Made by a program: the position numbers and the translations under genes. Shown here one piece after another: positions 1 through 64,000 of a stretch of DNA of 64,000 nt; the stretch's first letter is position 1, and the number at the start of each line of letters is the position of its first letter. The notes under the pieces were generated by a model, which was given only the letters and a program-made list of their open reading frames with translations, did not search any database and had not been told where the DNA came from. The stretch covers positions 3,709-67,708 of the forward strand of contig CAZNIV010000001.1 in NCBI GenBank assembly GCA_964573235.1. Direction: 5' to 3'. The DNA is from an uncultured Gammaproteobacteria bacterium (GTDB lineage Bacteria > Patescibacteriota > Patescibacteriia > 2-01-FULL-39-33).

Positions 1-251
1 AATACAGTCTCTATTACATTGCCGTCATCTAAGGTAATTAGTGCCTTAAAGGTGCGACCATCAGCGGAAGCGAAAACCTTGCCATTAACCGTTAATGGGC
101 TTTCTTGATTCATTTTTTCTCTCAGTGGCAAAGAAAAAGTTAAAACATCGTTCCAATTGCCGGCTAATTGCTTATAAATTGCTTCATAAGCCTGTTTTAC
201 GCGATATTTTGGCTCATCCTTCAAAACTTCTGGCAAGTTACTAATCAACAT
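1..251 (-). CDS. rlmN: Partial CDS (N-terminal ~83 aa; gene continues beyond window start) of a 23S rRNA/tRNA m2A methyltransferase RlmN-like radical SAM enzyme
   Basis: Reverse translation from ATG at 251..249 gives MLISNLPEVLKDEPKYRVKQAYEAIYKQLAGNWNDVLTFSLPLREKMNQE...DGNVIETV, matching the RlmN N-terminal helical domain pattern (FRxxQ..W.Y....F.EMTNL.K.LR..L). The start is 3 nt after the upstream gene's stop. Confidence 0.5.
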   Translation of the reverse strand, partial: MLISNLPEVLKDEPKYRVKQAYEAIYKQLAGNWNDVLTFSLPLREKMNQESPLTVNGKVFASADGRTFKALITLDDGNVIETV

Positions 252-254
252 ATT

Positions 255-1037
255 TTATAAGCTATTAATAAAAATATAATGGAAAATAATTGCAGCCGAA
301 GCGGCAACATTTAATGATTCCATATCTTTAGTCATTTCAATCCGCACAAATTTACTAGCTTGCTCTTCAATTTTAGCATTAACCCCGTGAGTTTCTGAGC
401 CCAATACTAAACAAAAATCAGTTGGCATTTTCATTTTACCTAAATCCTCTGCTTGATTGGCACGCGCCACCATTACCGGCATTTTCTTTTTAATCTCTCC
501 AAAGATAGCTAAATCTTTATCGCGATTAAACTTAATTTTAAAAATCGCATCTTTAGCAGCTTGAACAGTTTTGGGATTATATAATTCCGCGCAACCTTCG
601 CCGAAAACAAAATTAGTCAAACCAAACGCGACACCGGAACGCAAAATTGTGCCTAAATTTCCCGGGTCGTTAATCGCATCTAAATAAACAATTTTATCAC
701 AATAATCTAAGCCTTCAGAAAACTTACTAAACACACCGGCAACGCCAGAACCACTTTCTAATTGCGTAAAATAATCATTTACTCTGTCATTGATGACATA
801 AATTTCTTCTAGACCGCAATTAGCTATAATATAATTTAGTTTATCACTTCCCTTTTGCATTAAATCTTCACGCACAAAAAGCATTTCTGGCTTAACGCCC
901 GATTTCATCGCATCATGAATGATAGTTAAATTTTCCACCAAAAACTGACCGTATTCATCACGGAATTTTTTATCGGCGATTTTTTTTACCCATCGCGCCT
1001 TTTCATTTTCACGACTAGTAATCAATAATTCTTCCAT
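255..1037 (-). CDS. TrmH/SpoU-family RNA 2'-O-methyltransferase (RlmB-like)
   Basis: 260-aa ORF with a SpoU-type C-terminal fold signature (LVLGSETHGV, NVAASAAIIF) and an N-terminal substrate-binding domain. Confidence 0.7.
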   Translation of the reverse strand: MEELLITSRENEKARWVKKIADKKFRDEYGQFLVENLTIIHDAMKSGVKPEMLFVREDLMQKGSDKLNYIIANCGLEEIYVINDRVNDYFTQLESGSGVAGVFSKFSEGLDYCDKIVYLDAINDPGNLGTILRSGVAFGLTNFVFGEGCAELYNPKTVQAAKDAIFKIKFNRDKDLAIFGEIKKKMPVMVARANQAEDLGKMKMPTDFCLVLGSETHGVNAKIEEQASKFVRIEMTKDMESLNVAASAAIIFHYIFINSL

Positions 1038-1038
1038 G

Positions 1039-2502
1039 CTAGATATCTCCTAAATTAATTTGCTGATCTAAGCGAATTTGCTTTACAAAATCTGGAATAT
1101 GACTAACCAAAATCATTGACCCTTCAAATTCATTAAGCGCTTTAGCAATTACTGGCAAATGACGGAAATTAATATGATTAGTCGGTTCATCCAACACTAA
1201 TAATCCGGGTTTCATCAAAACCAAACGAGCAAACATCAACAAGCCCTTTTGACCTTCAGACATAAATTTAATTTGATTACCCAATATTTTACCATCCAAC
1301 AAGAATCTTGAAGCCGTAGCACGCAAAACCTGCTCATCTTCTTTAGCCATTACTTCTTCTAGCGCCTCATAACCTGTTTGTTCAAAATCTAAAGTCGAAA
1401 AATCTTGACGATAATAACCGATACGCACCTCTGGTGATACCGATATTTCTTCGGCTTGACGGGTAGCTAATTTTTCTAAGAAAGTAGTTTTACCGATGCC
1501 ATTAGGACCAGCAATAAAAAAATGAATTCCTTTACGCAAAGCAATTTCTACTGGCTTTTCGCGCACTTCACCATTACGGTAAGCCTCCAATCTAGTAATT
1601 GTCGCTATGGTGCCACCAAAAAACGGATCAAATTCTTGGGCAGGAATAGTAAACTCTTTAATCGCCCGATCTTCTCGGCGAACATCTACTTTTTCTTCTT
1701 CATAATCCTCGGCCTGTTCACGCATTTTTTTAGCCAACGAACGCAAACGACCGCCCTTATGCGCAAAGAATTCCGATTTCTCTTTTAAGCTTTGAATATT
1801 TTTTTCCATTCGAGCGTTCTGCATGTTTTCACGCTCAATACGATTTTTAATTTCCTCTACTACATCATAATAATTACCAGTATACTGTTCAATCTTTTTA
1901 GTAAACACATCCAAATACAACACGCCATCAGTAAACATATTCAAAAATTCCGCATCATGAGAGATAACCAAGCACGTTTTATCATACATGATTAAAAATG
2001 TGGTCAAATGATCAATTGCGTCTTGGTCTAAATTATTAGTCGGTTCATCTAATAATAAAATATCCGGCTCTTGGATTAAGGCGTAAGCTAATAATAATTT
2101 GGCCTGCTGACCACCAGAAAGCTTATTGACCGTTTTATCTAAAGGCAAATCAGCATTCACCACTTCAAACACATCGGCGATTCTTTTATCTAAATTATAT
2201 ATCTTTTCATCAAAAGCGGTGGCAAAATATTCACGCACCGTTAGGGGCTTAAATTTTGGATCCATAATCTGCTTCGCGATAGCGATTTTGGCATCCTTAT
2301 CTGAAAAAACATTACCTGCCTTGGTCTTCAACTCACCCATAATCATTTTGAATAGGGTAGTTTTTCCCGAACCGTTTTGGCCCATTAAGGCAAATTTACT
2401 GCCATTACGCATCGAAAAACTAGCCTCATCTAACAGAGGTTTATTAAGTTCAAACTCAAAAGTGACTTCATCAAAACGCAAAACGACATTATCATTGGCC
2501 AT
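1039..2502 (-). CDS. ABC-F family ATPase (two tandem ABC domains, no TM domain)
   Basis: Two Walker A motifs (GQNGSGKTT, GPNGIGKTT), two ABC signatures (LSGGQQ, MSEGQKG), and a charged inter-domain linker. Confidence 0.8.
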   Translation of the reverse strand: MANDNVVLRFDEVTFEFELNKPLLDEASFSMRNGSKFALMGQNGSGKTTLFKMIMGELKTKAGNVFSDKDAKIAIAKQIMDPKFKPLTVREYFATAFDEKIYNLDKRIADVFEVVNADLPLDKTVNKLSGGQQAKLLLAYALIQEPDILLLDEPTNNLDQDAIDHLTTFLIMYDKTCLVISHDAEFLNMFTDGVLYLDVFTKKIEQYTGNYYDVVEEIKNRIERENMQNARMEKNIQSLKEKSEFFAHKGGRLRSLAKKMREQAEDYEEEKVDVRREDRAIKEFTIPAQEFDPFFGGTIATITRLEAYRNGEVREKPVEIALRKGIHFFIAGPNGIGKTTFLEKLATRQAEEISVSPEVRIGYYRQDFSTLDFEQTGYEALEEVMAKEDEQVLRATASRFLLDGKILGNQIKFMSEGQKGLLMFARLVLMKPGLLVLDEPTNHINFRHLPVIAKALNEFEGSMILVSHIPDFVKQIRLDQQINLGDI

Positions 2503-2629
2503 AGACGCTTAAACTGGTTATTTCAAAGCTATTAAAAATAGGTTTTTATTATAGCACAAAAGAGAGGATTTTTCAAGAGCAAAAAAGCCCCACCAGTGGC
2601 AGAGCTTTTACAACCTGATCGAAAATCTT

Positions 2630-3094
2630 TTAAGCAATTTTAGTAATCTTACACTTTAGAGTTCCAGCTGGAACTTTCAACTCAAATTCGGTACCAATCA
2701 TTTTACCCATAAAAGCGCGACCCAATGGCGACTCATGAGAAATTTTACCATTCATTGGATCAGCCTCACTCGGACCAACGACAGTATAAGAAATTTTTGA
2801 GCCATTATCACAAGCCGCATGAACCGTAGAACCAATAGATACAATACTATTAGTTCTTTCATTGCCAGTAACAATAATCGCATTTTTGATTAAATTTTCC
2901 AATTCCTGAATTCTACCCTCAATAAAGCTTTGATCTTCTCTAGCTTCGTGGTATTCAGCATTTTCGGATAAATCGCCTAATTCTCTAGCAGCCGCAATTC
3001 TTTCAATTACCTCTGGTCGTTTAACTGCAATTAATTCTTTTAATTCCGCTTGCGCTTTTTCTAATCCCTCAGGAGAAACGTAGTTTTCTTTCAT
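2630..3094 (-). CDS. greA: Transcription elongation factor GreA
   Basis: 154 aa with an N-terminal coiled coil (ELGDLSENAEYHEAREDQ) and a C-terminal FKBP-like domain. Confidence 0.85.
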   Translation of the reverse strand: MKENYVSPEGLEKAQAELKELIAVKRPEVIERIAAARELGDLSENAEYHEAREDQSFIEGRIQELENLIKNAIIVTGNERTNSIVSIGSTVHAACDNGSKISYTVVGPSEADPMNGKISHESPLGRAFMGKMIGTEFELKVPAGTLKCKITKIA

Positions 3095-3166
3095 AATAGT
3101 ATTTTAAATCTTATTTTTTAAAACATAAATAGAATAATACACTCTCACCCATCTGTCAATGGCTAA

Positions 3167-5077
3167 TTATTTTTTGCCATTAAACCAGTAGTTCATAATA
3201 TCTTTAGCGATTGGCACTGCGATCACATCACCACCACCACCCTCTTCTACTAATACCGTGATGGAAAAAGTTGGATTTTCAAATGGCGCATAAGCATTAA
3301 ACCAAGCATGATAAGCCTTGCTACTATTCCACTGAGCCGTACCGGTTTTACCCGCAGAAGTAACTGGTAAACTAGCTAGGGCTCGACCAGAACCGGCTAA
3401 TACCGTTTGACGCATCGCATCTTGCACAAATTTAATATTTTTTTTATCCACCATGCCTTCACGAATAACTTCTATTGGCATTTCTTTTTTGGTGCCATCA
3501 GCATTAATAATGGTCTTTACCAAATGCGGACGAATTAATTTTCCGCCATTAGCAACTGTTGAGTTATAAGCATTAACTTGTAGCGGTGTTACCAATAAAC
3601 CACCCTGACCAATTGATAAATGATAAGTATCGCCAATATACCAAGGTTCACCAGAAGTTTTCTTTTTCCATTCTTCATCTGGCACCAAACCCTTACTCTC
3701 ACCCGGTAAATCAATACCCAAACGCTCACCTAAGCCAAATAATCTAAGATACTTATCTATTCTTTCTAGTCCCAAACCTTTAAAATCGCCATAGCCACCG
3801 CCAATATAATAAAAATAGGTATTTACCGACATGGCAATAGCGCGATACAAATTAGTCACTCCATGACCTCCAGCAAGCCAGTCAGGAAAGGTCCAAGAGC
3901 CCACATGAATGCCTCCTGTGCTCAAAAAACTAGTTTGTGGAGTTACTACCCCCTCTTGCAGTGCCGCGGCTGCCATGACCATTTTAACCGTTGAGCCAGA
4001 GGGATACTCACCAGAAACCGAGCGACTAAATAATGGCTTCTTTTCATCGTTTAATAAGGCTTTATAATCTGCTAAACTAATTCCAGTTGTAAATAAATTA
4101 TTATCATAAGATGGGTAATCCACCAGTGCTAATATTTCGCCATTTTGAGGATTAGAAATCACTATTGCCGCCGTTTTTTTTCCTTGCAATCTTTTTTCTA
4201 AAGTCCGATAAGCAAACTCCTGCAAATCTACATCAATACTTAACTGAATATCTGATCCGGGCACAAATGGCACCTGCGACACAATTTTTCTTTCACGCCC
4301 CAAAGCATCTACTTCTACCATTTTTTTACCATGTTGGCCTTTCAAATCTTGTTCGTAATATCTCTCTAGACCCGTCTTACCAATACCATCTGTTAATAAA
4401 TATTGCCCCGGATTTTTTTCATATTCAGCCGTATTCACCTTGCCCACATAACCCATAATATGCGAAGTTTCTTTACTATATAAATAATTACGCCAAGAAT
4501 CCACCTCCAAATCTACTCCCGGCAAATCGGCACTCATAATTTTTAACGCCATCGCCTGTTCGTAAGGAATACCCGTTTTAATCGTAATCGGTTCAAAATA
4601 ATATTTATCAGCACCTTTGATTTGTTCCTCCACATCTGAAACCTGTAATCCAAAAACCGTGGCTATCTTATCTAAAACCGCCTGCCTTTGCTGTTGCTCT
4701 TTTGGTAATCCAGCCTGAGTAATGAATAAAGAAAAACCGGAAACATTTTGCACTAACGGCTTACCATTACGATCAAGAATAATGCCGCGATTCGCCTTAA
4801 CATACTCGGTACGCAAGCGATTACTTTCTGCCTGACTAAAATAAGTATCGCCCTTAATAATTTGCAAATAAAAAGTTTTCCCCAATAATAACACTAAGGC
4901 TAACATCAACAAGGCAATAAAAATTATTGCTCTAGTCTTAGTTAACGATAAGCTCAAATAAGATGAGGAGTGAAATGAAGCGCCATCAGAATTAAAAGAG
5001 CTTTCCACCCACGCCAAATTACTTTTAGCTTTTAAATCTATATCATCAGAAATAAAAAATGGTCCTTCTCTTCTCAT
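3167..5077 (-). CDS. mrdA: Penicillin-binding protein 2 (peptidoglycan D,D-transpeptidase, elongasome)
   Basis: N-terminal TM segment; SxxK (STVK), SxN (SVN) and KTG (KTGTA) motifs; located downstream of mreBCD. Confidence 0.85.
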   Translation of the reverse strand: MRREGPFFISDDIDLKAKSNLAWVESSFNSDGASFHSSSYLSLSLTKTRAIIFIALLMLALVLLLGKTFYLQIIKGDTYFSQAESNRLRTEYVKANRGIILDRNGKPLVQNVSGFSLFITQAGLPKEQQQRQAVLDKIATVFGLQVSDVEEQIKGADKYYFEPITIKTGIPYEQAMALKIMSADLPGVDLEVDSWRNYLYSKETSHIMGYVGKVNTAEYEKNPGQYLLTDGIGKTGLERYYEQDLKGQHGKKMVEVDALGRERKIVSQVPFVPGSDIQLSIDVDLQEFAYRTLEKRLQGKKTAAIVISNPQNGEILALVDYPSYDNNLFTTGISLADYKALLNDEKKPLFSRSVSGEYPSGSTVKMVMAAAALQEGVVTPQTSFLSTGGIHVGSWTFPDWLAGGHGVTNLYRAIAMSVNTYFYYIGGGYGDFKGLGLERIDKYLRLFGLGERLGIDLPGESKGLVPDEEWKKKTSGEPWYIGDTYHLSIGQGGLLVTPLQVNAYNSTVANGGKLIRPHLVKTIINADGTKKEMPIEVIREGMVDKKNIKFVQDAMRQTVLAGSGRALASLPVTSAGKTGTAQWNSSKAYHAWFNAYAPFENPTFSITVLVEEGGGGDVIAVPIAKDIMNYWFNGKK

Positions 5078-5613
5078 GATTGGATAAATATTGGCTTAAA
5101 ACTTCTGGTATGTCGATTAATAAAATAAAAAACCACTAACAATAAAAGCGTACTAGTAATTGCTTGGCCAATCGTATCCGCTAACCAAGCTCTGGCTGAA
5201 AAAAAATCACTTAAGCGCAGCAAATAAAATAAACCCGAAGTGGCCAAAAAAAGTAAATTATAAACAACAGCCCCAATTAATCCTAGCGACAACAAAGAAT
5301 ACATTGAGCGATTCGTAAAAAAATTATGGTGCAATAAGGCTAAAATCATAGCCGTAGAAAAATAAACCAACATAAAAAAACCAAACGGCAAATTAGAATA
5401 AATATCAGCCAAAAAACCTAACCATAAACCCACCAACAAGCCAGCACTATAATCAAATAAATTTACCGTCAAAATTATCAAACATAAAACTAAATTAAGA
5501 TAATGCCAAAAACCTCCTAAATTAGAAAAAAAAGACATCTGTAAATGAAAAATAATCGTTACTACGGCTAACGAAAAAAATACTCGCCAAATTTTGCGAT
5601 GATTTTCTTGCAT
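5074..5613 (-). CDS. mreD: Rod shape-determining protein MreD-like polytopic membrane protein
   Basis: 179 aa, strongly hydrophobic; sits in the canonical position between mreC and PBP2. Confidence 0.5.
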   Translation of the reverse strand: MQENHRKIWRVFFSLAVVTIIFHLQMSFFSNLGGFWHYLNLVLCLIILTVNLFDYSAGLLVGLWLGFLADIYSNLPFGFFMLVYFSTAMILALLHHNFFTNRSMYSLLSLGLIGAVVYNLLFLATSGLFYLLRLSDFFSARAWLADTIGQAITSTLLLLVVFYFINRHTRSFKPIFIQS

Positions 5614-5614
5614 A

Positions 5615-6409
5615 TTAAGGAATAATAACCGTTACATAACTTAAATTATCAAAAGAGACGATCGGCTTAAGTGTTGCGGTTTTAAAAATTTCGCTTTCCA
5701 CCTGAGATATACCATCAATCACTGCTACTAATAAATTTTTAGGAATGTTTCCTTCTAATCCTGAGGTTACCACTAAATCCCCTTCTCGAACATCTTGATC
5801 TTGAGGCACATTAGTCATAGAAAAACTCAAACCAAACTGACCCTCTGCTAAACCAACAGTTTGGGTTAAATTTTGTACGGTCACTGCTACTTTACTTTTA
5901 TTATCCGTTAACAATAATACCTTACTGTAGTCAGGATAAACGTCGTAAATTTTGCCAATCAAAACACCATCATCCACCACTACCGCCAACCCTTTAACAA
6001 CCCCATCATTAGTGCCACGATTAATAACTACTGACTTAGAAATATTATCCGAAACACCTGTAATAATTTTAGCGGAAACAAATTTAATTTTGTTCGTCTG
6101 CACAAAATTTAGCTCTTTTTTTAATAACGCATTTTCTTCAGATAAACCATTCAATTTAGTGGTATCCAATTGATAACGCTTAAGCTGTTCTTGCAAATCA
6201 CCATTTTCTTTTAACAAATCACGCTTAGTTACCCAATCACTAATAAAATTTTTAGTTTCATAAGAAGTGACATACATTAAGCGCTGAACTGGCGAAGTAG
6301 CCCAAATAAAAAAATTCTCCACCGGCCTAAACCAGCCTATGTAGTGTAAAGCGACACTCAATATCATTGCCACTAAACCAAAAATGGCCAATTTAAATGC
6401 CTTATTCAT
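5615..6409 (-). CDS. mreC: Rod shape-determining protein MreC
   Basis: N-terminal TM segment, a coiled coil, and a C-terminal beta-rich domain; immediately downstream of mreB. Confidence 0.7.
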   Translation of the reverse strand: MNKAFKLAIFGLVAMILSVALHYIGWFRPVENFFIWATSPVQRLMYVTSYETKNFISDWVTKRDLLKENGDLQEQLKRYQLDTTKLNGLSEENALLKKELNFVQTNKIKFVSAKIITGVSDNISKSVVINRGTNDGVVKGLAVVVDDGVLIGKIYDVYPDYSKVLLLTDNKSKVAVTVQNLTQTVGLAEGQFGLSFSMTNVPQDQDVREGDLVVTSGLEGNIPKNLLVAVIDGISQVESEIFKTATLKPIVSFDNLSYVTVIIP

Positions 6410-6429
6410 AGCAGAAATTTTTATAATTC

Positions 6430-7467
6430 TTATTGGGCGGAAGGGATAGAAATATCATTCAAAAGCGCCTCATCTTCTAAAATAACGCCCATACCGCGCA
6501 CCACGCAAGTTTGAGGGTCATCCGCAATGTGCACTGGTATTTGAATGGCGTTAGCAATAAAACGATCCACGCCTTTTAATAACGAGGTGCCACCGGTTAA
6601 AATAACGCCTTTCTGATAAATATCCGCCACCAATTCCGGAGGGGTGGTTTCTAGAGTGGATTTAATCGCATCTACGATCTGACGCACTGATTTATTAATA
6701 GATTGTTGAATCTGAACAGAATTAACATGAACTTCTCTTGGCAAACCACTCAAAATATCACGACCACGCATTTCTATTTCCATCACTTCTTTCAAATCAA
6801 CAGCTGAACCAATTTTCTTTTTAATGTCTTCCGCTACCATTTCACCCAAAACCAAACTAAATTCTTCTCGCGCAAAACGAACAATATCATGATTGAGAGT
6901 TTGACCAGCTACCTTAGAAACTTTCCAATTAACAATGCCATTTAAAGAAATTACCGCAACTTCGGTTAAGCCACCGCCTAAATTAACTACCATATTACCG
7001 CTTGGATCTTGAATAGGAATACGAGCACCAATCGCTGCAGCCATGATATTTTCTACTAAGTAAACTTGCTTAGCGCCAGCCGATAACACCACATCTTCTA
7101 CGGCTTTTTTTTCTACCTCGGTTACATCTAATGGAATACCCACAATAACCCTAGGCTTACCACCAAAAGAAAATTTTTCTGACTGCACTTTTTCAAAAAA
7201 ATATTTAAGCATTTTTTCGGCCACTTCAAAATTAGAAATGACGCCATGCACCAACGGTGAATCAGCTTCAATATGAGGCGGGGTTTTACCCAACATGCGC
7301 CTAGCATCATCACCAACGGCTAAAATTTGGTCGGTGCGATGATTAATCGCTACCACTGATGATTCACTAACTACAATGCCACGATCCCGTTTAAAAATCG
7401 TGGTTTTAGTCGTACCCAAATCCACGCCCAAGTCATGATTAAATTTTCCAAAAAACTTTTTAAACAT
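6430..7467 (-). CDS. mreB: Actin-like rod shape protein MreB (paralog 1)
   Basis: GVDLGTTKT phosphate-1 motif and NLGGGLTEVAVISLNG; full-length homology to MreB. Confidence 0.85.
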   Translation of the reverse strand: MFKKFFGKFNHDLGVDLGTTKTTIFKRDRGIVVSESSVVAINHRTDQILAVGDDARRMLGKTPPHIEADSPLVHGVISNFEVAEKMLKYFFEKVQSEKFSFGGKPRVIVGIPLDVTEVEKKAVEDVVLSAGAKQVYLVENIMAAAIGARIPIQDPSGNMVVNLGGGLTEVAVISLNGIVNWKVSKVAGQTLNHDIVRFAREEFSLVLGEMVAEDIKKKIGSAVDLKEVMEIEMRGRDILSGLPREVHVNSVQIQQSINKSVRQIVDAIKSTLETTPPELVADIYQKGVILTGGTSLLKGVDRFIANAIQIPVHIADDPQTCVVRGMGVILEDEALLNDISIPSAQ

Positions 7468-7754
7468 AAATTATAATCCTTCCAACCAATAACTAGCCAG
7501 AGCTCATTCATTAATTCTCTTATCGATTATAAAGTTTTTAATTTTGAGCGAAAATTACAGATTTTGAGAAGGCATATTAAGATATGTCGACGAAAAATAT
7601 GAAATTTGCAGCCAAAATTTAAAACTTTTAATGATATACGGAATTAGTGAATGAACTATTGTTACACATAAATTAACAGAAAAACCGAAAAAAAACAACC
7701 AGTCATTAGCCCTTGATTATTTAATATTATAATATAACATAAATAACGCCATTT

Positions 7755-8123
7755 TTAGCCAAAAATATTGGACCAGAATCCCTTTTCCTCTTTTTCGTCT
7801 TTTTGACGATTTTCTTCTTTGGCTGTCTCATCATCAGTCATTAATTCAGCCAAGACGCCCAAAATACGGTCTACTTCGTTTTCTACTGTTTCTCCGTCAT
7901 ATTCGCCACTATGCGCCGTAATACCATCATATATGGCTTTTTTTTGATCCAAATGTAAGTTAATTACATTATTAGTAATATATACATGAAAACGCGGATA
8001 AAAATTGCTCCCCATAGTTCTGGCATAACTAACTATTCCCTCTTTATTAGGTGGCAATTGACCATAGCCACTCTTGCGAATAAGGCTAATAGCAGAAATT
8101 TTTTGCTCAACAGGAATTTTCAT
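7755..8123 (-). CDS. Hypothetical protein (function unknown)
   Basis: The track ORF is 7755..8156. The likely true start is the internal Met (MKIPVEQ...), whose ATG overlaps the rseP stop, suggesting translational coupling. Acidic C-terminus; no recognisable family. Confidence 0.4.
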   Translation of the reverse strand: MKIPVEQKISAISLIRKSGYGQLPPNKEGIVSYARTMGSNFYPRFHVYITNNVINLHLDQKKAIYDGITAHSGEYDGETVENEVDRILGVLAELMTDDETAKEENRQKDEKEEKGFWSNIFG

Positions 8124-9277
8124 TATAAACCAACCAAGTGTTTTAAACCACCCCAAATACGACCACCATATTTAACCAAGTCACTACATGTAATTATTAC
8201 CACTAAACCCATAATCAAGATAAAACCAATATTATGCGCCATATTTTCCCATTGCTGTTTCATCGCCTTGCCTCTTAATTTTTCTATTATTAAGAAGAGA
8301 ATGCGACCGCCATCTAAGGCTGGCAACGGCAAAATATTAATGACCGCCAAATTCAGCGATAACATCGCCATAAACTGCAATAAATAAATCAATCCTAATT
8401 TAGTTACCTGACCGGTAATAACGGCAATACCAACTGGACCGGCTACATCAGCCGAAACCGAAACCCCGGTAACTAACTTTTTAAACAAATCAAATAAAGC
8501 CGTAAAAATAGCACCAGTTAATACAACTGTGGTTTTCGCACCTTCCCAAATAGCTCGATACCATGGATATTTAACCACGGCAGTGTGTGCCAAATCAACA
8601 CCAATACCAGCGCGACCACCTACATCTTTAACTTCAACTGAAAAGGTTTTTTCTTCAACATCACGCTTAACACTAATTTGTACGCTTTGATCTTTCTTAT
8701 TTACCAAATAATCCCTTAGCATTTGAACGCCGGTGATTTTTTGACCATCAACAAATAATAACTCATCACCCGACTTAATGCCTGCTTTTTCGGCGCCAAA
8801 GCCGGCTACGGCTTGTAAAATTTGCACCTTTTCCTCTTTTAAATATTTACTATCAACCGTTCCATCAACCATCATTGGGGTGCCAACGCCATAACCAATA
8901 GATAATAAAGTAACGCACAACAACACGTTCATAATCACACCTGCAGCCAAAATAACGATCCGTTGCCAAATTGGCTTAGCTGCAAAGCTATCCGCATCTG
9001 GCTTATCTTGACCGTTTTCCCCTTTAATTTTTACAAAACCGCCAATTGGAATCCAATTTAAAGAATATACGATGGTTTTTTCTTCTGGGTTTTTATTACC
9101 CCAAATAAAGCGCCATTTGCCATTAACTTTATAAACCCCACCAATACGCGGTGGTAAACCAAAGCCAAATTCATCAACGCCAGTGCCAAATTTTAGCGCC
9201 GTCCAAAAATGACCAAGCTCATGAACAAAAACGAGCACTGACAATACGAGAAAAAATATTATAATAGTGATAATCAT
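8123..9277 (-). CDS. rseP: RseP-type site-2 protease (M50 zinc metalloprotease with PDZ domain)
   Basis: HELGHF (HExxH) in TM1, a PDZ segment, and C-terminal TM segments. Confidence 0.85.
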   Translation of the reverse strand: MIITIIIFFLVLSVLVFVHELGHFWTALKFGTGVDEFGFGLPPRIGGVYKVNGKWRFIWGNKNPEEKTIVYSLNWIPIGGFVKIKGENGQDKPDADSFAAKPIWQRIVILAAGVIMNVLLCVTLLSIGYGVGTPMMVDGTVDSKYLKEEKVQILQAVAGFGAEKAGIKSGDELLFVDGQKITGVQMLRDYLVNKKDQSVQISVKRDVEEKTFSVEVKDVGGRAGIGVDLAHTAVVKYPWYRAIWEGAKTTVVLTGAIFTALFDLFKKLVTGVSVSADVAGPVGIAVITGQVTKLGLIYLLQFMAMLSLNLAVINILPLPALDGGRILFLIIEKLRGKAMKQQWENMAHNIGFILIMGLVVIITCSDLVKYGGRIWGGLKHLVGL

Positions 9278-9280
9278 GCC

Positions 9281-9832
9281 TTAAATAGTCATTACTTCTT
9301 TTTCTTTTTCTTCACCGATTTTTTTAATCAGATCATTGAACTCCGAAGTTTTTTTATCCAATTCTTCAAATGACTGGAATTTTAAATCCTCGCTAATTTC
9401 TTTTTCTTTTTCCGCGCGCGTAATTTCAGTTCTAATTTCATCTCTTACCTTACGCAAAGCAATTCTCGCCTCTTCCATTTTCTGATGAAGAACCTTAACT
9501 ACCGCTTTACGATTTTCTTCAGTCATCATTGGTAAACTAATACGAATTTTTTCACCTTCATTGACTGGTGATAAGTTCAAATCACTTTCACGAATAGCTG
9601 TTTCAATATTTTTTAAAACAGATTTATCCCAAGGTTGAATTAAAATACAACGAGCCTCAGGCACAGAAATCGAACCCAACTGATTAAGTGGTGTTCTAGC
9701 GCCATAAGCTTCAACTTGAATATTATCCAAAATACTTGGATTAGCCCGACCCGTCTTTAAGGTGCTAATATCGTTTTTAAAATGCTCAATTGCCTTAGTA
9801 AATAAACCTGCATGATCAGTTAAAATACTCAT
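9281..9832 (-). CDS. frr: Ribosome recycling factor
   Basis: 183 aa; full-length Frr-like sequence (ISVPEARCILIQPWD..., C-terminal charged helix). Confidence 0.85.
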   Translation of the reverse strand: MSILTDHAGLFTKAIEHFKNDISTLKTGRANPSILDNIQVEAYGARTPLNQLGSISVPEARCILIQPWDKSVLKNIETAIRESDLNLSPVNEGEKIRISLPMMTEENRKAVVKVLHQKMEEARIALRKVRDEIRTEITRAEKEKEISEDLKFQSFEELDKKTSEFNDLIKKIGEEKEKEVMTI

Positions 9833-9867
9833 AAATTTTCAATTATTTCTAAACCTTACTTAATTAA

Positions 9868-10953
9868 TTACTTACTACTAACCAAAGAATGGGCTCCAAA
9901 GTACATAATATTTGGATAATTTGGATTGATTAATATTCGATTAACCATTCTAGAAAAAGGCAATTTAGCTGAGGACCATGTTTTGCCACCATCTAACGAC
10001 TTAACCAAGGTGGTAGCCGTTGTGTAATATACCTCATTACTATTCTTAGGATTAACCGCTACGGAGTAGATAAGAGATGGCTTAGCGGTGGTTAATAGTG
10101 ATATTAAAGACCAAGTCCGTCCTTGATTATCCGACTTAACCATACTATATTTAGAGGCAACTATCAATGAGCCACGAGTAGCCCGATCAACCACTAAAGA
10201 AACGTACTCCTGACTAGAAAAATATTGTTTTATTCCCTCGCCCATATTGGCCCACGATTGACCCCAGTCAGCTGTTTTATAAATACCACTTTCTTTAGTA
10301 ATGGCATAAATAACACTAGAATCATCTGGGTCCATTACCAAATCAATAAAGCTACTATTTTTAACTGTATAAGCTACATACCAAGACGTGCCACCATTTT
10401 CTGATTTAATAATTTCACCGCCACGATTAGCCACATATAATATAGAGCTATTTTTTATATCAATAGCAATGTCGCTCAATACAATCTTGTCATTTTGATG
10501 ATAATAAACATTATCCCAATTACGGCCACAATCTTTTGATTTTACTACGCGATTACCAACTAAAACATAAATAATACATTTATTGTTTGGGTCCACCGCC
10601 ACCGACTGCACCTGCATCTTGGCAAACTCCGGAAAAGTATTCCAGCTCAAGCCCTCATCCCAACTATAATAAACGCCATTGGCCTCGGTAGCTAAATAAA
10701 TCGCTCGATAGTCAGACGGATCAAAAACCATCCGCCTAATATCTACTCCTGCAATAGAAGCGACTTTTCCGCCAACAACCGGTATAGCTACTCGTTGAGC
10801 AAAGGTTTTTCCACTATCTTGACTACGCCAAATGCCACCATCCGCCCCTGAAGAAGTAGTACCACCACTCCCGCCTAAGCTAACCGTGCAACCCGAAGCT
10901 AATAAAACCAATCCGACTAATAAAAAACTTCCAAACAATCGCCAATATCTCAT
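9868..10953 (-). CDS. BNR/Asp-box repeat lipoprotein (7-bladed propeller; sialidase/Ycf48-like fold)
   Basis: Lipobox LLASGC; seven SxDxGxTW-type repeats (SQDSGKTF, SWDEGLSW, SKDCGRNW, SENGGTSW, TADWGQSW, SDNQGRTW, SLDGGKTW). Confidence 0.8.
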   Translation of the reverse strand: MRYWRLFGSFLLVGLVLLASGCTVSLGGSGGTTSSGADGGIWRSQDSGKTFAQRVAIPVVGGKVASIAGVDIRRMVFDPSDYRAIYLATEANGVYYSWDEGLSWNTFPEFAKMQVQSVAVDPNNKCIIYVLVGNRVVKSKDCGRNWDNVYYHQNDKIVLSDIAIDIKNSSILYVANRGGEIIKSENGGTSWYVAYTVKNSSFIDLVMDPDDSSVIYAITKESGIYKTADWGQSWANMGEGIKQYFSSQEYVSLVVDRATRGSLIVASKYSMVKSDNQGRTWSLISLLTTAKPSLIYSVAVNPKNSNEVYYTTATTLVKSLDGGKTWSSAKLPFSRMVNRILINPNYPNIMYFGAHSLVSSK

Positions 10954-12008
10954 AAATTTATAATTAAATTATCTAAAATAGTTCTAGGATTAATACTATT
11001 TCTGAGCCACCCACGAGCTTGCTCAATATACTCCATTATACCTTTTATTTTAATAAAAGAAAAATTACCCACCTGTTTTTCTAAAACCCCCAAATATTGT
11101 GAATTTACCACTAATTGTTCACTATCCCCAAGAAGTAACATCAAATCACGCAACGCCACTTGCCAATTTTCGAGCATCAACTCCATCGCCCCTACTACAT
11201 TTTCTTCATCAAAATTTTTGACTTCTTTTTCTGACCAAGATAAACGCTCACCCACCGGCAAGGCTAAAACTTCAAAAAAACTATCAATATGCGCTAAATA
11301 CTTTTCTAATTTATGTGGTTCATGCCAATAATCAATCGCTACACCCGGACGCCCATGCGACAAGTGCGCCAAATAATCGGCTTTATCTAAACCTAAGCCT
11401 TTATAAATCAAATAAGCTGAAATTTTCTTTTTTTCTACCGGCAGAAATTTAATCACTTGGCAACGCGATACAATCGTAGTCGGAATTTTTTTAATATCAT
11501 CGGTAATAAAAATAATTACCGTTTTTGCCGTTGGCTCTTCTACGGTTTTAAGTAACGCATTAGCCGCATTAACATTAACGCGTTCTGCTTCTGGAATAAT
11601 AGCGATTTTATAACTACCCAAAAAAGATGATTGCTGTAATTGTAAACGCAAATCGCGAATTTGCTCCACTGAGACATCGCGTTTTAATTTATCCGTTTTT
11701 TCATCCGTCGCTCGTTCTACTAAAAACATATCCGGATAAATACCTTTTTTAAGTGCCTGACAACTATGACAAACTCCACACGGTTTTTTACCAGCAATCA
11801 AAGCCTCTTTCGGATTATGTTGACAAATAATAGCACTAGCGAACTGTTTGGCTAGAGTTAATTTACCCAATCCCCTAGCTCCGCAAAAAATATAAGCTTG
11901 GGCTACCTTATTATTTTTCAAAGTCAAATCTAAAAATTCTACCGCCTGCTCTTGGCCGCAAATATCCCAATAATGATCAGCGATTTTAATATCAAAACTT
12001 TTTCTCAT
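10950..12008 (-). CDS. holB: DNA polymerase III delta' subunit
   Basis: Degenerate P-loop GARGLGKLT, a zinc module CGVCHSCQ, and an SRC motif. Confidence 0.7.
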   Translation of the reverse strand: MRKSFDIKIADHYWDICGQEQAVEFLDLTLKNNKVAQAYIFCGARGLGKLTLAKQFASAIICQHNPKEALIAGKKPCGVCHSCQALKKGIYPDMFLVERATDEKTDKLKRDVSVEQIRDLRLQLQQSSFLGSYKIAIIPEAERVNVNAANALLKTVEEPTAKTVIIFITDDIKKIPTTIVSRCQVIKFLPVEKKKISAYLIYKGLGLDKADYLAHLSHGRPGVAIDYWHEPHKLEKYLAHIDSFFEVLALPVGERLSWSEKEVKNFDEENVVGAMELMLENWQVALRDLMLLLGDSEQLVVNSQYLGVLEKQVGNFSFIKIKGIMEYIEQARGWLRNSINPRTILDNLIINL

Positions 12009-12017
12009 GACTATTTT

Positions 12018-13130
12018 TTATTTTAACAAACGCGCTAAAATAATTTTTGCGGTCTTTTCCCAAGAAAAATCCTTTACTCTCTCCAATCCCTTGATAATCA
12101 ATTCCTTCCGCTTTACTTCGTCCGCTAACAATTCCGCAATCTTTTCCGCTAAATCTTTTTCACTCTTCGCGTCGGCCAATACCGCCGCCACACCTGCCAC
12201 TTCTTGATGTGGATTTATATTTGAAGTCACCACCGGCACCCCACAAGCCATCGCTTCTAAAATTGGAATACCAAAACCTTCATACAGCGTAGGAAATAAA
12301 AATATCACCGCCGAACTCATGATAATTGGCAAATGTTCTTTTTTAACATAACCCAATAACAAAATGCGATTTTCTAATTTATAATCCGCAATTTTTTGCT
12401 TAATATTATGCAATTCATTACCATCACCACCTGCTAAAACCAACTTTAACTGACTATTGCTTTTGGCTAATATGTTAAACGCTTCCACCATACGAATCAC
12501 ATTTTTTTTACGCTCTATACGACCAACATATAATAGATAAGGCGTGGTAATACCATAATAATGCAATACATCAGCCGATTGATTACTTTGCTTATTATAT
12601 TGACTAGCGTCAAAACCCAAAGGGGCCACCGTAATTTTATCAGGCAAAATATTATAAAGTTTAACTATTTCCTGTTTAGAAAATTCTGAAACAGTTAAAA
12701 TAATATCTGCCCGACGTTTAATGCGCCACATCGTTAATTCATGATACCAATACTGAATTCTTTTATATAATTCCGGAAAGCGCTTAAAACCAACATCGTG
12801 AACCGTTACTGCCACTTTAATCTTTTTTGATAAAAATAAAAATGGAATCGTATGCGCCGGAACAAATAAAACATCCGGGGGATTCAATAATAATTCCCAC
12901 CATAACCTAATTTGCGTCCACAAATATTTTGGCAACCAAACTAAATGTTTTTCTAAAAAATTAACCGGACAAATTTCTAACCCACCAGTCAACGCTTCAC
13001 CTGTATATAGTAAAAACTTAACTTCTGCCGGAGCCATTTTTTTTAATTGCTCAATAACGTGATAAGAATACCACTCTACTCCGGTTTTGATTGGCTTATT
13101 GGCGCGAGAGGCATCAATCCCGATCAACAT
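12018..13130 (-). CDS. Glycosyltransferase family 4 (GT-B, retaining)
   Basis: C-terminal EGFGIPILEAMACGVPVV motif typical of GT4. Confidence 0.75.
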   Translation of the reverse strand: MLIGIDASRANKPIKTGVEWYSYHVIEQLKKMAPAEVKFLLYTGEALTGGLEICPVNFLEKHLVWLPKYLWTQIRLWWELLLNPPDVLFVPAHTIPFLFLSKKIKVAVTVHDVGFKRFPELYKRIQYWYHELTMWRIKRRADIILTVSEFSKQEIVKLYNILPDKITVAPLGFDASQYNKQSNQSADVLHYYGITTPYLLYVGRIERKKNVIRMVEAFNILAKSNSQLKLVLAGGDGNELHNIKQKIADYKLENRILLLGYVKKEHLPIIMSSAVIFLFPTLYEGFGIPILEAMACGVPVVTSNINPHQEVAGVAAVLADAKSEKDLAEKIAELLADEVKRKELIIKGLERVKDFSWEKTAKIILARLLK

Positions 13131-13134
13131 AAGG

Positions 13135-14157
13135 TTATTTAGTAGCTAAAATACTGCGCTTATAGCTTTCAAGATTTTCTAAAGCAATACCAGTGCCACG
13201 CGCTACACAATATAAAGCGTCATCAGCCACATAAGCAGAAAGACCGGTGGCTTGAGTAATTAATTTATCTATATTGCGCAACAAAGAAGATCCACCCGAC
13301 ATCACGATACCTTTATCAATTACATCAGCTGCCAACTCTGGCGGAGTACGATGTAAAACACCCTTAACCGCATTAGCAATGCCTTCTAAATCTGATTGTA
13401 ACGCCTCAGTTACATCATCTGATGACACTACAATAGTTTTTGGCAAACCCGATATCATATCGCGACCACGCACATTCATATACATTTTTTCTTCTAAATA
13501 CAAAGCGGAACCAATATTCTTTTTAATATCTTCAGCGGTAATTTCACCAATCGCCAAATTATACTTACGACGAATATATTCCATGATTGCCATATCAAAA
13601 CGATTACCACCAATACGCACCGAAGCTGAGCAAACAATGCCACCCAAGGCCAAAACCGCAATTTCTGAAGTACCACCACCAATATCAATAATCATATTGC
13701 CGGAAGCTGAGCCAATCGGAATATTAGCGCCAATCGCTGCTACAATTGGTTCTTTAATAATATAAGCCGCTTTAGCGCCAGCCGCAATGGTTGCATCGAT
13801 AACGGCACGACGCTCAGTAGAAGTAATACCATCTGGCACTGCTACCATCACCTCGGGACGAAAAATTCTTACCCCACCCAAAGCTTTATTGATAAAATAA
13901 CGCAACATTGCCTCAGTTGTTTTATAATCCGCAATCACACCCTCTTTTAGCGGCCTCTTAGCAATAATCGTATCCGGAGTACGTCCAATCATTTCTTTAG
14001 CTTCTACGCCAACTGCAATAATCTTTTTATCTGCCACCGAAATCGCCACCACTGACGGTTCATTAATTACAACACCTTTTTTGGGCAAATAAACCAAAAC
14101 ATTAGTAGTTCCAAGGTCAATACCGATTTTCTTTTGAAACAAGGAAAAAATAGACAT
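13135..14157 (-). CDS. mreB: Actin-like protein MreB (paralog 2, Mbl-like)
   Basis: IGIDLGTTNV and IDIGGGTSEIAVLALGG; full-length MreB homology; more canonical than paralog 1. Confidence 0.85.
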   Translation of the reverse strand: MSIFSLFQKKIGIDLGTTNVLVYLPKKGVVINEPSVVAISVADKKIIAVGVEAKEMIGRTPDTIIAKRPLKEGVIADYKTTEAMLRYFINKALGGVRIFRPEVMVAVPDGITSTERRAVIDATIAAGAKAAYIIKEPIVAAIGANIPIGSASGNMIIDIGGGTSEIAVLALGGIVCSASVRIGGNRFDMAIMEYIRRKYNLAIGEITAEDIKKNIGSALYLEEKMYMNVRGRDMISGLPKTIVVSSDDVTEALQSDLEGIANAVKGVLHRTPPELAADVIDKGIVMSGGSSLLRNIDKLITQATGLSAYVADDALYCVARGTGIALENLESYKRSILATK

Positions 14158-14171
14158 AAGCCAGTATATAT

Positions 14172-16118
14172 TTAGAATCTTAAACGATATTCTTTATCCA
14201 TCGATAAATCATCAACCCAATTAATAGTTTTACCCTCAAATGCACTAGGCGACTTATCTGCCTGATAGGCTTGAATCAGTTTACCGAAGTTCAGGTTAAT
14301 TTTCAAGTTATGCTTTGTACCAGGCTGTTTTTGCACTAAAATGTCAAATTTACCATTTTGATACGCCTTAATCAATTCTGGCGCTAAGCGATATTCTAAA
14401 ACTAACTTTTGCCACTTCCCCGGCTCAGTAACCATAAAAGTAGCGGCATATTTTTTACCCAAATCTTCACCAATTTCTAAATCTTTTAAAATTTCTAAAT
14501 CTTTTTGGCCTTCGGCAGATTGCAAATACGCTTTTAAGAACCAAGTGCCACTTGGTACATAAACCCGAACATAATTACGATAGCGCGTAATTAAATCGGT
14601 TAAATATTGACCATTATGATAATAAGTTAATTCTATATGCGCCACTAGGTCGCCATTTTTATCTGCCATTACGGAATATTGAAGATCGCGAGTTATTACT
14701 TGATCCGTTTTTAAAGAAGCCATATTACTATCCACCACCATTAAATAGTCACCACCATACCCCTTAACCACCCCTGACCAATTTTTATCAAAGAAAAATT
14801 GCTGTAAATTTTTATCTGTTAAATAAACTAAAATATTTTTCTCATCTATATTCTGCTTTAAGGCTAACCAAATTTTTAATAAATCCCTTGATGGCATCTG
14901 ATAAATTTCGGCCAATAACTTTTTACTCAAATCACTAATAATACTTTTGCGCTGAGTAGCACCGATGCCTTGATTTTTATAATCAAATTCCACAAACTGA
15001 TCTAAATCGGCAGCGAAGTTTTTATCATCAAATAATACATTATTAACATACATTGGCCCAATTACCGAAAGCAGGTTGGCAATAAATTCCGGAGTTAAAG
15101 CAATTACGCCATCTAAAGCAATTGGCGCTAACGAAGCATTTTTTCTTTCTTCATTAAAAAACCACAGAATTTTTTCAGCTGATTGCGACCAGTCTGGCGA
15201 CCAATTAGCGTCGCGCAAATACCATGTTTTTTGATTAATATATTTTTGCATCGGTTCTGGTGGCGTAGCCTGTAATTTACCTTGCGATAACTTGTCTAAG
15301 TTATAAATATCATCTGTAAATAAATCAGTAATCTTGCCGTCTTTAACGGTTAATAAACCATAAGAGCCAATAAATCCGCCGGTTGGCCTGATTTCTAAAT
15401 TATTTTGAAATAAAAATAAATAATGCTTTTCTTTTTGATAACCGACCAGTTCTGGTAAATTACTCACAATTGGCAAGGCAATTTCAGTATTCTCTACCAC
15501 TTGCTTCAATAAAAATCCAACACTAGCAATTTGTGCTTTAAGCGGACCAACTAACATGGCGCTATCTATTTTTTCAATAAGCACATTCGCCTCTTCAATT
15601 TCTTTTTTAGCTTCCAAAAAAGTTACTTTATTGTCATTAATCAATTGAAGCAAGGCAATGCGACGCTCATCGTTATTTAAAACTGACTTAACTATTTCTG
15701 GATTCAATTTATTCTCTAACTGACTAAAAACAGATGCTACTCTGCCATAACCAGACAATAACTTTTCTACCGATGATAATAAGGTATCAACTGCCATTAA
15801 ATTTTCTTTAACTACTGGCAACCATTGCACTGGACCAATCCAGCGTAAACTATTTTTTATACTAACAATACGCTTCTGTGCCAGTGATAAATTATTTTTA
15901 GCTAAATCAATTTTTCCACCCAATAAATCAGCTACTGCCTGATTAGCATTCTGATTTATCGCTTTAGCATCGCCAACAATTACAGAGGCACTGATTGCTA
16001 ACGGTACTAATATCAACAACAATAAACCAATAACGGCAAATAAAGCCCATCTAATCCAATGGTTGGAGATTTTTTTAACTTTAGTCTCTACTACCAAATC
16101 CGATTGTAAATCAAACAT
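14172..16118 (-). CDS. Membrane-anchored extracytoplasmic protein, DUF4012-like (polysaccharide-locus associated)
   Basis: 648 aa; one N-terminal TM segment, then a large helical/beta ectodomain; sits next to GT genes. The family name is a memory-based guess. Confidence 0.45.
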   Translation of the reverse strand: MFDLQSDLVVETKVKKISNHWIRWALFAVIGLLLLILVPLAISASVIVGDAKAINQNANQAVADLLGGKIDLAKNNLSLAQKRIVSIKNSLRWIGPVQWLPVVKENLMAVDTLLSSVEKLLSGYGRVASVFSQLENKLNPEIVKSVLNNDERRIALLQLINDNKVTFLEAKKEIEEANVLIEKIDSAMLVGPLKAQIASVGFLLKQVVENTEIALPIVSNLPELVGYQKEKHYLFLFQNNLEIRPTGGFIGSYGLLTVKDGKITDLFTDDIYNLDKLSQGKLQATPPEPMQKYINQKTWYLRDANWSPDWSQSAEKILWFFNEERKNASLAPIALDGVIALTPEFIANLLSVIGPMYVNNVLFDDKNFAADLDQFVEFDYKNQGIGATQRKSIISDLSKKLLAEIYQMPSRDLLKIWLALKQNIDEKNILVYLTDKNLQQFFFDKNWSGVVKGYGGDYLMVVDSNMASLKTDQVITRDLQYSVMADKNGDLVAHIELTYYHNGQYLTDLITRYRNYVRVYVPSGTWFLKAYLQSAEGQKDLEILKDLEIGEDLGKKYAATFMVTEPGKWQKLVLEYRLAPELIKAYQNGKFDILVQKQPGTKHNLKINLNFGKLIQAYQADKSPSAFEGKTINWVDDLSMDKEYRLRF

Positions 16119-16120
16119 TT

Positions 16121-16894
16121 TTATTTATGGTAATAATAAAGATATTTAAACCAATCAAAAATATGAATCCAAAATATTTTAGAAAAAATACCGCTAGTGG
16201 CCGATTCACGCTTATGATAATGCACAATATTCGTATCGGCAAAATACATCACCTTCCAACCACAATCCCAGAACTGCTTAGCCAACGCCACATCGCCAAA
16301 ATATAAAAATAACTTCTCGTCCATTAAACCAACTTTTATCAAGCGATCACGACGAATCATATAACAAGCACCCAAAATCCAATCTACCTGCCTAATTTCT
16401 TGATGAGAAAAATCATGCATCAAATATTGACTTGTTTTTCTTTTTCCCGCTGGTAAGTTACCCAAAAAAGTACGGCGATAAATTGGCACCATTGCTGTTG
16501 GAAACCGCATGCACGACATTTGAATTGAGCCATCGGGATTTTTTAATTTTGGTCCGACCAATGCCACATCATCATTGAATAATAAATAATCATGCATTTT
16601 TTGAATGGCACTATCTAAAAATGCAATGTCAGTATTTAAAATTAAAACGTGCTTCCCCTTAGCTTCTTTAATTGCCCAATTATTGCCCTTGTGATAACCA
16701 AGATTTTCAGTTGCCACCAATAAACGCACTTGGGGAAATTTTTCTGCCACCATTTCTACACTACCATCTTGCGAATTATTATCTACTACAATAATTTCAA
16801 AATTAGCCTGAGGCGCAAATTTATAAATCCCCCTCAAGCATTGTTTGAGTAGGCCTCTGGTTTTATAATTAACAATAATAATTGAAATATCCAT
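16121..16894 (-). CDS. Glycosyltransferase family 2
   Basis: N-terminal IIIVNYKT...VVDNNSQDGS GT-A signature and DxD-region. Confidence 0.8.
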   Translation of the reverse strand: MDISIIIVNYKTRGLLKQCLRGIYKFAPQANFEIIVVDNNSQDGSVEMVAEKFPQVRLLVATENLGYHKGNNWAIKEAKGKHVLILNTDIAFLDSAIQKMHDYLLFNDDVALVGPKLKNPDGSIQMSCMRFPTAMVPIYRRTFLGNLPAGKRKTSQYLMHDFSHQEIRQVDWILGACYMIRRDRLIKVGLMDEKLFLYFGDVALAKQFWDCGWKVMYFADTNIVHYHKRESATSGIFSKIFWIHIFDWFKYLYYYHK

Positions 16895-16895
16895 A

Positions 16896-17933
16896 TTAAT
16901 TAATCCAATGACGCAAATATCTAGCTTCCACTCTCGCCTTTTTCATGATTTTTTTGCGTTTAGCTAACATTTTTGGCAATAATTTTAATATCTGACCCAA
17001 AGCTTTAATTGAAGACCATTCTAAAAATAATATATATAATACCTTTTTAAACTCATAACCTAAAATATTCGGCCAATACTTTTTTAAATTTTCTGCTTGC
17101 AGGTTTTTTACTAACATGAACCAGTGATTACGAAAAGAATAAAAACGAGAAATTTTAGATTGTTTACGGCGCAATTTAAAAATATCCATAAACTTGCGCT
17201 TTTCTGAACCAGCCAAAGATCGTACATGATAAGCCTTAGCCATTGGCACCAAAAATGACTTCCAGCCAAACAATTGCAATCTCCAAGCTAAATCAATATC
17301 CTCTTTATAAATAAAAAAATCTTCATCAAAACACTCGCTCGTTGTGCCCTCTTGATTACCCAAACAAACATCATTCAATGCCTCGCGTTTGTAAAGAGCC
17401 AAACCGGCACAATGACCAAAAACTTCTTGATTACTAACAAAAGCATCACCATCTTGCCCGGCACCCAATTCAACAACCCGAAAGTTATTTTCTATTTTTA
17501 AACCACAAGAATCAATAATATTAGAACGCTCTAATTCATTGGTATCAGCATTCACGATTCGACTCTTTAACATTTTTCCACCAAAACTACCATACTCCGA
17601 ATATTTATCTGATTCCGCCACCGCCATGATATTTTCTAACCAATTATCCTCTAAAACAATATCCGGATTACAAGTAATAATATAAGGCGAGTTCAATAAA
17701 CGAATACCTTGATTATTAGCCTTAGCAAAGCCCAAATTTTTATTATTTTGAAAAACAGTAATATCTGGATAATTAGTTTTCAAAAATTTAACCGTGCCAT
17801 CTTGCGAGTTATTATCAATTACCAAAATTTGAAACTCCCGATGAGTTTGACGCAAAATAGACTCCACACATTCTCCAATGTATTTTATACTATTCCAAGT
17901 AACGATTTGAAATGTAATCTTTGGTGATAACAT
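16896..17933 (-). CDS. Glycosyltransferase family 2
   Basis: ITFQIVTWNS...LVIDNNSQDGT GT-A signature. Confidence 0.8.
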   Translation of the reverse strand: MLSPKITFQIVTWNSIKYIGECVESILRQTHREFQILVIDNNSQDGTVKFLKTNYPDITVFQNNKNLGFAKANNQGIRLLNSPYIITCNPDIVLEDNWLENIMAVAESDKYSEYGSFGGKMLKSRIVNADTNELERSNIIDSCGLKIENNFRVVELGAGQDGDAFVSNQEVFGHCAGLALYKREALNDVCLGNQEGTTSECFDEDFFIYKEDIDLAWRLQLFGWKSFLVPMAKAYHVRSLAGSEKRKFMDIFKLRRKQSKISRFYSFRNHWFMLVKNLQAENLKKYWPNILGYEFKKVLYILFLEWSSIKALGQILKLLPKMLAKRKKIMKKARVEARYLRHWIN

Positions 17934-17935
17934 AA

Positions 17936-19441
17936 TTAAGCTTTCTTTTCAGTTACCCAGAAACCTAGACGATACTTACCGCCCAAAAGTAATCTGGTTT
18001 GCGCTTCAATGGATGGGATCGCCCCAAAAAATACCATAGTTACTGGGAACAATACCCATTGAACTAGCATAATTAAATAATTAACAATATTATATCCCTT
18101 TGGTCGCGCTGGCAACATAAAAGTGTACATGATTGAATTAATTATCAAGCCTACCATACCAATCATCATCAAGGTTTCCAAGGTGCGTGGCGCATTCTGT
18201 AAAAAGGCTGAAGCTTTTTCATTCTGATCAGCCAAAATTAAAGGTAAGCGACCATAAATTAAAATTAATAAAGGCGCCGTCGCCCAAGAATACATACCTT
18301 CGGTTTGATTCCACAAGTAATGCAAGCGTTTTTTTAATGGCATTTTAGTATGCGCCTTAGGGCCAAAAAAATTATTCACGAGCCAGGGAAAATGCTCTAC
18401 CCCCCACGCCCAACGACGCATTTGCTTATACTGATCTTTAATGCTTTTCCAAAATGAGCCAACATAAACGGTATCCATCGACAAAGTCACGAACATTGGC
18501 ACCACTTCGTAATCACCATTATAATTAACAATCGCCTGCAAACAAATGCGCGAATCCTCGGATACAATTGTTTTATCGTGAAAGCCCACATCTGATAGCA
18601 TTTTAAAGCTCATACTATGCGAAGAAAAAGTGAGTAATTTTTCGGGACGCGATAAATCGGTTAACAACCAAAAAGTCGTGGAAGAAGCCACCACGCGCAC
18701 GATCGGGTTAGATTCCCAAATATTGTTGTTATACAAAATCAACGGTTGAAAACTGGCGTGGGTAGGATTTTTGTGCGTTAAATATTTGTAAGTTAAACAG
18801 GAAAAATATTGAATGTGCGGTAAGGTTTCGATATCAAAACAAGATACAATAATTTTTTCATAAGGGAATTGTAACTCATCAATATAAGCCTTTAAATGGC
18901 GCTCCATATAATTAACATTTGAGCCCTTGCCTGGCAATTCATCTTTGGCGCGCGGATGCACCGTAATAATTAACTTTTTAAAGTATCGTTCATATTTAAC
19001 GCGAATTTTTTCAGCACTAACCAAAAAGTTTTCTTTATCCCCTTCTTCACCACCCAAAACAATAATCATTTTATCTTTAGGATAAATGGTTTTTAACAAC
19101 TCCGCAAAAGAGCGGTCGATTATCTCATAAGGCTCTTTATAAGTAGGATAAGTGATGACATGCAAATAATCATTATAATCCTTGCCGTCTGATTGTTGTT
19201 TTAAATCTTCCAGTTTAGCCATCCAATCAATTTTAACATCATGGCGATAACGAAACCAAGAAATACCCAGCCAAACCATCATGTAAAATAAACGAAGAAT
19301 CCAATAAGTAACAAAAACAATCACAAAATAAATCGCCCAAATTGGCTTAATAAACGATAAAATAGTGAGAAAAACAAAAGTCAGCCACACTAAGGAGGCT
19401 GGGAAGAATTCACTTATTCTGGCAATAGTTGATTCCTTCAT
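17936..19441 (-). CDS. Integral-membrane processive GT2 beta-glycan synthase-like protein (cellulose/chitin/hyaluronan synthase-like)
   Basis: N- and C-terminal TM clusters flank a cytoplasmic GT domain; TED-like motif (IVSEDSRI) and QxxRW motif (QMRRWAWG). Confidence 0.6.
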   Translation of the reverse strand: MKESTIARISEFFPASLVWLTFVFLTILSFIKPIWAIYFVIVFVTYWILRLFYMMVWLGISWFRYRHDVKIDWMAKLEDLKQQSDGKDYNDYLHVITYPTYKEPYEIIDRSFAELLKTIYPKDKMIIVLGGEEGDKENFLVSAEKIRVKYERYFKKLIITVHPRAKDELPGKGSNVNYMERHLKAYIDELQFPYEKIIVSCFDIETLPHIQYFSCLTYKYLTHKNPTHASFQPLILYNNNIWESNPIVRVVASSTTFWLLTDLSRPEKLLTFSSHSMSFKMLSDVGFHDKTIVSEDSRICLQAIVNYNGDYEVVPMFVTLSMDTVYVGSFWKSIKDQYKQMRRWAWGVEHFPWLVNNFFGPKAHTKMPLKKRLHYLWNQTEGMYSWATAPLLILIYGRLPLILADQNEKASAFLQNAPRTLETLMMIGMVGLIINSIMYTFMLPARPKGYNIVNYLIMLVQWVLFPVTMVFFGAIPSIEAQTRLLLGGKYRLGFWVTEKKA

Positions 19442-19517
19442 TTACTTGATTTATGAGCTTATTTATAACATTTTTAAGCGAAAAAATCAACCCATAAAAA
19501 AGTCAGATACAAAAAAC

Positions 19518-19545
19518 ACTTCAAATTCATCAAATGAAGCATTTT
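19518..19545 (-). terminator. Weak candidate terminator downstream of gpmI copy A
   Basis: Short hairpin CTTCA...TGAAG followed by TGTTTTTTGT on the minus strand; the stem is only 5 bp. Confidence 0.3.
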
Positions 19546-19568
19546 ATCTTATAAATAAGCGATAAAAC

Positions 19569-21152
19569 TTAAATCAAACTCGTGCCCGTCATTTCTTTTG
19601 GCTGAGGCAAATTCATTACCTTTAAAATGGTTGGCGCCACATCAGATAAAATACCCGATGGCTGAACCAAACTCAAATCGGAACTTGGAGCATCCATGCC
19701 ACCCATCGTCTTGCCTTCCCACTCTTTGCCCACCACTACAAACGGCACCGGATAACTGCTATGTTCTTTATCTATTTCACCAGATTGCAAGTTAATTAAC
19801 TCTTCAGCATTGCCATGATCGGCGGTTAAAAACAAAATGCCATTTTTGGCCAAAACTAGTTCGCTGATTTGCTTAACGCAACCATCTACCACTTCGCACG
19901 CCTTAATGGTCGCTTTTAAATCCCCAGTATGCGCCACCATATCCAAATTAGCAAAATTAATCACGATAAAATCATATTTATCAGCCATAATGGCTTCACA
20001 AGTTTTTTTAGCAATTTCTTTTACTGACATTTCTGGCTTTTCAGCGTAAGAACTTACACGAGGTGACGGCACCAAAATCCTATCTTCACCTTTGAACTCT
20101 TCTTCTAAGCCACCATTAAAAAAGAAAGTGACATGGGCATATTTTTCTGTTTCGGCAATATGTAGTTGTGTTAAACCGGCGTCAGATATTACCTTAGCCA
20201 ATGGATCATGAATCAAATCTTGTTTAAAAGCCACCTCCACTGGCAAGTCTTTTTCATATTCCGTCATCGCCACAAAATACAAATCCTTCAAATATTCGCG
20301 CGGAAATTTTTCAAAACCAGGCAACACAAAAGCCTTAGTAATTTCACGAGCACGATCAGAACGATAATTAAAGAAAATTATGGAGTCGCCAGATTTAACT
20401 TGCGCCACCGGCTTGCCTTTTTTAGTAATGACTACCGGTATAAATTCTTCATCATAAACTTTTTTATCATAAGAAGCCTGAACCGCTTCGGTGGCGTCAT
20501 CAAAATAGTTGGTGGCCTTGCCTTGAGTCATAGCATCATAAGTTAAAGCAATACGCTCCCAATGATTATCGCGATCCATGGCATAAAAACGGCCAGACAA
20601 AGTGGCAATTTGCCCAATCTTATCTTTTTCTATTTTATGCTTAATTTTATTGATCATATCGATGCCAGAATTATACGGCATATCGCGACCATCCAAAAAA
20701 GCATGAATATAAACTCGATTAAATTTTTGCTTTTCACATAAATCTAATAAAGCAAATAAATGATTAAGCGAGCTATGCACCCCACCGGAAGAAGTTAAGC
20801 CCATAATATGCAAATCTCCTTTAGTTTTTTTAGCATGAGTAATAGCCACGACAAATTTTTCATTAACAAAAAAATCGCCACCAGAAATGGCGTGATCAAT
20901 TAATGGTAAATTCTGATAAAGCAACTTTCCTGATCCTAAATTTAAATGACCAACCTCGGAATTACCAAACTCACCCCATGGCAAACCAACAGACTCACCC
21001 GAAGCCTGAAGGGTTAAAGCGGGATAGCTTTTTAATAAATTATTCAGAGCTGGAGTATTAGCCGAAGAAATGGCATTAGAACGTGATAGCGGAGCCACTC
21101 CCCAACCATCAAGAATCAATAATACTACTGGCTTTAATCTCTTATTGGTCAT
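19569..21152 (-). CDS. gpmI: 2,3-bisphosphoglycerate-independent phosphoglycerate mutase (iPGM), copy A
   Basis: LLILDGWG; catalytic Ser motif GNSEVGHLNLG; full-length alkaline-phosphatase-superfamily iPGM. Confidence 0.85.
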   Translation of the reverse strand: MTNKRLKPVVLLILDGWGVAPLSRSNAISSANTPALNNLLKSYPALTLQASGESVGLPWGEFGNSEVGHLNLGSGKLLYQNLPLIDHAISGGDFFVNEKFVVAITHAKKTKGDLHIMGLTSSGGVHSSLNHLFALLDLCEKQKFNRVYIHAFLDGRDMPYNSGIDMINKIKHKIEKDKIGQIATLSGRFYAMDRDNHWERIALTYDAMTQGKATNYFDDATEAVQASYDKKVYDEEFIPVVITKKGKPVAQVKSGDSIIFFNYRSDRAREITKAFVLPGFEKFPREYLKDLYFVAMTEYEKDLPVEVAFKQDLIHDPLAKVISDAGLTQLHIAETEKYAHVTFFFNGGLEEEFKGEDRILVPSPRVSSYAEKPEMSVKEIAKKTCEAIMADKYDFIVINFANLDMVAHTGDLKATIKACEVVDGCVKQISELVLAKNGILFLTADHGNAEELINLQSGEIDKEHSSYPVPFVVVGKEWEGKTMGGMDAPSSDLSLVQPSGILSDVAPTILKVMNLPQPKEMTGTSLI

Positions 21153-21154
21153 AA

Positions 21155-22714
21155 CTACAATAAACTATCTTTAGTCATTAATGGATCTTTTTTAACTCCC
21201 ATTAATTTTAATATCGTTGGCGCCACATTACCCAGGCAACCGCCAGTTTTTAACTGAGTTTTATGATTAAAATCACGACCCACTAAAATAAATGGCACTT
21301 GATTACCTGTGTGTTCCGTAATAATTTCACCGGTTTCTAAATTAAGCATGTACTCTAGATTACCATGATCAGCGGTAATAATCAATGCACCCTTAGCTTT
21401 AAGCACGGCTTGTAACACTTTTTTGACATACTTGTCAACTGCCTCTGCCGCCTTAATTCCAGCCTTAAAATTACCCGTATGCCCTACCATATCCGGACAA
21501 GCAAAATTAGCGGCAATAAAATCATACTTGCGAAGCGCGCCTAAAATTTTAGTCGTAATTTGAGCCGTAGACATCACTGGCTTCAAATCATAAGAATCAA
21601 CCATTGGCGATGGCACCATTACCCGATCCTCGCCATCAATTTTATCAGCATAACCACCATTAAAAAAGTAAGTCATATGAGCATACTTTTCACTCTCGGC
21701 AATATAAATTTGTTTTTTATCTTTTAACGCTAACGGCAAAGTTTCTCTTACATCCTCTGATGGATAAGCAGTATAGATAGTATCCAGATCAGGACCAAAA
21801 TCAGTCATGGCTACAAACAATAAATCTTGCAAAACTTTCTTACGCTTCGGCGCCCCTAAATTTTTACCCTCAAAATCTTTCTGCACAAAAAGCTTCGTTA
21901 ATTGGCGCGCGCGATCAGAACGCAAATTGAAATACACCAGCGCATCTTTATCACTAATACGGGGCAACATCTTATCACCATCATACATAATTACCGGCTC
22001 AATAAATTCATCAGTCACATTGGCATTATACGCTCTAGTAATACCTTCTTGCGGACTATTCCCTTTATGGCCAACCCCAAGAACCATCGCTTCGTAAGCC
22101 TTATTATTCCTATCCCAAGATTTTTTTCGATCCATAGCATAAAAACGACCAATTATAGTGGCAATTTTTTCTTTTGGGGTTAAAAATCTTTCTAAGGCCT
22201 CTACCGCCTTTAAAGCCGAGCGCGGTGGAGAATCACGACCATCAGTAAATAAGTGTAAATAAATATTACCCGTTGTAACGCGCCTAAAAACCATCAAAAG
22301 AGCCATTAAATGATCTGGACTACTGTGTGGACTTTGATCAGTAGACAATAAACCCATTAAATGAATGTTAGATTTATTATTTTCAACATGCTTAATCGCC
22401 GCCAAAAAAGCCGGGTTTTTAAAAAATTCACCCGTGCTAATTTGCTTAGAAATTTTTACCACATCCTGATCCACAATTCGGCCAGCGCCAAGATTAAGAT
22501 GACCCGCTTCAGAATTACCCACCTGCCCTAACGGCAAACCAACAGGCAAACCAGAAGCTTCCAAAGTAACCCATGGGTATTTACGATACAAACCATTGAT
22601 CGTTGGGGTTTTGGCCATGAAAATCGCATTAGACGCATCCGATTTCCCCAATCCCCAACCATCAAGAATTAGTAAAACAACTTTTTTATAAATTGGCGCT
22701 TTAGCTTTAGCCAT
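21155..22714 (-). CDS. gpmI: 2,3-bisphosphoglycerate-independent phosphoglycerate mutase (iPGM), divergent copy B
   Basis: LLILDGWG; GNSEAGHLNLG; roughly 40% identity to copy A; placed 2 nt upstream of copy A. Confidence 0.8.
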   Translation of the reverse strand: MAKAKAPIYKKVVLLILDGWGLGKSDASNAIFMAKTPTINGLYRKYPWVTLEASGLPVGLPLGQVGNSEAGHLNLGAGRIVDQDVVKISKQISTGEFFKNPAFLAAIKHVENNKSNIHLMGLLSTDQSPHSSPDHLMALLMVFRRVTTGNIYLHLFTDGRDSPPRSALKAVEALERFLTPKEKIATIIGRFYAMDRKKSWDRNNKAYEAMVLGVGHKGNSPQEGITRAYNANVTDEFIEPVIMYDGDKMLPRISDKDALVYFNLRSDRARQLTKLFVQKDFEGKNLGAPKRKKVLQDLLFVAMTDFGPDLDTIYTAYPSEDVRETLPLALKDKKQIYIAESEKYAHMTYFFNGGYADKIDGEDRVMVPSPMVDSYDLKPVMSTAQITTKILGALRKYDFIAANFACPDMVGHTGNFKAGIKAAEAVDKYVKKVLQAVLKAKGALIITADHGNLEYMLNLETGEIITEHTGNQVPFILVGRDFNHKTQLKTGGCLGNVAPTILKLMGVKKDPLMTKDSLL

Positions 22715-22720
22715 TTTTTA

Positions 22721-23977
22721 TTAAGCTAATTTTAATTCTTCAGCAATTTCCATCAAACGATTATATTTAGTCACCCTTTCAGCGCGACATAAAGAACCAG
22801 TCTTAATATATTCAGCGTTAGAAGCGACTGCTAAATCAGCGATAAAATCATCGACAGTTTCACCTGAACGATGAGAAACAGCGATACTATATTTATGTTT
22901 CTGTGCTAATTTCATACATTCAACAGTTTCGGAAACGGTACCAATTTGATTTAACTTAATCAAAATAGAATTAGCAATATGCTTTTTAATACCTTCAGCT
23001 AAAATTTTTGGATTGGTCACAAACAAATCATCACCAACCAAGCCAATTTTATCGCCCAAAACTTTAGTCAACATAGCCCAACCAGTCCAATCACTTTCAC
23101 CTAAACCATCTTCCAAAGTTTCAATTGGATATTTTTCAGTCCAACCCTTATACATTTCTACCATTTCAGCCGAAGTGCGCTGTTTGCCATCCGCCTTCAT
23201 GTCATAAATATCATTTTCATGAAATTCGGAAGCGGCCGCATCAATAGAAATACGCACATCAGAACCAAATTTATAACCAGCAGTTTCTACGGCTTTAGCA
23301 ATAGTTTGCAAGGCCATTTCATTACCCGCTAATTTAGGTGCATAACCACCCTCGTCACCAACAGTAATTGGAAAACCATCCGCTTTTAAAATCTTTTTTA
23401 AGGTATGAAAAATCTCCGCGCCACAACGAACCGCTTCGTGAATATTTGTTTGTTGCGGAGTAACCATAAATTCCTGAATATCAATAGACCAACCGGCATG
23501 AGCGCCACCATTCATAATATTCATCATTGGCTTAGGAAACTTCCAACCATCCAATTTCTTCCAATATTTTTCTCTCAAATAAGCGTATAATGGCTTTTTA
23601 CTAGCAATCGCTGCGGCACGACAAACGGCCAAAGACACACCCAACATCGCATTGGCTCCAAGATTGCCCTTATTATCCGTGTTATCCAACTCAATCATTA
23701 AGGCATCAATCTCTTTTTGCTTTTTAGGATTCATTCCAATTAAGCGTGGAGCGATAATATTATTAACATTAGAAACTGCTTTTAAAACACCCAAACCATT
23801 GTAACGCGCTTTATCACCGTCACGCAATTCTAATGCTTCACGGCTACCAGTAGAGGCTCCCGAAGGCACACCAGCCCAAGCTTTGATTTTATTAGACAAA
23901 ACTACTTCTACTTCTACCGTTGGGTTGCCACGAGAATCTAAAATTTCTCTGGCAGTAATCTTTGCAATGGTTGCCAT
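22721..23977 (-). CDS. eno: Enolase
   Basis: 418 aa; canonical enolase motifs (SIDIQEFM, IKLNQIGT, SHRSGETED-like SHRSGETVD). Confidence 0.9.
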   Translation of the reverse strand: MATIAKITAREILDSRGNPTVEVEVVLSNKIKAWAGVPSGASTGSREALELRDGDKARYNGLGVLKAVSNVNNIIAPRLIGMNPKKQKEIDALMIELDNTDNKGNLGANAMLGVSLAVCRAAAIASKKPLYAYLREKYWKKLDGWKFPKPMMNIMNGGAHAGWSIDIQEFMVTPQQTNIHEAVRCGAEIFHTLKKILKADGFPITVGDEGGYAPKLAGNEMALQTIAKAVETAGYKFGSDVRISIDAAASEFHENDIYDMKADGKQRTSAEMVEMYKGWTEKYPIETLEDGLGESDWTGWAMLTKVLGDKIGLVGDDLFVTNPKILAEGIKKHIANSILIKLNQIGTVSETVECMKLAQKHKYSIAVSHRSGETVDDFIADLAVASNAEYIKTGSLCRAERVTKYNRLMEIAEELKLA

Positions 23978-23991
23978 ACTTTATATTTTAT

Positions 23992-24798
23992 TTATTTTAT
24001 TTCATAAGTAACTGAAACCTCAACTGTAATATCCTGAGTTCCAGACTCAATCACGGCCGTTGGCGCAACTGCCTTATCTACACTGCCCGCCATCATGTCC
24101 GAGCGATAATAATTAATTGGACTTGGTACATAACCACTACCCTCAGTAAAGCTAACTACAGAGCCCAATTTAACGCCAAGCTGTTTAGCTAATTCATTAG
24201 CCTTGTCTTTAGCTTGCTTGATTGCCAAATTTCTCGCTTGCACTTTTAACTCAGTTGGATCATCAATGGTAAATTGTGGACCATTAACGCTATTAGCACC
24301 CAAAGATCCAGCATTGGTTAAAATATCACCGATATTATCAAAATTTCTTACCTTTACTTCAACATTTTGACTAACTGTATAGCCAATAATTTTAGATTGA
24401 TTATTAGACCAATCATACCTTGGCTGAATAGAATAATTATCAGTCTTAATATCTTTAGCCTCAACTTTAAATTGAGATTTAACTGTGTCCATAATCTTAT
24501 TCATCTTGGTATTATTGTCTTTTTGCGCCTCAGTTACCGTAGATTTTTCAGAAATCACACCAATATTAATAACCGCTACGTCTGGAGTAGCTGAAACCTT
24601 GCCTGTACCATTAAACGCGATTTGATTTTTATAATCTGGAGTTTTACCAATGAAATCATAAGATTTAAAAGAATTACGAGCTAATCCTAATAAATAAAAC
24701 CCTAGGACCACCAAAACTAAAATTGCAAAAGCCCCGGCAACTTTATGACCAATAGCACAGCCACAAACGCCATTAGAACAACATTTTTCCTCGTTCAT
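23992..24798 (-). CDS. SIMPL-domain (DUF541) protein with N-terminal Cys cluster and one TM helix
   Basis: MNEEKCCSNGVCGCAIGH followed by a TM helix, then an SIMPL-like ectodomain. Confidence 0.55.
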   Translation of the reverse strand: MNEEKCCSNGVCGCAIGHKVAGAFAILVLVVLGFYLLGLARNSFKSYDFIGKTPDYKNQIAFNGTGKVSATPDVAVINIGVISEKSTVTEAQKDNNTKMNKIMDTVKSQFKVEAKDIKTDNYSIQPRYDWSNNQSKIIGYTVSQNVEVKVRNFDNIGDILTNAGSLGANSVNGPQFTIDDPTELKVQARNLAIKQAKDKANELAKQLGVKLGSVVSFTEGSGYVPSPINYYRSDMMAGSVDKAVAPTAVIESGTQDITVEVSVTYEIK

Positions 24799-24813
24799 AT
24801 TTTTTAGTTATTA

Positions 24814-26004
24814 CTAAAACTTAATTAATTTAGATAAACCCGGTAATTCTTTACCTTCTAAAAACTCTAACATCGCTCCGCCACCAGTAGAAATAAAATT
24901 GAATTTCTTTTCTAACCCCATTTTGCGAATCATTTGCACTGTTTCACCACCACCAACAATCTTCTCCCCCTTGGCTTTGGCTAACAATTTAATAATTGCC
25001 TCGGTGCCTTTTGTAAAAGTTGGATTTTCAATCAATCCCATCGGGCCATTCCAAACAATCATCTTAGCTTGTTTAATGATACTAGCATAAAGCTGGATAG
25101 TATCCGGACCAATATCTAGAATTATTTCATTTTCTTTTACTTTTGCCAAGGCACCCAATCGCCCATGACTACTTTTAAAACTTTTAGCCATTAAACCATC
25201 AACTGGCACCACTAATTTATTTTCCGTTAGCTCAATGTTTTTAATTTCTTCTTCCATGTCTTTTTCTACTAGCGACTTACCTACCGAAACGCCCTTAATC
25301 AACAAAACGGTATTGGCCAAAGCGCCACCAAGCAAAATTTTGCTCGCCACCTTTAAAAAATTCTTAATTACCTTAATTTTAGTGGAAATTTTTGCCCCAC
25401 CAATAATCGCCACCATCGGCTTTTTGGGTTTATATAATGCCTTAGATAAATTAACCACCTCTGATTCTAACAATAAACCGGCATAACTAGGCAAAAATTC
25501 CTGAATCGTAGAAACCGAAGCTTGGGCGCGATGATCAACCGCAAAAGCGTCATTAACATAAATATCAGCCAAACTAGCTAATTGTTTCGCAAACTCCTGA
25601 TCAGCTTGCTCTTCACGCGCATCAAAACGAATATTTTCTAACATCAAAATATCACCATTTTTCATTTTAGCGATCAATCTATTGGTTTCTTCTCCAATAA
25701 TTACTGAACTCTTTTTAACTTTTTTCTTTAATAAATTGGATAATCTTTTAACCACCGGTGTTAAGCGCAAATCTTCTACTACTTTACTATCTGGTCGCCC
25801 CAAGTGGGCCATCAATATTAATTTTGCCCCTTTTTTAGCCAAAAATTTAAGTGTCGGCAAGGTTTTTACAATGCGATAATCTTCACTTTTGCCCACCTTT
25901 CCGTCTTTAGTTAGTGGCACATTAAAATCCACGCGAATCAATACGCGCTTCCCTTTCCAATTTTTAACTTGTTTTATAGACTTTATTTTCATAGCGTTTA
26001 ACAT
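24814..26004 (-). CDS. pgk: Phosphoglycerate kinase
   Basis: 396 aa; RVDFNVP, GGGA, GGGETV motifs. Confidence 0.9.
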   Translation of the reverse strand: MLNAMKIKSIKQVKNWKGKRVLIRVDFNVPLTKDGKVGKSEDYRIVKTLPTLKFLAKKGAKLILMAHLGRPDSKVVEDLRLTPVVKRLSNLLKKKVKKSSVIIGEETNRLIAKMKNGDILMLENIRFDAREEQADQEFAKQLASLADIYVNDAFAVDHRAQASVSTIQEFLPSYAGLLLESEVVNLSKALYKPKKPMVAIIGGAKISTKIKVIKNFLKVASKILLGGALANTVLLIKGVSVGKSLVEKDMEEEIKNIELTENKLVVPVDGLMAKSFKSSHGRLGALAKVKENEIILDIGPDTIQLYASIIKQAKMIVWNGPMGLIENPTFTKGTEAIIKLLAKAKGEKIVGGGETVQMIRKMGLEKKFNFISTGGGAMLEFLEGKELPGLSKLIKF

Positions 26005-26035
26005 TTTATCATAAATTTAACCAAAAACGAAAGGG

Positions 26036-26293
26036 TTACTTATCCCCCTCAATCTCTCTTAAAATCCAACTATGCCCTGTAATCTTATTAATTTTTAACA
26101 CTATCCCCTCAGCTAAAGTACCTTTAGATAACATATCCACATTAAATTTAACATTTTCTGGTAACACTTCTTCGCCATGTTCTACGATGGAACCCAAATC
26201 TACTGTCGCCGATTTAACGTTATTTAAACTATTTTTTTCAGCATGCTCTAAAATAGTTTTAAAAATAATATCTGCTAAGTGAAAATCGTGCAT
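26036..26293 (-). CDS. hypA: HypA-like nickel metallochaperone N-domain protein lacking the zinc-finger domain
   Basis: Probable start MHDFHL (internal Met of the track ORF 26036..26329). It aligns to the HypA N-terminal domain (MHE...KHGAKRVT..V.LKIGAFS...LAFCF..V..GSVAEG..L). No CxxC...CxxC follows, and the next gene starts 31 nt downstream. Confidence 0.5.
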   Translation of the reverse strand: MHDFHLADIIFKTILEHAEKNSLNNVKSATVDLGSIVEHGEEVLPENVKFNVDMLSKGTLAEGIVLKINKITGHSWILREIEGDK

Positions 26294-26304
26294 AATAATT
26301 TTAA

Positions 26305-27591
26305 TTAATGAGTAGCACAAGAAATGCAAGGATCATAAGCACGAATCAAAGCGCGGATTTTTAGTGATCGTTTTTTGGCATCCATCTTAATCACATCTGG
26401 TAAATAAGTTTTAATATCTTCTTCTAGATTACGCAGAAAAGAACAAGTTGGTGTAATGATATCACAATTAGTGATAAAACCATTAGCGTCAATTTCATAA
26501 TGATGATACAAGGTGCCTCGAGGAGCTTCTACTGCCGCCGCCCCAATACATAATTTACCAAGTGGATTAGCCCCGGCCACGATACCCAGTTCTGCTAACC
26601 GACTAGCTTCGGGCTTAATTTCTGCCACCAAGTGTGTTAATAATTTACCCACCTCTTCTACGGCATGCAAAACCTCAATTGCTTGCGCGGTAATATTACA
26701 GAAACTATTGTATTGTGGTAATTCCCAATTTAAACTTTTTAAAACTCCTGCCGCCAAAGGATTTAGTTTTTGATGATTCAAATTTATTCTAGCTAACGCG
26801 CCAACCATAAACGGTTCGCCCTTTAGTGTAGCTGATTTAGCATGACGATACGGTTCTTCAATTTCTTTAATATTCTTAGCAAAGTTAACCGCTGGCACTT
26901 TTTTAAAACCACCCAAATTCAAATCACCATCATAAATAGCATAATTATGATCGGCCGATAACGCCACATGTTTAGTGGTACGAGAAAATTTAGGGTATTT
27001 AATTTTTAACACTAAGTGAATTAAGGATAAGGAGTCTTTCAATACCGCTTGATATTGACCCAAAAGCACTTGCAATTCCTCTTTATTTGGTGTCACCTTA
27101 AATCCACCCACTTCGGAATTAATCGGATGAATAGCGCGACCACCAATCACTTCAATAATCTTTAGCGCCCAATCACGAACGCGCATCGCACTTTGAGTTT
27201 CTTTAGGATATTGTTTAATTAATTGCAAATCATTTTCAATATCAAAAAAATCAGCTAACGATAAAAAAAATAAATGAAGCGCATGTGAGTGAATAATTTG
27301 CGCCATCGACATAGCCTGTCTGAGCTTAACCGTTTGTTCACTAACTTTAATATCTAAAGCATTTTCAATTGCCTTAATTGAGGTTAAATTATGCACCACC
27401 GGACAAATACCACAAATACGCGCCGTGACAATTGGCGCCTCTGTAAAATGACGACCAACCAAAATCCCCTCGATCAACCTCGTGCCCTCAGCCGTTAACA
27501 ACTTAGCCGATTTAACATCGCCATTCATAATCTCAGCCACAAAATCAGTGTGACCTTCCATTTTACCAATATGATTGATTTGGATTTTCAT
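26305..27591 (-). CDS. hydA: [NiFe]-hydrogenase large (alpha) subunit, group 3 (3b-like)
   Basis: L1 motif RICGICPVVH near the N-terminus; L2 motif DPCISCATH is the extreme C-terminus, so there is no cleavable extension; 428 aa. Confidence 0.85.
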   Translation of the reverse strand: MKIQINHIGKMEGHTDFVAEIMNGDVKSAKLLTAEGTRLIEGILVGRHFTEAPIVTARICGICPVVHNLTSIKAIENALDIKVSEQTVKLRQAMSMAQIIHSHALHLFFLSLADFFDIENDLQLIKQYPKETQSAMRVRDWALKIIEVIGGRAIHPINSEVGGFKVTPNKEELQVLLGQYQAVLKDSLSLIHLVLKIKYPKFSRTTKHVALSADHNYAIYDGDLNLGGFKKVPAVNFAKNIKEIEEPYRHAKSATLKGEPFMVGALARINLNHQKLNPLAAGVLKSLNWELPQYNSFCNITAQAIEVLHAVEEVGKLLTHLVAEIKPEASRLAELGIVAGANPLGKLCIGAAAVEAPRGTLYHHYEIDANGFITNCDIITPTCSFLRNLEEDIKTYLPDVIKMDAKKRSLKIRALIRAYDPCISCATH

Positions 27592-27594
27592 ATC

Positions 27595-27849
27595 TTAAAT
27601 AAAAATTTTAATAACTAAAAGTCCAACCACTATTCCCAACACATTAAACAACATATCCAAACTACTTTCTTTTAAATCATTAGTACGCATAAACTGATCA
27701 CTAATTTCTTTAGTCAAACCAACCGCCAAAGAAAATAAAACCGCCGCCAAATAACTACCAGAAATCGCATAAACCGTACTTGACATCATTGAAGAAATTA
27801 AAAAATGCGCTACCTTGTCATAATTATTTGTCAGCCTTAGGTAAAACAT
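27595..27849 (-). CDS. Small (84 aa) two-TM membrane protein encoded between the hydrogenase small and large subunit genes
   Basis: It fills the 232-nt gap between the delta and alpha genes. It has two hydrophobic helices. The start may be an internal Met, which would reduce the 26-nt overlap with the delta gene. Confidence 0.4.
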   Translation of the reverse strand: MFYLRLTNNYDKVAHFLISSMMSSTVYAISGSYLAAVLFSLAVGLTKEISDQFMRTNDLKESSLDMLFNVLGIVVGLLVIKIFI

Positions 27850-28654
27850 TTATTTTCTTTTTAATCACTTTTTTAGTTGCCTTCTGTTCTTTAGACCATT
27901 CTTGCATGATTGTATCTTTAGCGCCAAATACTTCCATTACGCGATCAACTTGTTTTTTTGTAAATTTAGACAATAAATAAGCCATCAAATTACTCACTTG
28001 CGCGCCCTCAAATAACCCGCGACAACCCCAACAAGCCTGTTTACTCTTCAAGCACACTGCTTCACAGCCACCCAAGGTTATTGGCCCTAAGCAAATTTGA
28101 CCTTTTTGCAATAAACACTCATAACCTAATTTTTGACATTCGTAACATACCGGATTTTGCGAAATTCTTGGTTTACGCCCAGCCAATAACTGATAACCAA
28201 TTTCCATAAACTCTTTACCGGTAATTGGGCAGCCAGGAATAGTCAAATCTACTTTCACAAAATTATCCACTTCTTTGATATCTGGATTAGGCACCTTAAT
28301 ATCATGATAAACTTGTTTAATCGTCTTTTTCTTATCGCCATAGTTTTTCATCTCCCAAACACCGCCTAGCGCCGCGCAATTGCCCAGCACTACCAAAAAA
28401 TCAGATTGCTGACGTAATAATTTTAATAGTTTAATATTTTCTTCTGTCACCGGATTACCTTCCACAAAACAAATATCAAACCGACGCGCCGTCATTGGCT
28501 CATCTTCAATTAATCTAAATTCTTCCACCTCAAAATTTTTCAACCAACTTAAAAATCTTGGACCTTCATCCAACATAGCAAATTGGCACCCTTCACAAGA
28601 GGTTAAGCCCACAATAGCAATTTTTAATTTTGTAGTTTTATTTTTTGCCTTCAT
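27824..28654 (-). CDS. hydD: [NiFe]-hydrogenase small (delta) subunit, group 3
   Basis: SCEGCQ proximal-cluster motif, GNCAALGG, IPGCPI, and a C-terminal Cys-rich region for the medial/distal clusters. Confidence 0.8.
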   Translation of the reverse strand: MKAKNKTTKLKIAIVGLTSCEGCQFAMLDEGPRFLSWLKNFEVEEFRLIEDEPMTARRFDICFVEGNPVTEENIKLLKLLRQQSDFLVVLGNCAALGGVWEMKNYGDKKKTIKQVYHDIKVPNPDIKEVDNFVKVDLTIPGCPITGKEFMEIGYQLLAGRKPRISQNPVCYECQKLGYECLLQKGQICLGPITLGGCEAVCLKSKQACWGCRGLFEGAQVSNLMAYLLSKFTKKQVDRVMEVFGAKDTIMQEWSKEQKATKKVIKKKINVLPKADK

Positions 28655-28692
28655 ACTATATATATTTTAGCAAATTTTTACACTTTAGGCGA

Positions 28693-29952
28693 CTAAATTT
28701 TCACCTTCAACTCTTCTTCAAGCATCTCATAGCTTAAATCCCCTTTAAATAGTGCCCATTTTTCCATTTTTTTCTCCTGATCATAGAATTTATTCTCATA
28801 AATTTCATAATCGGCGCGATACTTTTCTGGCGTTAAATTAAGCATGATCGCATTAGCGCCAGCCATAAACGCCTTATGCCGAAATTGCTCACCATAAAGC
28901 GTTTCCATGGCAGTAGTAACGGGTATTCTGGCTTTAGGTAAAACTAAGCGAATAGTGGCAATAATTTTTAACATCATTTCTTCTGGTAAAATTATCTCAT
29001 CAACCAACGGGGTATTTTTCGATGGCACTAATGGCCCAAATGACGGCATGAAAGCATTAAACCTTTTTAGCGTCAAAATATCTACCGCTAAATCAGTTAC
29101 TGATTGCTTAGGTAAGCCAGCGATAAAACCAGTGGCAATGGTATAACCTAATTTTAAACAACCATCAATTAATGCACGGCGATCGGCACCATCTTCGCCT
29201 TGATGCAAATCAGTATACAATCTATCATTCATTTCTTCGTATCTAATTAAAACGCCATTAGCACCAGCTTTTTTTAATTGCTGATAAACTTCCAAAGAGC
29301 GACCACCAATACTCAAATATAAAAACGCGCGAAAACGCTTTTTAATTTCTGTCACTAAACTTATTAAATCAGCGTCAGAATAAGTATAATCTTCCCCGGA
29401 TTGCAATACTAAAATTTTATAACCTTTATCCTCTACCGCTTCTCGCACCGCTTCAATAATTTCTTCGCTCGTCATACGATAACGCTTTACCGCCTGATTA
29501 CCACATCTAATGCCACAATACTGACAATTACTAGCGCAATAATTAGAAAACTCAATCAAACCATGCACGCAAATATGATCTTTAATACTAGTTTTTCTGG
29601 TAATATTGGCCTCAGAATACAACTCATTTAAATCAGCTTCGGATTTTAAGGTTAATAAATATTCAATATCTGCCTGTTGCAATTTGTCTGACTTAGCTTT
29701 AGCTAAGATATTTTTTAATTCTTGATTTTGACTGGGCTCGGCCAATGGATAAGCTTTTAGCAACGCAAAAATTTCTTCTGCCTCTGAAGCGGAAATTTTT
29801 TTCAGTAAAAAATCATTGGTAAATAAAACCCAGTCACCGATCTGTAAGTCTTCTGGCGTTAACATTTTTACTTCTTTTTCTCGGCCACTCACTTCTAATT
29901 TGGCCGAAACGCCAGAAACCGACAAGACCTTTGCCGGTAAAGTCAAACACAT
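28693..29952 (-). CDS. Fusion protein: N-terminal HypC/HupF-like domain (MCLTLP...) + HydE/HmdB/BioB-like radical SAM domain
   Basis: Residues 1-70 align with HypC (MCLTLPAKV...GDWVLFTNDF versus E. coli MCIGVPGQI...GQWVLVHVGF). Residues ~120-419 carry CASNCQYCG (CxxxCxxC), GLIEFSNYC, KRYRMT and LQSGED, strongly resembling HydE as remembered. One uninterrupted ORF. Confidence 0.8.
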   Translation of the reverse strand: MCLTLPAKVLSVSGVSAKLEVSGREKEVKMLTPEDLQIGDWVLFTNDFLLKKISASEAEEIFALLKAYPLAEPSQNQELKNILAKAKSDKLQQADIEYLLTLKSEADLNELYSEANITRKTSIKDHICVHGLIEFSNYCASNCQYCGIRCGNQAVKRYRMTSEEIIEAVREAVEDKGYKILVLQSGEDYTYSDADLISLVTEIKKRFRAFLYLSIGGRSLEVYQQLKKAGANGVLIRYEEMNDRLYTDLHQGEDGADRRALIDGCLKLGYTIATGFIAGLPKQSVTDLAVDILTLKRFNAFMPSFGPLVPSKNTPLVDEIILPEEMMLKIIATIRLVLPKARIPVTTAMETLYGEQFRHKAFMAGANAIMLNLTPEKYRADYEIYENKFYDQEKKMEKWALFKGDLSYEMLEEELKVKI

Positions 29953-29961
29953 AAATTTAAA

Positions 29962-30108
29962 TTACATTCTGTTTTTACGAAAAATGGTAGCCAAACCCAA
30001 AACGATCAAAGCAATTGGCCAAATCAAATCCCAATTGATCGCTGGCACTACGCCCAAATACTTGAGCAAGAAAACCAAACCCACAACTACCAATGCTACT
30101 CCCAACAT
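29962..30108 (-). CDS. Candidate small (48 aa) hydrophobic membrane peptide between hydG and the hypC-rSAM fusion (not in the supplied ORF track)
   Basis: Manual translation gives MLGVALVVVGLVFLLKYLGVVPAINWDLIWPIALIVLGLATIFRKNRM. The 168-nt gap in this otherwise tightly packed operon has no other explanation. Confidence 0.3.
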   Translation of the reverse strand: MLGVALVVVGLVFLLKYLGVVPAINWDLIWPIALIVLGLATIFRKNRM

Positions 30109-30120
30109 ATATTTAAAAAA

Positions 30121-30942
30121 TTAATTAAATTTAATATAATCTTTAATTTCACTCCAGGTGAATACCGGGCCATCTTTACATACATAATACGGGCCAATAG
30201 CGCAATGTTGGCAAACACCAACCCCGCAATACATTTTCTTTTCTAATGACACATAAATATTTTCATCTTTTATGCCTTTGGCCTGCAATTGTTCTACCAC
30301 AAACTTATACATCACTGGCGGACCAACAATAATGGCAATAGAATTAGAAGTAATAACGCGTTTAGCCAATAAATTAGTAATTAAGCCTTTATCCCCTTTC
30401 CAATCTTTTTCTGGCTTATCTAAAGTTAAATTAAACTCGCTATGCTTTTTCCAGTAATCATGCTCAGATTTAAAAAGTATTGAGTGCTGATTTAAGCAGC
30501 CATAAAAAATTTGCATCACCGTATTATCTAATCGGCCGGCCATATAATCAACAATAATTGGCCTAAGTGGAATAAAACCACAACCGCCACCAATTACAAT
30601 CAACGGTAAATCTTTAGCCTTTTCCACGTCAAAACCGTTGCCAAACGGGCCACGAATATCTACCTCATCACCTACTATTAAATTACTGAATTTATGCGTC
30701 AATAAACCCACGTCACGAATAGCTAACTCAAAATAATTTTTTGCCTCAAACGGCGACGAACAAATACTAATCGGACACTCGCCCCAACCCGGCAAACCCA
30801 CTTGCATAAATTGGCCATGAATAAAAGCAAAGTTTTTTTGCTGCTTAGTATCAATAAATTTTAAACGCCACAAAATTGTATCGGGCGACAAGCACTCAAC
30901 GGCAACAATTTTAGCTTTTTGCGGTTGATAAATATTGATCAT
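30121..30942 (-). CDS. hydG: Sulfhydrogenase/3b-hydrogenase gamma-like subunit (FAD/NAD(P)-binding oxidoreductase with C-terminal 2Fe-2S; PyrK/AsrB-like)
   Basis: FNR-like fold with IVIGGGCGFIPLRPI and a C-terminal CGVGVCQHC...C cluster motif. Confidence 0.75.
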   Translation of the reverse strand: MINIYQPQKAKIVAVECLSPDTILWRLKFIDTKQQKNFAFIHGQFMQVGLPGWGECPISICSSPFEAKNYFELAIRDVGLLTHKFSNLIVGDEVDIRGPFGNGFDVEKAKDLPLIVIGGGCGFIPLRPIIVDYMAGRLDNTVMQIFYGCLNQHSILFKSEHDYWKKHSEFNLTLDKPEKDWKGDKGLITNLLAKRVITSNSIAIIVGPPVMYKFVVEQLQAKGIKDENIYVSLEKKMYCGVGVCQHCAIGPYYVCKDGPVFTWSEIKDYIKFN

Positions 30943-31904
30943 AGATTTTTAAGCACCTCATTGATTTTAATTCCCACTGGGCAAACATTACTGCAACGAT
31001 TACAACTAACACAACCCGGCAAGCCGTATTCTTTAGGAATGCGCACAAATTTATGGGTATACCAAAAATAAATCTTTTGTTTAGCGGTATCTAGCGATTT
31101 ATGCCCGCCAGCCACCAAAGAAAAATCATTATAAAAGCAATTACCCCACTTGCGAACGCGACCGGTATTATTCACATCATTTTTATCTTCTAAATCAAAG
31201 CAAAAACAAGTCGGGCATACAATAGAACACTTACCACAAGCGATGCAAGTTTTGCCCAATTCTTCCCAAATTGGCTGATCAAAAGACTGATCAACTTTCT
31301 TTTTTAACAATAACATGCGCTTATCTTGGCCTTCTTCGGCAATCGGCCCAGCAAATTCTACGTGCTGATATTTTTTGGCACCACGCTTTTCTAAAAATAA
31401 CTGACCTTTTTCTGATCCGGAATATAAATCATAACCATCATTAACTCTGGCCATCAAAAAGATATCAAACACTAAGTGCTCTAAAAAGTTTTCTTCCCAA
31501 TTATGGGTAAAGACTTTATATTTTTTAAATTCCTCGGGCGCGCCCGTACCTAATCCCACTATTAAAGTACGACGACGACGTTCTTGATAATATTTATCCT
31601 TAGAAAATACCTGCTCCCACAAAGCCAACGCCTTTAAATCCAAAACATTAATGCCCACCAAAGAAAATTTTGGCCAAACACGAGTTTCTTCTTTTAAATT
31701 ACCGCCACTAATGCCAAATAAGCGTTCCTCAGCCGGAATTAGCCATTGCTTAAAAGAATTAACTGGCATTTCGGCCGACCAATCAATATTTTTTAAATCT
31801 GTTACTGGCGCTACCTTAAGTACACCATCAATTCTTTGAGGTGCTATAATCTGATATTCTTTAGAAATGGCTAAAATTAAATTTTGTAATTCGGTTTTAT
31901 TCAT
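30939..31904 (-). CDS. hydB: Sulfhydrogenase/3b-hydrogenase beta-like subunit (4Fe-4S ferredoxin domain protein; AsrA-like)
   Basis: CIACGKCSIVCP and CVSCNRCSNVCP motifs; overlaps hydG by 4 nt. Confidence 0.7.
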   Translation of the reverse strand: MNKTELQNLILAISKEYQIIAPQRIDGVLKVAPVTDLKNIDWSAEMPVNSFKQWLIPAEERLFGISGGNLKEETRVWPKFSLVGINVLDLKALALWEQVFSKDKYYQERRRRTLIVGLGTGAPEEFKKYKVFTHNWEENFLEHLVFDIFLMARVNDGYDLYSGSEKGQLFLEKRGAKKYQHVEFAGPIAEEGQDKRMLLLKKKVDQSFDQPIWEELGKTCIACGKCSIVCPTCFCFDLEDKNDVNNTGRVRKWGNCFYNDFSLVAGGHKSLDTAKQKIYFWYTHKFVRIPKEYGLPGCVSCNRCSNVCPVGIKINEVLKNL

Positions 31905-31945
31905 GGATTTATTATAACATAACTAAGAAAACCCCACCAACAAAA
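31905..31945 (-). promoter_or_regulatory. Candidate promoter for the hydrogenase operon, possibly giving a leaderless or very short-leader mRNA
   Basis: On the minus strand TATAAT (31911..31916) ends 6 nt before the hydB ATG, with a weak TTGGTG-like -35 element 17 nt upstream. Confidence 0.3.
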
Positions 31946-31967
31946 AATATTAATACAATTACCAAAA

Positions 31968-32291
31968 CTACTTATTTAAATTTAAAATAAACCAATACCC
32001 ACCACCAGTTGCGTAACGCGGACCAGGCCCCTCTTTAACTAGGATATACTCTTTTTCTGAACCTAAATACTCTCTTACACTATCCACTTGACTTGGTATG
32101 GCATCAATTAAAATATCTCCGCTCTCCCCCAAAGGCAAATGTCCTTGATTAATCCATTCTTTTAATTCAAATACCAAAGTACCTAAGCCCGTTAAAATTT
32201 TTAACTCTTCTCGTAATTTAATAACGGCTTCTTTAATTCTATTCTCCTCTGATAATTCCGGTCCAGTAACCTCTCTTTTAAATGGCTTCAT
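31968..32291 (-). CDS. Hypothetical 107-aa protein upstream of the hydrogenase operon
   Basis: ORF with unbiased, coding-like composition; no family recognised. Confidence 0.4.
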   Translation of the reverse strand: MKPFKREVTGPELSEENRIKEAVIKLREELKILTGLGTLVFELKEWINQGHLPLGESGDILIDAIPSQVDSVREYLGSEKEYILVKEGPGPRYATGGGYWFILNLNK

Positions 32292-32302
32292 AAATATTGC
32301 AA

Positions 32303-33385
32303 TTATTCCTCACTACTTGGCTTCTCTAATAAATTCACTTCCAATTCGCTATCCGACTTAGTAATCTTAACAATATCCTTATCGATCTTTTTTAATTCTT
32401 TACCAGCCAAATTATAGGAATTAACGGTGGTGCCTAAATTATTGCCCAATTTTTCAAAATAATCACTATACGCCAAAATATGCTTTTGTAATTTTTCCAC
32501 ATTACCTTGAATTTCTTTGGCGTCTTTTTCGATTTTCAGCGCGCGTAAACCTTGCAATACTGTTTGCAAATAAGCAGCAAAAGTGGTTGGAGACACAATA
32601 ATCACCTTCTTTTCATTAAAAGCATAATCAATTAAACTGCGAGTATTTACCTTAACGGCGCCCACCTCATTAATTAATAAATCATAATAAATACCCTCTG
32701 ATGGGATAAACATAAAAGCAAAATCCAATGTTCCCTCTTCTGGACGAATGTATTTAGCCGTTTCATCAATACGCTTTTTTAAATCATCTTTAAAAGCTTT
32801 TTCTAAGACTAACTTTTTACTCTCATCAGTTTCATCTAAAATTCGACGATAATTTTCTAAAGAAAACTTAGCATCTACCGGTAATACATTGTCTTTAATT
32901 TTCACTACCGCATCGACGGCATCACCATTTTTAAAGCGATATTGCATCTCATAAGCCTGGGGCGGTAAAATATTTTGCAAAATTAAATCCAAACCCGCTT
33001 CACCAAGGGAACCGCGATTTTTAGAATTAGTTAAAACTTTTTCTAAATTTTTTAACTGCTCAGTAAAAGACATTACCTGCTTATTAGTTTCCTGTAACTG
33101 GGTTACCTTTTCGGTTACACCCCTAATTACACTCAAGCTCTGACTAAACTGACTTTGCATTTGACGATTAGATTCAGTTAATTTTCCATCTACCGTTTGA
33201 TTTAAATTGCGAATATTTAAATCCATCGCTTGATTCAATTCTTTAATACGCTCTTGCAACATCACCAAAGACTGGCCATTTTTATCTTGATTGCCTAATT
33301 GCTCCATTTTTTGACTAAACAAAATAAACATTCCCGCCAAAGCCAACAAAACCAAAGCTAATAGAATCACTAATAATATTTCCAT
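32303..33385 (-). CDS. rmuC: DNA recombination protein RmuC
   Basis: N-terminal TM segment, a long coiled coil, and a C-terminal RmuC nuclease-like motif FAFMFIPSEGIYY...SPTTF. Confidence 0.75.
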   Translation of the reverse strand: MEILLVILLALVLLALAGMFILFSQKMEQLGNQDKNGQSLVMLQERIKELNQAMDLNIRNLNQTVDGKLTESNRQMQSQFSQSLSVIRGVTEKVTQLQETNKQVMSFTEQLKNLEKVLTNSKNRGSLGEAGLDLILQNILPPQAYEMQYRFKNGDAVDAVVKIKDNVLPVDAKFSLENYRRILDETDESKKLVLEKAFKDDLKKRIDETAKYIRPEEGTLDFAFMFIPSEGIYYDLLINEVGAVKVNTRSLIDYAFNEKKVIIVSPTTFAAYLQTVLQGLRALKIEKDAKEIQGNVEKLQKHILAYSDYFEKLGNNLGTTVNSYNLAGKELKKIDKDIVKITKSDSELEVNLLEKPSSEE

Positions 33386-33396
33386 AAATTTAATTG

Positions 33397-34548
33397 TTAT
33401 TTATTAAGCTTAGCAAATTCCAACACGGCCTTCAAATAATTTTCTACTTGAAACTTTTTTGCTTCGTTTAAGCGATCTTCAGAAAAATTAATTTCTTCGC
33501 GACTAGTTAAAATACGATTAAGTTTTTCACCAAAATTACCTTTAGACCAATTAAATAACCAACCCATTTGCTTGTCTTTAATCAGTTCCGGCAAAGCTCC
33601 AATATTTGCGGCTAAAACCGGTATACCATGGGCAAACGCCTCAATAATCACCATGCCAAAGCTTTCTGGCGTTTTTGACGGATTAACCAATAAATCAATC
33701 TGAGGCCAAATTTTATCTTCTAGTTCCTGATGGGTTAATTGGCCGTAAAAAATAATTCTTCGATCATCATCGGCTAATATTTTAGCCTTTTCACTTGCCG
33801 ATCCTTCACCCACCACATGCAAGGTAAAATCGCCCACAATCTTTTTAAATTCGGTAATTAATTCTAAAATACCTTTATATTCTTCAATTTGACCGATGTA
33901 AACTAAATTATCAATACGACCATCAAATTTTATTTCTTTAACTACCACATCCACTGGATTGCCTAAAACTTTTTTATCAGCAAAATCAAAATAACCATGT
34001 CTATCATATAAATCAGTAAAGTAATGCGATGGAAAAATCACTTTTTTAACCGCACTAAATAAAAATCGACACACTATGCGATAAGCTTTAGCCACTAAAC
34101 CATCTCTAGATTCCACCAAGCCACTAGGGTAAATCAACTGCGCATCATGAATAGTATGGATCCAAGGAACATCTAATCTGGCTAATTTTCCTGGCAAAAT
34201 ATAACTTAAACCTTTTAAATTATGCGTCAAAATTAAATCTGGTTTATTTTGTTTAATGATATTCATCACCTTGTTCGCCTGCTTAAAATTAAACATATCG
34301 CGAATATGCCAAAAAATACGACGCCAAAATGGTTTCTTATTGATATCTAAATAATTAAAAATATTCTCCGCCGACAAACGATAAACCCTCACCCCCTCCA
34401 ATAACTCAACATCTTCTTTTTTGCCCAAAGTAATAACAGAAACATCATGCTTAAGTAAACGCAAACGCTCTACTACCGTGGCCACCACCGTTTCAGCGCC
34501 ACCCCTAAAAAAGGGTTTATAAATTGAATGGATGACAGCTATTTTCAT
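33397..34548 (-). CDS. Glycosyltransferase family 4
   Basis: GT-B fold; ESFGMVIIEAFAHGIPVLA motif. Confidence 0.75.
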   Translation of the reverse strand: MKIAVIHSIYKPFFRGGAETVVATVVERLRLLKHDVSVITLGKKEDVELLEGVRVYRLSAENIFNYLDINKKPFWRRIFWHIRDMFNFKQANKVMNIIKQNKPDLILTHNLKGLSYILPGKLARLDVPWIHTIHDAQLIYPSGLVESRDGLVAKAYRIVCRFLFSAVKKVIFPSHYFTDLYDRHGYFDFADKKVLGNPVDVVVKEIKFDGRIDNLVYIGQIEEYKGILELITEFKKIVGDFTLHVVGEGSASEKAKILADDDRRIIFYGQLTHQELEDKIWPQIDLLVNPSKTPESFGMVIIEAFAHGIPVLAANIGALPELIKDKQMGWLFNWSKGNFGEKLNRILTSREEINFSEDRLNEAKKFQVENYLKAVLEFAKLNK

Positions 34549-35693
34549 AATTGACGATAAACATCCGCCATCAAATCAGCTACCACTGACCAAGAATATT
34601 TAGCTTTAGCGCGCTTAATCGCTTGTTCTGACATACTTTGCGCGGTATGTGGATAACTCAATATTTTATTCATTTTTTCTGCTAAATCAAGAGCATTTTT
34701 GGGCTCACACAACAAACCTGTCACTTCATTTTTAATCGTTTTACGACTACCCGGCCAATCTGAAACCACTGCCGGCAAACCACAAGCTTGAGCCTCAGCA
34801 ATCACTATACCAAAACTTTCCGTGCTTTCAGTAGATGGTAAAACAAACACATCACAATTGCTATAGTATTTTGGCAATTCTTCGTTTTTAACCCAGCCCA
34901 GAAAAATAATCCTATCTTCAATGCCTAATTGTCGTGCCAAATCCTTGTACTGTTTTTTTAACTCCCCATCGCCAATCACCAAGAGTGCTAAGTCGTTTTT
35001 AATACTCAAATTTTTTACCGCCCTAATTAATACATCCACGCCCTTGAAAAAATGCTGTTTATCTAATCCGCCAACAAAAATAATTTTTTTAGTTTTTTCA
35101 CCTAAATTATAATACTGATTAAATAATAAATCTTTTTCCTGGGGCTGAAAAATATTTTCATCAATACCATTAGGCACAACTACAAACTTTTCATGCTGTT
35201 TAGTAAAAAATGGTTTTAAACGACAATACTTAGCGTGATCTTCGGATAAAACAAAAAACTTATCACAAGCCTTAACCATTAACCCTAAAAATAACTTAGA
35301 ATAAACGGCAAAGAAATATTTCTGCCAACCAAAGCCAATGGCGTCCATTTCGTAATGCACCACTAACTTAAGACGCGGATATATTTTTTTAGCCAATATC
35401 ACCACTAAATCCGTACCAAAAAAAGGGTAATATAAATGCGCAATATCAAAATTACGCAATTGCCATAATAAACTTAATAAAAATCCAGCATGGCCAAGTC
35501 CAAGCCAGTTTTTAAGCGGTTTAAAAGTATAACCAGTATCCACGGCATATCTCTTGCCTTTAATCACTGGCGTAAAGGCTGTGACATCAAAACCACGCTT
35601 ACTAAGCTCTTTAGCCTGATAATAAGCGTTATTACCAATACCGCCCCCATTTGGTGGCCAAGCGCAAACGATAATCGCTAGCTTTTTGTTCAT
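34545..35693 (-). CDS. Glycosyltransferase family 4
   Basis: ESFGIVIAEAQACGLPAVVSD motif; overlaps the downstream GT4 by 4 nt. Confidence 0.75.
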   Translation of the reverse strand: MNKKLAIIVCAWPPNGGGIGNNAYYQAKELSKRGFDVTAFTPVIKGKRYAVDTGYTFKPLKNWLGLGHAGFLLSLLWQLRNFDIAHLYYPFFGTDLVVILAKKIYPRLKLVVHYEMDAIGFGWQKYFFAVYSKLFLGLMVKACDKFFVLSEDHAKYCRLKPFFTKQHEKFVVVPNGIDENIFQPQEKDLLFNQYYNLGEKTKKIIFVGGLDKQHFFKGVDVLIRAVKNLSIKNDLALLVIGDGELKKQYKDLARQLGIEDRIIFLGWVKNEELPKYYSNCDVFVLPSTESTESFGIVIAEAQACGLPAVVSDWPGSRKTIKNEVTGLLCEPKNALDLAEKMNKILSYPHTAQSMSEQAIKRAKAKYSWSVVADLMADVYRQL

Positions 35694-35760
35694 TTTACTG
35701 ATATTATTTGCTTATACAACTACTTAAAGCATACTATTTTAAACGAACTCAGTCAAAGCT

Positions 35761-36537
35761 ATGTCTAAAAAATATTTAATTGGCATCGACTTACACGGCA
35801 CCTTACTTAATGAGCAATGGCAAATAGAAAATAACCTAATTTCTCCATTAGCCGAAAAATTATCTGCCTTAAAAAAAGATTGTCTAATTTATGTCTGCTC
35901 CGGCAATGACCTAACTTTTATCCAGCAATATATTCCCGAATCAATTCGCCAATTATTTGACGGTTATATTTTAGAAACCGGCTGCACTATAAGCGAAGGC
36001 ATAGAAGAAAAAATTATTGTGCCAAGCGAAACATTAAAAATTATTAAATCATTAGAAGATAAACTTCGCCAAGCCAACATCCCCGAAGTAAAATATTTTG
36101 GTCGCCGGCTATCCACTATTAGCCTATTCACTAGAGATGAAAGCAGTGGGCCAGAACCGGATATTATTCATGATCGCGTAAAAAATCTAGTTAACGAATT
36201 AGGCTTTACTGATCATGTCTTGGTCACTCACTCTAATGTAGCGGTAGATATTATCCCTTTGGGTTTTAATAAATTTACCGGCATGCGCCATATTGCCAAC
36301 AATTTAAAAACTATTGGCATTGCCGATTCTTTAAACGACAGTCACATGATTTTAGGCGCTGACTACTCTTTTATTCCCGCTAACGCCTCCGCTAAGCTTT
36401 TAAATTTACTAGAAAAAAATCAAAAAACGGTAGAAAAAATTCACCAAGCCCAAAAAGCTACCATTCTGCAAAGCCAATATGGCCATACTCTGGGTGTAAT
36501 TGACGCTTTAGATTTTATAGCCAAAAATTTGATATAA
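35761..36537 (+). CDS. HAD-superfamily (Cof/IIB-like) sugar-phosphate phosphatase-like protein with atypical motif I (DLHGT)
   Basis: IGIDLHGTLL (motif I with His in place of the second Asp), a cap domain, and GDSLND (motif IV). Confidence 0.6.
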   Translation: MSKKYLIGIDLHGTLLNEQWQIENNLISPLAEKLSALKKDCLIYVCSGNDLTFIQQYIPESIRQLFDGYILETGCTISEGIEEKIIVPSETLKIIKSLEDKLRQANIPEVKYFGRRLSTISLFTRDESSGPEPDIIHDRVKNLVNELGFTDHVLVTHSNVAVDIIPLGFNKFTGMRHIANNLKTIGIADSLNDSHMILGADYSFIPANASAKLLNLLEKNQKTVEKIHQAQKATILQSQYGHTLGVIDALDFIAKNLI

Positions 36538-36577
36538 TATAAGTAGCGCTCTTTAATTTAACTAACGGAGGTGTACC

Positions 36578-36874
36578 ATGAAACGAGAAAATCTTGTTTA
36601 TTTGGTCGCCACCGACCAAACCGGAAACACCGTTCAATTCCAACGAGAATGCCCTCCTGGAGTGCAAATTTACTCTAAGGAAGGCACTTGGACTTGCAAT
36701 AATGATCACAAGCCGATTCACTATCAAATCGGTTCTGGGGTCAGAATGGGCGTCACAGATGATAAACTGCTTTATGCGCGGTCAAATGTCATTGGCGTCT
36801 ACGATTCTACCAAGCCGGAACAGCTCAACAATGCTATCGTGGCCATCATTACAGCCACGAGTAGTGCAGACTAA
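36578..36874 (+). CDS. Small (98 aa) hypothetical protein, compositionally atypical (GC-richer), with a strong Shine-Dalgarno
   Basis: GGAGGTG lies 5 nt upstream of the ATG; GC-ending codons are used preferentially, unlike the neighbours; a hairpin/T-run terminator follows immediately. Confidence 0.5.
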   Translation: MKRENLVYLVATDQTGNTVQFQRECPPGVQIYSKEGTWTCNNDHKPIHYQIGSGVRMGVTDDKLLYARSNVIGVYDSTKPEQLNNAIVAIITATSSAD

Positions 36875-36881
36875 AAACAAT

Positions 36882-36920
36882 ACTCGCCGACCATAATGTC
36901 GACGAGTTTTTTATTTTTTT
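36882..36920. terminator. Bidirectional intrinsic terminator between the small + strand ORF and the convergent GT2 gene
   Basis: Hairpin ACTCGCCGAC-cataat-GTCGACGAGT (one mismatch) followed by T8 on the + strand and a T-rich run on the - strand. Confidence 0.65.
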
Positions 36921-37980
36921 ACCAACTAATAATTTTTTGTACTAACTTCAGATAAATTTCCATTATCGGATTGGCCACATAGGTAATTAAAAAATATTGA
37001 AGATCTTGAAATTTTATGGAACCAACATACAATCGAATAATTTCTTTATCTGTTACTTTGCGCAATTTACGCTGTACCATATTTCGACGCTTCAAAATAG
37101 AACCTAAGCGCGATAAAACCCACATGTCGCCAGCCAGCTTTTCTTTAAACCAACCATTTTTAAGAGCATAAACAAACATACCCAATTCTACTACTAACAA
37201 AATTGGCGATAATAATAACAATGTTCGCCATTTATAATTTTCCAACATCACAATATGGCGATTGCGTTCCATGTAATAAAATTTATACTTCGCCTTACCA
37301 AAATTGTATTTATGATAAACTACAGCAAATGGATCTAATACTACTTTAAAGCCAGCTAAGCGCGTACGCCAGCCCAAATCAACATCTTCATGATACATAA
37401 ATAAGCGCTCATCAAATAAATCCCAGTCTTTCATTTTTTCTATTGCCGACATTTTTAACAAACAAGCGGCACCAGAAGCATAAGGCAATTCAAAAATTTC
37501 GTTCTTTTTATTATCTGGCTCACGATAATGATTACAAAAAGCAAAACCCAAATAATGAATGCTATTACCAAAAGAATTAATTAAATGCTTTTCTGGATGC
37601 AATAACAACTTTGGCTGAACAATGGCGATTTTTTTGTCACTTTCGGCCACTTCTACCATGTGCTCTAACCAATTTGGCTCTACAATAGTATCTTGATTTA
37701 ACAATACCGCATAATCACATGCGCTTTTTTGCGCCAAAAAGAAGCCTTGATTATTAGCCTTGGCAAAGCCAGTATTATCTTTATTTACAATCAAACGCAC
37801 CTGCGGATATTTTTCTTTAATATAGCCAACCGTACTATCGGCAGAATTATTATCAATCACAATTACCTGCAATAAATCTTGCGGATAACGACTATGGAAA
37901 ACACTATCCAAACACTCCGGCATATAGTGCCGTGCATTATAGGTAACAATAATAATGGTAATTTTTTTATGTTGAATCAT
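36919..37980 (-). CDS. Glycosyltransferase family 2
   Basis: ITIIIVTYNA...VIDNNSADST GT-A signature. Confidence 0.8.
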   Translation of the reverse strand: MIQHKKITIIIVTYNARHYMPECLDSVFHSRYPQDLLQVIVIDNNSADSTVGYIKEKYPQVRLIVNKDNTGFAKANNQGFFLAQKSACDYAVLLNQDTIVEPNWLEHMVEVAESDKKIAIVQPKLLLHPEKHLINSFGNSIHYLGFAFCNHYREPDNKKNEIFELPYASGAACLLKMSAIEKMKDWDLFDERLFMYHEDVDLGWRTRLAGFKVVLDPFAVVYHKYNFGKAKYKFYYMERNRHIVMLENYKWRTLLLLSPILLVVELGMFVYALKNGWFKEKLAGDMWVLSRLGSILKRRNMVQRKLRKVTDKEIIRLYVGSIKFQDLQYFLITYVANPIMEIYLKLVQKIISW

Positions 37981-38873
37981 TGTTTTTGCGCAATAATAAT
38001 GAGTTTATTATACCGCTTTAAGGCGACTGATAGCAAATTAATCAACTCTAACACCAAGCGCGGGATAAAATATTTAATGCTCCACGGAAAAATTCTTTCT
38101 GCTCCCGTGTTTTGACTTTTGACCTCTAAAACCCTAAAACCGTGTTGAGCTAAAATATTTTTTAATGATTGCTCACTGTGAATAAATAAATGATGAATAC
38201 CAAACATCCACGACGCCGGCCAACTGATTTTTAATTTTAATAAACCTAAAATTATTAAATTAATTAGTGCGCAACTATTTGGCGTTTCAATAATTAAATA
38301 ACCATTATCTACTAAAGCAATTCGGCTTTTTTCTAATAATTTATTTTGATCACTGACATGCTCAAATAAGTCCCACATAAAAACAGCTTTAAACTTTTCT
38401 ACTGGCCAAATATCATGCAAAACATCCGCCGCCAAGGCCTTAACACCAAACTGCTTAATAGAAAATTCCACCGCTTCGCGTGATATTTCTAAGCCAATTT
38501 CTTGATAACCAGATTTCTTTAAAATATCCAAAAACATGCCGCCACCACTACCCAAATCCAACATTCTATCCCCTTTTACCCACTGGTATTTTTTAGCTAA
38601 ATTAAAAAATAATTTAACTAATTGTTGACCGTATTTAGTGCTTGCATATTGTGGTAAATCGCGATAATAATTATCGCGACTACCCGTAGAATCATACTTT
38701 TGATAATAAACTCCTAATTGCTCCTCACTAGGTAAATTTTCAGTAAACAAAAAATGGCACTTTTTACAGCGACATAAAACATAATTCCCCTGCCCAATCT
38801 GGCGATAATCCAAATACTTTTCACTCCCGCCAGAACAAACCGGACAAATCATATGATTAATTTTTCTGCTCAT
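37977..38873 (-). CDS. Class I SAM-dependent methyltransferase with N-terminal zinc-ribbon
   Basis: CPVCSGG...CRCKKCHF zinc ribbon; LDLGSGGGMF (SAM motif I). Confidence 0.8.
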   Translation of the reverse strand: MSRKINHMICPVCSGGSEKYLDYRQIGQGNYVLCRCKKCHFLFTENLPSEEQLGVYYQKYDSTGSRDNYYRDLPQYASTKYGQQLVKLFFNLAKKYQWVKGDRMLDLGSGGGMFLDILKKSGYQEIGLEISREAVEFSIKQFGVKALAADVLHDIWPVEKFKAVFMWDLFEHVSDQNKLLEKSRIALVDNGYLIIETPNSCALINLIILGLLKLKISWPASWMFGIHHLFIHSEQSLKNILAQHGFRVLEVKSQNTGAERIFPWSIKYFIPRLVLELINLLSVALKRYNKLIIIAQKQ

Positions 38874-39186
38874 CTTTTAGGGCAGACTCTTGGACAATTT
38901 TAGTAATCGCTTTTTCTAAGCGCTGAATATGCGTAATCATTCTAAACAAACCATAAAAAAGAATAATCACTGAAGAATAAACCACTAAATCTACGCCACG
39001 AGTAACCCCAACCATATTAGCTAAATAGCTAGTAATCTCTGGATGCCAAATCACTGCAATGGCACAACACCACAAAACTAACCAAAACCAAAATTGCGGA
39101 CCATTAATTTCTTTGCGTTTTAAACGGGAAATTAAAACACCGATAAAAGTAGCGATAGCTAAAATTAAAATTAATTTTATCAACAT
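38857..39186 (-). CDS. Small polytopic membrane protein (DUF2304/GtrA-like), typically partnered with polyprenyl-phosphate glycosyltransferases
   Basis: 109 aa with 3-4 TM helices, immediately downstream of a Dpm1-like GT2. The family name is from memory. Confidence 0.5.
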   Translation of the reverse strand: MLIKLILILAIATFIGVLISRLKRKEINGPQFWFWLVLWCCAIAVIWHPEITSYLANMVGVTRGVDLVVYSSVIILFYGLFRMITHIQRLEKAITKIVQESALKDEQKN

Positions 39187-39188
39187 AA

Positions 39189-39851
39189 TTATTTTTTAAT
39201 AATTAAATCCCACAAAATATTAAACGCATTAAAAACACTCTGCCCTTTTTTCTTCGAGTATTCCGTATATTCAATCGTTACTGGTACTTCTTGATATTTA
39301 ATTTTTTTATCCGCTAATTCCTGTAAAATCTCACTGGCATAGGCCTGACGATCTTGAACTAAACTAAGTTTTTTTAAAGCTTCGGCGCTCCAAGCCTGAA
39401 AACCATTGTGTACATCAGTGAGCTTTAATCCAGTAGTAAGGCGCGTAAATAATAAAGCTAATTTTAAAGTAATAAGTCGTGACCAAGGCATATTTTTAGT
39501 TTGACCTAAAAAACGCGAGCCCAAAGCCACCTGACATTGATTAGCCTGTAATGGCAGAAGTATTTTACTAATTTCTACTGGCGCCATTTGCCCATCGGCA
39601 TCAAAAAAAACTACCCGAGAAAAATTATTATTCAGAGCATATTTAATACCGGTTCGCAATGCCGATCCTTGACCGCGATTAATCATATGACGCAAAACTA
39701 TAGCCCCAGCCTCTTTAGCTAATTTAGCCGTATCATCTTTTGATCCATCATCCACTAATAAAACTTCGTAAGATAGCGCTCTTACTTGCTTCACCACTTC
39801 AAAAATTTTTTGGCCTTCGTTAAAAGCCGGAATCAAAACCAATTCTTTCAT
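39189..39851 (-). CDS. GT2 polyprenyl-phosphate sugar synthase-like (Dpm1/GtrB-like) glycosyltransferase
   Basis: 220-aa soluble GT-A domain: LIPAFNEG...LLVDDGSKDDT...DADGQ. Confidence 0.75.
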   Translation of the reverse strand: MKELVLIPAFNEGQKIFEVVKQVRALSYEVLLVDDGSKDDTAKLAKEAGAIVLRHMINRGQGSALRTGIKYALNNNFSRVVFFDADGQMAPVEISKILLPLQANQCQVALGSRFLGQTKNMPWSRLITLKLALLFTRLTTGLKLTDVHNGFQAWSAEALKKLSLVQDRQAYASEILQELADKKIKYQEVPVTIEYTEYSKKKGQSVFNAFNILWDLIIKK

Positions 39852-40873
39852 TATTGACCAAATTTATTTGTACCCAAGATATCTTTGTAGGCATTTAAAT
39901 AATCATAAGTTTCACGCAAGCCCTCATCAATCAACACAATCGGAAACCAACCAATTGCTTCTTTCATTAGGGTAATATCTGGAATTGGCTGCTTAATCAT
40001 TAGCTGATTTTTTTCTTCATAAACAATACGTAAATTCTTATCATTCAGCAAAGAAACTTTTTTAGCTAACTCACTCAAGGTAATTTTCCAATCCGAACCC
40101 AAATTAATTGGACCATTTTCTCCACGGGCCATAACCTTAACTATCCCCTTTATGACATCCTTTATATAACAATAACTACTGACCTCTTTTTCTTCACCAT
40201 AAACCGTGATTTTATTACCCAACAAAACATCCTTAATTAATTCGGGAATCATACGACCATCGTGCAAATCCATTCGCGGACCATAAGTATTAAACAAGCG
40301 CACAATTTTTGTATCCAAATTATATTGCAAACGATAATTATTCACTAAGGTTTCACCAAATCTCAAGGATTCACTATAACAAGCGCGCAAACCCAATTGA
40401 TTAACTGGGCCAATAAATTTTTCATCGATCGGCTGAGTTGGAAAAACATCAGCACAAACAGACGGCGAAGAAATATACAAAAATTTAGATTTATATTTTA
40501 CTGCTAACTCTAGCGCATTACGTAAGCCAATAGAATTAGCCATCATAGTTTCTAACGGCTTATCCATATAAAATTTCGGCGAACCCGGCGTAGCTAAAAA
40601 ATAAATTTCTTGCAAACCTTGAAAAGCCACTTCAAACTGTTTAGGTAGGGGGTAGTTTTCTAAATCCAAACCAGCCACAATATCCTGATTTATAAATTTA
40701 AAATTGGAATTTTGCAATAAGTGGGCAATATTGTCTTCTCGACCCGTTAAAAAATTATCCACACATAAAACCTTAGCACGCTGAATTAGTTCATCACACA
40801 AATGAGAACCAATAAAACCAGCACCCCCGATTACTAAAATGTTTTCTTGATTAAAAATTGCTTTTTTGACCAT
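39851..40873 (-). CDS. UDP-glucuronate decarboxylase (UXS)-like extended SDR with substituted catalytic residues
   Basis: GGAGFIGSHL Rossmann motif; collinear with UXS (GLRACYSESLRFGETL, RLFNTYGPRMDLHDGRMI). The YxxxK motif reads YSESL (Lys to Leu) and the TSE motif reads SPS. Confidence 0.75.
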   Translation of the reverse strand: MVKKAIFNQENILVIGGAGFIGSHLCDELIQRAKVLCVDNFLTGREDNIAHLLQNSNFKFINQDIVAGLDLENYPLPKQFEVAFQGLQEIYFLATPGSPKFYMDKPLETMMANSIGLRNALELAVKYKSKFLYISSPSVCADVFPTQPIDEKFIGPVNQLGLRACYSESLRFGETLVNNYRLQYNLDTKIVRLFNTYGPRMDLHDGRMIPELIKDVLLGNKITVYGEEKEVSSYCYIKDVIKGIVKVMARGENGPINLGSDWKITLSELAKKVSLLNDKNLRIVYEEKNQLMIKQPIPDITLMKEAIGWFPIVLIDEGLRETYDYLNAYKDILGTNKFGQ

Positions 40874-40880
40874 ATGTTTA

Positions 40881-42593
40881 CTATTTACGATAAATAAAAA
40901 TACTTTTTTCTAAGCCACTAATAGATGTTCCTGAATCATAATTCATGTCTGGAGCCACATCAATTACTAAATTTTGATTATCAAAACTATTAATTTCAAA
41001 GGCACCATCTGTAACTTGGCGCTTTAAACCATTTTCAATATACCATACATAGCCAGAATCTTGATACTGAATAAGTGAACCGTTGGGATATTTACTTTCT
41101 GCCGTTAAAATGCAATCACGATTATTAATATAATCAAGTTCAAAAGCATTTTGAATCAATTTAACCCGCTTTTTAAATGAATTACCATATAAAGATAAGG
41201 CTGCTGACTCATCAAAAATCTGACACAAACCAGCACCTGGAGTAACTGCGTAAGTACGAGGGCTATTTTCAAATTTAATTAATGTGCCTGCCCGCACTGT
41301 CACATTAGAACCAATTCTTAACTGATCAAACTCATCCTGACTAATAACCTTAATTCCCTGCTCTGCCCAAGTACCCTTATACCAAGTCCAATAAGTATAT
41401 TCATTAGAAAATAAGTGACGGATATTATTTTGATCAATATAATAAACTGCTGAGGAATTAGATAATTTAGCCACATATCCCCTACTTGGATCAATAGAAG
41501 CCGTTACTACACTATCTAAAGCCAACCCCGCATTAATCCGACCGGCGCCTAATTCATCCTTATAATCAACATTTTGATTATCCACTTTAACGGCCGATGA
41601 CATTAGTACATCAATAATTTGCTTAGGGGTGGCTGAAGGATCTTTGGATTTTACTAAAGCGGCCACCCCAGAAATAATTGCCGAGGCCATAGAAGTACCA
41701 TTCCAATAAGCGGAGTAATAATTTTTGAAACCTTCTTTTTGCACCGAATAAAAAGCCAAACTTTCAATAAACTCTCCTGGGGCCACCAAATCTACACAAC
41801 TATCTCCATAATTAGAAAAAATTGATTTAATATCGGTATTATCAACCGAAGCTACTCCCAAAATAATATTATTATCCGAATTATTACCATAGCAAACAGG
41901 ATATTTAGGTGTCGCATTTAAATCAATACCCTTGCCATTATCACCATTACCAACTGCCGCTACCACTAAAACACCTTTTTTACTGGCCCAATTAATTGTT
42001 TCTTGCAAGGAATCAGAAAAATTATCACCCACTAAACTTAAATTAATAATAGAGGCGCCATTATTTACCGCATACTTAATAGCATTAACCAAACTAGCCA
42101 CATTACCTTCACCATTAGAAGAAAGCACCCTTAAAGCCATGATCTTAGCATTAAAAGCAACGCCAGTTATACCTTCGCCATTATTTGCCGTAGCGGCAAT
42201 GATACCAGAAACTGCTGTACCATGGTGCATACCAAAATTATTATAACCCGTTTCAAATTTAGGTTTTGGATCGTTAGTACCAGTTATAAAATCCCAACCC
42301 CGAACATCGTCAATATAACCATTACCATCATCATCCTTCCAGTTACCTGGAATCTCTTTATTGTTAGTCCAAATATTGGATTTTAAATCTGGGTGGTCAA
42401 TATCAATACCGGAATCTAAAACCGCTACAATCACACCATCACCCTTAGCACTATCCCAAGCCTTTTCTGCATTAATCTTAGATAAATACCATTGGTCGCC
42501 ATATAATGGATCCGATGGCACATAAGCATTGACCGGCAAGGCCGACAAAAATAAGGAAAATATTATTATAAACGGTATTGTTTTTTTAAACAT
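40881..42593 (-). CDS. Secreted subtilisin-like serine peptidase (S8) with C-terminal ~190-aa conserved module shared with two giant surface proteins
   Basis: Signal peptide; Asp (AVLDSGID), His (HGTAVSG) and Ser (GTSMASA) triad motifs; C-terminal module SAVYYID...PNGSLIQYQDSGYVWYIENG. Confidence 0.85.
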   Translation of the reverse strand: MFKKTIPFIIIFSLFLSALPVNAYVPSDPLYGDQWYLSKINAEKAWDSAKGDGVIVAVLDSGIDIDHPDLKSNIWTNNKEIPGNWKDDDGNGYIDDVRGWDFITGTNDPKPKFETGYNNFGMHHGTAVSGIIAATANNGEGITGVAFNAKIMALRVLSSNGEGNVASLVNAIKYAVNNGASIINLSLVGDNFSDSLQETINWASKKGVLVVAAVGNGDNGKGIDLNATPKYPVCYGNNSDNNIILGVASVDNTDIKSIFSNYGDSCVDLVAPGEFIESLAFYSVQKEGFKNYYSAYWNGTSMASAIISGVAALVKSKDPSATPKQIIDVLMSSAVKVDNQNVDYKDELGAGRINAGLALDSVVTASIDPSRGYVAKLSNSSAVYYIDQNNIRHLFSNEYTYWTWYKGTWAEQGIKVISQDEFDQLRIGSNVTVRAGTLIKFENSPRTYAVTPGAGLCQIFDESAALSLYGNSFKKRVKLIQNAFELDYINNRDCILTAESKYPNGSLIQYQDSGYVWYIENGLKRQVTDGAFEINSFDNQNLVIDVAPDMNYDSGTSISGLEKSIFIYRK

Positions 42594-42657
42594 ATTTAAT
42601 CATCAACACTATTTTGGTTGATTATAGCAAATTAAAGCAAAAAATAACAGGGCTAAC

Positions 42658-42686
42658 TTGATTTTTAGCCTTTTTTTTGATATAAC
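42658..42686 (+). promoter_or_regulatory. Candidate sigma70-type promoter for the sugar-transferase/GT4 operon
   Basis: TTGATT, 17-nt spacer, TATAAC, lying 24 nt upstream of the ATG at 42711, within the divergent intergenic region shared with the S8 peptidase gene. Confidence 0.4.
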
Positions 42687-42710
42687 AAAGATATTAATTA
42701 CAACATTTTT

Positions 42711-44036
42711 ATGCTAAAAAGTAAAAATATTTTATTACTCTTGGGCGATTTAACCATCTTTTACTTAGCGTTAATTATCGCGCTAATTACTCGTCAACAA
42801 TACCCCCTCTCAATAAGCACTTGGGATGCCCATTTTTGGCCATTTACCATCTTTTTCTTTCTCTGGTTAGCTAATTTTTTTATTAACGGCTTTTACGATT
42901 TAAAAATCAGTTATAATAATGGATCACTACTTAATAACATTTTTAAACTATCCTTAATAAATTTTATCGTCGCCATAGTTGGATTCTATTTTGCCGCCCC
43001 TTGGCTTGGTAGCATTAAGCCACAAACCACATTAGTAATTCTAACTTTAATTGCCGCCGGAATGCTTTTTGGCTGGCGTAAACTTTTTTACAACATCATC
43101 AAATCTGAAGCTATTGCCAATAATGTTTTAATTCTTGGAAATTCCGATTTAGCACAACTACTTAATAAAGAAATCAATTCTCGCAAACAACTCGGCTATC
43201 GCGCCAATATCATTGAAGATATTCCCGAAAACCTCAAACAATACTGTATTGCCAACAACATCAATATCATTGTTCCAGTAATGGATATTAAAAATCATCA
43301 AGACTTAGCTAAAAGAATCTTTGAGTGTTTAGCCATTGGCGTAAGCGTGTACAATTTACCCCTATTTTACGAACAAATCACTGCCACCATACCAATCGAT
43401 CACATTGATCAATTCTGGTTCCTAGAAAATCTAAGCGAGAACTCCAAAAAATCTTACGACGTTATTAAGCGCGGATTAGACATATTTTTTTCTATCATTG
43501 GCATAATTATCGCTCTGCCTTTTTTGCCAATCATCGTCACTATTATTAAACTCGAAAGTGCTGGTTCGGCTTTTTTTACCCAAATTCGTACTGGCAAAAA
43601 CGGTAAGCCATTTTTAGCTCTTAAATTTCGCTCTATGATTAAAGATGCTGAAAAAAATGGAGCGCAATGGGCTACAAAAAATGATGCGCGCATTACCAAA
43701 TTTGGCTCTTTTATGCGTAAAACCAGATTAGATGAAATCCCTCAACTAATCAATGTTTTACGAGGCGAACTAAGCTTTGTTGGCCCGAGACCAGAAAGAC
43801 CTGAATTTATCGAGATATTAAGCCAAAAAATTCCTTACTATAAAGAAAGATTACTGGCAAAACCAGGCTTAACTGGCTGGGCACAACTTAACGGCCCCGC
43901 TTATGGTGGTTCTGAAGCCGAATCTAAAGAAAAAGTAAAATACGACTTATTCTATGTCAAAAACCGCTCACTCTGGCTAGATGCCTCAATTTTGCTTAAA
44001 ACCATTAAAATTGTCTTAAGCGGAAAGGGACAATAA
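42711..44036 (+). CDS. Polyprenyl-phosphate hexose-1-phosphate transferase (WbaP/CpsE-type bacterial sugar transferase)
   Basis: N-terminal TM helices and a C-terminal sugar-transferase domain (RPERPEF..., KPGLTGWAQL). Confidence 0.85.
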   Translation: MLKSKNILLLLGDLTIFYLALIIALITRQQYPLSISTWDAHFWPFTIFFFLWLANFFINGFYDLKISYNNGSLLNNIFKLSLINFIVAIVGFYFAAPWLGSIKPQTTLVILTLIAAGMLFGWRKLFYNIIKSEAIANNVLILGNSDLAQLLNKEINSRKQLGYRANIIEDIPENLKQYCIANNINIIVPVMDIKNHQDLAKRIFECLAIGVSVYNLPLFYEQITATIPIDHIDQFWFLENLSENSKKSYDVIKRGLDIFFSIIGIIIALPFLPIIVTIIKLESAGSAFFTQIRTGKNGKPFLALKFRSMIKDAEKNGAQWATKNDARITKFGSFMRKTRLDEIPQLINVLRGELSFVGPRPERPEFIEILSQKIPYYKERLLAKPGLTGWAQLNGPAYGGSEAESKEKVKYDLFYVKNRSLWLDASILLKTIKIVLSGKGQ

Positions 44037-44044
44037 AAATAAAT

Positions 44045-45193
44045 ATGGAAAACACCACCAAGCCAAAATTACTTTATGTAATCACCCAGGCGGAATGGGG
44101 CGGAGCCCAAAAATATATTTTTGATTTAGCCACTAGCGAGGAGGCCCAAAATTATGATATTACGGTCGCCATTGGTAATACAATTAACACTACCCTAATA
44201 GATAAACTAGCCGATAAGGGTATTAAAATTCACTCCCTAAAAAAATTGATACGCTCAATCAATCCCCTAAAAGACTTATCGGCTATCAGCGAACTAAAAA
44301 ATTTATTTTCCACTCTACAACCCAATATAATTCATCTCAACAGCTCTAAGGCTGGCATTATTGGTTCTTTTGCCTATCGCCTATGGAATAATATTAACTG
44401 TAGATTAATTTACACTGCTCATGGTTGGGTTTTTAACGAACCATTACCAAATTGGAAAAAAACTTTCTATTTAAATTTAGAAAAAAATACCGCTAAAGAT
44501 AAAAATCATATAATTTGTGTGGCCCAAAGCGACCAAAAAATAGCCACCGAAAAAGGTATTTTTCCACGCCAAAATTTAACCACCATTCATAATGGCATAG
44601 ATATTGCCGAAATGAAGCTATTAGAAAAATTTGAAGCGCGTCGTCTTTTAGAACTACAACCAAATGCTTATATTATTGGTACCATAGCTAATTTTTATCC
44701 CACTAAAGGTTTAAAATACCTTATAGAAGCTATGTATTATTTAGATAACAACTACAATCTACCAATTTATCTAGCCCTTATTGGCGATGGCCAACAAAAA
44801 GAAGAGCTTCTTAATTTAATTGGTAACTATAATTTAAAAAGTCGTATTTTTATTTTAGGAACCAAAGAAAATGCCGCCCAATATCTAAAAGGCTTTGATG
44901 CTTATATTTGCTCTTCAGTCAAAGAAGGTATGCCTTACTCTATTATTGAGGCTATGATGGCCGAATTACCAATAATTTCCACCAATGTGGGCGGTATCCC
45001 AGAGATGTTAGAACAAAATATTTCTGGAATTTTAATTGACCCACAAAAACCAATTTTATTAGCCGAAAATATCAAAGCATTATATGAGCATCAAGAAATT
45101 GCCGATATTTTAGCTACCAACGCCAAGAATATTGCCCAACAAAAATTTACCAAACAACAAATGATTGAACAAACATTTGCCCTATATAAATAA
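44045..45193 (+). CDS. Glycosyltransferase family 4
   Basis: GT-B fold; EGMPYSIIEAMMAELPIIST motif. Confidence 0.8.
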   Translation: MENTTKPKLLYVITQAEWGGAQKYIFDLATSEEAQNYDITVAIGNTINTTLIDKLADKGIKIHSLKKLIRSINPLKDLSAISELKNLFSTLQPNIIHLNSSKAGIIGSFAYRLWNNINCRLIYTAHGWVFNEPLPNWKKTFYLNLEKNTAKDKNHIICVAQSDQKIATEKGIFPRQNLTTIHNGIDIAEMKLLEKFEARRLLELQPNAYIIGTIANFYPTKGLKYLIEAMYYLDNNYNLPIYLALIGDGQQKEELLNLIGNYNLKSRIFILGTKENAAQYLKGFDAYICSSVKEGMPYSIIEAMMAELPIISTNVGGIPEMLEQNISGILIDPQKPILLAENIKALYEHQEIADILATNAKNIAQQKFTKQQMIEQTFALYK

Positions 45194-45205
45194 ATTTAAA
45201 CAACA

Positions 45206-45244
45206 CCAAAAAGCCGGCTACTTCGCCGGCTTTTATTATTTTCG
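45206..45244. terminator. Bidirectional intrinsic terminator between convergent GT4 (+) and Wzy_C-TPR (-) genes
   Basis: AAAA-AGCCGGC-tacttc-GCCGGCT-TTTTATTATTTT; perfect 7-bp GC stem flanked by A and T runs. Confidence 0.75.
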
Positions 45245-45251
45245 TAACCTA

Positions 45252-47369
45252 TTACTTTTTTACTTCCGAGGCTTTACTCTTAATAATTGCATCGTTTACC
45301 TGTTTTATAAACTTATCCGACCAACTCTTTAATTCCGGATCTAAATTAATTGCCTCATTAGCTTCGCTTAAGGCATAATCAAATTGGCCAGTCATAGCCA
45401 TAATCATAGCCAATTGACGATGCGATTCGGCATTCTTAGTATCTAATTTAACCGCCGCTAATGATGTCTCAATAGCTTTATTCATATAAGTAGCTACCCG
45501 ATCTTTTGATCCAATACTATTTAAATACATACCATAATATAAATAAGCATAAGCTACTTCATAATACATTAAAGGGCGACCTGGGCTTAATGATAAAATA
45601 TGCTCTGCTGCCTCTGCGCTTTCTTTAAATCTTTCTGGTTTAAATTGACCATAGGTAGTATTAAAACGCAACCAAACTAAATAATTAGAAACATTATTTG
45701 AATTTTCAGCAATCATCTTATCTAAAGAAATTTCTACGCGATCTGCAGTTTTTGCCACAAAATCCTGACTAATATTACTAGAATTAGCTATTTGATCTAA
45801 TAAATTAGCATACTGACGATAATACTCTTGATTACCTGGAGTATTCTCACTAATAGCATCTTCTAAGTTTTGCATCCTTTGTTCTATGTTCGCACCTTGG
45901 TCACCGAGCGCCTTAATTACCAACTTATTAGCATCTAACGGAATTAAAACCACGGCATATAAAGCCGGCACAAATAATAAAGTAAAACCGACAAGGGTGA
46001 TCATCTTAAATTGTGTCCGACCCAAAACTTCACCCTTACTTTCTGGATTAAACAAACCAATTAAGGCAATCATTAGAAATAAGGGAATGTATGTAACTAG
46101 GGCCTCAAAAATAAACATATTCTGAACACAATACGCCATCATGGCTAAAGTGGCCCAAACCGGAATAAAATAGCGATTACTTAGTTGAGGATTTTTAATA
46201 AAATGACGCCACAAGAAAAATAACGGCACAAATAATAACGCCAAATACGACAATAAACCAAAAATACCACCAGTCAATAAGCGATCCAAAAACATATTAT
46301 GTGAACGATCGAACCACGGTTCTGTCATGGTCGGCGAAAAATACTTATCAAACGGCTGATAAAAATTTTCATACCCCCAACCTAAAATTGGACGCTCTTT
46401 AAATCCCTGCCAAGCCGCCTTCCAAACAATCATACGATTCAAACCAGTTCCCTCGCTAACAGAAATACTAGTAATACGAGTTAATAAGCTACTATTTTTA
46501 ACAAAATCTGAATTTTTGTTTACAAATACCCATACTCCAAAAAAGATACTAGCGCCATAAGTTAAGCCAATAAACCAAAGCCAAAAACGCCTAACTGTTA
46601 AATTATAACTACCAATATAAAACAACACTCTTTGATGTGGCCAAAAGTAATAAACTAAATATAATCCAAAAAGCGCAATCGATAAAGCCAAGCCAATCAT
46701 GCCCCCGCGGGTTAAACTATAAAAAACAATGTAACTAGAAGCTAATATGCTAATAAAATAATAAATTCTAGCCCAAATATTCTGCCTCTTAAACAACAAG
46801 AATAAGGCAAAAAAAGCAACAAAAATCATATAACCAGCCATATAGCCAGCGTTGCCCAGTGAGCCAGAAATACGAGTACTGGCATCAAAATGAAACCAAC
46901 CCCATTTAAATAATTGATCTAGACCAATAAAAAACTGAGCCAAACCTGCCACTAAAAAAATATCCAAAGCCAACAACCAATCTTTCATTTTACGCAAAAA
47001 ACCAGTAGTAATTAATAAGAAGATAAATAAATGAATTAACAATAAAATACCTTCGCTGCGCTCATTATTACTCCAAAAACTATGATAAAAGTAATCTCCT
47101 GCCAAAGAAGCAATGGTAATTAATACCAAATAAAGTGCCATTAATCCGCCAGACAAGTTCAAACGTAAACGATATTCCGGATTATTTAAAGCCAATAGTA
47201 AATAAGCTAACAACATCACTTCTATTGTGGTGTTAAATATGTAAGTTTTAGTAGTGATAAATGGAAAAAACAAATGCCCATCAACAAACAAGGGTACAAA
47301 CATAATAACGCCCAAACCAAGCCATAACAGCGATTTAGCGATAAGGTTTACAGTCGGATTATTCTTCAT
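45252..47369 (-). CDS. Wzy_C (O-antigen ligase/polymerase-like) polytopic membrane protein with C-terminal TPR domain
   Basis: ~12 TM helices; Wzy_C loop motifs (SRISGSLGNAGY, ILGWGYENF, HNMFLDRLLTGGIFG with a conserved His); C-terminal TPR-like helical repeats. Confidence 0.6.
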   Translation of the reverse strand: MKNNPTVNLIAKSLLWLGLGVIMFVPLFVDGHLFFPFITTKTYIFNTTIEVMLLAYLLLALNNPEYRLRLNLSGGLMALYLVLITIASLAGDYFYHSFWSNNERSEGILLLIHLFIFLLITTGFLRKMKDWLLALDIFLVAGLAQFFIGLDQLFKWGWFHFDASTRISGSLGNAGYMAGYMIFVAFFALFLLFKRQNIWARIYYFISILASSYIVFYSLTRGGMIGLALSIALFGLYLVYYFWPHQRVLFYIGSYNLTVRRFWLWFIGLTYGASIFFGVWVFVNKNSDFVKNSSLLTRITSISVSEGTGLNRMIVWKAAWQGFKERPILGWGYENFYQPFDKYFSPTMTEPWFDRSHNMFLDRLLTGGIFGLLSYLALLFVPLFFLWRHFIKNPQLSNRYFIPVWATLAMMAYCVQNMFIFEALVTYIPLFLMIALIGLFNPESKGEVLGRTQFKMITLVGFTLLFVPALYAVVLIPLDANKLVIKALGDQGANIEQRMQNLEDAISENTPGNQEYYRQYANLLDQIANSSNISQDFVAKTADRVEISLDKMIAENSNNVSNYLVWLRFNTTYGQFKPERFKESAEAAEHILSLSPGRPLMYYEVAYAYLYYGMYLNSIGSKDRVATYMNKAIETSLAAVKLDTKNAESHRQLAMIMAMTGQFDYALSEANEAINLDPELKSWSDKFIKQVNDAIIKSKASEVKK

Positions 47370-47454
47370 AATGATATTATTTATTTGCTATATAATTTAA
47401 CATGCTCGCTTCAAAAAAGCAATCAAAAAACAGCTATCAGTTTATTTAATAAAT

Positions 47455-49026
47455 TTAACGCAAAGTAAAGGTTTTTAGACTAACTTCAAAATCAGATAAC
47501 GCTTTAGTATATAATTTTTTATCTGTGCCTACATACTCAAAGCCAATTGTTATCCATCTATCTCCCGATCTTAAGTTATAATTAACTGAATAACCTAAGA
47601 CATTATTTTTATCACCTAAAAAAGTATAGCTTGTTTTCAGCCAATTATTTTTATTTAACTTATACTTCACAACTGAACTCAATTCTTTAATATTTAAACC
47701 AGTCAATCCTGCCATTTTATTAACCTGACCAACCCGCTGACGATAATATGTCTGATAGCCATTATTGTCTAAAGACTTAGTCGCCTCATTAACCGGCGAG
47801 ATATTTACTGTGGCTCTAAAATTAGAAAAACTAGGACTGGCCGCTAAAATCAAAATTGGGCTAGTTTTATCTTTTCGCCCTAAAATAGACCAATTCTTAC
47901 CAACTTTAAGATAAAAATTAGGGTTAATATTACTATACTGATTTACATAACTAATTGGCCGATTATCGTTACTAAAATTAATATCCTCTAACATTCCATT
48001 AATTGCAATAAGATCTTTATCTTCATAGCCATAATTATAAGCTAGGGCCACTAAATATTCTTGACGAGCAAAAAATCTAATTTTATTTTCTACCCCTGCT
48101 AAATAAAAAGCTACCTCTAAACCCTCTTGGCCACTGGCAGTAATAATTTTTTCTGTTTTAATAATTTCTACCTGACCCAAATTTGGTCCACTTTTAATAT
48201 AAGGAATGGCATCGGATAAAGTTGCCGTTCGCGCCATACGAATAAGCGAAACAGTTAAATTACCACCGCCGGCATTATTTTTTTTATCAATTAATACGCC
48301 ATTTTCACCTAAAATCTGAAACCGCCAAACATCCGACTTAGTTAATTCAAAATAAGGATAAAAACTAATGAAAGTGTTTGTACCCTGCAAAATCTTAGCT
48401 TTTTTAACTAATAATTCCACATTTCCCTGAAAAGACACCTTAATAGCTGGGTTATCTATACTATTAACCACCCATTCATTAATAACCGCTTTTTCATTTT
48501 TCCCCCAATTAGCCGTACTATTAATATTATCAATTGCCTTAGTAATTGGCATAAAATCATAAACTGAATCTGAACTAACATCAGTCACGTTATTAATTTT
48601 AAGTAGGGCCAATCCCATACCCTTATTAAAGGCGATCAAAGATCCGGTATAAGAACAATCTACATCTTTATTTGCCTCTTTCTGTAAGCAAATATGATAA
48701 CCAGTTTCCTCTCTAGATCCATCAAAAGCACTTTCTACTACCGCTGTATCATAATTAACCAAAACTACCCCCTTGGAATTAACAGTATAACCAGCTCCCT
48801 CTTTAATCTTTTGCACAAAATAATCCGGATCCACCACAAAAGTTTTTACTGTCGCGATAGCCTTGAAATTTTCAGCCAAAACCACGGGCGTGGAAGTAGT
48901 AGCGGCCATAGCTACATTAAAAACAGCTAGACTTAAACCAATAAGGCCTAAAAAGCTCAAAAAAATAGTAGTTTTTCTATTCATATTTGATAATAAAAAC
49001 TGTTTAATAAGCCAATTATAACACAA
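47455..49026 (-). CDS. Hypothetical secreted/membrane-anchored protein
   Basis: N-terminal signal/TM segment (the likely start is the internal MNRKTTIFLSF); no family recognised. Confidence 0.5.
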   Translation of the reverse strand: MCYNWLIKQFLLSNMNRKTTIFLSFLGLIGLSLAVFNVAMAATTSTPVVLAENFKAIATVKTFVVDPDYFVQKIKEGAGYTVNSKGVVLVNYDTAVVESAFDGSREETGYHICLQKEANKDVDCSYTGSLIAFNKGMGLALLKINNVTDVSSDSVYDFMPITKAIDNINSTANWGKNEKAVINEWVVNSIDNPAIKVSFQGNVELLVKKAKILQGTNTFISFYPYFELTKSDVWRFQILGENGVLIDKKNNAGGGNLTVSLIRMARTATLSDAIPYIKSGPNLGQVEIIKTEKIITASGQEGLEVAFYLAGVENKIRFFARQEYLVALAYNYGYEDKDLIAINGMLEDINFSNDNRPISYVNQYSNINPNFYLKVGKNWSILGRKDKTSPILILAASPSFSNFRATVNISPVNEATKSLDNNGYQTYYRQRVGQVNKMAGLTGLNIKELSSVVKYKLNKNNWLKTSYTFLGDKNNVLGYSVNYNLRSGDRWITIGFEYVGTDKKLYTKALSDFEVSLKTFTLR

Positions 49027-49029
49027 GCT

Positions 49030-49069
49030 GAGGTAAATAAAAAGTAGCCACTTAATTAAAATGGCTACT
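49030..49069 (-). terminator. Intrinsic terminator downstream of the Cys-rich giant protein gene
   Basis: 8-bp stem AGTAGCCA/TGGCTACT with an 11-nt loop; on the minus strand it is followed by TTTTTATTTA. Confidence 0.65.
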
Positions 49070-49097
49070 TTATCTAAATGATTTTAACTATACAAGA

Positions 49098-52000
49098 TTA
49101 AAGTGATGGCGTTATTTTTAATTTTGTGGTTCTAGCTTCTAGGGTTGGCTTTAGTTGCACATAAAAATTATAATAGTTAGAAGTATAAACCTTATCATCT
49201 ATAGATATCTGGAATATACCATTGCAAGTCGTGGCACTACCATCGACAAAAACAAATTGATTTGAATCAATGGGCATTGAGAAGTTTTTAGAAAAAAATG
49301 GCTGCTGATCTTGTTTAATGGTTGGATTAGAATAACAAGTGAACTTATTATTATAATATGGCGCTAATTTGTCAAAAAATCTCTTTAATGTGAAATCAAC
49401 CGTATAAGATCCACTACCAATATCTGTGGCCGTCATTGAATCTACATCTAACATGTGACTTAATTCTAATGGAGCTGGGATAGTTTCACTCTCAATGTTT
49501 CCGTCAGTAGTAACTTTTTTAACGCTAACCTGGCAATTATCAGCAAGTAAATCAGACAATTTAACTCCATCAATGGTTATAACCTTAAACTGATAACCTT
49601 TTTTACCTCCAAGATCAACCCATTCTCCAAAATCATCTGGTCTATCGAGATTCATCTCTACGGGTAAATCATCCACAAAAAATGTCTGAGCAGAAACAGT
49701 TCTATCTTCTTCTTGGCTACCACATTTATAATGCGCCACTAAAGCATCTCCATTTTTAACATCACCTTTAACAAAAGCATAAATATCGAAAGGATTAGCT
49801 TCGTTACCAATCTTATTTGAGCTTATAGTACGGATACCATCACCTATTTTTAATTCCAAAGTGGCGGAGGAAATATGTATATAAAGGTTAGCAATAAAAT
49901 AGCTCTGGCAACCGTCTTGACGATAAGTAAATTGAAGTGTCTGATTTGCTTTTAGGTATATTCTCTTGTAAGGAATATTATAACCTAGATCAGTTGGAGG
50001 ATCAAACATATCTCCGCTGGTTAATTCTTTACCATCAACCAAATAAGAAAGACCTGAAATTGGGCGTGTATAAGGAAAATCTACGGCAATTTTTAAAGTG
50101 GTTTTATTAACAAAAGATTGAATGTCAAGCGTACTACTACAATAATAACTCCCGTTAGGAACTACTAACTTTTGAGTGTACTGCTCTTTATCTACAATAA
50201 AATCTTCTGTTACTAGCCTCTCACAGATACCATTATTATTCTTAAAATCTTTTGGACATATTACTGATTTACCGATAGTCACCCCTGTCGACTTGTCATT
50301 GAAACTTGTCAGATCAATACAAGTACCCTTTTTGGTAGCATCGTAAGTTGGTCCACCTGGTGAAAAAGATATAGTATAATCTTCTGGGAAATTAGAAGTT
50401 AATATAATCGAAGATAAGCCATAAAAACCAGTTGGAAATGATACGGTACTAGTGCCTTGTTTGTAATAATCAGTATAATATCCACTTTCATTTTTACAAC
50501 CGTAAGCATTATAGCCTTCGACTAGAGCCGTTTTATCGTAAGCCGTATAGGTAGTGCCGCTATTAGTTTGATCAGGGAATTTTGGAGTTCCAACACCCAA
50601 AGCATTGACAATACTACCAGAGAAAGAGTACCTCACCCCTCTAATTAAACCCTTTATAACCATCGGTTCACTACTAGTCGCTGAAAAATATATATCCTTT
50701 AAGCCATAGACTGGGTCATGAACATAAATAGTCTTTTTAGTCTTTGGATCGGTAGAAGTACTAACCCTATAAACAGAAACTAAATAACCAGTGATTGGCA
50801 AATTACCCGTATCAACACCTTGGGTATCAATAAAAATCTCTGCCCCACCCATAATATTGGTGACACTCTTTGGGGCGCTAGAAACAGAAGTTGTAATTGG
50901 AGTAATAGCCACTGATTTAGCGGAAGCTAGACTAGTACCGTAACCATTATTAACAGTCGCTGTGAAAGTATAAGCGACGCCCGGAAGAAAACCCGTAGGA
51001 AAAGTAACTGGGCTATAAGCACTGATGGCAATTAGTCTACCTTTATCGCTCTGGTCAATTGGAGTGGTTGGCTCGGCTATAACTGTATATTTAATTGGTG
51101 AAGCGCCACTCTTATTTTCGGGCATAAGAATATCAACCTGAACACCAGATGATGTGGCGAGAAAATAATTAGCAAAGGTTTTATAGCCATTTGCATAAGC
51201 GTGGGGTAAAACGGAACTTGGCGTAGCTGGTCCAACCGGGGGAATAACCTGAATTGATGAGGATTTAATACTGGTGCTTTGACCATTATAATTAGCCAAA
51301 GATACATTAAAGGTATAGTAAGCGCCTGGTTCGAATTTACTAGAAACAATAATGGGCGAGCCAACTTTAGAAGAGCCGCCACCAACAAGAGAAGAATTAG
51401 CAACACAGTCTGGACAATTCTTATAAGTACCCACCGACTGATACGCAACATAAGTGTTTGTCGTCTGGGTTTTGGCATTACGACAAACATCCACAGTAGA
51501 ATTGGTAGTACAACCAAGAATACTTCCTTTGTCTATAGGTTCAGTAAAGGTTAGTTTGATTTGGGGATTAGCAGTTTTATTTGGATATAGGTCACCACAA
51601 GTCCAAACATATGAAGGAGGTGTAATTCCAAGAGTAGCTTTTTCGCATTGAGTTGGATTTCTAACGGGCAATGAAACTGAAGCTAACAAATTAGTTGGGG
51701 GGTTGGGAGCAATCTTGGTATAGCACTTACCATCACCACCCGAAACACCAGGAGCACTACAAGCTGATGCTCCACAAGTTGGCGGATTATTCATACCATT
51801 AACACAAACACACGATGTACCCGATAATTTAGTACCAGAGGGACAAGTAGTTACGGAAGGAGGGGTACAAGTTGGCGGATTAGTGCCACCATTAGCGCAA
51901 ACGCAAGTATTATTGCTAGATAAAATAGTTTTTCCACTACAAACTGGCGTGGTTGACAAAGTACAAGTTGGTGGATTAGTCTTGCCATTAGCGCAAACAC

Positions 52001-52727
52001 AATTGGATCCTGAACGAATCGTACCAGAAGGACAAGTAGCTACTGGAGGGGTACAGGTTGGTGGATTAGTACCACCATTAGCGCAAACGCAAGTATTATT
52101 ACTAGACAGGATAGTTACACCACCACAAACTGGCGTAGTTGGCAAAGTGCAAGTTGGTGGATTGGTTTTACCATTAGCGCAAACACAGGCATTACCTGAC
52201 AAATAAGTTCCCGCAGCGCAAGCCATAGGGGGAGTACATGTAGGGTAATTCTTTCCACCATTAGAACAAACGCAACTATTAGATGCAGTAGAAAAGAAGC
52301 CAACAGAAGCACAAGGCGCTACTGGCAAGGTACAGGTTGGTGGGTTAGTTTTACCATTAGAACAAACGCAAAAACCATTAGATAAAAAAGTGCCGACAGC
52401 ACAAGTTTTTGGAGTGGAGCAAATCGGATAATCGTTAGCACTATTAATACAAACACATTGATTGTTAACAATTTTAGCATTGGCTGGGCAAATAATACCA
52501 TTACCTACCGACGGAACAATGCTACACGTTGGGTAATTAGTCGCTCCGTTTGAACAAGCACATGTACCATTAACCACTTTAGCTGTCGCTGGACAAACGA
52601 CCTGAGTTGAAACCGAACTAATAGCCGCAAAGGCCAATCCCCCAGTCACTGCCAAGGCTAGGGTTAAAACAATCGCTTTTGTACTAATTTTTGTTAAAAT
52701 CCCAACTGACATTTGCGTTTTTGTCAT
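49098..52727 (-). CDS. Giant (1209 aa) secreted/surface protein with ~12 tandem Cys-rich ~33-aa modules followed by a beta-rich region
   Basis: Signal/TM segment at the N-terminus; repeated C-x(7-9)-CxCxNGxTN(P/Y)PTC(T/S) modules at aa ~45-330; a strong intrinsic terminator follows downstream. Confidence 0.7.
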   Translation of the reverse strand: MTKTQMSVGILTKISTKAIVLTLALAVTGGLAFAAISSVSTQVVCPATAKVVNGTCACSNGATNYPTCSIVPSVGNGIICPANAKIVNNQCVCINSANDYPICSTPKTCAVGTFLSNGFCVCSNGKTNPPTCTLPVAPCASVGFFSTASNSCVCSNGGKNYPTCTPPMACAAGTYLSGNACVCANGKTNPPTCTLPTTPVCGGVTILSSNNTCVCANGGTNPPTCTPPVATCPSGTIRSGSNCVCANGKTNPPTCTLSTTPVCSGKTILSSNNTCVCANGGTNPPTCTPPSVTTCPSGTKLSGTSCVCVNGMNNPPTCGASACSAPGVSGGDGKCYTKIAPNPPTNLLASVSLPVRNPTQCEKATLGITPPSYVWTCGDLYPNKTANPQIKLTFTEPIDKGSILGCTTNSTVDVCRNAKTQTTNTYVAYQSVGTYKNCPDCVANSSLVGGGSSKVGSPIIVSSKFEPGAYYTFNVSLANYNGQSTSIKSSSIQVIPPVGPATPSSVLPHAYANGYKTFANYFLATSSGVQVDILMPENKSGASPIKYTVIAEPTTPIDQSDKGRLIAISAYSPVTFPTGFLPGVAYTFTATVNNGYGTSLASAKSVAITPITTSVSSAPKSVTNIMGGAEIFIDTQGVDTGNLPITGYLVSVYRVSTSTDPKTKKTIYVHDPVYGLKDIYFSATSSEPMVIKGLIRGVRYSFSGSIVNALGVGTPKFPDQTNSGTTYTAYDKTALVEGYNAYGCKNESGYYTDYYKQGTSTVSFPTGFYGLSSIILTSNFPEDYTISFSPGGPTYDATKKGTCIDLTSFNDKSTGVTIGKSVICPKDFKNNNGICERLVTEDFIVDKEQYTQKLVVPNGSYYCSSTLDIQSFVNKTTLKIAVDFPYTRPISGLSYLVDGKELTSGDMFDPPTDLGYNIPYKRIYLKANQTLQFTYRQDGCQSYFIANLYIHISSATLELKIGDGIRTISSNKIGNEANPFDIYAFVKGDVKNGDALVAHYKCGSQEEDRTVSAQTFFVDDLPVEMNLDRPDDFGEWVDLGGKKGYQFKVITIDGVKLSDLLADNCQVSVKKVTTDGNIESETIPAPLELSHMLDVDSMTATDIGSGSYTVDFTLKRFFDKLAPYYNNKFTCYSNPTIKQDQQPFFSKNFSMPIDSNQFVFVDGSATTCNGIFQISIDDKVYTSNYYNFYVQLKPTLEARTTKLKITPSL
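51740..52600 (-). repeat. Tandem coding DNA repeats (~99 nt unit in a ~190-200-nt higher-order repeat, ~85-90% identical) inside the Cys-rich giant protein gene
   Basis: For example 51841..52000 versus 52031..52190: ggacaagtag...gttggtggattagt...ccattagcgcaaac... recurs. This also produces the repetitive antisense ORF at 51883..52206. Confidence 0.8.
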
Positions 52728-52766
52728 ATTAATTATATTCGAAGATTAAACTAAATAATTTATAAA

Positions 52767-53867
52767 TTAAACCCATTCCTTAATCACCTTCTCAACATCA
52801 CCAGAATCTACGGTTACCACTCCAGTACTACTTAAATCTTTTTCTATTCTCTCACGGATTTCTATTAGCTTTATTTTTTCTTTTTCTGACTTACATGCCA
52901 ATATTTCCTGATCTTTTTGTTGAATTTTTTTCCACAAATCTTTAACCTCCAAATGGGCTGAGGCTGCCACCTGATAAAGAACACTAGGAAGTGCTGGGTG
53001 TAAATGCGCCACCTTAACCATAGCTGCCGCCTCGTCTAAAGCATCCAAAGCCTTATCTGGTAGCTTTCTATTCTTAATCATTTTTTCGGTTAATTTAACG
53101 GCCATTTCTAGAGCCGAATCGGTAAACTCAACCTTATGATATTCTCTATATTTATTCTTAACCCCCTTAAGAATTGTCATGGTTTCTTTGATTGTTGGCT
53201 CTCTTACTTCAATTAATTGAAAACGGCGCTCTAACCCAAGATCGGTTTTAAAATATTTTTCATATTCTTCAAAGGTAGTAGCACCAATCATTTGTAAGTC
53301 ACCACGCGCTAAGGCCGGCTTTAAAATATCAGATAAATTAATCGATCCCTCTGATCCCTGTGATTGAATTAAAGAATGTACCTCATCCACAAATAAAATA
53401 ATTGATCGATTAGAGTTGACTATCTCTTGAACAATCTTTTTAGCTCTCTGTTCAAATTCACCACGATACTTAGTGCCCGACATTAAAGTAGCCACATCTA
53501 AGGCCAAGACTCGCTTACCCAATAATGCCTCAGGCACATCGCCACGAGCAATACGCTGAGCAAAGCCTTCCACGATAGCGGTTTTACCCACACCAGGGGC
53601 ACCAATTAAAATAGCGTTATTTTTTTCTCGGCGCGATAAAATCTGAGTCAATTTACGAACTTCTTCTTCTCGTCCGATAACCGGATCTATTCGGCCTTTT
53701 TCAGCAAGGTCTGTAAAATTACTAGAATACTGATCAAGAAATGGCGAGCGAGAACCATGGTAATTAGCAGGCATTGCCATAATGCCACCACTATTGCGTT
53801 TTACTAAAAAATATATTACCGCCGCCGCCACTACAATTAAAGCGAATAGATACTGTGAAGTAAACAT
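52767..53867 (-). CDS. Membrane-anchored AAA+ ATPase consisting of a ClpA/ClpB first nucleotide-binding domain (D1) only
   Basis: N-terminal TM helix; ILIGAPGVGKTAIVE Walker A; Walker B FVDEVH; alignment to ClpB D1 plus the start of the coiled coil, then the protein ends. No D2 is present. Confidence 0.7.
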   Translation of the reverse strand: MFTSQYLFALIVVAAAVIYFLVKRNSGGIMAMPANYHGSRSPFLDQYSSNFTDLAEKGRIDPVIGREEEVRKLTQILSRREKNNAILIGAPGVGKTAIVEGFAQRIARGDVPEALLGKRVLALDVATLMSGTKYRGEFEQRAKKIVQEIVNSNRSIILFVDEVHSLIQSQGSEGSINLSDILKPALARGDLQMIGATTFEEYEKYFKTDLGLERRFQLIEVREPTIKETMTILKGVKNKYREYHKVEFTDSALEMAVKLTEKMIKNRKLPDKALDALDEAAAMVKVAHLHPALPSVLYQVAASAHLEVKDLWKKIQQKDQEILACKSEKEKIKLIEIRERIEKDLSSTGVVTVDSGDVEKVIKEWV

Positions 53868-53927
53868 AAAAAATAAATTTAAATTTAACCTTATTATACT
53901 ATTTTTGATTAATTATGACAAATTTAA

Positions 53928-53964
53928 TAAGGCTCTTACTATTTAGTTAGAGCCTTATTTTTAT
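53928..53964. terminator. Stable hairpin between the 1213-aa gene and the AAA+ gene (possible attenuator/terminator)
   Basis: 9-bp perfect stem TAAGGCTCT/AGAGCCTTA with a 12-nt loop. A T5 run follows on the + strand; the minus-strand side is only moderately U-rich. Confidence 0.4.
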
Positions 53965-53980
53965 CAAAACTTAAAGTTAT

Positions 53981-56900
53981 TTACTCCTTAGCATAATCCC
54001 CTTCAAACGAATTTTGAACCGTAATTATTTTAGTGGCATATTTTGTACCAAAAAGGGCTTTAGCCTCGTTGGCGTCAACTAATTTTAATTTTCCCATAGA
54101 AACAACTTTATACATTCTTGGGCTATTACTAAATTTAATTAAATTAGCACCTGGCTTAGCTGTTACATTGTCAGCAATTTCAATATTATCAAATTCACTT
54201 TGAGAAATTACTTTTAACTTATTATTAGCAGTAAGTTTTGACCAAGAAGCCGATTCCCAAGTTCTAAAAGTTACCAAGTTAGGGTAAAGATGCTTTTTTA
54301 AATCAGCATCGATGTAATAAATAGCACTGCTATCGGTAGTCTTAATGTAATCACGAAAAACCGGGGTATAAACGGTAATACTACCATCGGCATTAATAAT
54401 AGATGAATCAATATCATCTACAACGCCTTGAGTGGTGGTGGCATTATCAATATTTTCTTGATCTTTTAGAGTAATTGTCTTACTTAATACCAAAGAAGCA
54501 ATACCACTAGTGGAATAATATTTTAAATAAATTGTATATTGACCATTAATTTGAGGTAAGGCGAAAGAAATCTTTGACTTATGCGGCAAAACGCTAACAT
54601 TAGTAAAATTACTATTTAACGAAATAGCATAGCCACTAACAGTTGCTGGATCACCATTCATGGTAATATCTAATACTGAAGAATTGGTTGAGGTGGCCCC
54701 ATTATTAACCAACAAAGATAATGGCACCCCGTAAAGACCAGTTGGGGTAACGGAAGCTGAGCCACCTCCACCACCTCCGCCTCCGCCGCCAGTATCACTA
54801 GTAATATTCATCAATCCACAATTCAAATGCATCGATAAAGAACCGGAAGTTACTGTTACACTCGCCGTCTTAGCTCCAGAAGATGAATAATCTTTATTTA
54901 TCGTAGCTACTGTTCCCGCTAAGCCGTCGGTACCTGTCCAAAAATAAGTAAAAATACCATTTCCTCCAGAAGCTTGAACTGACCAATTTACTCTAGTTCC
55001 CGTAATTGCAGAAGTGGTATTAGGACTACAAGAAGCAGTGACATTGGGAGTAATTACTGTGATACCAGGAATCTTATATCTAGAAATAGTTCCTTTAAGG
55101 AAATAATAAATATAAACATCACTTATATCAAAGCCACCGTTAATTGTGCCTTCGCCAATAACCTTAATAGAATAACTATTATTTCTTGGATCTATCGCAA
55201 ACACACCATTACTTGCCAATCCCCAAATTCTACCGTCTGGACCAACTTTCAAAGCACTATCGGGTGCACCCCTTAATACAGGGATATTATTCAAAAAAGT
55301 TATTTCATGAGTAGCTGGATCAAATTGGAATATTTTTGTATAAAAACCACCCATTTCAACAGCGGTTCCGTAAACCTTTCCATCTGGCGTAGTAACTAAA
55401 CTTTTAATTTCTGAAGTATTACTAAGTTCAGATGATGTATAGGATATGGCTTTAGCAATTGGATCCCAAATAAATATTTTAGCGGAAGTGTTTGGAGTAG
55501 CAGTAGACCCTTCACCACCCCTAATACTAGTGCCTCCGATAATCTTTCCATTCCAATTAGTTAGTGAAATCACCGCTTGATTAGAAATTATGTTTTCGTA
55601 AACAGTAATCTCCTTAGTGTCTGGGTTCCATACAGAAAAGGTCCCTCCCAGTTTACCATAACCACCAACAGCACCAATATATACTAAGCCATCATCACCA
55701 TAAACCATGCCTCTCGGCCTCCAAGCAATGGGAATATTTGTACCCTGATCAGACTTAAGGCCCGGCGCCGGATTTAATAAAGGCGAAGATAAATTTGTAT
55801 TTACCGCCTTACTTGTATCAAATATCAATAAACGCCCGCCGAAATAACTAGCCCCCAATAATGAAGATTCCCCGTAAAGTAGATATGAATATATTTGACC
55901 AAAATTAGAATTGCCAACTTCTATAATCTGTTTAGTATCGGGATCTACCTTGAAAAAAAACCCAGAAACATATGTGCCAGAATACAATTTTTTATCTTGC
56001 CCCACTATCAACCTCTGTAACATAACCTCTTTTGTAGGCCTTTCTTTTTCAAAACTAACTGAAATAACTTTATTCTCGACTGTACTATAATATCCAATCT
56101 CAGATTTTATATTGTCTATCCCCAAATATTTTCCATTATAAATTCTACCAGCAGAACTGGTTTTAAAATCTGCAAAAGCTATTTCAGTGGCTACACCATC
56201 TTTCAAGCTAAAATATTTTTTTGTTGCACTCCCATTAGTAAGTATTTCTATTTGAGCAGCCACCCCACCATCAGAGGTTATTCCTCCATCTTTAGAAGTC
56301 TGATAAACACGACCAAATTGTTCATTCACGGTTGCGGGATAATCAAGAATTGTTCTATAAGTACCATCAGCAATTTTATATGCCACTACTTTTTGTCTAG
56401 TTGAACCTACGCCAGCATAAACATATCCATCTTTTCCGGCCGCGATAAAATGAACATAACTCTCGGTCGGCTCAATTCTACCAATATCAGTAATTTTTGA
56501 AGTTACTGGATCGTAACTAAAAAGCTTGGCATTAGGATAACTGCCACCATACAATTTTCCATCGCTACCCCAAGCTAACCCATATATCCAGGTTGTCGTA
56601 GCTGTATCTACCGCTCCGAGATCATCAATCGTTTCTTTATTTGCATCTAAATTTGTATTTATTCTAAGTAAATGACCGGTTGGATATCCACCCAAATATA
56701 TATTATTATCTGGCCCGATTATCATTCCATTATCTCCCTGATCAGTAAAAGCTTCTGATTGAAAATGTTTTTCTATTTTACCGGTAATATTATTAACCCT
56801 AATAACCGATGTTTTATTATGCGCATAGCCTATACTAATATAGGTACTATCATTTAAAACGACGTAATTTAAAACCAGGCCATTACCTGTATATGTCGCA

Positions 56901-57622
56901 ATTTTTTCTACCGTGCCCTCTGCGGCGTCTGGTAAGCTACCATCTTCATTATTATAACAAATACCATTACTACTAATTACATCAATGGCACTATCACAAC
57001 ACTTAGGAGTACAACCCACACTACTACATTGAGTAATATAATATTCACCAGAATCATCGCCACAACAACCCGACTGACCAAGGCTAGTATATTCACCAAA
57101 GGCCATATTTTCTCCGCTCAAAACACCACCACCTTCTTTTCCACAAACAGCAGGCGAACTACAATAAGCACTTGACCAACGATCGCAATCCAGCCAAGTT
57201 CCACCGGTACCACCACCATACTGCCAACAGAAAGCCTTGTTATCATTTCCTCCAGGATTCAAATCAGAATACATTCCTAATTTATTGACATTATTCCCTG
57301 AAGCAAAACATTTTCCATTTTTATCTACGCAATCACTTGAATTAGAACAACAAGACTGAACCGTACCATTAGCCCACTCTACCCCCGGAATATAACTTAC
57401 AGCTATTGATGATTTTAAAAATGGGTTAGAGCTATTTGCCTCACACACGGACTGGGCATAGGCAGGATATCCTTTTATTACTTCGGATATTAACTGGCGA
57501 GGTGCTTGAAATTTAAAGAAAAGGCCACTGGCAATAATTAAAATACTAAAAAATAAAACGCCACTTAAAATAAATTTTCTACTTATCTTGTAAGTTATTT
57601 CTTTAAATTTTGAGTAAAGCAT
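53981..57622 (-). CDS. Giant (1213 aa) membrane-anchored surface protein: Cys-rich region, beta-propeller-like repeats, PKD-like domain, poly-Gly tract, C-terminal shared module
   Basis: N-terminal TM segment; multiple CC/CxC clusters; repeated YxxG/LYSG propeller-like motifs; GTRVNWSVQASGGNGIFTYFW (PKD-like); G11 tract; C-terminal SAIYYID...AKALFGTKYATKIITVQNSFE. Confidence 0.7.
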   Translation of the reverse strand: MLYSKFKEITYKISRKFILSGVLFFSILIIASGLFFKFQAPRQLISEVIKGYPAYAQSVCEANSSNPFLKSSIAVSYIPGVEWANGTVQSCCSNSSDCVDKNGKCFASGNNVNKLGMYSDLNPGGNDNKAFCWQYGGGTGGTWLDCDRWSSAYCSSPAVCGKEGGGVLSGENMAFGEYTSLGQSGCCGDDSGEYYITQCSSVGCTPKCCDSAIDVISSNGICYNNEDGSLPDAAEGTVEKIATYTGNGLVLNYVVLNDSTYISIGYAHNKTSVIRVNNITGKIEKHFQSEAFTDQGDNGMIIGPDNNIYLGGYPTGHLLRINTNLDANKETIDDLGAVDTATTTWIYGLAWGSDGKLYGGSYPNAKLFSYDPVTSKITDIGRIEPTESYVHFIAAGKDGYVYAGVGSTRQKVVAYKIADGTYRTILDYPATVNEQFGRVYQTSKDGGITSDGGVAAQIEILTNGSATKKYFSLKDGVATEIAFADFKTSSAGRIYNGKYLGIDNIKSEIGYYSTVENKVISVSFEKERPTKEVMLQRLIVGQDKKLYSGTYVSGFFFKVDPDTKQIIEVGNSNFGQIYSYLLYGESSLLGASYFGGRLLIFDTSKAVNTNLSSPLLNPAPGLKSDQGTNIPIAWRPRGMVYGDDGLVYIGAVGGYGKLGGTFSVWNPDTKEITVYENIISNQAVISLTNWNGKIIGGTSIRGGEGSTATPNTSAKIFIWDPIAKAISYTSSELSNTSEIKSLVTTPDGKVYGTAVEMGGFYTKIFQFDPATHEITFLNNIPVLRGAPDSALKVGPDGRIWGLASNGVFAIDPRNNSYSIKVIGEGTINGGFDISDVYIYYFLKGTISRYKIPGITVITPNVTASCSPNTTSAITGTRVNWSVQASGGNGIFTYFWTGTDGLAGTVATINKDYSSSGAKTASVTVTSGSLSMHLNCGLMNITSDTGGGGGGGGGGSASVTPTGLYGVPLSLLVNNGATSTNSSVLDITMNGDPATVSGYAISLNSNFTNVSVLPHKSKISFALPQINGQYTIYLKYYSTSGIASLVLSKTITLKDQENIDNATTTQGVVDDIDSSIINADGSITVYTPVFRDYIKTTDSSAIYYIDADLKKHLYPNLVTFRTWESASWSKLTANNKLKVISQSEFDNIEIADNVTAKPGANLIKFSNSPRMYKVVSMGKLKLVDANEAKALFGTKYATKIITVQNSFEGDYAKE
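54761..54790 (-). repeat. GC-rich (GGN)10-11 triplet tract encoding poly-Gly (G11) in the 1213-aa protein
   Basis: ccacctccaccacctccgcctccgccgcca on the + strand, inside an AT-rich gene. Confidence 0.8.
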
Positions 57623-57658
57623 GAAATTAATTGGTTTTTATAAAAACTATGTTTATAT

Positions 57659-57687
57659 ATTTTACCATATTTTTGTGATTATGATAA
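57659..57687 (-). promoter_or_regulatory. Candidate promoter for the 1213-aa surface protein gene
   Basis: On the minus strand: TTATCA, 17-nt spacer, TAAAAT, about 37 nt upstream of the ATG at 57622 and downstream of the terminator at 57741..57770. Confidence 0.35.
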
Positions 57688-57740
57688 TAATTTACTTATA
57701 ATTATCGCCTTGTTTTATTGATTATTTTATTTTCTTTTTT

Positions 57741-57770
57741 TGTTTAAATAAAAAACCCCGATTAACGGGG
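57741..57770 (-). terminator. Intrinsic terminator for the 77-aa membrane protein gene
   Basis: CCCCG-attaa-CGGGG hairpin; on the minus strand it is followed by TTTTTTATTTAAAC. Confidence 0.65.
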
Positions 57771-57786
57771 TGTAATTAATGGGGCG

Positions 57787-58020
57787 TTACGCTTTTTTCT
57801 GATACCGCCCATGGCGACACAGATGAAAAAGGTATATATATACCAAGAAGGCCAATATACAGCCTATGTATATTAAGTAAAACATCGAATAGAAGAAACA
57901 GGCCGTAACATGAATGGCGATTATAGACGCAATTACAACTACAAAGGTTACTAAATGCATGGGGTGTTGTTTCCTTATTTCTTTGTTAATACTTATTAAA
58001 GAGCTAGTATTATTTAACAT
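57787..58020 (-). CDS. Small (77 aa) two-TM membrane protein with its own terminator
   Basis: Hydrophobic ORF; a perfect hairpin CCCCGattaaCGGGG plus a T-run on the minus strand lies 17 nt downstream of the stop. Confidence 0.45.
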   Translation of the reverse strand: MLNNTSSLISINKEIRKQHPMHLVTFVVVIASIIAIHVTACFFYSMFYLIYIGCILAFLVYIYLFHLCRHGRYQKKA

Positions 58021-58080
58021 TTTTTGTTATTTATGTCAATGTAATTAGGTGATTTTTCATAAATTAGTTATAATTACCCC

Positions 58081-58752
58081 ATGAAACTCAATCCTAAATC
58101 AAAATATTTGCAGATTGCTTTTAATAGCCCGATTGATGAAGTTAAGGCTATGCTTGATTTACTCCCCGCTTCCGATAAAATCATTATTGAAGCAGGAACG
58201 CCCTTTATTAAGCAATATGGTAATTTTGGCATAACCGCCATTAATACTTGGTGGCGAGAAAAATTAGGCAAAAAAGGCTACATTGTTGCCGATTTAAAAT
58301 GCATGGATAGAGGTTCAACCGAAGTGGCTACCGCCGCCCAAGCTGGCGCTTCTGCCGTTACCTGTTTAGGCTTGGCGCCAATTGAAACTATCAACGAATT
58401 TATCAAAAAATGCCAAGAGCTAAAAGTTGATTCCATGATCGACATGATGAATGTAGAATTTCCTTTTGAAATATTGCAAAAATTAACCAAATTACCAAAT
58501 ATTGTTGTTTTACATCGTGGCGTTGATGAAAACACCCATAACCGAGAAAAACAACTTCCCCACCACTTAATAAACCGCATTAAGGGCGCCTATGGTAAAG
58601 TTTTAATTTCTATTGCGGGTGGCGAAACAACTAAAGATATAACTAGAACTTTTTTTAATAATGCCGATATTGCTGTGGTGTGGCGACCTTTTTATGAAAC
58701 CCCAGAAAAAACTACGCTATTAGCCGAAGATTTTTTGAAGTTGCTAAAATAA
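58081..58752 (+). CDS. 3-hexulose-6-phosphate synthase / 3-keto-L-gulonate-6-P decarboxylase-like protein (OMPDC suprafamily), paralog 1
   Basis: LQIAFNSP (beta-1), IIEAGTPFIK, DLKCMD (DxKxxD), LHRGVDE and IAGG align with HPS/KGPDC (LQVAIDL, IIELGTPLIK, DMKTMD, HAGLDE, VAGG). The beta-1 Asp is Asn. Confidence 0.75.
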   Translation: MKLNPKSKYLQIAFNSPIDEVKAMLDLLPASDKIIIEAGTPFIKQYGNFGITAINTWWREKLGKKGYIVADLKCMDRGSTEVATAAQAGASAVTCLGLAPIETINEFIKKCQELKVDSMIDMMNVEFPFEILQKLTKLPNIVVLHRGVDENTHNREKQLPHHLINRIKGAYGKVLISIAGGETTKDITRTFFNNADIAVVWRPFYETPEKTTLLAEDFLKLLK

Positions 58753-58754
58753 TT

Positions 58755-59831
58755 ATGAATCTAGAAAAACAAAAAAAATCAAACGAGAAAAATTTTCAGC
58801 AAATGATTTCGTCGCTTTTTCCCTTCGTATTTGTTGCTGTGTTTATGGCTTTTAAATTTAATATCATACTTGGTTTTATTATTTTATTTTTTATTATTAT
58901 ACTAATCAAAGGCAAAAAGGCTTTTATTCCTGCCATCAAAGAAATTATCCGACAAGCAAATGAGGAGCAAAAAAGAGCCCAGACTAATTATCAAAATAAT
59001 AAAACAAGCTCAAAAAATATTCGCGGTACTTTTTCTATCGATTCCGAGATTGACGAAATAAACCCACCAACTACATCACTCAATAATCAAAATCCCGAAA
59101 CCAAAAGTGAATCAGAAACCCCCGGAATTTCGATAATCCCCTTTACTGCCTTGTCTTTCATGCCATCGGTCGCACCTAGGCTAGAAAAACGAAAAAGATA
59201 TTTGCAAATTGCCCTTAACGGCAAAATGAGCGAAGCAGAATCTATTGCCAGAAATTTGCCAACCTCTGATCGTATTATTGTAGAAGTAGGTACGCCACTT
59301 CTCAAGGCTCGCGGAATTAATGCTATTGAACGCCTTCGCGCCATTATTGGCGAAAATACTTACATTGTGGCCGATAATAAATGTGCTGACTTAGCCGATC
59401 GCGAAGTGGCTATGATGGCTAAAGCGGGCGCTAATGGCGCCACCTGCCTAGGTGTAGCCCCAATTGAAACCATTAACAGTTTTATCGCCGAATGCCAAAA
59501 GCAAAATATCGACGCTATGATTGACATGATGAACGTAGAAAATCCACTCATGGTTTTACAAAAGTTAAAAACCATGCCTAAGGTGGTAATTGTTCATCGA
59601 GGCGTTGATGAAAGCGAAATTTCTAAAGAAAAACAAATCCCCTACTACCAAATCAAACAAATCAAAGGCAATTATAATATTATGGTAGCGGTAGCCGGTG
59701 GCGATACTATCAAAGAAGCGCAAAGCGCTTTATTTAACGATGCCGACATTGTAATTACTTGGAAAGATTTTTATCAGTCTAATCAAAAAACGGCCCAGTT
59801 GGCTGAGTCGTTTTTGAGTGAAGTTAAATAA
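58755..59831 (+). CDS. HPS/KGPDC-like protein, paralog 2, with N-terminal TM anchor and low-complexity linker
   Basis: The C-terminal ~215 aa are collinear with paralog 1 (LQIALNGK, IVEVGTPLLK, DNKCAD, VHRGVDE, VAGG). The N-terminal 140 aa comprise a TM helix plus an N/S/T/E-rich linker. Confidence 0.7.
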   Translation: MNLEKQKKSNEKNFQQMISSLFPFVFVAVFMAFKFNIILGFIILFFIIILIKGKKAFIPAIKEIIRQANEEQKRAQTNYQNNKTSSKNIRGTFSIDSEIDEINPPTTSLNNQNPETKSESETPGISIIPFTALSFMPSVAPRLEKRKRYLQIALNGKMSEAESIARNLPTSDRIIVEVGTPLLKARGINAIERLRAIIGENTYIVADNKCADLADREVAMMAKAGANGATCLGVAPIETINSFIAECQKQNIDAMIDMMNVENPLMVLQKLKTMPKVVIVHRGVDESEISKEKQIPYYQIKQIKGNYNIMVAVAGGDTIKEAQSALFNDADIVITWKDFYQSNQKTAQLAESFLSEVK

Positions 59832-59834
59832 ATT

Positions 59835-60647
59835 TTATTTTCCCTTAATCGTTTGGGCAATCGCCTGAAAACCACTCATTATTTCAACTGGCAAAGCAAA
59901 TATAACCGTCTTCGATGGATCTGGGTTAATCTTTTCAATCGTCTGTAAAGTTCTCATAGATAAACCACCCGGAGTAGAACTAAGCGCCTTAGCCGCCTGC
60001 GCTAAGCGTTCAGAAGCCTGATACTCACCTTCGGCCCTAATAATAATGGCGCGTCTTTCTCTTTCGGCTTCGGCTTGTTTAGCCATAACGCGTTTCATAT
60101 CGGCTGGCAATTCAATATCTTGAATTTTAATATCGGTTACTAAAATACCCCAAGACTGAGTAGCTAAGCTAACAATTTTTTGCACTTCCTCGGCAATCTT
60201 TTCTCTTTCCGATAAAAGCGGATCTAACTCGATAGCGCCAATCACATCACGAAGCGCCGCTTGAGCGTATTGCGAAACGGCCAAAGTATAATTTTTAATA
60301 TTCAACATAGCATCTTCAGCGCTTTGCACCTGAAAATATACCACAGCATTAATACCCACTGGCACATTATCTTTAGTAATAACTTCTTGCTGTGGAATAT
60401 CGGTGGTAGTAATACGCAAATCTACTTTCATCATCTTTTGAAAACCAACCAGAATCCAAGTTAAACCGGGATTACGCGTGCCGGTATATTTACCTAAAGT
60501 TAATACCACTCCCCGTTCATATTGATTAATTACTCTTAAACCTGGGATAACCACAAACACCACCAAAAACGCAATCACGGCTAGAACAATTGCCGGAAGA
60601 AATGAGATTAATTCTAGTTCCATAAAATTATTTTTTATATTTGGCAA
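59835..60647 (-). CDS. SPFH/band-7 (stomatin/prohibitin-like) membrane protein
   Basis: N-terminal TM segment; an SPFH core (VDLRITTTDIPQQEVITKDNV...) and a C-terminal coiled coil. Confidence 0.85.
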   Translation of the reverse strand: MPNIKNNFMELELISFLPAIVLAVIAFLVVFVVIPGLRVINQYERGVVLTLGKYTGTRNPGLTWILVGFQKMMKVDLRITTTDIPQQEVITKDNVPVGINAVVYFQVQSAEDAMLNIKNYTLAVSQYAQAALRDVIGAIELDPLLSEREKIAEEVQKIVSLATQSWGILVTDIKIQDIELPADMKRVMAKQAEAERERRAIIIRAEGEYQASERLAQAAKALSSTPGGLSMRTLQTIEKINPDPSKTVIFALPVEIMSGFQAIAQTIKGK

Positions 60648-60705
60648 TTTAGATCAATTGCCGATTTTATTAAGTTATTTTTATTATAACATAGCCAACA
60701 AAATC

Positions 60706-60748
60706 AGTAAAACACAAAAACTCCCACTCTTGCGAGCGGGAGTTTTGT
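60706..60748. terminator. Bidirectional intrinsic terminator downstream of the 1058-aa surface protein gene
   Basis: 11-bp stem AACTCCCACTC/GAGCGGGAGTT (one mismatch) with loop TTGC; flanked by A5 upstream and T-runs on both strands. Confidence 0.7.
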
Positions 60749-60790
60749 ATCAAACAGCTAAGCTATTTGAAGTTTTTAATCTAAATTAGA

Positions 60791-63700
60791 TTAATTCTTC
60801 AAAGTTACAGTAGCAGTAGATGGGTTACCGACAACTTTCAAACCAGTGATAACTTCAGTTTGAGTGCCGTTACCATTAGCATCATCACCATAGACAGCTT
60901 CGTCGATGGAGTAAGTGATGTCACCAATATTGCTATTAGCAGACAAAGTTACAGCATCAGTTGAGCTAGCTGCAGTAGCGTTCTTTACAGTTAAATATCT
61001 GTAAGAACCGCCCTGGATAGATGAACTAAAGTTGGTACCGAAATCAACAGAAGAAGAAGTGGTAGAAATATCAGTATTAAAGCTGGACTGACCATCGCCA
61101 GAAACAGCCAAACCGAAAGTAGCTACATTAGAACCACCGTCTTTGACGAATTTAACTCCAGTCAAAGTGATAGCTTTTGTACCAGTATTGGTGATCTTGA
61201 AGATACCCAAAGTGTTACCAGCAGCTTGAGACAATTGAGTAGCAGTTGTAGGAGAAACTGCATCAACAGTAACGATAGCTGGAGCAATGTAAGTATAACC
61301 AGTGCCAATAGCGGAACCTGCAACAGTAGAAGCAGCGTTACCAGAAGTTGCACCAACTGCAATAATATCAGCAGTAGAAGAAGCAATTCTGAAAGCGAAA
61401 TCATGGCCTAATTGAGCAATACCCTTAGCGCCGATATCAGCCTTTACGTATAAAGTGATAGCAGTAGCATCGGTAGTACCGATGGTAGAAGCTAACAAGT
61501 TATCAGTAGAAGTGAAGGTAACGGAACAAACGTTAGAAGAACAAGAATCCATCTGGTTAGCAGTCAAAATAGGCTGACTAGCAGAACCAACGTAAACTCT
61601 AATGTTTCTAATATCGTTCATAACCAAGGCAGTACCAGTAGCGGTTAACTTCAAAGTTCTTAACTTCAAAGCTTCGTTTCTAGCAGTCATGGTTAAGGCA
61701 AAGTAAGTACCATCATTTGTGCCAACAGTTTTAACCTGAGCATTAGATGGAGTAGCAGTAGAACCAGTAACTAAAGCGATGTTCAAACTACCAGAAGTAG
61801 TCAAAGCAATTGCCTGACCAGATCCAGCCTTTGTAGCATCAACAGTGTTGCCAGTATCCTGACCAACAGCAGAAACGCCGTATGCAGAGAAAGTATGTGT
61901 AGCGGTTGAAGTAGAACCAGTGATATCACCGATCAACTTAACTACTACATTAGTATTCTTAGCTACAACAATCGGAGTCTTGAAGTTATAAGTTGTAGAA
62001 GCGGCATTGTTTGAAGTGCTGTTAGAGGTTTCTACGGTTACGCCGTTGATTTGCATTCTCAAGTTAGAAACCTGAGTTGCTACACCAGCGCCACCCATTA
62101 AATCATTCATAACAATGGAAGAAACTTTTACAGCTTCACCAGAGTTATTAGCGTTTAATTCAATATTAGCCAACTCATGATCGTTCACATTAACAGTAGT
62201 GTGAGCAACTGGAGTAGATAATGTTGTTACTTTTAATACACCAATTTGAACATTGATAGTATTAGCAGTAATTGCAGAAACAGTAGGATCGATAATATCG
62301 TTGGTTAACAATCTCTTTACGCTAGTAACATCAAAAGTAGCAACAAAGCTATTTGAAGAAGTAGCAGTAGAAGCGACGTTAGCTTCTACAGTAACAACTG
62401 CAGTCTGACCAGCGGTCAAAGTGTAGTAGGACTGTAAAGTAACTTCATGATTACCAGCGGTTGGAGTTTCACTGTAGACAGAAGAACCATTTACTTTTAC
62501 ATAAACAGAACCAGTCAAACCAGTAACCTGATTCAAACCAAGGGAAATCTTTCTTAATTCCATGTTTTCACCTGAAGCTTTGACATCATATTTAGCCAAA
62601 ACTACATTAGAAGTACCTGGAGTAACAGCTGCATTTGGAGAATCAGAAGACTTAGCTAAGGTCATAGTACCCTTGCCAATAGTCACCTTATTCACGCCAG
62701 TACCCATTGGGAAACCGGAAGCAGTGTCGATCAAAGAAGCGCCAGTATCGTTGCCAGTAACTACGATATCATAATTGTTATAAACAACTAAGTCGATAGT
62801 TCTGTCAGTAGTACCAACTACTTTCAATCTGACAGTCAAATCCTTGTTCATACCCTTATCGATAGCGTAAGGAGTAGCCAAGTTAAAGGTAACATAATTA
62901 CCCTTTGGCTGAGCAGTTGCCAAAACAGCGCCAGTTGAATCAACTAATTCAACATCTTTATAGTCAGTATCAGCAGCATTACCATTGTTATACAAAGTAA
63001 CGCTAGATACTTTAACTTTTTCAGCAGAACCAGTTAAGATGTTAATCTTAGTGATGTCTTGAGCGCTAGTAGCATCAATGTTCATAGTAGCAGTAGCACC
63101 AACTACATACTTCATAGAAGCGGTTACTGTACCAACAGTGTTGTTAGAGTTGATCAAAGACATAGAATTGCCCCAAATTGGGAAAGAACCACCAATAGTT
63201 GCATTGGAAGTAATTGCTGCAACGGAAGCAATACCAAACTGGACAGTGCCAGAAATAGCAGCAGAACCAGTGTTGATTCTAACGGTCAAAGTTACAGTGC
63301 TATTAGCAGGAACTTTAACAGCGTCAGTGTTGCCAAACAATAATACAACTTCATTATCAGCATTGATAGAAGAAGCCATATTACCATGTCTAACACCAGC
63401 GTTATCAATAATATCAATGCCAGTAACGGTATTGGTATTAGAAACGAAACCAGCTTTCTTTAATGTCAAAGCAGTTACTGTGACATCAGCATTGCCAGCG
63501 GTTAAATTTACTTTCAATACTGGATTGAAAGCGGTACCGGAAGCGATGTTAGTAGAAGCTGGAGTAGCAGCAGCCAAAGCGACTGTTAAACCACCAACAA
63601 CTGGAGTAGTAGAACCACCTGCAGTAGCGGTAGCAACTGGGTTAGCAATTGCAGCTACTTCAGCGGTAATAGAAGCGCCAGTAGTGTAAGTCATAGTAGA

Positions 63701-63967
63701 AGGAATAGTCATTACAGCGCTAGAACGTAACTTGTTAGCTACGAAAGCATCGGAAGTGACTAAGCTCTTCTGACCATTTTGAATCATGTATACGTCCTCA
63801 GAACCCTGGTACTTAACCAAAGAACCATTAGGTAAATTGGAAGAAGTGGTCAAGGAAACGCCATCCTTAGTATAGTTAGTCTCAAAAGAAGACTGGATGG
63901 TGACTACTTTGGAGGCATAAGTTGTACCGTAAAGAGCCTTGGCAGTTGCATCATCGAGCAAGCTCAA
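60791..63967 (-). CDS. Large (1058 aa) low-complexity T/S/A/G/V/N-rich, Cys-free surface (S-layer-like / Ig-like beta-sandwich repeat) protein; N-terminus carries the shared module
   Basis: N-terminus is MSLLDDATAKALYGTTYASKVVTIQSSFE...PNGSLVKYQGSEDVYMIQNG. There is an in-frame stop 9 codons upstream of the Met and no signal peptide. A strong terminator follows downstream. Confidence 0.6.
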   Translation of the reverse strand: MSLLDDATAKALYGTTYASKVVTIQSSFETNYTKDGVSLTTSSNLPNGSLVKYQGSEDVYMIQNGQKSLVTSDAFVANKLRSSAVMTIPSTMTYTTGASITAEVAAIANPVATATAGGSTTPVVGGLTVALAAATPASTNIASGTAFNPVLKVNLTAGNADVTVTALTLKKAGFVSNTNTVTGIDIIDNAGVRHGNMASSINADNEVVLLFGNTDAVKVPANSTVTLTVRINTGSAAISGTVQFGIASVAAITSNATIGGSFPIWGNSMSLINSNNTVGTVTASMKYVVGATATMNIDATSAQDITKINILTGSAEKVKVSSVTLYNNGNAADTDYKDVELVDSTGAVLATAQPKGNYVTFNLATPYAIDKGMNKDLTVRLKVVGTTDRTIDLVVYNNYDIVVTGNDTGASLIDTASGFPMGTGVNKVTIGKGTMTLAKSSDSPNAAVTPGTSNVVLAKYDVKASGENMELRKISLGLNQVTGLTGSVYVKVNGSSVYSETPTAGNHEVTLQSYYTLTAGQTAVVTVEANVASTATSSNSFVATFDVTSVKRLLTNDIIDPTVSAITANTINVQIGVLKVTTLSTPVAHTTVNVNDHELANIELNANNSGEAVKVSSIVMNDLMGGAGVATQVSNLRMQINGVTVETSNSTSNNAASTTYNFKTPIVVAKNTNVVVKLIGDITGSTSTATHTFSAYGVSAVGQDTGNTVDATKAGSGQAIALTTSGSLNIALVTGSTATPSNAQVKTVGTNDGTYFALTMTARNEALKLRTLKLTATGTALVMNDIRNIRVYVGSASQPILTANQMDSCSSNVCSVTFTSTDNLLASTIGTTDATAITLYVKADIGAKGIAQLGHDFAFRIASSTADIIAVGATSGNAASTVAGSAIGTGYTYIAPAIVTVDAVSPTTATQLSQAAGNTLGIFKITNTGTKAITLTGVKFVKDGGSNVATFGLAVSGDGQSSFNTDISTTSSSVDFGTNFSSSIQGGSYRYLTVKNATAASSTDAVTLSANSNIGDITYSIDEAVYGDDANGNGTQTEVITGLKVVGNPSTATVTLKN

Positions 63968-64000
63968 TTTTGCGCCAGGAGTTACAGCGTAAACTCTAGG

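Follow-up and report, generated by a model that had tools for sequence, protein, structure and literature searches.

The locus and its genes

The window considered here, meaning the whole stretch of DNA analysed, is 64 kb long and comes from a Patescibacteria (CPR) bacterium. Its gene of main interest (45252..47369, - strand) starts with ATG and encodes a membrane protein of 705 residues, in agreement with the preliminary description of this DNA. By enzyme class, the product is very probably a Wzy_C/WaaL-fold (GT121-like) glycan transferase, terminated by a TPR domain. The gene is the final one of its run on the - strand and is convergent with a pair of genes on the + strand. The first of the pair encodes a WbaP-type polyprenyl-phosphate hexose-1-phosphate transferase (42711..44036, +; Bac_transf, E 1.2e-66; TIGR03025, 365 bits, cutoff 295), which would supply an Und-PP-sugar primer, the donor type of WaaL-fold enzymes. 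The second encodes a GT4 (44045..45193, +; Pfam) that is, by synteny, the most conserved neighbour of the Wzy_C gene. A bidirectional terminator-like hairpin, AAAAGCCGGC-loop-GCCGGCTTTT, is located between the two convergent genes (45209..45234). A promoter scan yielded 59 sites, no better than shuffled sequence (51.9±7.0).

A block of genes for glycan assembly and modification, annotated with Pfam and NCBIfam, extends over 33397..40873, all on the - strand except that of a HAD phosphatase (35761-36537, +). It comprises two GT4 (33397-34548 and 34545-35693, -), a GT2 (36919-37980, -), a methyltransferase (37977-38873, -), a DUF2304 protein (38857-39186, -) with its PpgS/Dpm1-like GT2 partner (39189-39851, -; NCBIfam PpgS-like match), and an SDR (39851-40873, -). 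The priming transferase, the three GT4, the Dpm1-like synthase with DUF2304, the methyltransferase, the SDR and the phosphatase of the preliminary description are all recovered. Its count of four GT2 in the locus has to be lowered to the two above, three further GT2 genes lying 20 kb off at 16121-19441. Between the block and the WbaP-type gene, a secreted S8 protease (40881..42593, -) interrupts the run of glycan genes; its C-terminus is a putative wall-binding module common to the giant proteins described below. The protease belongs to the surface context and would be no more than a possible member of the pathway. Wzx and Wzz, which the preliminary description proposed to look for, were not found with Pfam in the 64-kb window, nor was any flippase; no ABC or Wzx exporter lies nearby, and Wzx and Wzz/PCP are also absent, by Pfam, from the annotated flanks of two relatives.

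On the other side of the Wzy_C gene, a secreted protein and three giants are encoded on the same - strand, as had been noticed, but upstream of it rather than directly downstream, and other genes (one AAA+, two OMPdecase-like and one SPFH) separate the giants. The closest, across a gap of 85 nt, is a protein of 523 residues (47455..49026, -) that starts with a hydrophobic segment resembling a signal and has no family match in Pfam or NCBIfam. It is followed by a secreted, Cys-rich giant of 1209 residues (54 Cys; 49098..52727, -), whose gene ends at a terminator-like hairpin (49041-49071), and by a 1213-aa surface protein (53981..57622, -) with the shared C-terminal wall-binding module; both giants are lineage-specific. 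The last giant, P0121 (60791..63967, -), is cut by the window end, leaving the C-terminal 1058 residues (hence g1058 type) of a full length of 1181. The ENA contig that carries it contains 386 bp upstream of the giant gene. P0121 has a signal peptide and a wall-binding module besides its Ig-like array: its AF2 model (pLDDT 84) displays about 8-9 β-sandwich domains, and its Foldseek matches are the Ig-like arrays of adhesins. In homologues of P0121, the N-terminal module is swapped for PG_binding_1 or SLH. Pfam and NCBIfam return nothing for the giants except a weak PKD match in the 1213-aa protein.

The giants had been described as Ser/Thr-rich. Their S+T content is indeed raised, 18.5-24.9% versus 9-14% in five comparison proteins, but only moderately. 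Glycosylation tracts of the serine-rich-repeat style were rejected, the S/T-dense windows amounting to three of 30 residues that reach 40-47% at most. Such a moderate content is no evidence of glycosylation.

Fold, catalytic residues and family of the Wzy_C-TPR protein

Residues 1-489 (45903..47369, -) harbor 13 predicted TM helices, a 12-TM WaaL-like core followed by TM13, which places the C-terminus outside in the predicted topology. TM9 and TM10 are joined by a large extracytoplasmic loop (residues 284-358; 46296..46520, -), which bears R298, R312, W352, D354, R355 and H357, while R221 is predicted at the outer end of TM8. Residues 495-704 (45258..45887, -) form a domain of TPR-like helical repeats, with a predicted extracytoplasmic location. 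Both parts were correctly anticipated in the preliminary description: Pfam Wzy_C (PF04932) matches residues 207-376 (E 2.3e-16; 60.3 bits, above the gathering score of 31.7), the His-bearing motif HNMFLDRLLTGG corresponds to residues 357-368, and the C-terminal repeats are those of a TPR domain. The AF2 model has high confidence (pLDDT 89.5, pTM 0.88) and exhibits the GT-C(B) fold of WaaL (PDB 7TPG), with 12 TM helices and a long extracytoplasmic loop.

A PDB search with the single sequence was insufficient to reach WaaL, TPR proteins being its only matches; a family profile was required. In the profile searches, the best solved match is WaaL of Cupriavidus metallidurans (PDB 7TPG/7TPJ; CAZy GT121), at 14% identity, a profile-level similarity. 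The two share the 12-TM core, the large external loop and an Arg/Arg/His triad, and they differ by the addition of TM13 and of a 210-aa external TPR domain in the present protein. No polymerase was matched in the PDB searches. PDB 9RMK, named ‘Oligosaccharyltransferase’, matches the family profile weakly (E 4.3e-5). To note, 9RMK is outranked by TPR matches in that search, and no published PglL structure paper was found in the literature for comparison with it. In NCBIfam, no WaaL model matched, and an IctB identity (TIGR00947) was rejected at 39.3 bits versus a cutoff of 366.4.

In the profile alignment, R221, R312 and H357 align with R191, R265 and H313 of C. metallidurans WaaL. All 58 relatives retain R312 and H357; R221 is retained in 56 of them, the remaining two having Lys. 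The two Arg of WaaL bind the Und-PP phosphate and the His activates the acceptor, whereas in the related inverting Wzy polymerases an Asp or Glu takes the place of this His (PMC10920833); neither acid occurs there in the 58 sequences, all of which have His. The alignment and conservation of the WaaL triad imply an Und-PP-glycan donor and inverting transfer. They also dispose of one doubt attached to the preliminary description, a loss of the catalytic His or Arg on alignment, since all three residues are present and conserved.

With about 3,974 clusters at 50% identity that reach E<=1e-30, the family is large; it comes almost entirely from Patescibacteria, and the close relatives are all Patescibacteria MAGs. 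Pfam Wzy_C is matched in 42/42 members. PglL_A (PF15864) is matched in none of the 42, and Wzy_C_2 (PF11846) weakly in three (best E 7.8e-5). These PglL-specific models, suggested earlier as a check, both fail to match the present protein at E<=1. The database label of the relatives is a generic ‘O-antigen ligase family protein’, and a literature search on the Wzy_C-TPR family in CPR, Parcubacteria or Patescibacteria gave nothing relevant, its one hit, the Lipocone paper, being without mention of it. To our knowledge, Patescibacteria have neither LPS nor an outer membrane. The distribution of the family therefore indicates that it is not a lipid A-core ligase and, as the host lineage is expected to lack the lipid A-core, the acceptor should differ from that of WaaL. 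The preliminary description had opposed its reading to orthology with a diderm WaaL; the Patescibacteria origin of the relatives and the 14% identity to the solved WaaL speak against such orthology.

Conserved gene neighbourhood

Synteny was compared over 61 Wzy_C loci of relatives. A GT4 orthologue is convergent with the Wzy_C gene, at most three genes downstream, in 34/54 loci, and a WbaP-type gene adjoins it in seven of the 54. Upstream and on the same strand, a g1058-like giant is encoded in 25/36 loci; at least eight of these 25 giants are devoid of the anchor module found in the window, as judged from the lack of a match to the S8 protease C-terminus. A small TPR protein is also encoded upstream in 15/36 loci, PMT_2(-TPR) GT-C genes are found near Wzy_C in at least six loci, and two tandem Wzy_C paralogues, both keeping the His, in 11/61.

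Reverse look-ups starting from the giant protein retrieved a Wzy_C gene downstream in two cases out of three. In one of them, Wzy_C directly adjoins the gene of a homologue anchored by PG_binding_1, and rhamnose and GT2 genes come after Wzy_C; the third, an SLH-anchored homologue, has no Wzy_C gene within 10 kb. The g1058/P0121 type is the only giant whose linkage to Wzy_C is conserved, and it is the candidate acceptor. The 1209-aa, 1213-aa and 523-aa proteins were rejected as conserved partners since BLASTP against the 61 loci and L066/L067 reveals no body-level homology, the 1213-aa protein matching neighbours in relatives solely via the shared anchor module. That the 1209-aa and 1213-aa giants are substrates is possible but unsupported. 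The link drawn earlier between the enzyme and the surface proteins gains independent support for the g1058 type, through synteny and the reverse look-ups, but not for the 523-aa protein or the remaining giants.

The known systems that this layout resembles are the S-layer glycosylation clusters of Firmicutes. WsfB of Paenibacillus alvei and WsaB with WsaA of Geobacillus stearothermophilus are predicted S-layer O-OTases of monoderms, compared here by their described architecture. WsfB, as PglL, is a Wzy_C protein with a C-terminal TPR, while WsaB is accompanied by a TPR protein of its own, WsaA, whose gene lies upstream (PMC2943079). The present protein is, like WsfB, a multi-span Wzy_C membrane protein of a monoderm with the TPR fused at its C-terminus, and the small TPR protein just upstream of Wzy_C in relatives recalls WsaA, so that CPR loci display fused and separate forms. 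In both cases the gene resides beside an S-layer-type gene and genes for a WbaP/WsaP-type primer enzyme, GTs, a methyltransferase and sugar-nucleotide synthesis (PMC2943079). Two features of the Firmicute systems are thus found, Wzy_C with TPR and a cluster with an S-layer-type gene, a primer enzyme and GTs. The differences are the phylum, a candidate acceptor that is an Ig-array of ~1,200 residues with another wall anchor, the PMT_2-type GT-C enzymes added in relatives, and the lack of a nearby ABC or Wzx exporter.

PglL/PglS of Neisseria and Acinetobacter also have the Wzy_C core, the conserved Arg/Arg/His, a C-terminal TPR-like region and a gene often beside that of the substrate; R215/R288/H338 of E. 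coli WaaL correspond to R224/R298/H349 of NmPglL (PMC3643930). Besides the lack of PglL_A and Wzy_C_2, the present protein differs from them by its monoderm context and by the absence of a pilin-type substrate nearby. The enzyme kind is thus a known one, of which the present family is a clade still to be characterised, and the mechanism is not new.

Acceptor and proposed pathway

The conserved neighbours suggest that ready-made sugar chains are attached to the giant wall-anchored protein. Our best reading, which with its whole pathway we place a little short of an even chance, is an O-oligosaccharyltransferase acting on the g1058/P0121 surface protein. The enzyme would be an inverting WaaL-fold (GT-C, CAZy GT121-like) transferase of the cytoplasmic membrane. 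Undecaprenyl phosphate would be primed by the adjacent WbaP-type phosphoglycosyl transferase, and the Und-PP-oligosaccharide extended and decorated on the cytoplasmic face by the convergent GT4, the nearby GT4/GT2, the methyltransferase and the SDR. Once the glycan is turned outward by a flippase, R221 and R312 would hold the Und-PP moiety on the outer face, and H357 would activate an acceptor hydroxyl for en bloc transfer. The most likely acceptor would be a Ser, Thr or Tyr of the S-layer-like giant, which would presumably form an S-layer and be recruited by the extracytoplasmic TPR domain, aided in relatives by the separate membrane-anchored TPR protein.

A protein acceptor is favoured by the TPR domain, predicted outside the membrane, by the signal peptide, wall-binding module and Ig-like array of the giant, and, as far as gene order can tell, by the g1058 giant synteny with its two positive reverse look-ups, the small TPR proteins and the PMT_2 neighbours; genes of O-OTases often adjoin those of their substrates (PMC3643930, PMC12645811). 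On the other side, judged from sequence, protein glycosylation has the status of a candidate here, the PglL/PglS signatures are missing, no flippase is encoded in the window, the conserved giant gene lies 13 kb from the Wzy_C gene, with unrelated genes between, and the SLH-anchored homologue had no Wzy_C gene within 10 kb. Furthermore, TPR domains occur in polysaccharide-export scaffolds too. S-layer genes commonly adjoin genes for wall-polymer synthesis, often so in Firmicutes, and synteny therefore cannot separate protein glycosylation from the synthesis of a wall glycan.

This last point serves the main competing explanation, a ligation of the kind that the preliminary description had offered alongside O-glycosylation. 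We consider it possible but less probable: the enzyme may ligate the Und-PP-glycan to a membrane glycolipid anchor (lipoglycan/LTA-like) or to a wall glycopolymer or its linkage unit. The product would then be a secondary glycan of the CPR cell wall, perhaps in contact with the layer of surface proteins or covering it. The enzyme has the fold and the Arg/Arg/His triad of a lipid-acceptor ligase, PglL-class signatures are absent, and the abundance of GT, PGT, SDR and methyltransferase genes is typical of polysaccharide clusters; CAZy GT121 is reported from Gram-positive bacteria too, with unknown acceptors (PMC10920833). Conversely, the linkage to the giant holds when its N-terminal anchor differs, including the PG_binding_1 homologue, which should need no dedicated wall glycan. 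In monoderms, the attachment of wall polymers is normally the work of LCP phosphotransferases rather than Wzy_C enzymes, and this also counts against a wall-glycan ligase. Finally, an external TPR domain and a separate TPR protein are better suited to protein recognition, as for WsfB, WsaA and PglL (PMC2943079).

That the enzyme is instead a Wzy-type polymerase, joining Und-PP repeat units into a capsule/EPS-like polymer in a Wzx/Wzy pathway begun by the WbaP-like enzyme, appears improbable. Inverting polymerases (BP-Pol, CAZy clan GT-C1) do share with it the clan, the fold class, the Und-PP donor, conserved Arg residues and WbaP-primed loci; Pfam Wzy_C is found in some polymerases as well, the adjacent PGT belongs to the WbaP/EPS type (TIGR03025), the locus has multiple GTs, and the tandem paralogues of 11/61 loci could be a polymerase and a ligase. 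Yet the invariant His is that of O-Lig/GT121 enzymes rather than the Asp/Glu of polymerases (PMC10920833) and is retained in both tandem paralogues, Wzx and Wzz/PCP partners were not found in the window or in the relatives examined, and the best solved match is WaaL, the PDB searches returning no polymerase. The fusion to a TPR domain is a further difference, as we know of no such fusion described for Wzy polymerases. A true WaaL joining O-antigen to the lipid A-core of a diderm is hardly credible, and so is an IctB-like protein with no part in glycan transfer: the generic source name and the weak IctB match stand against relatives almost all from a lineage lacking LPS, the distant similarity to WaaL, an IctB score far below cutoff and the absence of lpx, kdo and waa genes within the 64-kb window.

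Returning to the O-oligosaccharyltransferase, we would extend it, more tentatively, to a conserved surface-glycosylation supra-operon of Patescibacteria, in which two mechanistically different TPR-bearing GT-C enzymes may decorate the same giant protein. Its putative order would be an ECF sigma factor with DUF5667, the ~1,200-aa wall-anchored Ig-array protein as candidate S-layer protein, a small membrane-anchored TPR adaptor, PMT_2(-TPR) GT-C enzymes using polyprenyl-P-sugars, the Wzy_C-TPR O-OTase using Und-PP-oligosaccharides, and the convergent GT4 with the PGT.

CPR/Patescibacteria are mostly uncultivated and often episymbiotic, and very little is known of their envelope. This very large family bears only an ‘O-antigen ligase’ label, in organisms without an O-antigen acceptor. 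Whichever acceptor holds, the annotation should read GT121-like ligase/OTase instead of WaaL; so corrected, it provides testable hypotheses together with the conserved neighbourhood. A ligase of wall glycans would reveal a pathway for CPR envelope polymers independent of LCP enzymes. OTase-dependent O-glycosylation has been described mainly in Gram-negative bacteria (PMC12871550); an O-OTase for the conserved giant protein would extend it to a whole superphylum and offer new TPR-guided O-OTases for glycoengineering. It would also explain how CPR cells build a glycoprotein coat, possibly for host attachment and phage recognition. If the supra-operon reading is true, the candidate phyla radiation would gain its first defined protein-glycosylation system, with a coat that could shape both host attachment and recognition by phages.

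Fold and catalytic residues of the Wzy_C-TPR protein

The sequence does contain the 705-aa minus-strand ORF (45252..47369), with its conserved His-containing loop (HNMFLDRLLTGG, residues 357-368). The proposed Wzy_C core is borne out by Pfam, which places this domain (PF04932) over residues 207-376 with 60.3 bits against a gathering score of 31.7 (E 2.3e-16). The TPR matches of the protein alone are sub-threshold (TPR_2, E 0.0045); the C-terminal TPR domain is real, as designed TPR proteins are matched by a 42-sequence family profile (E 1.2e-13) and TPR_17 is matched in 24 of 42 relatives. The structure model displays 13 hydrophobic helices. The topology predicted from this model and from the K/R counts per loop fits a cytoplasmic N-terminus, an external 75-residue loop (284-358) and a 13th helix leading to an external TPR domain.

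Among solved structures, the O-antigen ligase WaaL from Cupriavidus metallidurans gives the best match (Foldseek TMt 0.66, E 4.7e-5) and is also hit by the family profile HMM (E 4.8e-10). In the profile HMM alignment, R221, R312 and H357 are aligned with WaaL R191, R265 and H313; the equivalent residues are R215/R288/H338 in E. coli WaaL and R224/R298/H349 in N. meningitidis PglL (PMC3643930). Among 58 full-length relatives, paralogues included, R312 and H357 are invariant, while R221 is an Arg in 56 and a Lys in 2; the catalytic His and Arg, whose loss had been named beforehand as one argument against this assignment, are therefore retained. The protein thus exhibits the domain, the fold and the catalytic triad of the Wzy_C/GT121 type, from which we infer a WaaL/PglL/WsfB-type Und-PP-glycan transferase in mode of action.

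A large family of CPR bacteria

Homologues are abundant (36-45% identity, 685-795 aa), and the named ones belong to Patescibacteria MAGs (Buchananbacteria, Portnoybacteria and others) with 'O-antigen ligase family protein' as their sole label. A scan of species-representative genomes yielded 61 loci with relatives (designated L plus a number), in which the informative organism names are CPR lineages, many MAG records being only generic 'uncultured'; the two weakest matches of the scan, at 25-26% identity, carry the labels Gemmatimonadota and Acidobacteria. An exhaustive profile search with the family returned 3,974 clusters at 50% identity (E<=1e-30). The window itself is CPR-like, with a GC content of about 36%, a strong gene strand bias and compact housekeeping genes. 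Our literature search found no paper on this family in CPR. This CPR clade is very large and uncharacterised, and its database name, 'O-antigen ligase', is misleading.

Two Wzy_C-TPR paralogues are found in tandem, close together and on the same strand, in 11 of the 61 loci (e.g. L007, L009, L011, L032, L036, L042, L045). In five loci compared, one is 19-26% and the other 30-44% identical to the window protein. Both keep the Arg/Arg/His triad, which points to two distinct specificities, for acceptor or donor, rather than to a polymerase paired with a ligase.

The closest functional precedents, in architecture and context, are predicted S-layer O-oligosaccharyltransferases of Firmicutes: WsfB, a Wzy_C protein with a C-terminal TPR motif, and WsaB, devoid of TPR, whose gene is immediately preceded by that of WsaA, a 168-aa TPR protein (PMC2943079). 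The CPR loci have both layouts, the TPR being fused as in WsfB or carried by a separate protein as in WsaA/WsaB.

Gene order, synteny and the candidate acceptor

The neighbour genes listed in the preliminary description exist (Pfam/NCBIfam), with several details to be corrected: the locus holds two GT2 enzymes and not four, three others being about 20 kb away, and the giant-protein genes lie upstream of the Wzy_C gene, on the same strand, and not downstream. The giant proteins (1209 aa, 49098-52727; 1213 aa, 53981-57622; 1058 aa, 60791-63967) are moderately rich in Ser and Thr (18.5-24.9%, vs 9-14% in five comparison proteins) and contain no serine-rich tracts. The window end truncates the last ORF; P0121, the full-length protein, has 1181 aa. 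Interspersed in the run of giant-protein genes are genes for an AAA+ protein, an SPFH protein and two OMPdecase-like proteins. The AAA+ protein (52767-53867, minus strand, 366 aa), encoded between two giant-protein genes, carries a TM helix at its N-terminus and only one AAA+ module, with AAA_lid_9, like half a ClpB. The OMP-decarboxylase/HUMPS-family genes (58081-59831) are in tandem on the plus strand, opposite to the surface-protein genes, and the product of the second is extended by about 140 aa at its N-terminus. Downstream of the Wzy_C gene, a bidirectional terminator-like hairpin (45209-45234) separates it from the convergent WbaP-type gene (42711-44036) and GT4 gene (44045-45193).

ORFs were called in the 61 loci and compared with the window proteins. 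A convergent orthologue of the GT4 is found within three genes downstream of the Wzy_C gene in 34 of 54 loci, and a WbaP-type gene within five genes in 7 of 54. Of the 36 loci in which 6 kb or more is available upstream, 25 have a same-strand homologue of the giant gene 60791-63967 on the upstream side of the Wzy_C gene. An upstream ECF sigma factor, often followed by a DUF5667 protein, is present in 21, an upstream TPR protein with a membrane anchor (about 230 aa) in 15, and GT-C genes of the PMT_2 type, placed between giant and Wzy_C gene, in at least 6. The PMT_2 assignment is confirmed by Pfam; in L013 (6434-9985) and L021 (7560-9984) these genes immediately precede the Wzy_C gene, and one of them carries its own TPR repeats. 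The 1209-aa, 1213-aa and 523-aa window proteins are not conserved neighbours of the Wzy_C gene in the related loci compared. O-OTase genes often adjoin those of their substrates (PMC3643930, PMC12645811).

The reverse search, starting from giant-protein homologues (three look-ups), gave a Magasanikbacteria contig with the order ECF sigma, DUF5667, giant gene, inserted genes, second giant gene and 705-aa Wzy_C gene. A homologue anchored by PG_binding_1 is directly followed by a Wzy_C gene, beyond which lie GT2, methyltransferase and rhamnose-pathway genes; around an SLH-anchored homologue, no Wzy_C gene is present within 10 kb. In the annotated flanks of two relatives, the ECF sigma and DUF5667 genes sit side by side immediately before the giant gene, and in relatives (L001, L007-L009, L066 and others) they usually precede it, suggesting that the surface-protein and glycosylation block is under envelope-stress-type regulation.

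In P0121, a signal peptide is accompanied by an N-terminal alpha/beta module (about 200 aa), a short linker of Ala, Thr, Gly and Ser, and some eight or nine beta-sandwich domains (AF2 pLDDT 84) resembling the Ig-like arrays of bacterial adhesins. This modelled anatomy is that of a wall-anchored surface or candidate S-layer-type protein. The module (about 130-200 aa) is common to three secreted proteins: P0121 (~30-235, N-terminal, off the window), the S8 protease encoded at 40881-42593 on the minus strand (357-565) and the 1213-aa protein (1085-1212), being C-terminal in the latter two. It shares the motif GDYVKT..SSAVYY...HLF.N..TF.TW...SQ.EFD...NVT.RPG..L.KF.NSPR.Y and has no match in Pfam or NCBIfam. 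As PG_binding_1 or SLH domains take its place in P0121 homologues and it terminates the other two proteins, it is probably, judging from sequence, an undescribed CPR cell-wall-binding module. The giant protein lacks this anchor in at least 8 of 25 syntenic loci; the linkage thus tracks the protein body, which speaks mildly against a Wzy_C enzyme merely building an anchor-bound polymer.

The 1209-aa secreted protein (minus strand), whose gene is followed by a terminator-like hairpin (49041-49071), contains 54 cysteines and about eight tandem repeats 'C.C.NG.TNPPTCT.P' (residues ~45-330); it matches no family, and the related loci contain no homologue of it.

Further from the locus, a second envelope-glycan cluster (12018-19441, minus strand) encodes a GT4, an MreB paralogue, a 648-aa DUF4012 protein and three GT2s, one of which (501 aa) matches only Glyco_trans_2_3. 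Two MreB paralogues (6430-7467, 13135-14157) are found in an apparently small CPR-type genome, as are two tandem cofactor-independent phosphoglycerate mutases (19569-22714). NiFe-hydrogenase large and small subunit genes (26305-31904, minus strand), with FAD/NAD and 4Fe-4S subunit genes, resemble group 3b and lie beside an unusual HypC/HupF and radical-SAM/BATS fusion (28693-29952).

Proposed mechanism and alternatives

The WbaP-type enzyme, which passes TIGR03025, would make Und-PP-hexose, to be extended and modified by the conserved GT4 and nearby GT4, GT2, methyltransferase and SDR enzymes, then exported by a putative flippase. The Wzy_C-TPR enzyme would bind Und-PP via R221 and R312, H357 would activate the acceptor hydroxyl, and the glycan would be transferred en bloc with inversion. 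We favour the giant surface protein as acceptor, at a Ser, Thr or Tyr; it may be recruited through the external TPR domain.

Ligation of the glycan to a glycolipid or wall glycopolymer is the less likely but still serious alternative: its chemistry would be identical, wall-polymer genes are also neighboured by S-layer genes, and the PglL/PglS-specific signature domains are missing (PglL_A in 0 of 42 sequences; Wzy_C_2 weakly in 3 of 42, this protein not among them). Against it stand the anchor-independent synteny with the giant protein and the TPR parallels with WsfB and WsaA. A Wzy polymerase is improbable: inverting members of this clan carry Asp or Glu in place of the ligase His (PMC10920833), and the invariant His, kept by both tandem paralogues, therefore favours a ligase or oligosaccharyltransferase; moreover, neither Wzx nor Wzz is encoded within the 64-kb window. 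Taxonomy and scores leave next to no room for a true WaaL or IctB (39 bits vs a cutoff of 366 for the latter): to our knowledge, CPR bacteria have no LPS or outer membrane, which makes a lipid A-core ligase role very unlikely.

Within the locus, a GT2 and DUF2304 gene pair (38857-39851, minus strand) resembles the mycobacterial Rv3631/Rv3632 pair; its GT2 is closest to PpgS, a polyprenyl-P-GalNAc synthase. No GT-C enzyme that would take a PpgS-type donor is encoded in the window, whereas L013 and L021 have the PMT_2 GT-C genes noted above. A CPR-wide S-layer glycosylation system using two classes of TPR-bearing GT-C enzymes is a tentative idea, with the odds rather against it. The conserved supra-operon of ECF sigma factor, giant Ig-array protein, TPR adaptor, PMT_2 GT-C, Wzy_C-TPR and GT4/PGT offers a testable entry into CPR surface glycobiology.

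Follow-up and report, generated by a model that had tools for sequence, protein, structure and literature searches.

An orphan extracytoplasmic protein of a Patescibacteria bacterium with an anciently duplicated cysteine-module array in a putative stalk

Rib and alpha C of group B streptococci and SasG/Aap (E-G5) are repeat-stalk surface proteins of monoderm bacteria. EGF, furin-like and ephrin-receptor-like modules are disulfide-stapled short beta-hairpins strung into rods, with six Cys per module in EGF and CxxC-containing patterns in the furin-like type. In Patescibacteria, large surface-targeted proteins containing FN3 domains are routinely taken to be candidates for host interaction (PMC13059738).

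The protein described here is encoded in a window of 64,000 nucleotides, the whole stretch of DNA analysed, by a gene on the minus strand at 49098..52727 (1209 aa plus stop codon in the ORF list). This ORF is a real gene, and its product is an orphan multidomain extracytoplasmic protein. The same protein was present in the NCBI MAG GCA_037133135.1 (P0001), labelled hypothetical, and the whole 1209-aa sequence gave no match in Pfam, NCBIfam or PHROG. A phage or prophage structural protein was rejected, with no PHROG family, no tblastn match in 50,697 phage records, and cellular genes as neighbours.

MreB was 73–78% identical to that of Patescibacteria MAGs, and on this basis the host is placed within the Patescibacteria (CPR), as the initial annotation had proposed. 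Anoxic water is the habitat of many Patescibacteria, and the genome was observed to encode, as is typical of anaerobes, a NiFe hydrogenase together with Fe-S proteins.

The N-terminus (aa 1–39; 52611..52727, minus strand) carried the sole hydrophobic segment of the protein, a putative signal or signal-anchor. Its 19-residue core (aa 18–36, AIVLTLALAVTGGLAFAAI) reached a Kyte-Doolittle value of 2.3, with the rest of the protein at or below 1.15, and was preceded by K3, K13 and K17; positive residues followed by one hydrophobic helix are the arrangement of an exported or N-terminally anchored protein. In the homologues P0002 and P0010, the equivalent N-terminal site was occupied by a hydrophobic stretch of 21–22 residues, rather longer than expected of a cleaved signal and more anchor-like in appearance. 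The single helix would direct export of the protein and probably tether it to the membrane. No C-terminal anchor was found, the whole 1209-aa protein having no hydrophobic segment outside aa 18–36. A sortase-anchored cell-wall protein was also rejected: the sole LPxTG-like match, LPITG at aa 643 (conserved in P0002), belongs to an FN3 domain and is not followed by a hydrophobic tail.

Behind this segment, an array of nine four-Cys modules extended over aa 45–322 (51762..52595, minus strand), as established by regular expression, module table and shuffle test, and the original description of a large Cys-rich modular protein behind an N-terminal signal or anchor was thereby borne out. It was followed by a half module (aa 323–335, CSAPGVSGGDGKC; 51723..51761, minus strand) which, as read from the sequence, consisted of the hairpin only (C323..C335), without the loop. 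Of the 54 Cys in the protein, 38 lay within aa 40–340. The module pattern was seen nine times; when these residues were shuffled 20,000 times, it appeared 0.18 times on average and four times at most. In the DNA, a core of 39 nt occurred nine times at a spacing of 87–105 nt.

Each module, 28–35 aa long with four Cys, followed the spacing C-x(10-12)-C-x-C-x(9)-C and comprised a hairpin (C-x10-12-C), one residue, a loop (C-x-NG-x-T-N-[PY]-P-T-C) and a Pro/Thr linker of 4–10 residues. About 12 modules with a C-x(7-9)-C spacing had been proposed initially; the four Cys per module stood, but the count came to nine complete modules plus one half, and the first spacing was longer. Modules 3–8 consisted of two types, A and B, in alternation. 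Among 20 modules from five proteins, the loop N and the four Cys were invariant, and G and P were at least 90% conserved.

Searches of the module against Pfam, NCBIfam and PDB families gave no match, and the 295-aa Cys region yielded nothing in Pfam, at E values up to 10, but an irrelevant 13-bit match. An AlphaFold2 model of four Cys modules reached a pLDDT of 51, and Foldseek with this low-confidence model returned E values of 0.27 or worse and no credible fold match. Membership in the EGF-like, furin-like, ephrin-receptor-like and TNFR repeat families was rejected on the grounds of no Pfam match, only four Cys, no CxxC and no fold match; the Cys-knot-, EGF- or TNFR-like fold suggested initially is at most a candidate one. 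When the module profile was compared with PDB sequences, only the C-terminal C-x-NG-x-W-[ST]-x-P-P-x-C motif of factor H CCP domains matched, with whole-sequence E values of 0.03–0.3 and no single stretch passing. A Sushi/CCP domain was likewise rejected, the modules being 28–35 aa long, without Trp and of only sub-threshold motif similarity, and the CCP likeness is treated as probable motif convergence.

Beyond the half module, a poorly conserved region with six Cys (aa 336–500; 51228..51722, minus strand) was 32–36% identical to P0002 and, by inspection only, appears to end in an FN3-like C-terminal strand motif, FEPGAYYTFNVSLANYNG. Two FN3 domains followed (aa 501–611 and aa 612–716; 50580..51227, minus strand). 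Residues 524–730 were matched by about 150 FN3-repeat proteins with E values down to 4e-25, and three sampled matching proteins (P0011, P0014 and P0017) contained 5–9 Pfam fn3 domains each. At the PF00041 cut-off of 25 bits, aa 324–717 scored below the threshold (20.8 bits), compared with 37.8 bits for the equivalent region of P0002; FN3 membership thus appears convincing via transitive homology, not via the direct Pfam score.

The second FN3 domain (aa 612–716), the third FN3-like one if the preceding region is counted, showed the highest conservation within the protein, with 78% identity to P0002. It was adjoined by a conserved domain without family assignment (aa 717–836; 50220..50579, minus strand; 73% identity), and the two together, at 73–78%, were the best conserved parts against that homologue. 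The aa 717–836 domain carried the motif AYGCK...FNDK...ICPxxFxNNxGxCE, had no match in Pfam and was also found as a stand-alone domain in two small secreted proteins, P0029 (E 4e-12) and P0050 (E 2e-9). The C-terminal, family-defining region (aa 837–1209; 49101..50219, minus strand) was 30–37% identical to P0002 and P0010. In total, about 490 residues after the FN3-like domains were without annotation and predicted to be all-beta; the AlphaFold2 model of the C-terminal region was also all-beta, at a pLDDT of 41.

Relatives were sought in about 15 billion proteins, and the family came to three members in the databases searched, with nine modules in the present protein, three in P0002 and none in P0010. 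P0002, 44% identical, combined its three modules with a Pro/Thr-rich linker of about 50 residues, and these modules paired best with modules 2, 6/8 and 9 of the window, so internal units were probably gained or lost. Between P0002 and P0010, the anchor was 63% and the C-terminal ~400 aa were 58% identical, while the middles were unrelated. The region aa 837–1209 was the sole part common to all three members.

The reading favoured here, with confidence evenly balanced for and against, is that of an anchor–stalk–head extracytoplasmic protein of a Patescibacteria bacterium with an anciently duplicated Cys array in the stalk. The nine modules would make up the portion of a spacer that is closest to the membrane, each probably containing two independent disulfide-closed elements, a C1–C2 beta-hairpin and an 11-residue C3–C4 loop (CxNGxTN[PY]PxC), joined by short Pro/Thr linkers. 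Three FN3-like domains would lengthen this spacer, and aa 717–836 together with aa 837–1209 would constitute the distal functional head, presumably binding a host or substrate surface. Since the head is without family annotation, binding is only the default reading for it. We infer that the Cys array may be an exchangeable, probably disulfide-stapled spacer presenting the conserved C-terminal head.

The loop was also found outside this family. CxNGx[TS][ND][YP]PxC together with a T-P-P linker occurred in the uncharacterised proteins P0004/P0007, P0005 and P0079, of which P0079 combined full hairpin+loop modules with a prepilin N_methyl motif. The gene for P0004 comes after T2SSE and PilS genes, and that for P0005 lies near a PilS gene. 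Arrays of the loop only, with two Cys per 13–16 aa, were present in P0003, P0004, P0006, P0007 and P0009, and in P0152 loop and hairpin were joined by other linker lengths without C-x-C. Loop and hairpin therefore appear to be separable units, given these loop-only arrays, the joining in P0152 and the hairpin-only half module of the window.

This distribution bears on whether the Cys array itself might be adhesive or ligand-binding, as a multivalent lectin- or receptor-like structure, with the FN3 and C-terminal domains serving, for example, in cell wall or S-layer attachment. The recurrence of the loop in type IV pilus-locus proteins, maybe minor pilins or tip adhesins, the conservation of the loop NG and P, which suggests a specific shape, and a low dN/dS all agree with such a role. 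However, P0010 possesses the anchor and the C-terminal domain without modules, and in P0002 a Pro/Thr linker replaces most of them, which a spacer fits better; the modules also sit beside the presumed membrane anchor, where a partner would have the poorest access. An adhesive array is considered unlikely.

Still less likely is release of the protein after signal cleavage, to act as an enzyme or a carbohydrate-binding protein on host or environmental polymers, with repeats and FN3 domains as linkers of the kind seen in many secreted glycoside hydrolases. At its end, the hydrophobic segment has the sequence AFA|A, which signal peptidase could plausibly cut, so release instead of anchoring would be possible, and secreted bacterial hydrolases commonly contain FN3 linkers. 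The best Foldseek matches of the low-confidence C-terminal model were GH2 beta-sandwich domains; these were unusable and carry no weight because of TM scores of 0.14–0.18, an rmsd of 13–20 Å and the model pLDDT of 41. Moreover, no catalytic family was found in Pfam or NCBIfam, and the longer hydrophobic stretch of the homologues argues for an anchor.

The upstream gene (52767..53867, minus strand), 39 bp from the Cys-repeat gene, encodes a 366-aa AAA+ ATPase (Pfam AAA and AAA_lid_9; partial NCBIfam ClpB/ClpA matches) that comprises only the ClpB/ClpA D1 part and has an N-terminal hydrophobic helix. The two genes are possibly co-transcribed; a promoter-like site was located at 53921..53893, and the ATPase neighbour was also present in contigs L003, L089 and L090. 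A terminator-like hairpin (49041..49071, minus strand), with a 13-pair stem followed by a T-run, was detected by consensus scan 27 nt past the stop codon. This is no more than a match to a pattern, and overall the region had no more terminator-like sites than its shuffled versions.

A glycan-synthesis locus (polyprenyl-phosphate sugar transferase, GT2 and GT4) adjoins the gene, in agreement with the initial annotation. A Wzy_C+TPR membrane protein, of a family that includes O-oligosaccharyltransferases, is encoded two genes away (45252..47369). The linkers of the Cys modules, whose NPPTCT motifs the initial annotation had named as possible O-glycosylation sites, are Pro/Thr-rich, a candidate, circumstantial setting for such a modification. 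At the P0002 locus, neither glycan-locus neighbours nor an AAA+ ATPase neighbour were found.

The initial annotation had further described near-identical DNA repeats over 51740..52600, in double modules of 66 aa (190–200 bp), as recently homogenised. Tandem Repeats Finder detected a double module of 186 bp, or 62 codons, at 51832..52187 (minus strand; modules 5+6 and 7+8), with 1.9 copies and 86% matches, and no other stretch showed a clear tandem repeat in its DNA. The period of 186 bp keeps the reading frame. A 143-nt core was 88% identical between the double-module copies (repeat family D2), with the third copy at 65%. The best double-module pair reached 80% identity when codon-aligned, compared with 46–71% DNA identity for all other module pairs. 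Near-identity at the DNA level was thus confined to this one stretch and did not extend over the remainder.

The comparison of modules 5+6 with 7+8 yielded a dS of 0.68 and a dN of 0.12, and in the remaining unit pairs dS exceeded 1. The longest exact direct repeat measured 29 bp (at 51886 and 52072, between modules 6 and 8). The dN/dS of about 0.17 between the best copies points to purifying selection and not to diversification. The N-terminal Cys repeats arose by old, not ongoing, duplication. The array would have grown by tandem duplication of the 62-codon A+B double module, modules 3–8 representing three A+B units flanked by modules that each correspond to a single module of the homologue. 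The most recent duplication is old (dS about 0.7), with purifying selection on the copies since.

Array length was compared at the assembly level. Nine modules without any indel were found in three assemblies (the window, GCA_037133135.1 and ERZ27300082), which represent at least two genotypes, from samples that are possibly related. Contig L003 of GCA_037133135.1 differed from window positions 49114..56061 (6.9 kb) by two SNPs and no gap, and the ENA contig L089 was 100% identical over 50190..54538, the whole array included. Low-frequency copy-number variants in the population are possible.

These data leave little room for a contingency locus, in which near-identical repeats often slip, recombine or convert, so that one population comes to contain adhesin variants differing in length or antigenicity. 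The in-frame unit of 62 codons, the 29-bp exact repeat in modules 6 and 8 and the homologue copy numbers of 9, 3 and 0 would be compatible with it. The same holds for codon identity, as the same codon was used at 35 of 52 conserved residues in the best double-module pair (67%), somewhat above the 45% expected from codon usage. Classical repeat-variable surface proteins (alpha C and Rib of group B streptococci), however, have virtually identical DNA repeats, whereas here identity was 80–88% over 1.9 copies. Recent homogenisation and a contingency locus were accordingly unsupported, because of the weak DNA repeat, the dS of 0.68, the same codon at only 35 of 52 residues, the 29-bp maximum and the same nine modules across assemblies, a distinct genotype included; the purifying selection suggested by dN/dS counts in the same direction, and such a locus is considered very improbable. 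Expansion and contraction are supported on an evolutionary time scale by the module counts in the family, but not as an ongoing process. With old duplication, a variable-length stalk is a likelier look than a switchable contingency gene. Stalk length and composition would differ between lineages, a Pro/Thr linker replacing modules in one of them, and not measurably within the sampled population.

That each module uses its four Cys to coordinate a metal (Zn, Fe or Cu), making this an extracellular metal-binding or redox protein for an anoxic habitat, is similarly remote: the four invariant Cys with a C-x-C pair among them, the hydrogenase and Fe-S proteins of the genome and the fact that no disulfide-forming enzyme was seen in the window favour it, but CxxC or His ligands typical of Zn or Fe sites are missing, the loop-only relatives (two Cys per repeat) and the lone hairpin fit two independent Cys pairs better, and the motif carriers are exported proteins, e.g., pilin-like ones. 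In the anchor–stalk–head reading, disulfides in the modules are an assumption, given the anoxic habitat of many Patescibacteria and the lack of a disulfide-forming enzyme among the genes of the window.

In a wider interpretation, the hairpin+loop unit might define a repeat family not described before, bacterial, extracellular and rich in disulfides, forming a rigid, length-tunable rod in type IV pilus-associated and membrane-anchored surface proteins. In this Patescibacteria lineage, an expansion from three to nine modules would then set the reach of a lineage-specific host-binding head from the episymbiont surface. We hold this extension to be doubtful.

When the protein is set beside known systems, the similarities are partial in each case. 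Rib/alpha C and SasG/Aap share with it tandem in-frame modules whose count varies between lineages and which project a functional domain. They differ in orientation, their LPxTG anchor being C-terminal and their head N-terminal as opposed to an N-terminal anchor and a proposed C-terminal head, and their repeats are near-identical and strain-variable at the DNA level and free of Cys, compared with 50–86% identity and four Cys per module here.

Among disulfide-rich modules, the spacing C-x10-12-C-x-C-x9-C is reminiscent of C3..C6 in the EGF-like signature, and the 'CP.GT[YFW]....C' hairpins, clearest in P0079, recall the CPxGTY hairpins of furin-like, growth-factor-receptor and ephrin-receptor-like modules; the EGF, furin-like and ephrin-receptor-like signatures lack the CxNGxTN[PY]PxC loop found here. 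CCP domains have about 60 aa, an invariant Trp and Cys pairs 1–3 and 2–4, compared with modules of about 31 aa. The type IV pilus-locus proteins share the loop and the T-P-P linker, but their remainder is unrelated, and their pilin-like N-termini or pilus operons indicate a setting and not a function. The FN3-containing Patescibacteria proteins are likewise large, with a TM or signal segment, FN3 domains and a CPR genome, and like the present protein they are interpreted as candidates for host recognition; they are longer than 1,500 aa and have adhesion domains of known type (PMC13059738), whereas the head and the Cys modules of the present protein match no described family.

The target was encoded by a single ORF on the minus strand of the window (49098..52727, 1209 codons). 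Its N-terminus carried three lysines followed by a 19-residue hydrophobic stretch (aa 18–36), the sole hydrophobic segment of the protein. Nine cysteine modules of 28–35 residues each were found at aa 45–322 (window 51762..52595), with the pattern C-x(10-12)-C-x-C-x(9)-C, i.e., a hairpin (C1–C2) and a loop (C3–C4), the second half reading C-x-NG-x-T-N-[PY]-P-T-C. A tenth, partial element comprised the first cysteine pair only (C323..C335). The nine occurrences in the target compared with a mean of 0.18 and a maximum of 4 when the same residues were shuffled 20,000 times, and 38 of the 54 cysteines of the protein were located within aa 40–340. The cysteine modules described in the initial annotation were present, but their number was nine and a half instead of about 12, and the first spacing was 10–12 instead of 7–9 residues. 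No BLASTP similarity was detected between the target and the neighbouring large secreted proteins.

Two types, A (C..GT.LSG..CVCANGKTNPPTCTLPTTPV) and B (C.G.TILSSNNTCVCANGGTNPPTCTPP..T), alternated along modules 3–8, which identifies a 62-codon A+B double module, present in three copies, as the unit of duplication. At the DNA level, Tandem Repeats Finder returned a single sizeable array at 51832..52187, with a 186-bp period, 1.9 copies, and 86% matches, whose 96-bp sub-period reached 66% matches at most. An ungapped repeat search of the array yielded a 39-nt core occurring nine times, 67–85% identical to the reference copy, and a 143-nt core occurring three times (100, 88, and 65%). In module-by-module alignment, DNA identity was 78% for modules 5/7, 83% for modules 6/8, and 46–71% for all others, and DNA-level similarity persisted only in the last two of the three double modules.

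These repeats had been regarded as recently homogenised. In the codon alignment of modules 5+6 with modules 7+8, 52 of 62 residues were identical, and 35 of these 52 shared the same codon, compared with 45% predicted by codon usage within the gene. The Nei–Gojobori method gave dN = 0.12 and dS = 0.68 for this best pair (dN/dS ≈ 0.17), while dS exceeded one for the remaining unit pairs. The longest exact direct repeat within the array was 29 bp. This dS, the low dN/dS, and the short exact repeat point to an old duplication maintained by purifying selection, not to ongoing gene conversion or slippage, and recent homogenisation was not borne out.

The array was found in three assemblies, with nine modules in each of them. 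The first is the window itself, part of an 82-kb NCBI contig. The second is contig JBAXOS010000024.1 of GCA_037133135.1, which aligned gaplessly to window 49114..56061 and differed by two substitutions, one of them (Pro to Ser) located in module 9. The third is an ENA MEGAHIT contig, 100% identical across 50190..54538. Assembly collapse or expansion of the array is unlikely, as the 29-bp exact repeat is far below assembler k-mers (e.g., 141) and the three assemblies agree. The proposal of a contingency locus was not supported: the repeats are old and the array length was the same in the three assemblies compared, among which the locus showed no sign of hypervariability. In practical terms, a false lead was thereby removed. 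The first 102 nt of JBAXOS010000024.1 (1..102) were unrelated to the window, while the other 6948 nt matched at 99.97%; the gene called at the start of this contig (726 aa) was a truncated or chimeric form of the window's 1213-aa ORF, and a chimeric contig end is the likely cause.

The family of the target is very small. When 5.8 billion clusters were searched by a word-indexed method, the only matches were P0001, which is the target itself as annotated in GCA_037133135.1, and P0002, a relative of 1110 aa with 44% identity. With HMMER, run exhaustively against 1.84 billion representatives, the true family consisted of these two and P0010, the latter 34% identical over the C-terminal third; the other ~160 matches were multi-FN3 proteins aligned to aa 524–730, together with a handful aligned to the Cys region. 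A scan of GTDB species representatives gave no further relatives; a scan of JGI metagenomes gave no new member, as its matches were limited to the P0002 contig and to one bearing a near-identical copy of P0010.

Conservation between the target and P0002 differed along the protein. Identity was 78% in the third FN3 domain (aa 612–716), 73% in the next domain (aa 717–836), 47% across the aligned Cys modules, and 30–34% in the last ~370 residues. P0002 carried a Pro/Thr-rich linker of ~50 residues and then three modules, whose best partners were window modules 2, 6/8, and 9. This indicates that the ends of the array are orthologous and that the internal A+B units were either gained in the target or lost in P0002. 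P0010 contained zero modules; P0002 and P0010 were 63% identical over 46 residues of the anchor and 58% over the last ~400 residues, with unrelated middles. The aa 717–836 domain ('AYGCK...FNDK', window 50220..50579, minus strand), which has no Pfam family, recurred as the N-terminal domain of P0029 (E 4e-12) and P0050 (2e-9), both of which are small, secreted, and derived from other metagenomes.

Outside the family, the Cys region alone as query retrieved seven weakly similar proteins, to which the exhaustive search added a few. Five of the matching proteins (P0003, P0004, P0006, P0007, and P0009) consisted of 7–11 tandem loop-only copies (e.g., TCANGATNYPTCTPP), with two cysteines per 13–16 residues. 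Complete hairpin+loop modules were present in P0008 and P0079, and in P0152 the loop and hairpin were joined by linkers of different lengths, without C-x-C. The loop-only arrays, the arrangement in P0152, and the hairpin-only half module of the target show that hairpin and loop are separable units, and from this separability we infer pairing of C1 with C2 and of C3 with C4. Metal binding by the cysteine clusters is a less likely alternative, with evidence against it.

The settings of these loop and module relatives are extracellular. Proteins encoded at type IV pilus loci carried arrays of the loop CxNGx[TS][ND][YP]PxC: P0004 (5001..6512 of its contig) closed a gene cluster that also comprised a T2SSE ATPase, a PilS-type pilin, and three small genes, P0005 (4001..4720 of its contig) had a PilS gene nearby, and P0079 carried a prepilin N-methylation (N_methyl) motif. 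All three are candidates for minor pilins or for tip proteins bearing a Cys-loop rod, and the occurrence of the loop at pilus loci suggests that it is an extracellular building block that can be reused.

Searches of Pfam, NCBIfam, and PHROGs with the whole protein and three parts left both the Cys region and the C-terminus without a match, and the FN3 match was sub-threshold. For the module, nothing relevant was found in Pfam at E up to 10 and nothing in NCBIfam, and a double-module profile had no match among 5.8 billion sequences at E up to 0.01. PDB sequence searches with the full-length protein, its Cys region, and the double-module profile gave titin FN3 at E 0.05 and a spurious Fab heavy chain. 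The sole PDB similarity of the module profile was to the C-x-NG-x-W-S-x-P-P-x-C end of factor H CCP domains, sub-threshold at E 0.03–0.3 and regarded as motif convergence.

Four modules were modelled with AlphaFold2 from an alignment of 8 rows, made up of paralogous frames and of homologues. Each C1–C2 segment was predicted to be a beta-hairpin, but the mean pLDDT of 51 was too poor for use; Foldseek of this low-confidence model against PDB gave nothing credible (E 0.27 or worse). For aa 717–1209 (493 residues), with P0002 as the sole extra row, an all-beta model with pLDDT 41, likewise too poor for use, was obtained, on which a likeness to a GH2 beta-sandwich (Foldseek TM ≤ 0.18) was discarded. 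The literature on the motif strings and on CPR Cys-rich surface repeats yielded nothing relevant, PHROGs and phage records gave no phage signal for the target, and Rfam no RNA family in the window.

The MreB protein of the window was 73–78% identical to those of 'Patescibacteria group bacterium' MAGs, 68% to that of a Candidatus Buchananbacteria MAG, and ~59% to Falkowbacteria, so the proposed CPR assignment holds. Elsewhere in the window, a NiFe-hydrogenase cluster (26305..31904), with large subunit, Oxidored_q6 small subunit, and Fer4_22 and FAD/NAD subunits, contained a HypC/HupF domain fused to radical-SAM and BATS (419 aa, 28693..29952, minus strand). Immediately upstream of the surface-protein cluster were two adjacent OMP decarboxylase/HUMPS family genes (58081..58752 and 58755..59831, plus strand), the second of which was extended at its N-terminus by 148 aa.

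Downstream of the target, on the same strand, were a 523-aa secreted hypothetical protein and a 705-aa membrane protein (45252..47369, minus strand) with a Wzy_C domain of the O-antigen ligase/PglL type and C-terminal TPR repeats, for which NCBIfam gave only a weak IctB-like match. The organism is not expected to make LPS, and this protein could be a wall glycopolymer polymerase/ligase or a protein O-oligosaccharyltransferase. At lower coordinates, on mixed strands, a polyprenyl glycosylphosphotransferase, GT4 and GT2 transferases, an epimerase, a methyltransferase, and an S8 subtilase were encoded. A domain of ~100–180 aa (36–54% identity, E 5e-8 to 2e-25) was common to the subtilase (40881..42593, aa 308–559), the 1213-aa Cys-rich/propeller/PKD protein (53981..57622, aa 1039–1210), and a 1058-aa ORF at the window end (60791..63967, aa 1–101); it may be a cell-surface attachment module common in the lineage and was not found in the target.

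Upstream of the target by 39 bp was a 366-aa AAA+ protein (52767..53867, minus strand) with an N-terminal hydrophobic helix, corresponding to the ClpB/ClpA/ClpV D1 module only (NCBIfam partial, 330–350 bits, model positions ~155–400). Such a membrane-tethered single-ring Clp-like ATPase beside large exported proteins is unusual. Its gene adjoined the target in all four contigs bearing it. A promoter-like site preceded the AAA+ gene, and 27 nt past the target stop lay a hairpin of 13 pairs followed by a T-run (pattern matches only); on this sequence evidence the two genes would form one transcription unit. At the P0002 locus, a MacB-type ABC transporter lay on the upstream side, and the downstream side held folate and ribosomal genes. 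None of its neighbours was shared with the window, so no conserved operon supports a function.

The best-supported reading of the sequence is an 'anchor–stalk–head' protein that would be N-terminally tethered, or at least exported. The stalk would be formed by the Cys modules with Pro/Thr linkers and the FN3 domains, and the functional end by the conserved aa 717–836 domain and the family-defining C-terminal ~370 residues. A stalk role is suggested mainly by comparison: relatives retain anchor and head, the module array between them being exchanged, shortened, or lost, and one relative has a Pro/Thr linker where the modules sit in the target. Less likely readings, each with evidence against it, are that the Cys modules themselves are the binding part and that the protein is a released enzyme or carbohydrate-binding protein. 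For the anchor–stalk–head protein, the head would by default be taken to bind a host or substrate surface, as is usual for such Patescibacteria proteins (compare PMC13059738).

Overall, the observation in the initial annotation was confirmed in part and its interpretation found partial support: the locus encodes a real, rare, unannotated Cys-repeat surface protein of a CPR genome. Orphan hypothetical proteins with an inferred role are common in CPR genomes, and the target alone is one of them. To our knowledge, host recognition and attachment by ultrasmall CPR bacteria are largely unknown beyond type IV pili, and the target is a candidate surface-exposed factor in this recognition. A compact domain map was obtained, including the 31-aa module and aa 717–1209, with both the head domain and the Cys module absent from the curated family libraries searched. 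Interest would rise if the hairpin+loop unit were a widespread extracellular block shared with type IV pilus proteins. As it stands, the target is a variation on the familiar theme of the repeat-stalk surface protein.

Follow-up and report, generated by a model that had tools for sequence, protein, structure and literature searches.

The locus considered here lies on the minus strand of the window, by which is meant the whole stretch of 64,000 nucleotides that was analyzed. At its center is a real, intact gene for a Clp-type AAA+ ATPase, and the features of coding potential and architecture that had been observed in this ORF previously are confirmed (Table 1). As the initial annotation had it, the gene begins downstream of one that encodes a protein of 1213 aa and ends 39 nt upstream of a Cys-rich gene, the partner gene. 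The partner protein has an N-terminal module, which is described below, followed by about 12 Cys-rich repeats (C.C.NG.TNPPTC) and beta-rich domains, and it has no Pfam or NCBIfam match.

Judged from these features, the ATPase gene and the Cys-rich gene look like one transcription unit. An operon is supported by the promoter-like site, whose -10 hexamer ends 25 nt ahead of the ATPase start codon, by the hairpin that precedes this site, by the gap between the two genes, which is unstructured on folding, and by the terminator-like hairpin after the partner gene (-17.5 kcal/mol, z = -4.45). None of 200 shuffles of the upstream hairpin folds as well, and this hairpin is the probable boundary of the transcription unit; because no T-run follows it, its role as a terminator is an inferred one. 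The 1213-aa gene was considered as a second partner and rejected, since it has no match to the module and since the hairpin and promoter-like site separate it from the ATPase gene. Scans of the window for tRNA genes and Rfam families gave no match.

Table 1. Features of the ATPase locus, in positions of the window; residues are those of the ATPase unless the partner is named
Feature	Residues	Position	Strand	Basis
D1-only Clp-type AAA+ ATPase gene, membrane-tethered, 366 aa		52767..53867	(-)	ORF and translation, ATG start, stop codon 52767-52769
N-terminal transmembrane anchor, N-out / C-in (predicted)	6-22	53802..53852	(-)	Kyte-Doolittle, AF2 helix, family charge pattern
Flexible Gly-rich linker between anchor and D1	23-42	53742..53801	(-)	pLDDT < 50 (AF2)
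D1 AAA+ alpha/beta core	~43-222	53202..53741	(-)	motifs, family invariance, structural matches
Walker A GAPGVGKT	89-96	53580-53603	(-)	motif position
Pore loop 1 KYRGEFE	133-139	53451-53471	(-)	motif position
Walker B ILFVDEVH	157-164	53376-53399	(-)	motif position
Family-specific pore loop 2 QSQGSEG		53346-53366	(-)	substitutions relative to ClpB/ClpC
Arginine fingers ERRFQ	213-217	53217-53231	(-)	motif position
D1 small (lid) domain	226-291	52995..53192	(-)	Pfam AAA_lid_9, E = 8.9e-22
Short helical hairpin, ClpC middle-domain length	~293-347	52827..52991	(-)	AF2 helices, ClpC1 alignment
C-terminal element VDSGDVEKVIKEWV, closing D1	353-366	52770..52811	(-)	aligns to ClpC1 '...VDDEQIAEVLGNW' at residue 491
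Partner gene, 1209 aa, Cys-rich		49098..52727	(-)	gap of 39 nt to ATPase
Divergent module copy MTKTQMSVGILTKISTK-AIVLTLALAVTGGLAFAAISS	partner 1-37	52617..52727	(-)	profile match
Upstream gene, 1213 aa		53981..57622		
Promoter-like site TTGTCA-17-TATAAT		53893..53921	(-)	11/12 matches; consensus match only
Stable hairpin, after the stop codon of the 1213-aa gene and before the promoter-like site		53926..53959	(-)	-17.2 kcal/mol, z = -4.7
Intrinsic-terminator-like hairpin and T-run directly 3' of the partner gene		49041..49071	(-)	13-bp stem, then TTATTT

Architecture and conservation of the ATPase

The N-terminal transmembrane helix that had been noticed before corresponds to YLFALIVVAAAVIYFLV, with a 19-residue Kyte-Doolittle mean of 2.27, and is followed by K23 and R24. 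Of 149 family members, 140 have a comparable helix, with a mean net charge of -0.5 before it and +2.1 in the next 10 residues (149 sequences), and its sequence is not conserved in the family alignment. The linker behind the helix is variable in length and sequence in the family and aligns to the linker between the N-domain and D1 in Bacillus subtilis ClpC. The remainder aligns to the first nucleotide-binding domain of the Clp proteins with Walker A, Walker B, sensor-1 (IGATT, residues 194-198) and the arginine fingers in place, as annotated initially, and both of the Pfam domains expected there are matched, namely PF00004 AAA (residues 86-198, 47.4 bits, cut-off 21.2) and PF17871 AAA_lid_9 (77.4 bits, cut-off 22.8). 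The matches of the NCBIfam ClpB, ClpA and ClpV models are confined to their D1 part, with 352 bits for ClpB (TIGR03346 / NF008118; positions 155-400 of 853, cut-off 1232), 333 bits for ClpA (cut-off 993) and 331 bits for ClpV (positions 163-453 of 852, cut-off 885). The best PDB matches are likewise the D1 domains of ClpB and ClpC (E about 1e-84), and Foldseek agrees.

The protein aligns end to end and without large gaps to residues 166-491 of Mycobacterium tuberculosis ClpC1, and therefore contains a complete, short middle hairpin of ClpC length and the element that closes D1 (VDSGDVEKVIKEW), the last residue being the Trp of the 'W-TGIPV' junction into D2. The predicted structure (AF2) and its Foldseek matches are consistent with the same complete D1 and hairpin. 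Consequently, the initial description of a protein that breaks off soon after entering the coiled coil has to be corrected: it ends at the D1/D2 junction, as do all complete members of the family, in which W312, Q316, D319, E339 and E342 of the hairpin are invariant. The absence of an N-domain and of D2 was described correctly. Pfam gives no Clp_N match, residues 1-42 being the transmembrane helix and the linker, and tblastn with 12 D2 halves of full-length ClpB/ClpC finds no D2-coding sequence in the whole window. There is also no Pfam match to Peptidase_M41, and the protein ends after D1.

The sharpest family-specific changes relative to ClpB and ClpC are in pore loop 2 of D1. Here, a G-A pair that is present in 100% of 66 ClpB/ClpC sequences is replaced by Q-S in 92-97% of the family, accompanied by D177N and N180D. 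In the best explanation of these features, the ATPase would be a functional single-ring AAA+ unfoldase of the ClpB/ClpC lineage in which an anchor has taken the place of the N-domain and D2 is absent.

This gene is conserved in Patescibacteria (the candidate phyla radiation, CPR), to which all of the named relatives belong. Beyond the source genome, more than 120 database clusters contain a membrane-anchored protein truncated in this way (53-72% identity, 328-413 aa, with only two above 396 aa, 89-100% query coverage), and so do 35 of 35 metagenome loci retrieved by a family-specific DNA pattern. Among the 149 relatives collected as the family set, all of 354-391 aa, Walker B is retained in 149, sensor-1 in 147, KYRGEFE in 146, ERRFQ in 139 and Walker A in 138. 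The gene itself is 99.97-100% identical in DNA across three independent assemblies. These data dispose of the suggestion that the protein is a degenerate remnant, and they bear equally on the idea of a full-length clpB or clpC, disrupted by pseudogenization or by an assembly frameshift, of which the ORF would be the 5' part. The sole point in favor of the latter is that the protein stops where D2 would begin. It is contradicted by 149 relatives of the same form, with the same length, end point, motifs and anchor, by the lack of a D2 remnant in the window, by the unrelated gene that starts right after it and by the agreement of the three assemblies. This origin was rejected; its probability is close to nil.

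A contig scan with the family alignment used universal motifs and returned 80 loci of full-length ClpB/ClpC from other phyla; because the patterns chosen were universal motifs, it yielded no Patescibacteria synteny, and the 80 loci served as a negative control and outgroup. A word-indexed search with a profile of the C-terminal hairpin gave 3 uninformative fragments. No other Clp paralogues were found in about 350 kb of flanking sequence.

The N-terminal module and its pairing with the ATPase

The module consists of about 36 conserved residues at the N-terminus, behind which unrelated extracytoplasmic bodies follow. It is composed of a basic tail with alternating Thr residues, TxTxTxSxTxTK (about 12 residues, next to the membrane), and a helix, LAVAT...AAGGLAF...P. 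In the tail, Thr is found at -12, -10, -8, -4 and -2 in 72-90% of the sequences, Ser or Thr at -6 in 84% and Lys at -1 in 75%, while in the helix the conserved positions are A+3 (96%), T+4 (88%), A+10 (90%), G+12 (85%), A+14 (92%), F+15 (80%) and P+19 (86%). The mean charge of the n-region is +2.6, and G+12 and A+14 fit the -3/-1 rule of signal peptidase I; the strongly conserved hydrophobic run of 19 residues also fits a stable signal anchor. An exhaustive search among 1.84 billion representatives gave 97 matches, 94 of them at the extreme N-terminus, and a word-indexed search with the short module profile gave 6. The proteins that bear the module range from 47 to 1204 aa. Their bodies include beta-helix/NosD and CARDB domains, an M4 peptidase with its propeptide, and Cys-rich repeats, and the minimal versions of 47-80 aa contain little beyond the module and are often found in tandem with a larger one.

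There is no Pfam or NCBIfam model for the module, with no relevant match even at E = 10, and none of the curated models for PEP-CTERM, LPXTG, GlyGly-CTERM, prepilin, YSIRK, KxYKxGKxW and lipobox signals matches it. Readings as a prepilin or lipoprotein signal were rejected, there being no Glu at +5 after a Gly cleavage site and no Cys, and Tat and double-glycine leaders were also rejected on sequence. Full-text literature searches found no publication on the ATPase family or on the module. On this evidence, the module appears to be previously undescribed.

The copy in the 1209-aa partner is divergent, with a basic Thr/Lys tail and a helix that ends in GGLAF. Its score is 35.6 bits when its own sequence is part of the profile and 13.5 bits (E = 0.023 over 11,189 ORFs) when that sequence is left out, and among the 208 ORFs of the window it alone gives any match to the window-independent profile. 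That the window's own partner has only a divergent module is a counterpoint to the mechanism discussed below. In the locus of the closest homologue of the ATPase (66% identical), two canonical module genes occupy the partner position, with 51.5 and 42.0 bits.

Across loci, the window-independent profile finds a module gene no more than 3.3 kb from the ATPase gene in 34 of 44 cases, usually as the next gene downstream, and the nearest module gene is on the same strand as the ATPase in 33 of these 34. The distance is at most 400 nt in 30 of the 44 loci, and the 1209-aa gene sits at the place of the canonical module gene in these 30. Where a canonical module gene is lacking, the partner position mostly has a degenerate Thr/Lys tail and helix. 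By comparison, the profile has no match in the 80 loci of full-length ClpB/ClpC (about 1.3 Mb). In the reverse direction, out of six module proteins found without reference to the ATPase, four are encoded directly after a D1-only ATPase and one is not, the sixth case being ambiguous. There are also exceptions, such as a UvrD-like gene directly after the ATPase (L103) and two module genes without an ATPase where a relative has one (L122/L123 versus L004). Since they are nearly always encoded side by side, the ATPase and the module proteins probably form a dedicated system.

The genes around this pair differ in nearly every locus. No third gene, whether for a channel, a peptidase, ClpP or a D2-only protein, is conserved near it in the neighborhoods compared, and ClpP is found near it in only one locus (L006). 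The initial annotation had proposed a factor dedicated to the adjacent giant proteins and, as a check, a look at synteny with surface-protein genes. The first idea survives for the downstream partner, through the N-terminal module that it shares with the partners elsewhere, and does not extend to the upstream 1213-aa gene. What links the partners is the module, and not a giant or Cys-rich nature, as their sizes and bodies demonstrate. Similarly, the neighborhoods compared outside the source genome show synteny with module genes and not with giant genes as such.

A possible mechanism and its alternatives

The explanation given most weight, and held at a little less than even confidence, is that Patescibacteria encode a single-ring unfoldase of the Clp lineage in a two-gene unit with one or more module-bearing proteins, and that this unfoldase grips the tail of the module and pulls on it. 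In this mechanism, the tail of the module would be cytoplasmic and the body extracytoplasmic. Six ATPase subunits would come together on the cytoplasmic side of the membrane, the pore entrance turned towards the bilayer, and the cytoplasmic tail of the partner would enter the pore of the ring, where its two-residue periodicity would match the two-residue register of AAA+ pore-loop staircases. ATP hydrolysis could then exert a pull on the module, as Msp1 or FtsH would. The outcome might be the extraction or clearance of a signal peptide or anchor, the removal of stalled precursors, or the turnover or release of surface proteins. Several points speak against this mechanism. Isolated ClpB D1 modules are poor hexamerizers. 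AAA+ pores usually grip sequence non-specifically, and a conserved pore-bound sequence would be unusual. Binding of the ATPase to the module is a prediction from gene pairing, and, as the anchor helix of the ATPase is not conserved in sequence, the conserved helix of the module probably contacts another membrane protein. It is implausible that a disulfide-rich ectodomain of 1200 aa is pulled back through the membrane; the actual substrate may be only a cleaved signal peptide.

A role as a chaperone of export or assembly, which was also part of the initial proposal, is possible. In its specific form, the ATPase would be an export or targeting factor that recognizes the extended n-region, keeps the precursor unfolded or delivers it to SecYEG/YidC, and promotes secretion or assembly of the partner. 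A conserved N-terminal module on variable extracytoplasmic bodies does resemble a trafficking signal, the fit to the signal peptidase I rule would place F at +1, and the two genes are co-oriented with short gaps. Analogues of such a factor are SecA2 with accessory-Sec signal peptides, and Bcs1 and PTEX-HSP101 as AAA+ export motors. Nevertheless, an N-terminal anchor with a short linker would put the entry face of a Clp ring at the membrane and its exit face on the cytoplasmic side. From this tether and the known threading direction of ClpB/ClpC, it therefore follows that the chain would be moved away from the membrane, pulled out rather than pushed in. As the pair also has no conserved neighbor that would encode a channel or a Sec-like protein, a role in export is considered unlikely. 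Even less probable is a general membrane-proximal disaggregase or quality-control unfoldase that, in a reduced genome, would be a minimal stand-in for ClpB/ClpC or assist FtsH; the module genes would then share its operon through regulation or history, and their products would not be specific clients. In favor of it, the full set of general threading motifs is retained, single-ring Hsp100 relatives such as human Skd3/CLPB can be active disaggregases, the wider synteny is variable and some loci have no module gene. However, the pairing is too regular for hitch-hiking, with canonical modules at most loci and degenerate ones at most others despite differing surroundings, the module is very rare overall, and the family-specific changes lie in the substrate channel.

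The module proteins could also be membrane partners, adaptors or regulators of the ATPase instead of its substrates, with an ectodomain that senses or binds something outside the cell and a module that couples this to the motor. Known adaptors of this kind are MecA and ClpS for ClpC and ClpA, and HflK/C for FtsH. The minimal versions, which hardly extend beyond the module and often stand next to a larger module protein, would suit such a role, as would the conserved small-residue face of the module helix (A+3, A+10, G+11/12 and A+14), which is of the sort seen in helix-helix packing, and the invariant residues of the middle hairpin, which could form a docking site. The lack of conservation in the transmembrane helix of the ATPase argues against a specific helix-helix pair with it, and an unstructured, basic, membrane-proximal tail has more in common with an initiation site than with the fold of an adaptor. 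For these reasons, adaptors are assigned only a small probability.

Known systems and significance

The D1 of the ATPase is 42-56% identical to that of ClpC and ClpB, with the same Walker A and B, sensor-1, arginine fingers and AAA_lid_9 lid, and it shares with ClpC pore loop 1 (G-T-KYRGEFE), the length of the middle hairpin and a flexible linker before D1. In contrast to ClpC, ClpA and ClpB, it is tethered to the membrane, with a transmembrane helix instead of the N-domain (Clp_N in ClpC and ClpA) and an altered pore loop 2 (GAG to QSQ), and it lacks D2, so that there is no ClpP-docking loop and no second motor. ClpB has, in addition, a two-wing, DnaK-binding coiled coil of ~120 aa, whereas the ATPase has a single hairpin of ~55 aa. 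ClpV/TssH differs in being a two-ring protein with a sheath-binding N-domain in a T6SS cluster; no T6SS genes were found in any ATPase neighborhood examined. Skd3 (human CLPB) is a natural single-ring Hsp100 that works without a second AAA+ module, but it is a mitochondrial protein with ankyrin repeats and a D2-type ring, and has no pairing with a client signal.

FtsH is a membrane-anchored AAA+ ring with its entry face towards the membrane, an arrangement that is presumed for the ATPase as well, and it starts on the cytoplasmic tails of membrane proteins. It differs by a second transmembrane helix, an AAA module of the classical type and its M41 protease domain, and is present in ATPase-bearing genomes (L128). 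In architecture and presumed geometry, the ATPase also resembles Msp1/ATAD1, with an N-terminal anchor, a short linker, a single AAA ring and no protease. This eukaryotic extractase draws membrane proteins from the bilayer in steps of two residues (PMC7018516, PMC9273213) and is a precedent for the mechanism given most weight above. Nevertheless, Msp1 belongs to the classical AAA clade and has two aromatic residues in its pore loop 1, K-X1-X2-G (PMC7018516), whereas the ATPase is a Clp/Hsp100 protein with K-Y-R-G and has its best matches in ClpB/ClpC. Because the clades differ, the likeness is one of function, with no homology beyond the AAA+ fold, and Msp1-like, ATP-driven extraction by the ATPase is suggested by analogy. 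Moreover, the clients of Msp1 are tail-anchored and gripped at or near the C-terminus, while the conserved handle in the present system lies at the N-terminus of a protein whose gene adjoins that of the ATPase.

The module can also be compared with specialized sorting signals. Like those of KxYKxGKxW/accessory Sec, YSIRK, ESPR, PEP-CTERM, GlyGly-CTERM and LPXTG, it is a short conserved signal on unrelated surface proteins, and where such a signal has few clients, the gene dedicated to their processing or transport lies close by. The membrane helix of the module has Gly-Gly at its outer end, a feature shared with GlyGly-CTERM. In contrast to these signals, the module combines an N-terminal, N-in position with an alternating-Thr tail, and its enzyme would be an AAA+ ATPase and not a sortase, exosortase, rhomboid or SecA2. 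A speculative extension, which is on the unlikely side, is that the pair is an unrecognized sorting or extraction system of Patescibacteria, in which the tail would be a purpose-built handle in register with the pore-loop staircase and pulling would control the release, turnover or clearance of host-facing proteins. Read in this way, the N-terminal signal, with its alternating-Thr tail and Gly-Gly helix, would mark a small, fast-changing set of surface or secreted proteins.

Textbook Hsp100/Clp unfoldases are two-ring machines or single-ring machines of the D2 type. A natural, widely conserved, membrane-anchored D1-only form is a new architecture and a minimal model for threading by a single D1 ring. 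Should the motor act on module proteins, bacteria would have in it an equivalent of the eukaryotic extractase Msp1 that stems from a different AAA+ lineage. The DNA pattern and the profile, in turn, are tools for finding the ATPase and its partners in metagenomes. CPR bacteria, which live attached to other cells, have very small genomes and surface proteins that for the most part lack annotation. The regular pairing of the ATPase with an unannotated module would define a new recognition signal for part of this surface proteome.

An intact, membrane-anchored D1 motor

In the 366-aa ATPase, Pfam finds an AAA domain followed by AAA_lid_9, and the NCBIfam models for ClpB, ClpA, ClpV, ClpK and ClpG all match, only across the first AAA+ module. 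For instance, the ClpB model is covered from position 155 to 400 of 853 and scores 352 bits, its cut-off being 1232. The AF2 model (mean pLDDT 73) opens with an N-terminal helix and a disordered linker; the AAA core, the lid and a helical hairpin come next, and a last helix closes the chain. Its best Foldseek matches are D1 of ClpC and ClpB. Residues 166-491 of M. tuberculosis ClpC1 align with the protein end to end, and its C-terminus is the Trp of the junction leading into D2. This makes the ATPase a complete D1 whose middle hairpin has ClpC length; contrary to the initial annotation, it does not break off where the coiled coil begins. The rest of that observation, including the 39-nt gap to the gene of the 1209-aa Cys-rich partner, is upheld. 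In effect, this is an intact Clp-type D1 motor with every threading motif present, which is cytoplasmic and tethered through its N-terminal helix and a flexible linker of 20-30 residues. By sequence and fold it belongs to the D1 lineage of ClpB/ClpC, although the features that define ClpB, ClpC, ClpA and ClpV (two rings, an N-domain, scores above the model cut-offs) are absent. In architecture it is like Msp1 and, more loosely, FtsH, but it is a member of neither family.

A database search returned more than 120 clusters with identities of 53-72% and query coverages of 89-100%; lengths are 328-413 aa, at most 396 aa in all but two, and the named relatives belong to Magasanikbacteria, the Parcubacteria group or the 'Patescibacteria group'. 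Metagenome loci were retrieved with the back-translated family-specific motif YHKVEFTDxA, and all 35 encode the short form with an identical end point. Catalytic and pore motifs are retained in 138-149 of 149 family sequences (354-391 aa), 140 of which have the N-terminal helix, and the charge distribution matches that expected for N-out, C-in. In addition, no D2 remnant was found in the 64-kb window, and the DNA of the region is 99.97-100% identical across three independent assemblies (NCBI MAG, ENA, Logan). The disrupted clpB considered in the initial annotation is not borne out: the short form throughout the family, the kept motifs, the lack of D2 in the window and the matching assemblies rule out a degenerate remnant, and the chance that the ORF is a pseudogene is negligible.

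Features of the window, the ATPase, the module and selected loci (module positions are numbered from the first residue of the hydrophobic stretch)
Feature	Position	Detail
ATPase ORF	52767..53867 (-)	366 aa
1213-aa gene	53981-57622 (-)	weak PKD match
DNA repeats (Cys-rich units)	51774-52187	inside 1209-aa gene
S8 subtilase	40881-42593	within envelope-glycan cluster
Wzy_C O-antigen-ligase-like protein with TPR	45252-47369	within envelope-glycan cluster
Two tandem OMPdecase-family genes, then Band_7/SPFH gene	58081-59831 (+), 59835-60647 (-)
Very large ORF	60791-63967 (-)	1058 aa
ATPase hydrophobic helix	residues 6-22	then K23 R24; Kyte-Doolittle 2.27
ATPase AAA	residues 86-198
ATPase Walker A	residues 89-96
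ATPase pore loop	residues 133-139	KYRGEFE
ATPase Walker B	residues 157-164
ATPase sensor-1	residues 194-198
ATPase ERRFQ	residues 213-217
ATPase AAA_lid_9	residues 226-291
Module tail	-12	Thr 72%
Module tail	-10	Thr 72%
Module tail	-8	Thr 88%
Module tail	-6	Ser/Thr 84%
Module tail	-4	Thr 80%
Module tail	-2	Thr 90%
Module tail	-1	Lys 75%
Module helix	+3	Ala 96%
Module helix	+4	Thr 88%
Module helix	+10	Ala 90%
Module helix	+11	Gly 65%
Module helix	+12	Gly 85%
Module helix	+14	Ala 92%
Module helix	+15	Phe 80%
Module helix	+19	Pro 86%
Tandem mini module genes (47 aa; 72-75 aa)	L122 2817-3267, L123 506-947	directly after AP_endonuc_2, no ATPase between
Counterpart region	L004 10001-11836	ATPase at exactly that place
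ATPase-UvrD interval	L127 11071-15127
Split ATPase	L100 331-1422	ORFs of 172 and 201 aa
Extra gene after ATPase	L093 5034-, L099 1313-, L110 5447-	variant N-terminus

Pairing with a recurrent N-terminal module

Broader synteny is not conserved among the genomes compared, where the ATPase neighbors AP endonuclease and trigger factor, TGT and UvrD, VanW and ClpP, Fur and Zip, or rRNA/tRNA enzymes. At locus after locus, the gene next downstream opens with about 36 common residues, the module, followed by unrelated bodies. The initial annotation had raised conservation of the truncated, TM-anchored form and of its synteny with surface-protein genes; the form is conserved, and the pairing with module genes recurs.

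A profile was derived from 93 N-terminal sequences in the database, with no input from the window's protein or from P0129, the database homologue of that protein. It detects module genes at 34 of 44 ATPase loci, at no more than 400 nt in 30 of the 44; the nearest is on the ATPase strand in 33 of 34. In a Magasanikbacteria-type clade the module gene is directly upstream instead of downstream, and most of the remaining loci have a degenerate Thr/Lys tail and helix at the same position. Across 80 loci (~1.3 Mb) that surround full-length ClpB/ClpC from other phyla, the profile has zero matches. In a reverse test with six module proteins from the database search alone, a D1-only ATPase immediately precedes four of them; the fifth lacks this arrangement, and the sixth is ambiguous. 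There are exceptions. L122 and L123 carry two small module genes, and no ATPase, exactly at the site that the ATPase occupies in the related L004; in L122 and L123, the ATPase has been lost or relocated and the module genes retained. In L103, a UvrD-like gene directly follows the ATPase; in its close relative L127, three genes, two with the module, lie between them. Thus, the partner region gains and loses genes, and between strains such as these last two it is indel-variable.

In the single metagenome contig L100, the ATPase is split, with a module gene still 3′ of it; either that population has a frameshift or pseudogene, or the assembly is in error. One ATPase clade has an extra gene that separates the ATPase from the canonical module gene, the latter being seen only where the contig extends to one; the variant N-terminus of the extra gene, 'T.K(L/I)DTRL(A/G)VA..FL…', may be a second, related signal class.

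Exhaustive profile searching of 1.84 billion representatives gave 97 module matches, 94 of them at the extreme N-terminus of proteins of 47-1204 aa (median 358). Tails are 16 residues long at the median and average a net charge of +2.6, with Lys, Gln, Val/Ile and Asn commonest at the odd positions between Thr. The topology is N-in, C-out, and the tail is conserved, cytoplasmic and membrane-adjacent. The bodies that can be named are of extracytoplasmic types (right-handed beta-helix/NosD, CARDB, thermolysin-like peptidase with propeptide, Cys-rich repeats). Pfam and NCBIfam gave no model for the module up to E = 10, and full-text searching found no literature on the ATPase family or the module signal. 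Among module proteins P0121-P0218 and loci L004, L089, L101, L114, L116 and L134, '(Q)KCGVNS(Y)S' recurs right behind the module in one subgroup and 'C.DSDGG(N/Y)N' in another, and the mini-proteins terminate in 'RGEDVQ(A/S)P'; judged by sequence, these elements suggest that a small number of ectodomain or peptide families share a common signal.

The unit in the window and its surroundings

Upstream of the ATPase, a stable hairpin (-17.2 kcal/mol, z = -4.7) precedes TTGTCA-17-TATAAT; the 39-nt gap is unstructured, and the 1209-aa gene is followed by a hairpin (-17.5 kcal/mol) and a T-run. The ATPase and 1209-aa genes therefore look like one unit, to which the 1213-aa gene upstream does not seem to belong; its product starts with a hydrophobic helix of its own (…ILIIASGLFF…) and does not match the module profile. 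The module of the 1209-aa protein is a divergent copy, in which a basic tail of Thr and Lys (MTKTQMSVGILTKISTK) is retained together with Thr at +4 and GGLAF, whereas most alternating Thr, A+3 and P+19 are missing. The independent profile gives it 13.5 bits (E = 0.023 over 11,189 ORFs); it is still the only match among 208 window ORFs and is positioned as expected. Beside the closest ATPase homologue (66% identical), two canonical module genes occupy the corresponding position. The DNA repeats inside the 1209-aa gene (~230 bp, ~82% identity) match the Cys-rich C.C.NG.TNPPTC units of its product.

In window 1-47400, the minus strand carries nearly all ORFs, and the GC skew is strongly negative (-0.15 to -0.31), nearing zero past ~50 kb; the genes sampled there make up a large cluster for envelope glycans (GT1, GT2 and GT4 glycosyltransferases, Bac_transf, NAD epimerase, methyltransferases). 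The OMPdecase-family genes resemble hexulose-6-phosphate synthase (Fae/Hps model ~168-170 bits, below cut-off), and L127 has the same trio with Band_7 close to its ATPase, following UvrD, which makes the neighborhood partly syntenic within this clade. The 1058-aa ORF has neither a Pfam match nor the module.

What the ATPase may act on

Substrates enter Clp/Hsp100 rings at the face bearing the N-terminus of D1, and the N-terminally anchored Msp1 and FtsH extract membrane proteins by their cytoplasmic tails. AAA+ pore loops grip an extended chain in a two-residue register, moving two residues per step (PMC7018516). In the ATPase, the ring entrance would lie against the membrane, and the 12-residue alternating-Thr tail would correspond to six such steps, the ring taking the tail in and pulling on it. 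The ring might pull on the entire partner, on a precursor that has stalled, or on no more than the signal peptide that cleavage at G-x-A↓F leaves behind.

That the ring pulls on the partner's tail is the best explanation, although we give it slightly less than an even chance. An export or targeting factor is rather unlikely. Less likely again is a general membrane-proximal disaggregase whose neighbor is accidental; the ATPase is regularly paired with proteins that are anchored N-in or secreted. Compared with 66 ClpB/ClpC sequences, the family shows its strongest specific substitutions in D1 pore loop 2, where Q-S replaces G-A (100% in ClpB/ClpC) in 92-97% of members and is accompanied by D177N and N180D. 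These changes fit a specialized substrate channel. It is improbable that the module proteins are adaptors or regulators. The module helix is highly conserved, whereas the ATPase's own anchor sequence is not; therefore, a further membrane component probably reads the helix.

The descriptive claims taken jointly, namely an intact and conserved family with this architecture, paired with the module, are very probably correct and much firmer than the mechanism of tail pulling. If the module proves to be the recognition signal of the ATPase, the pair would represent a new sorting or extraction system.
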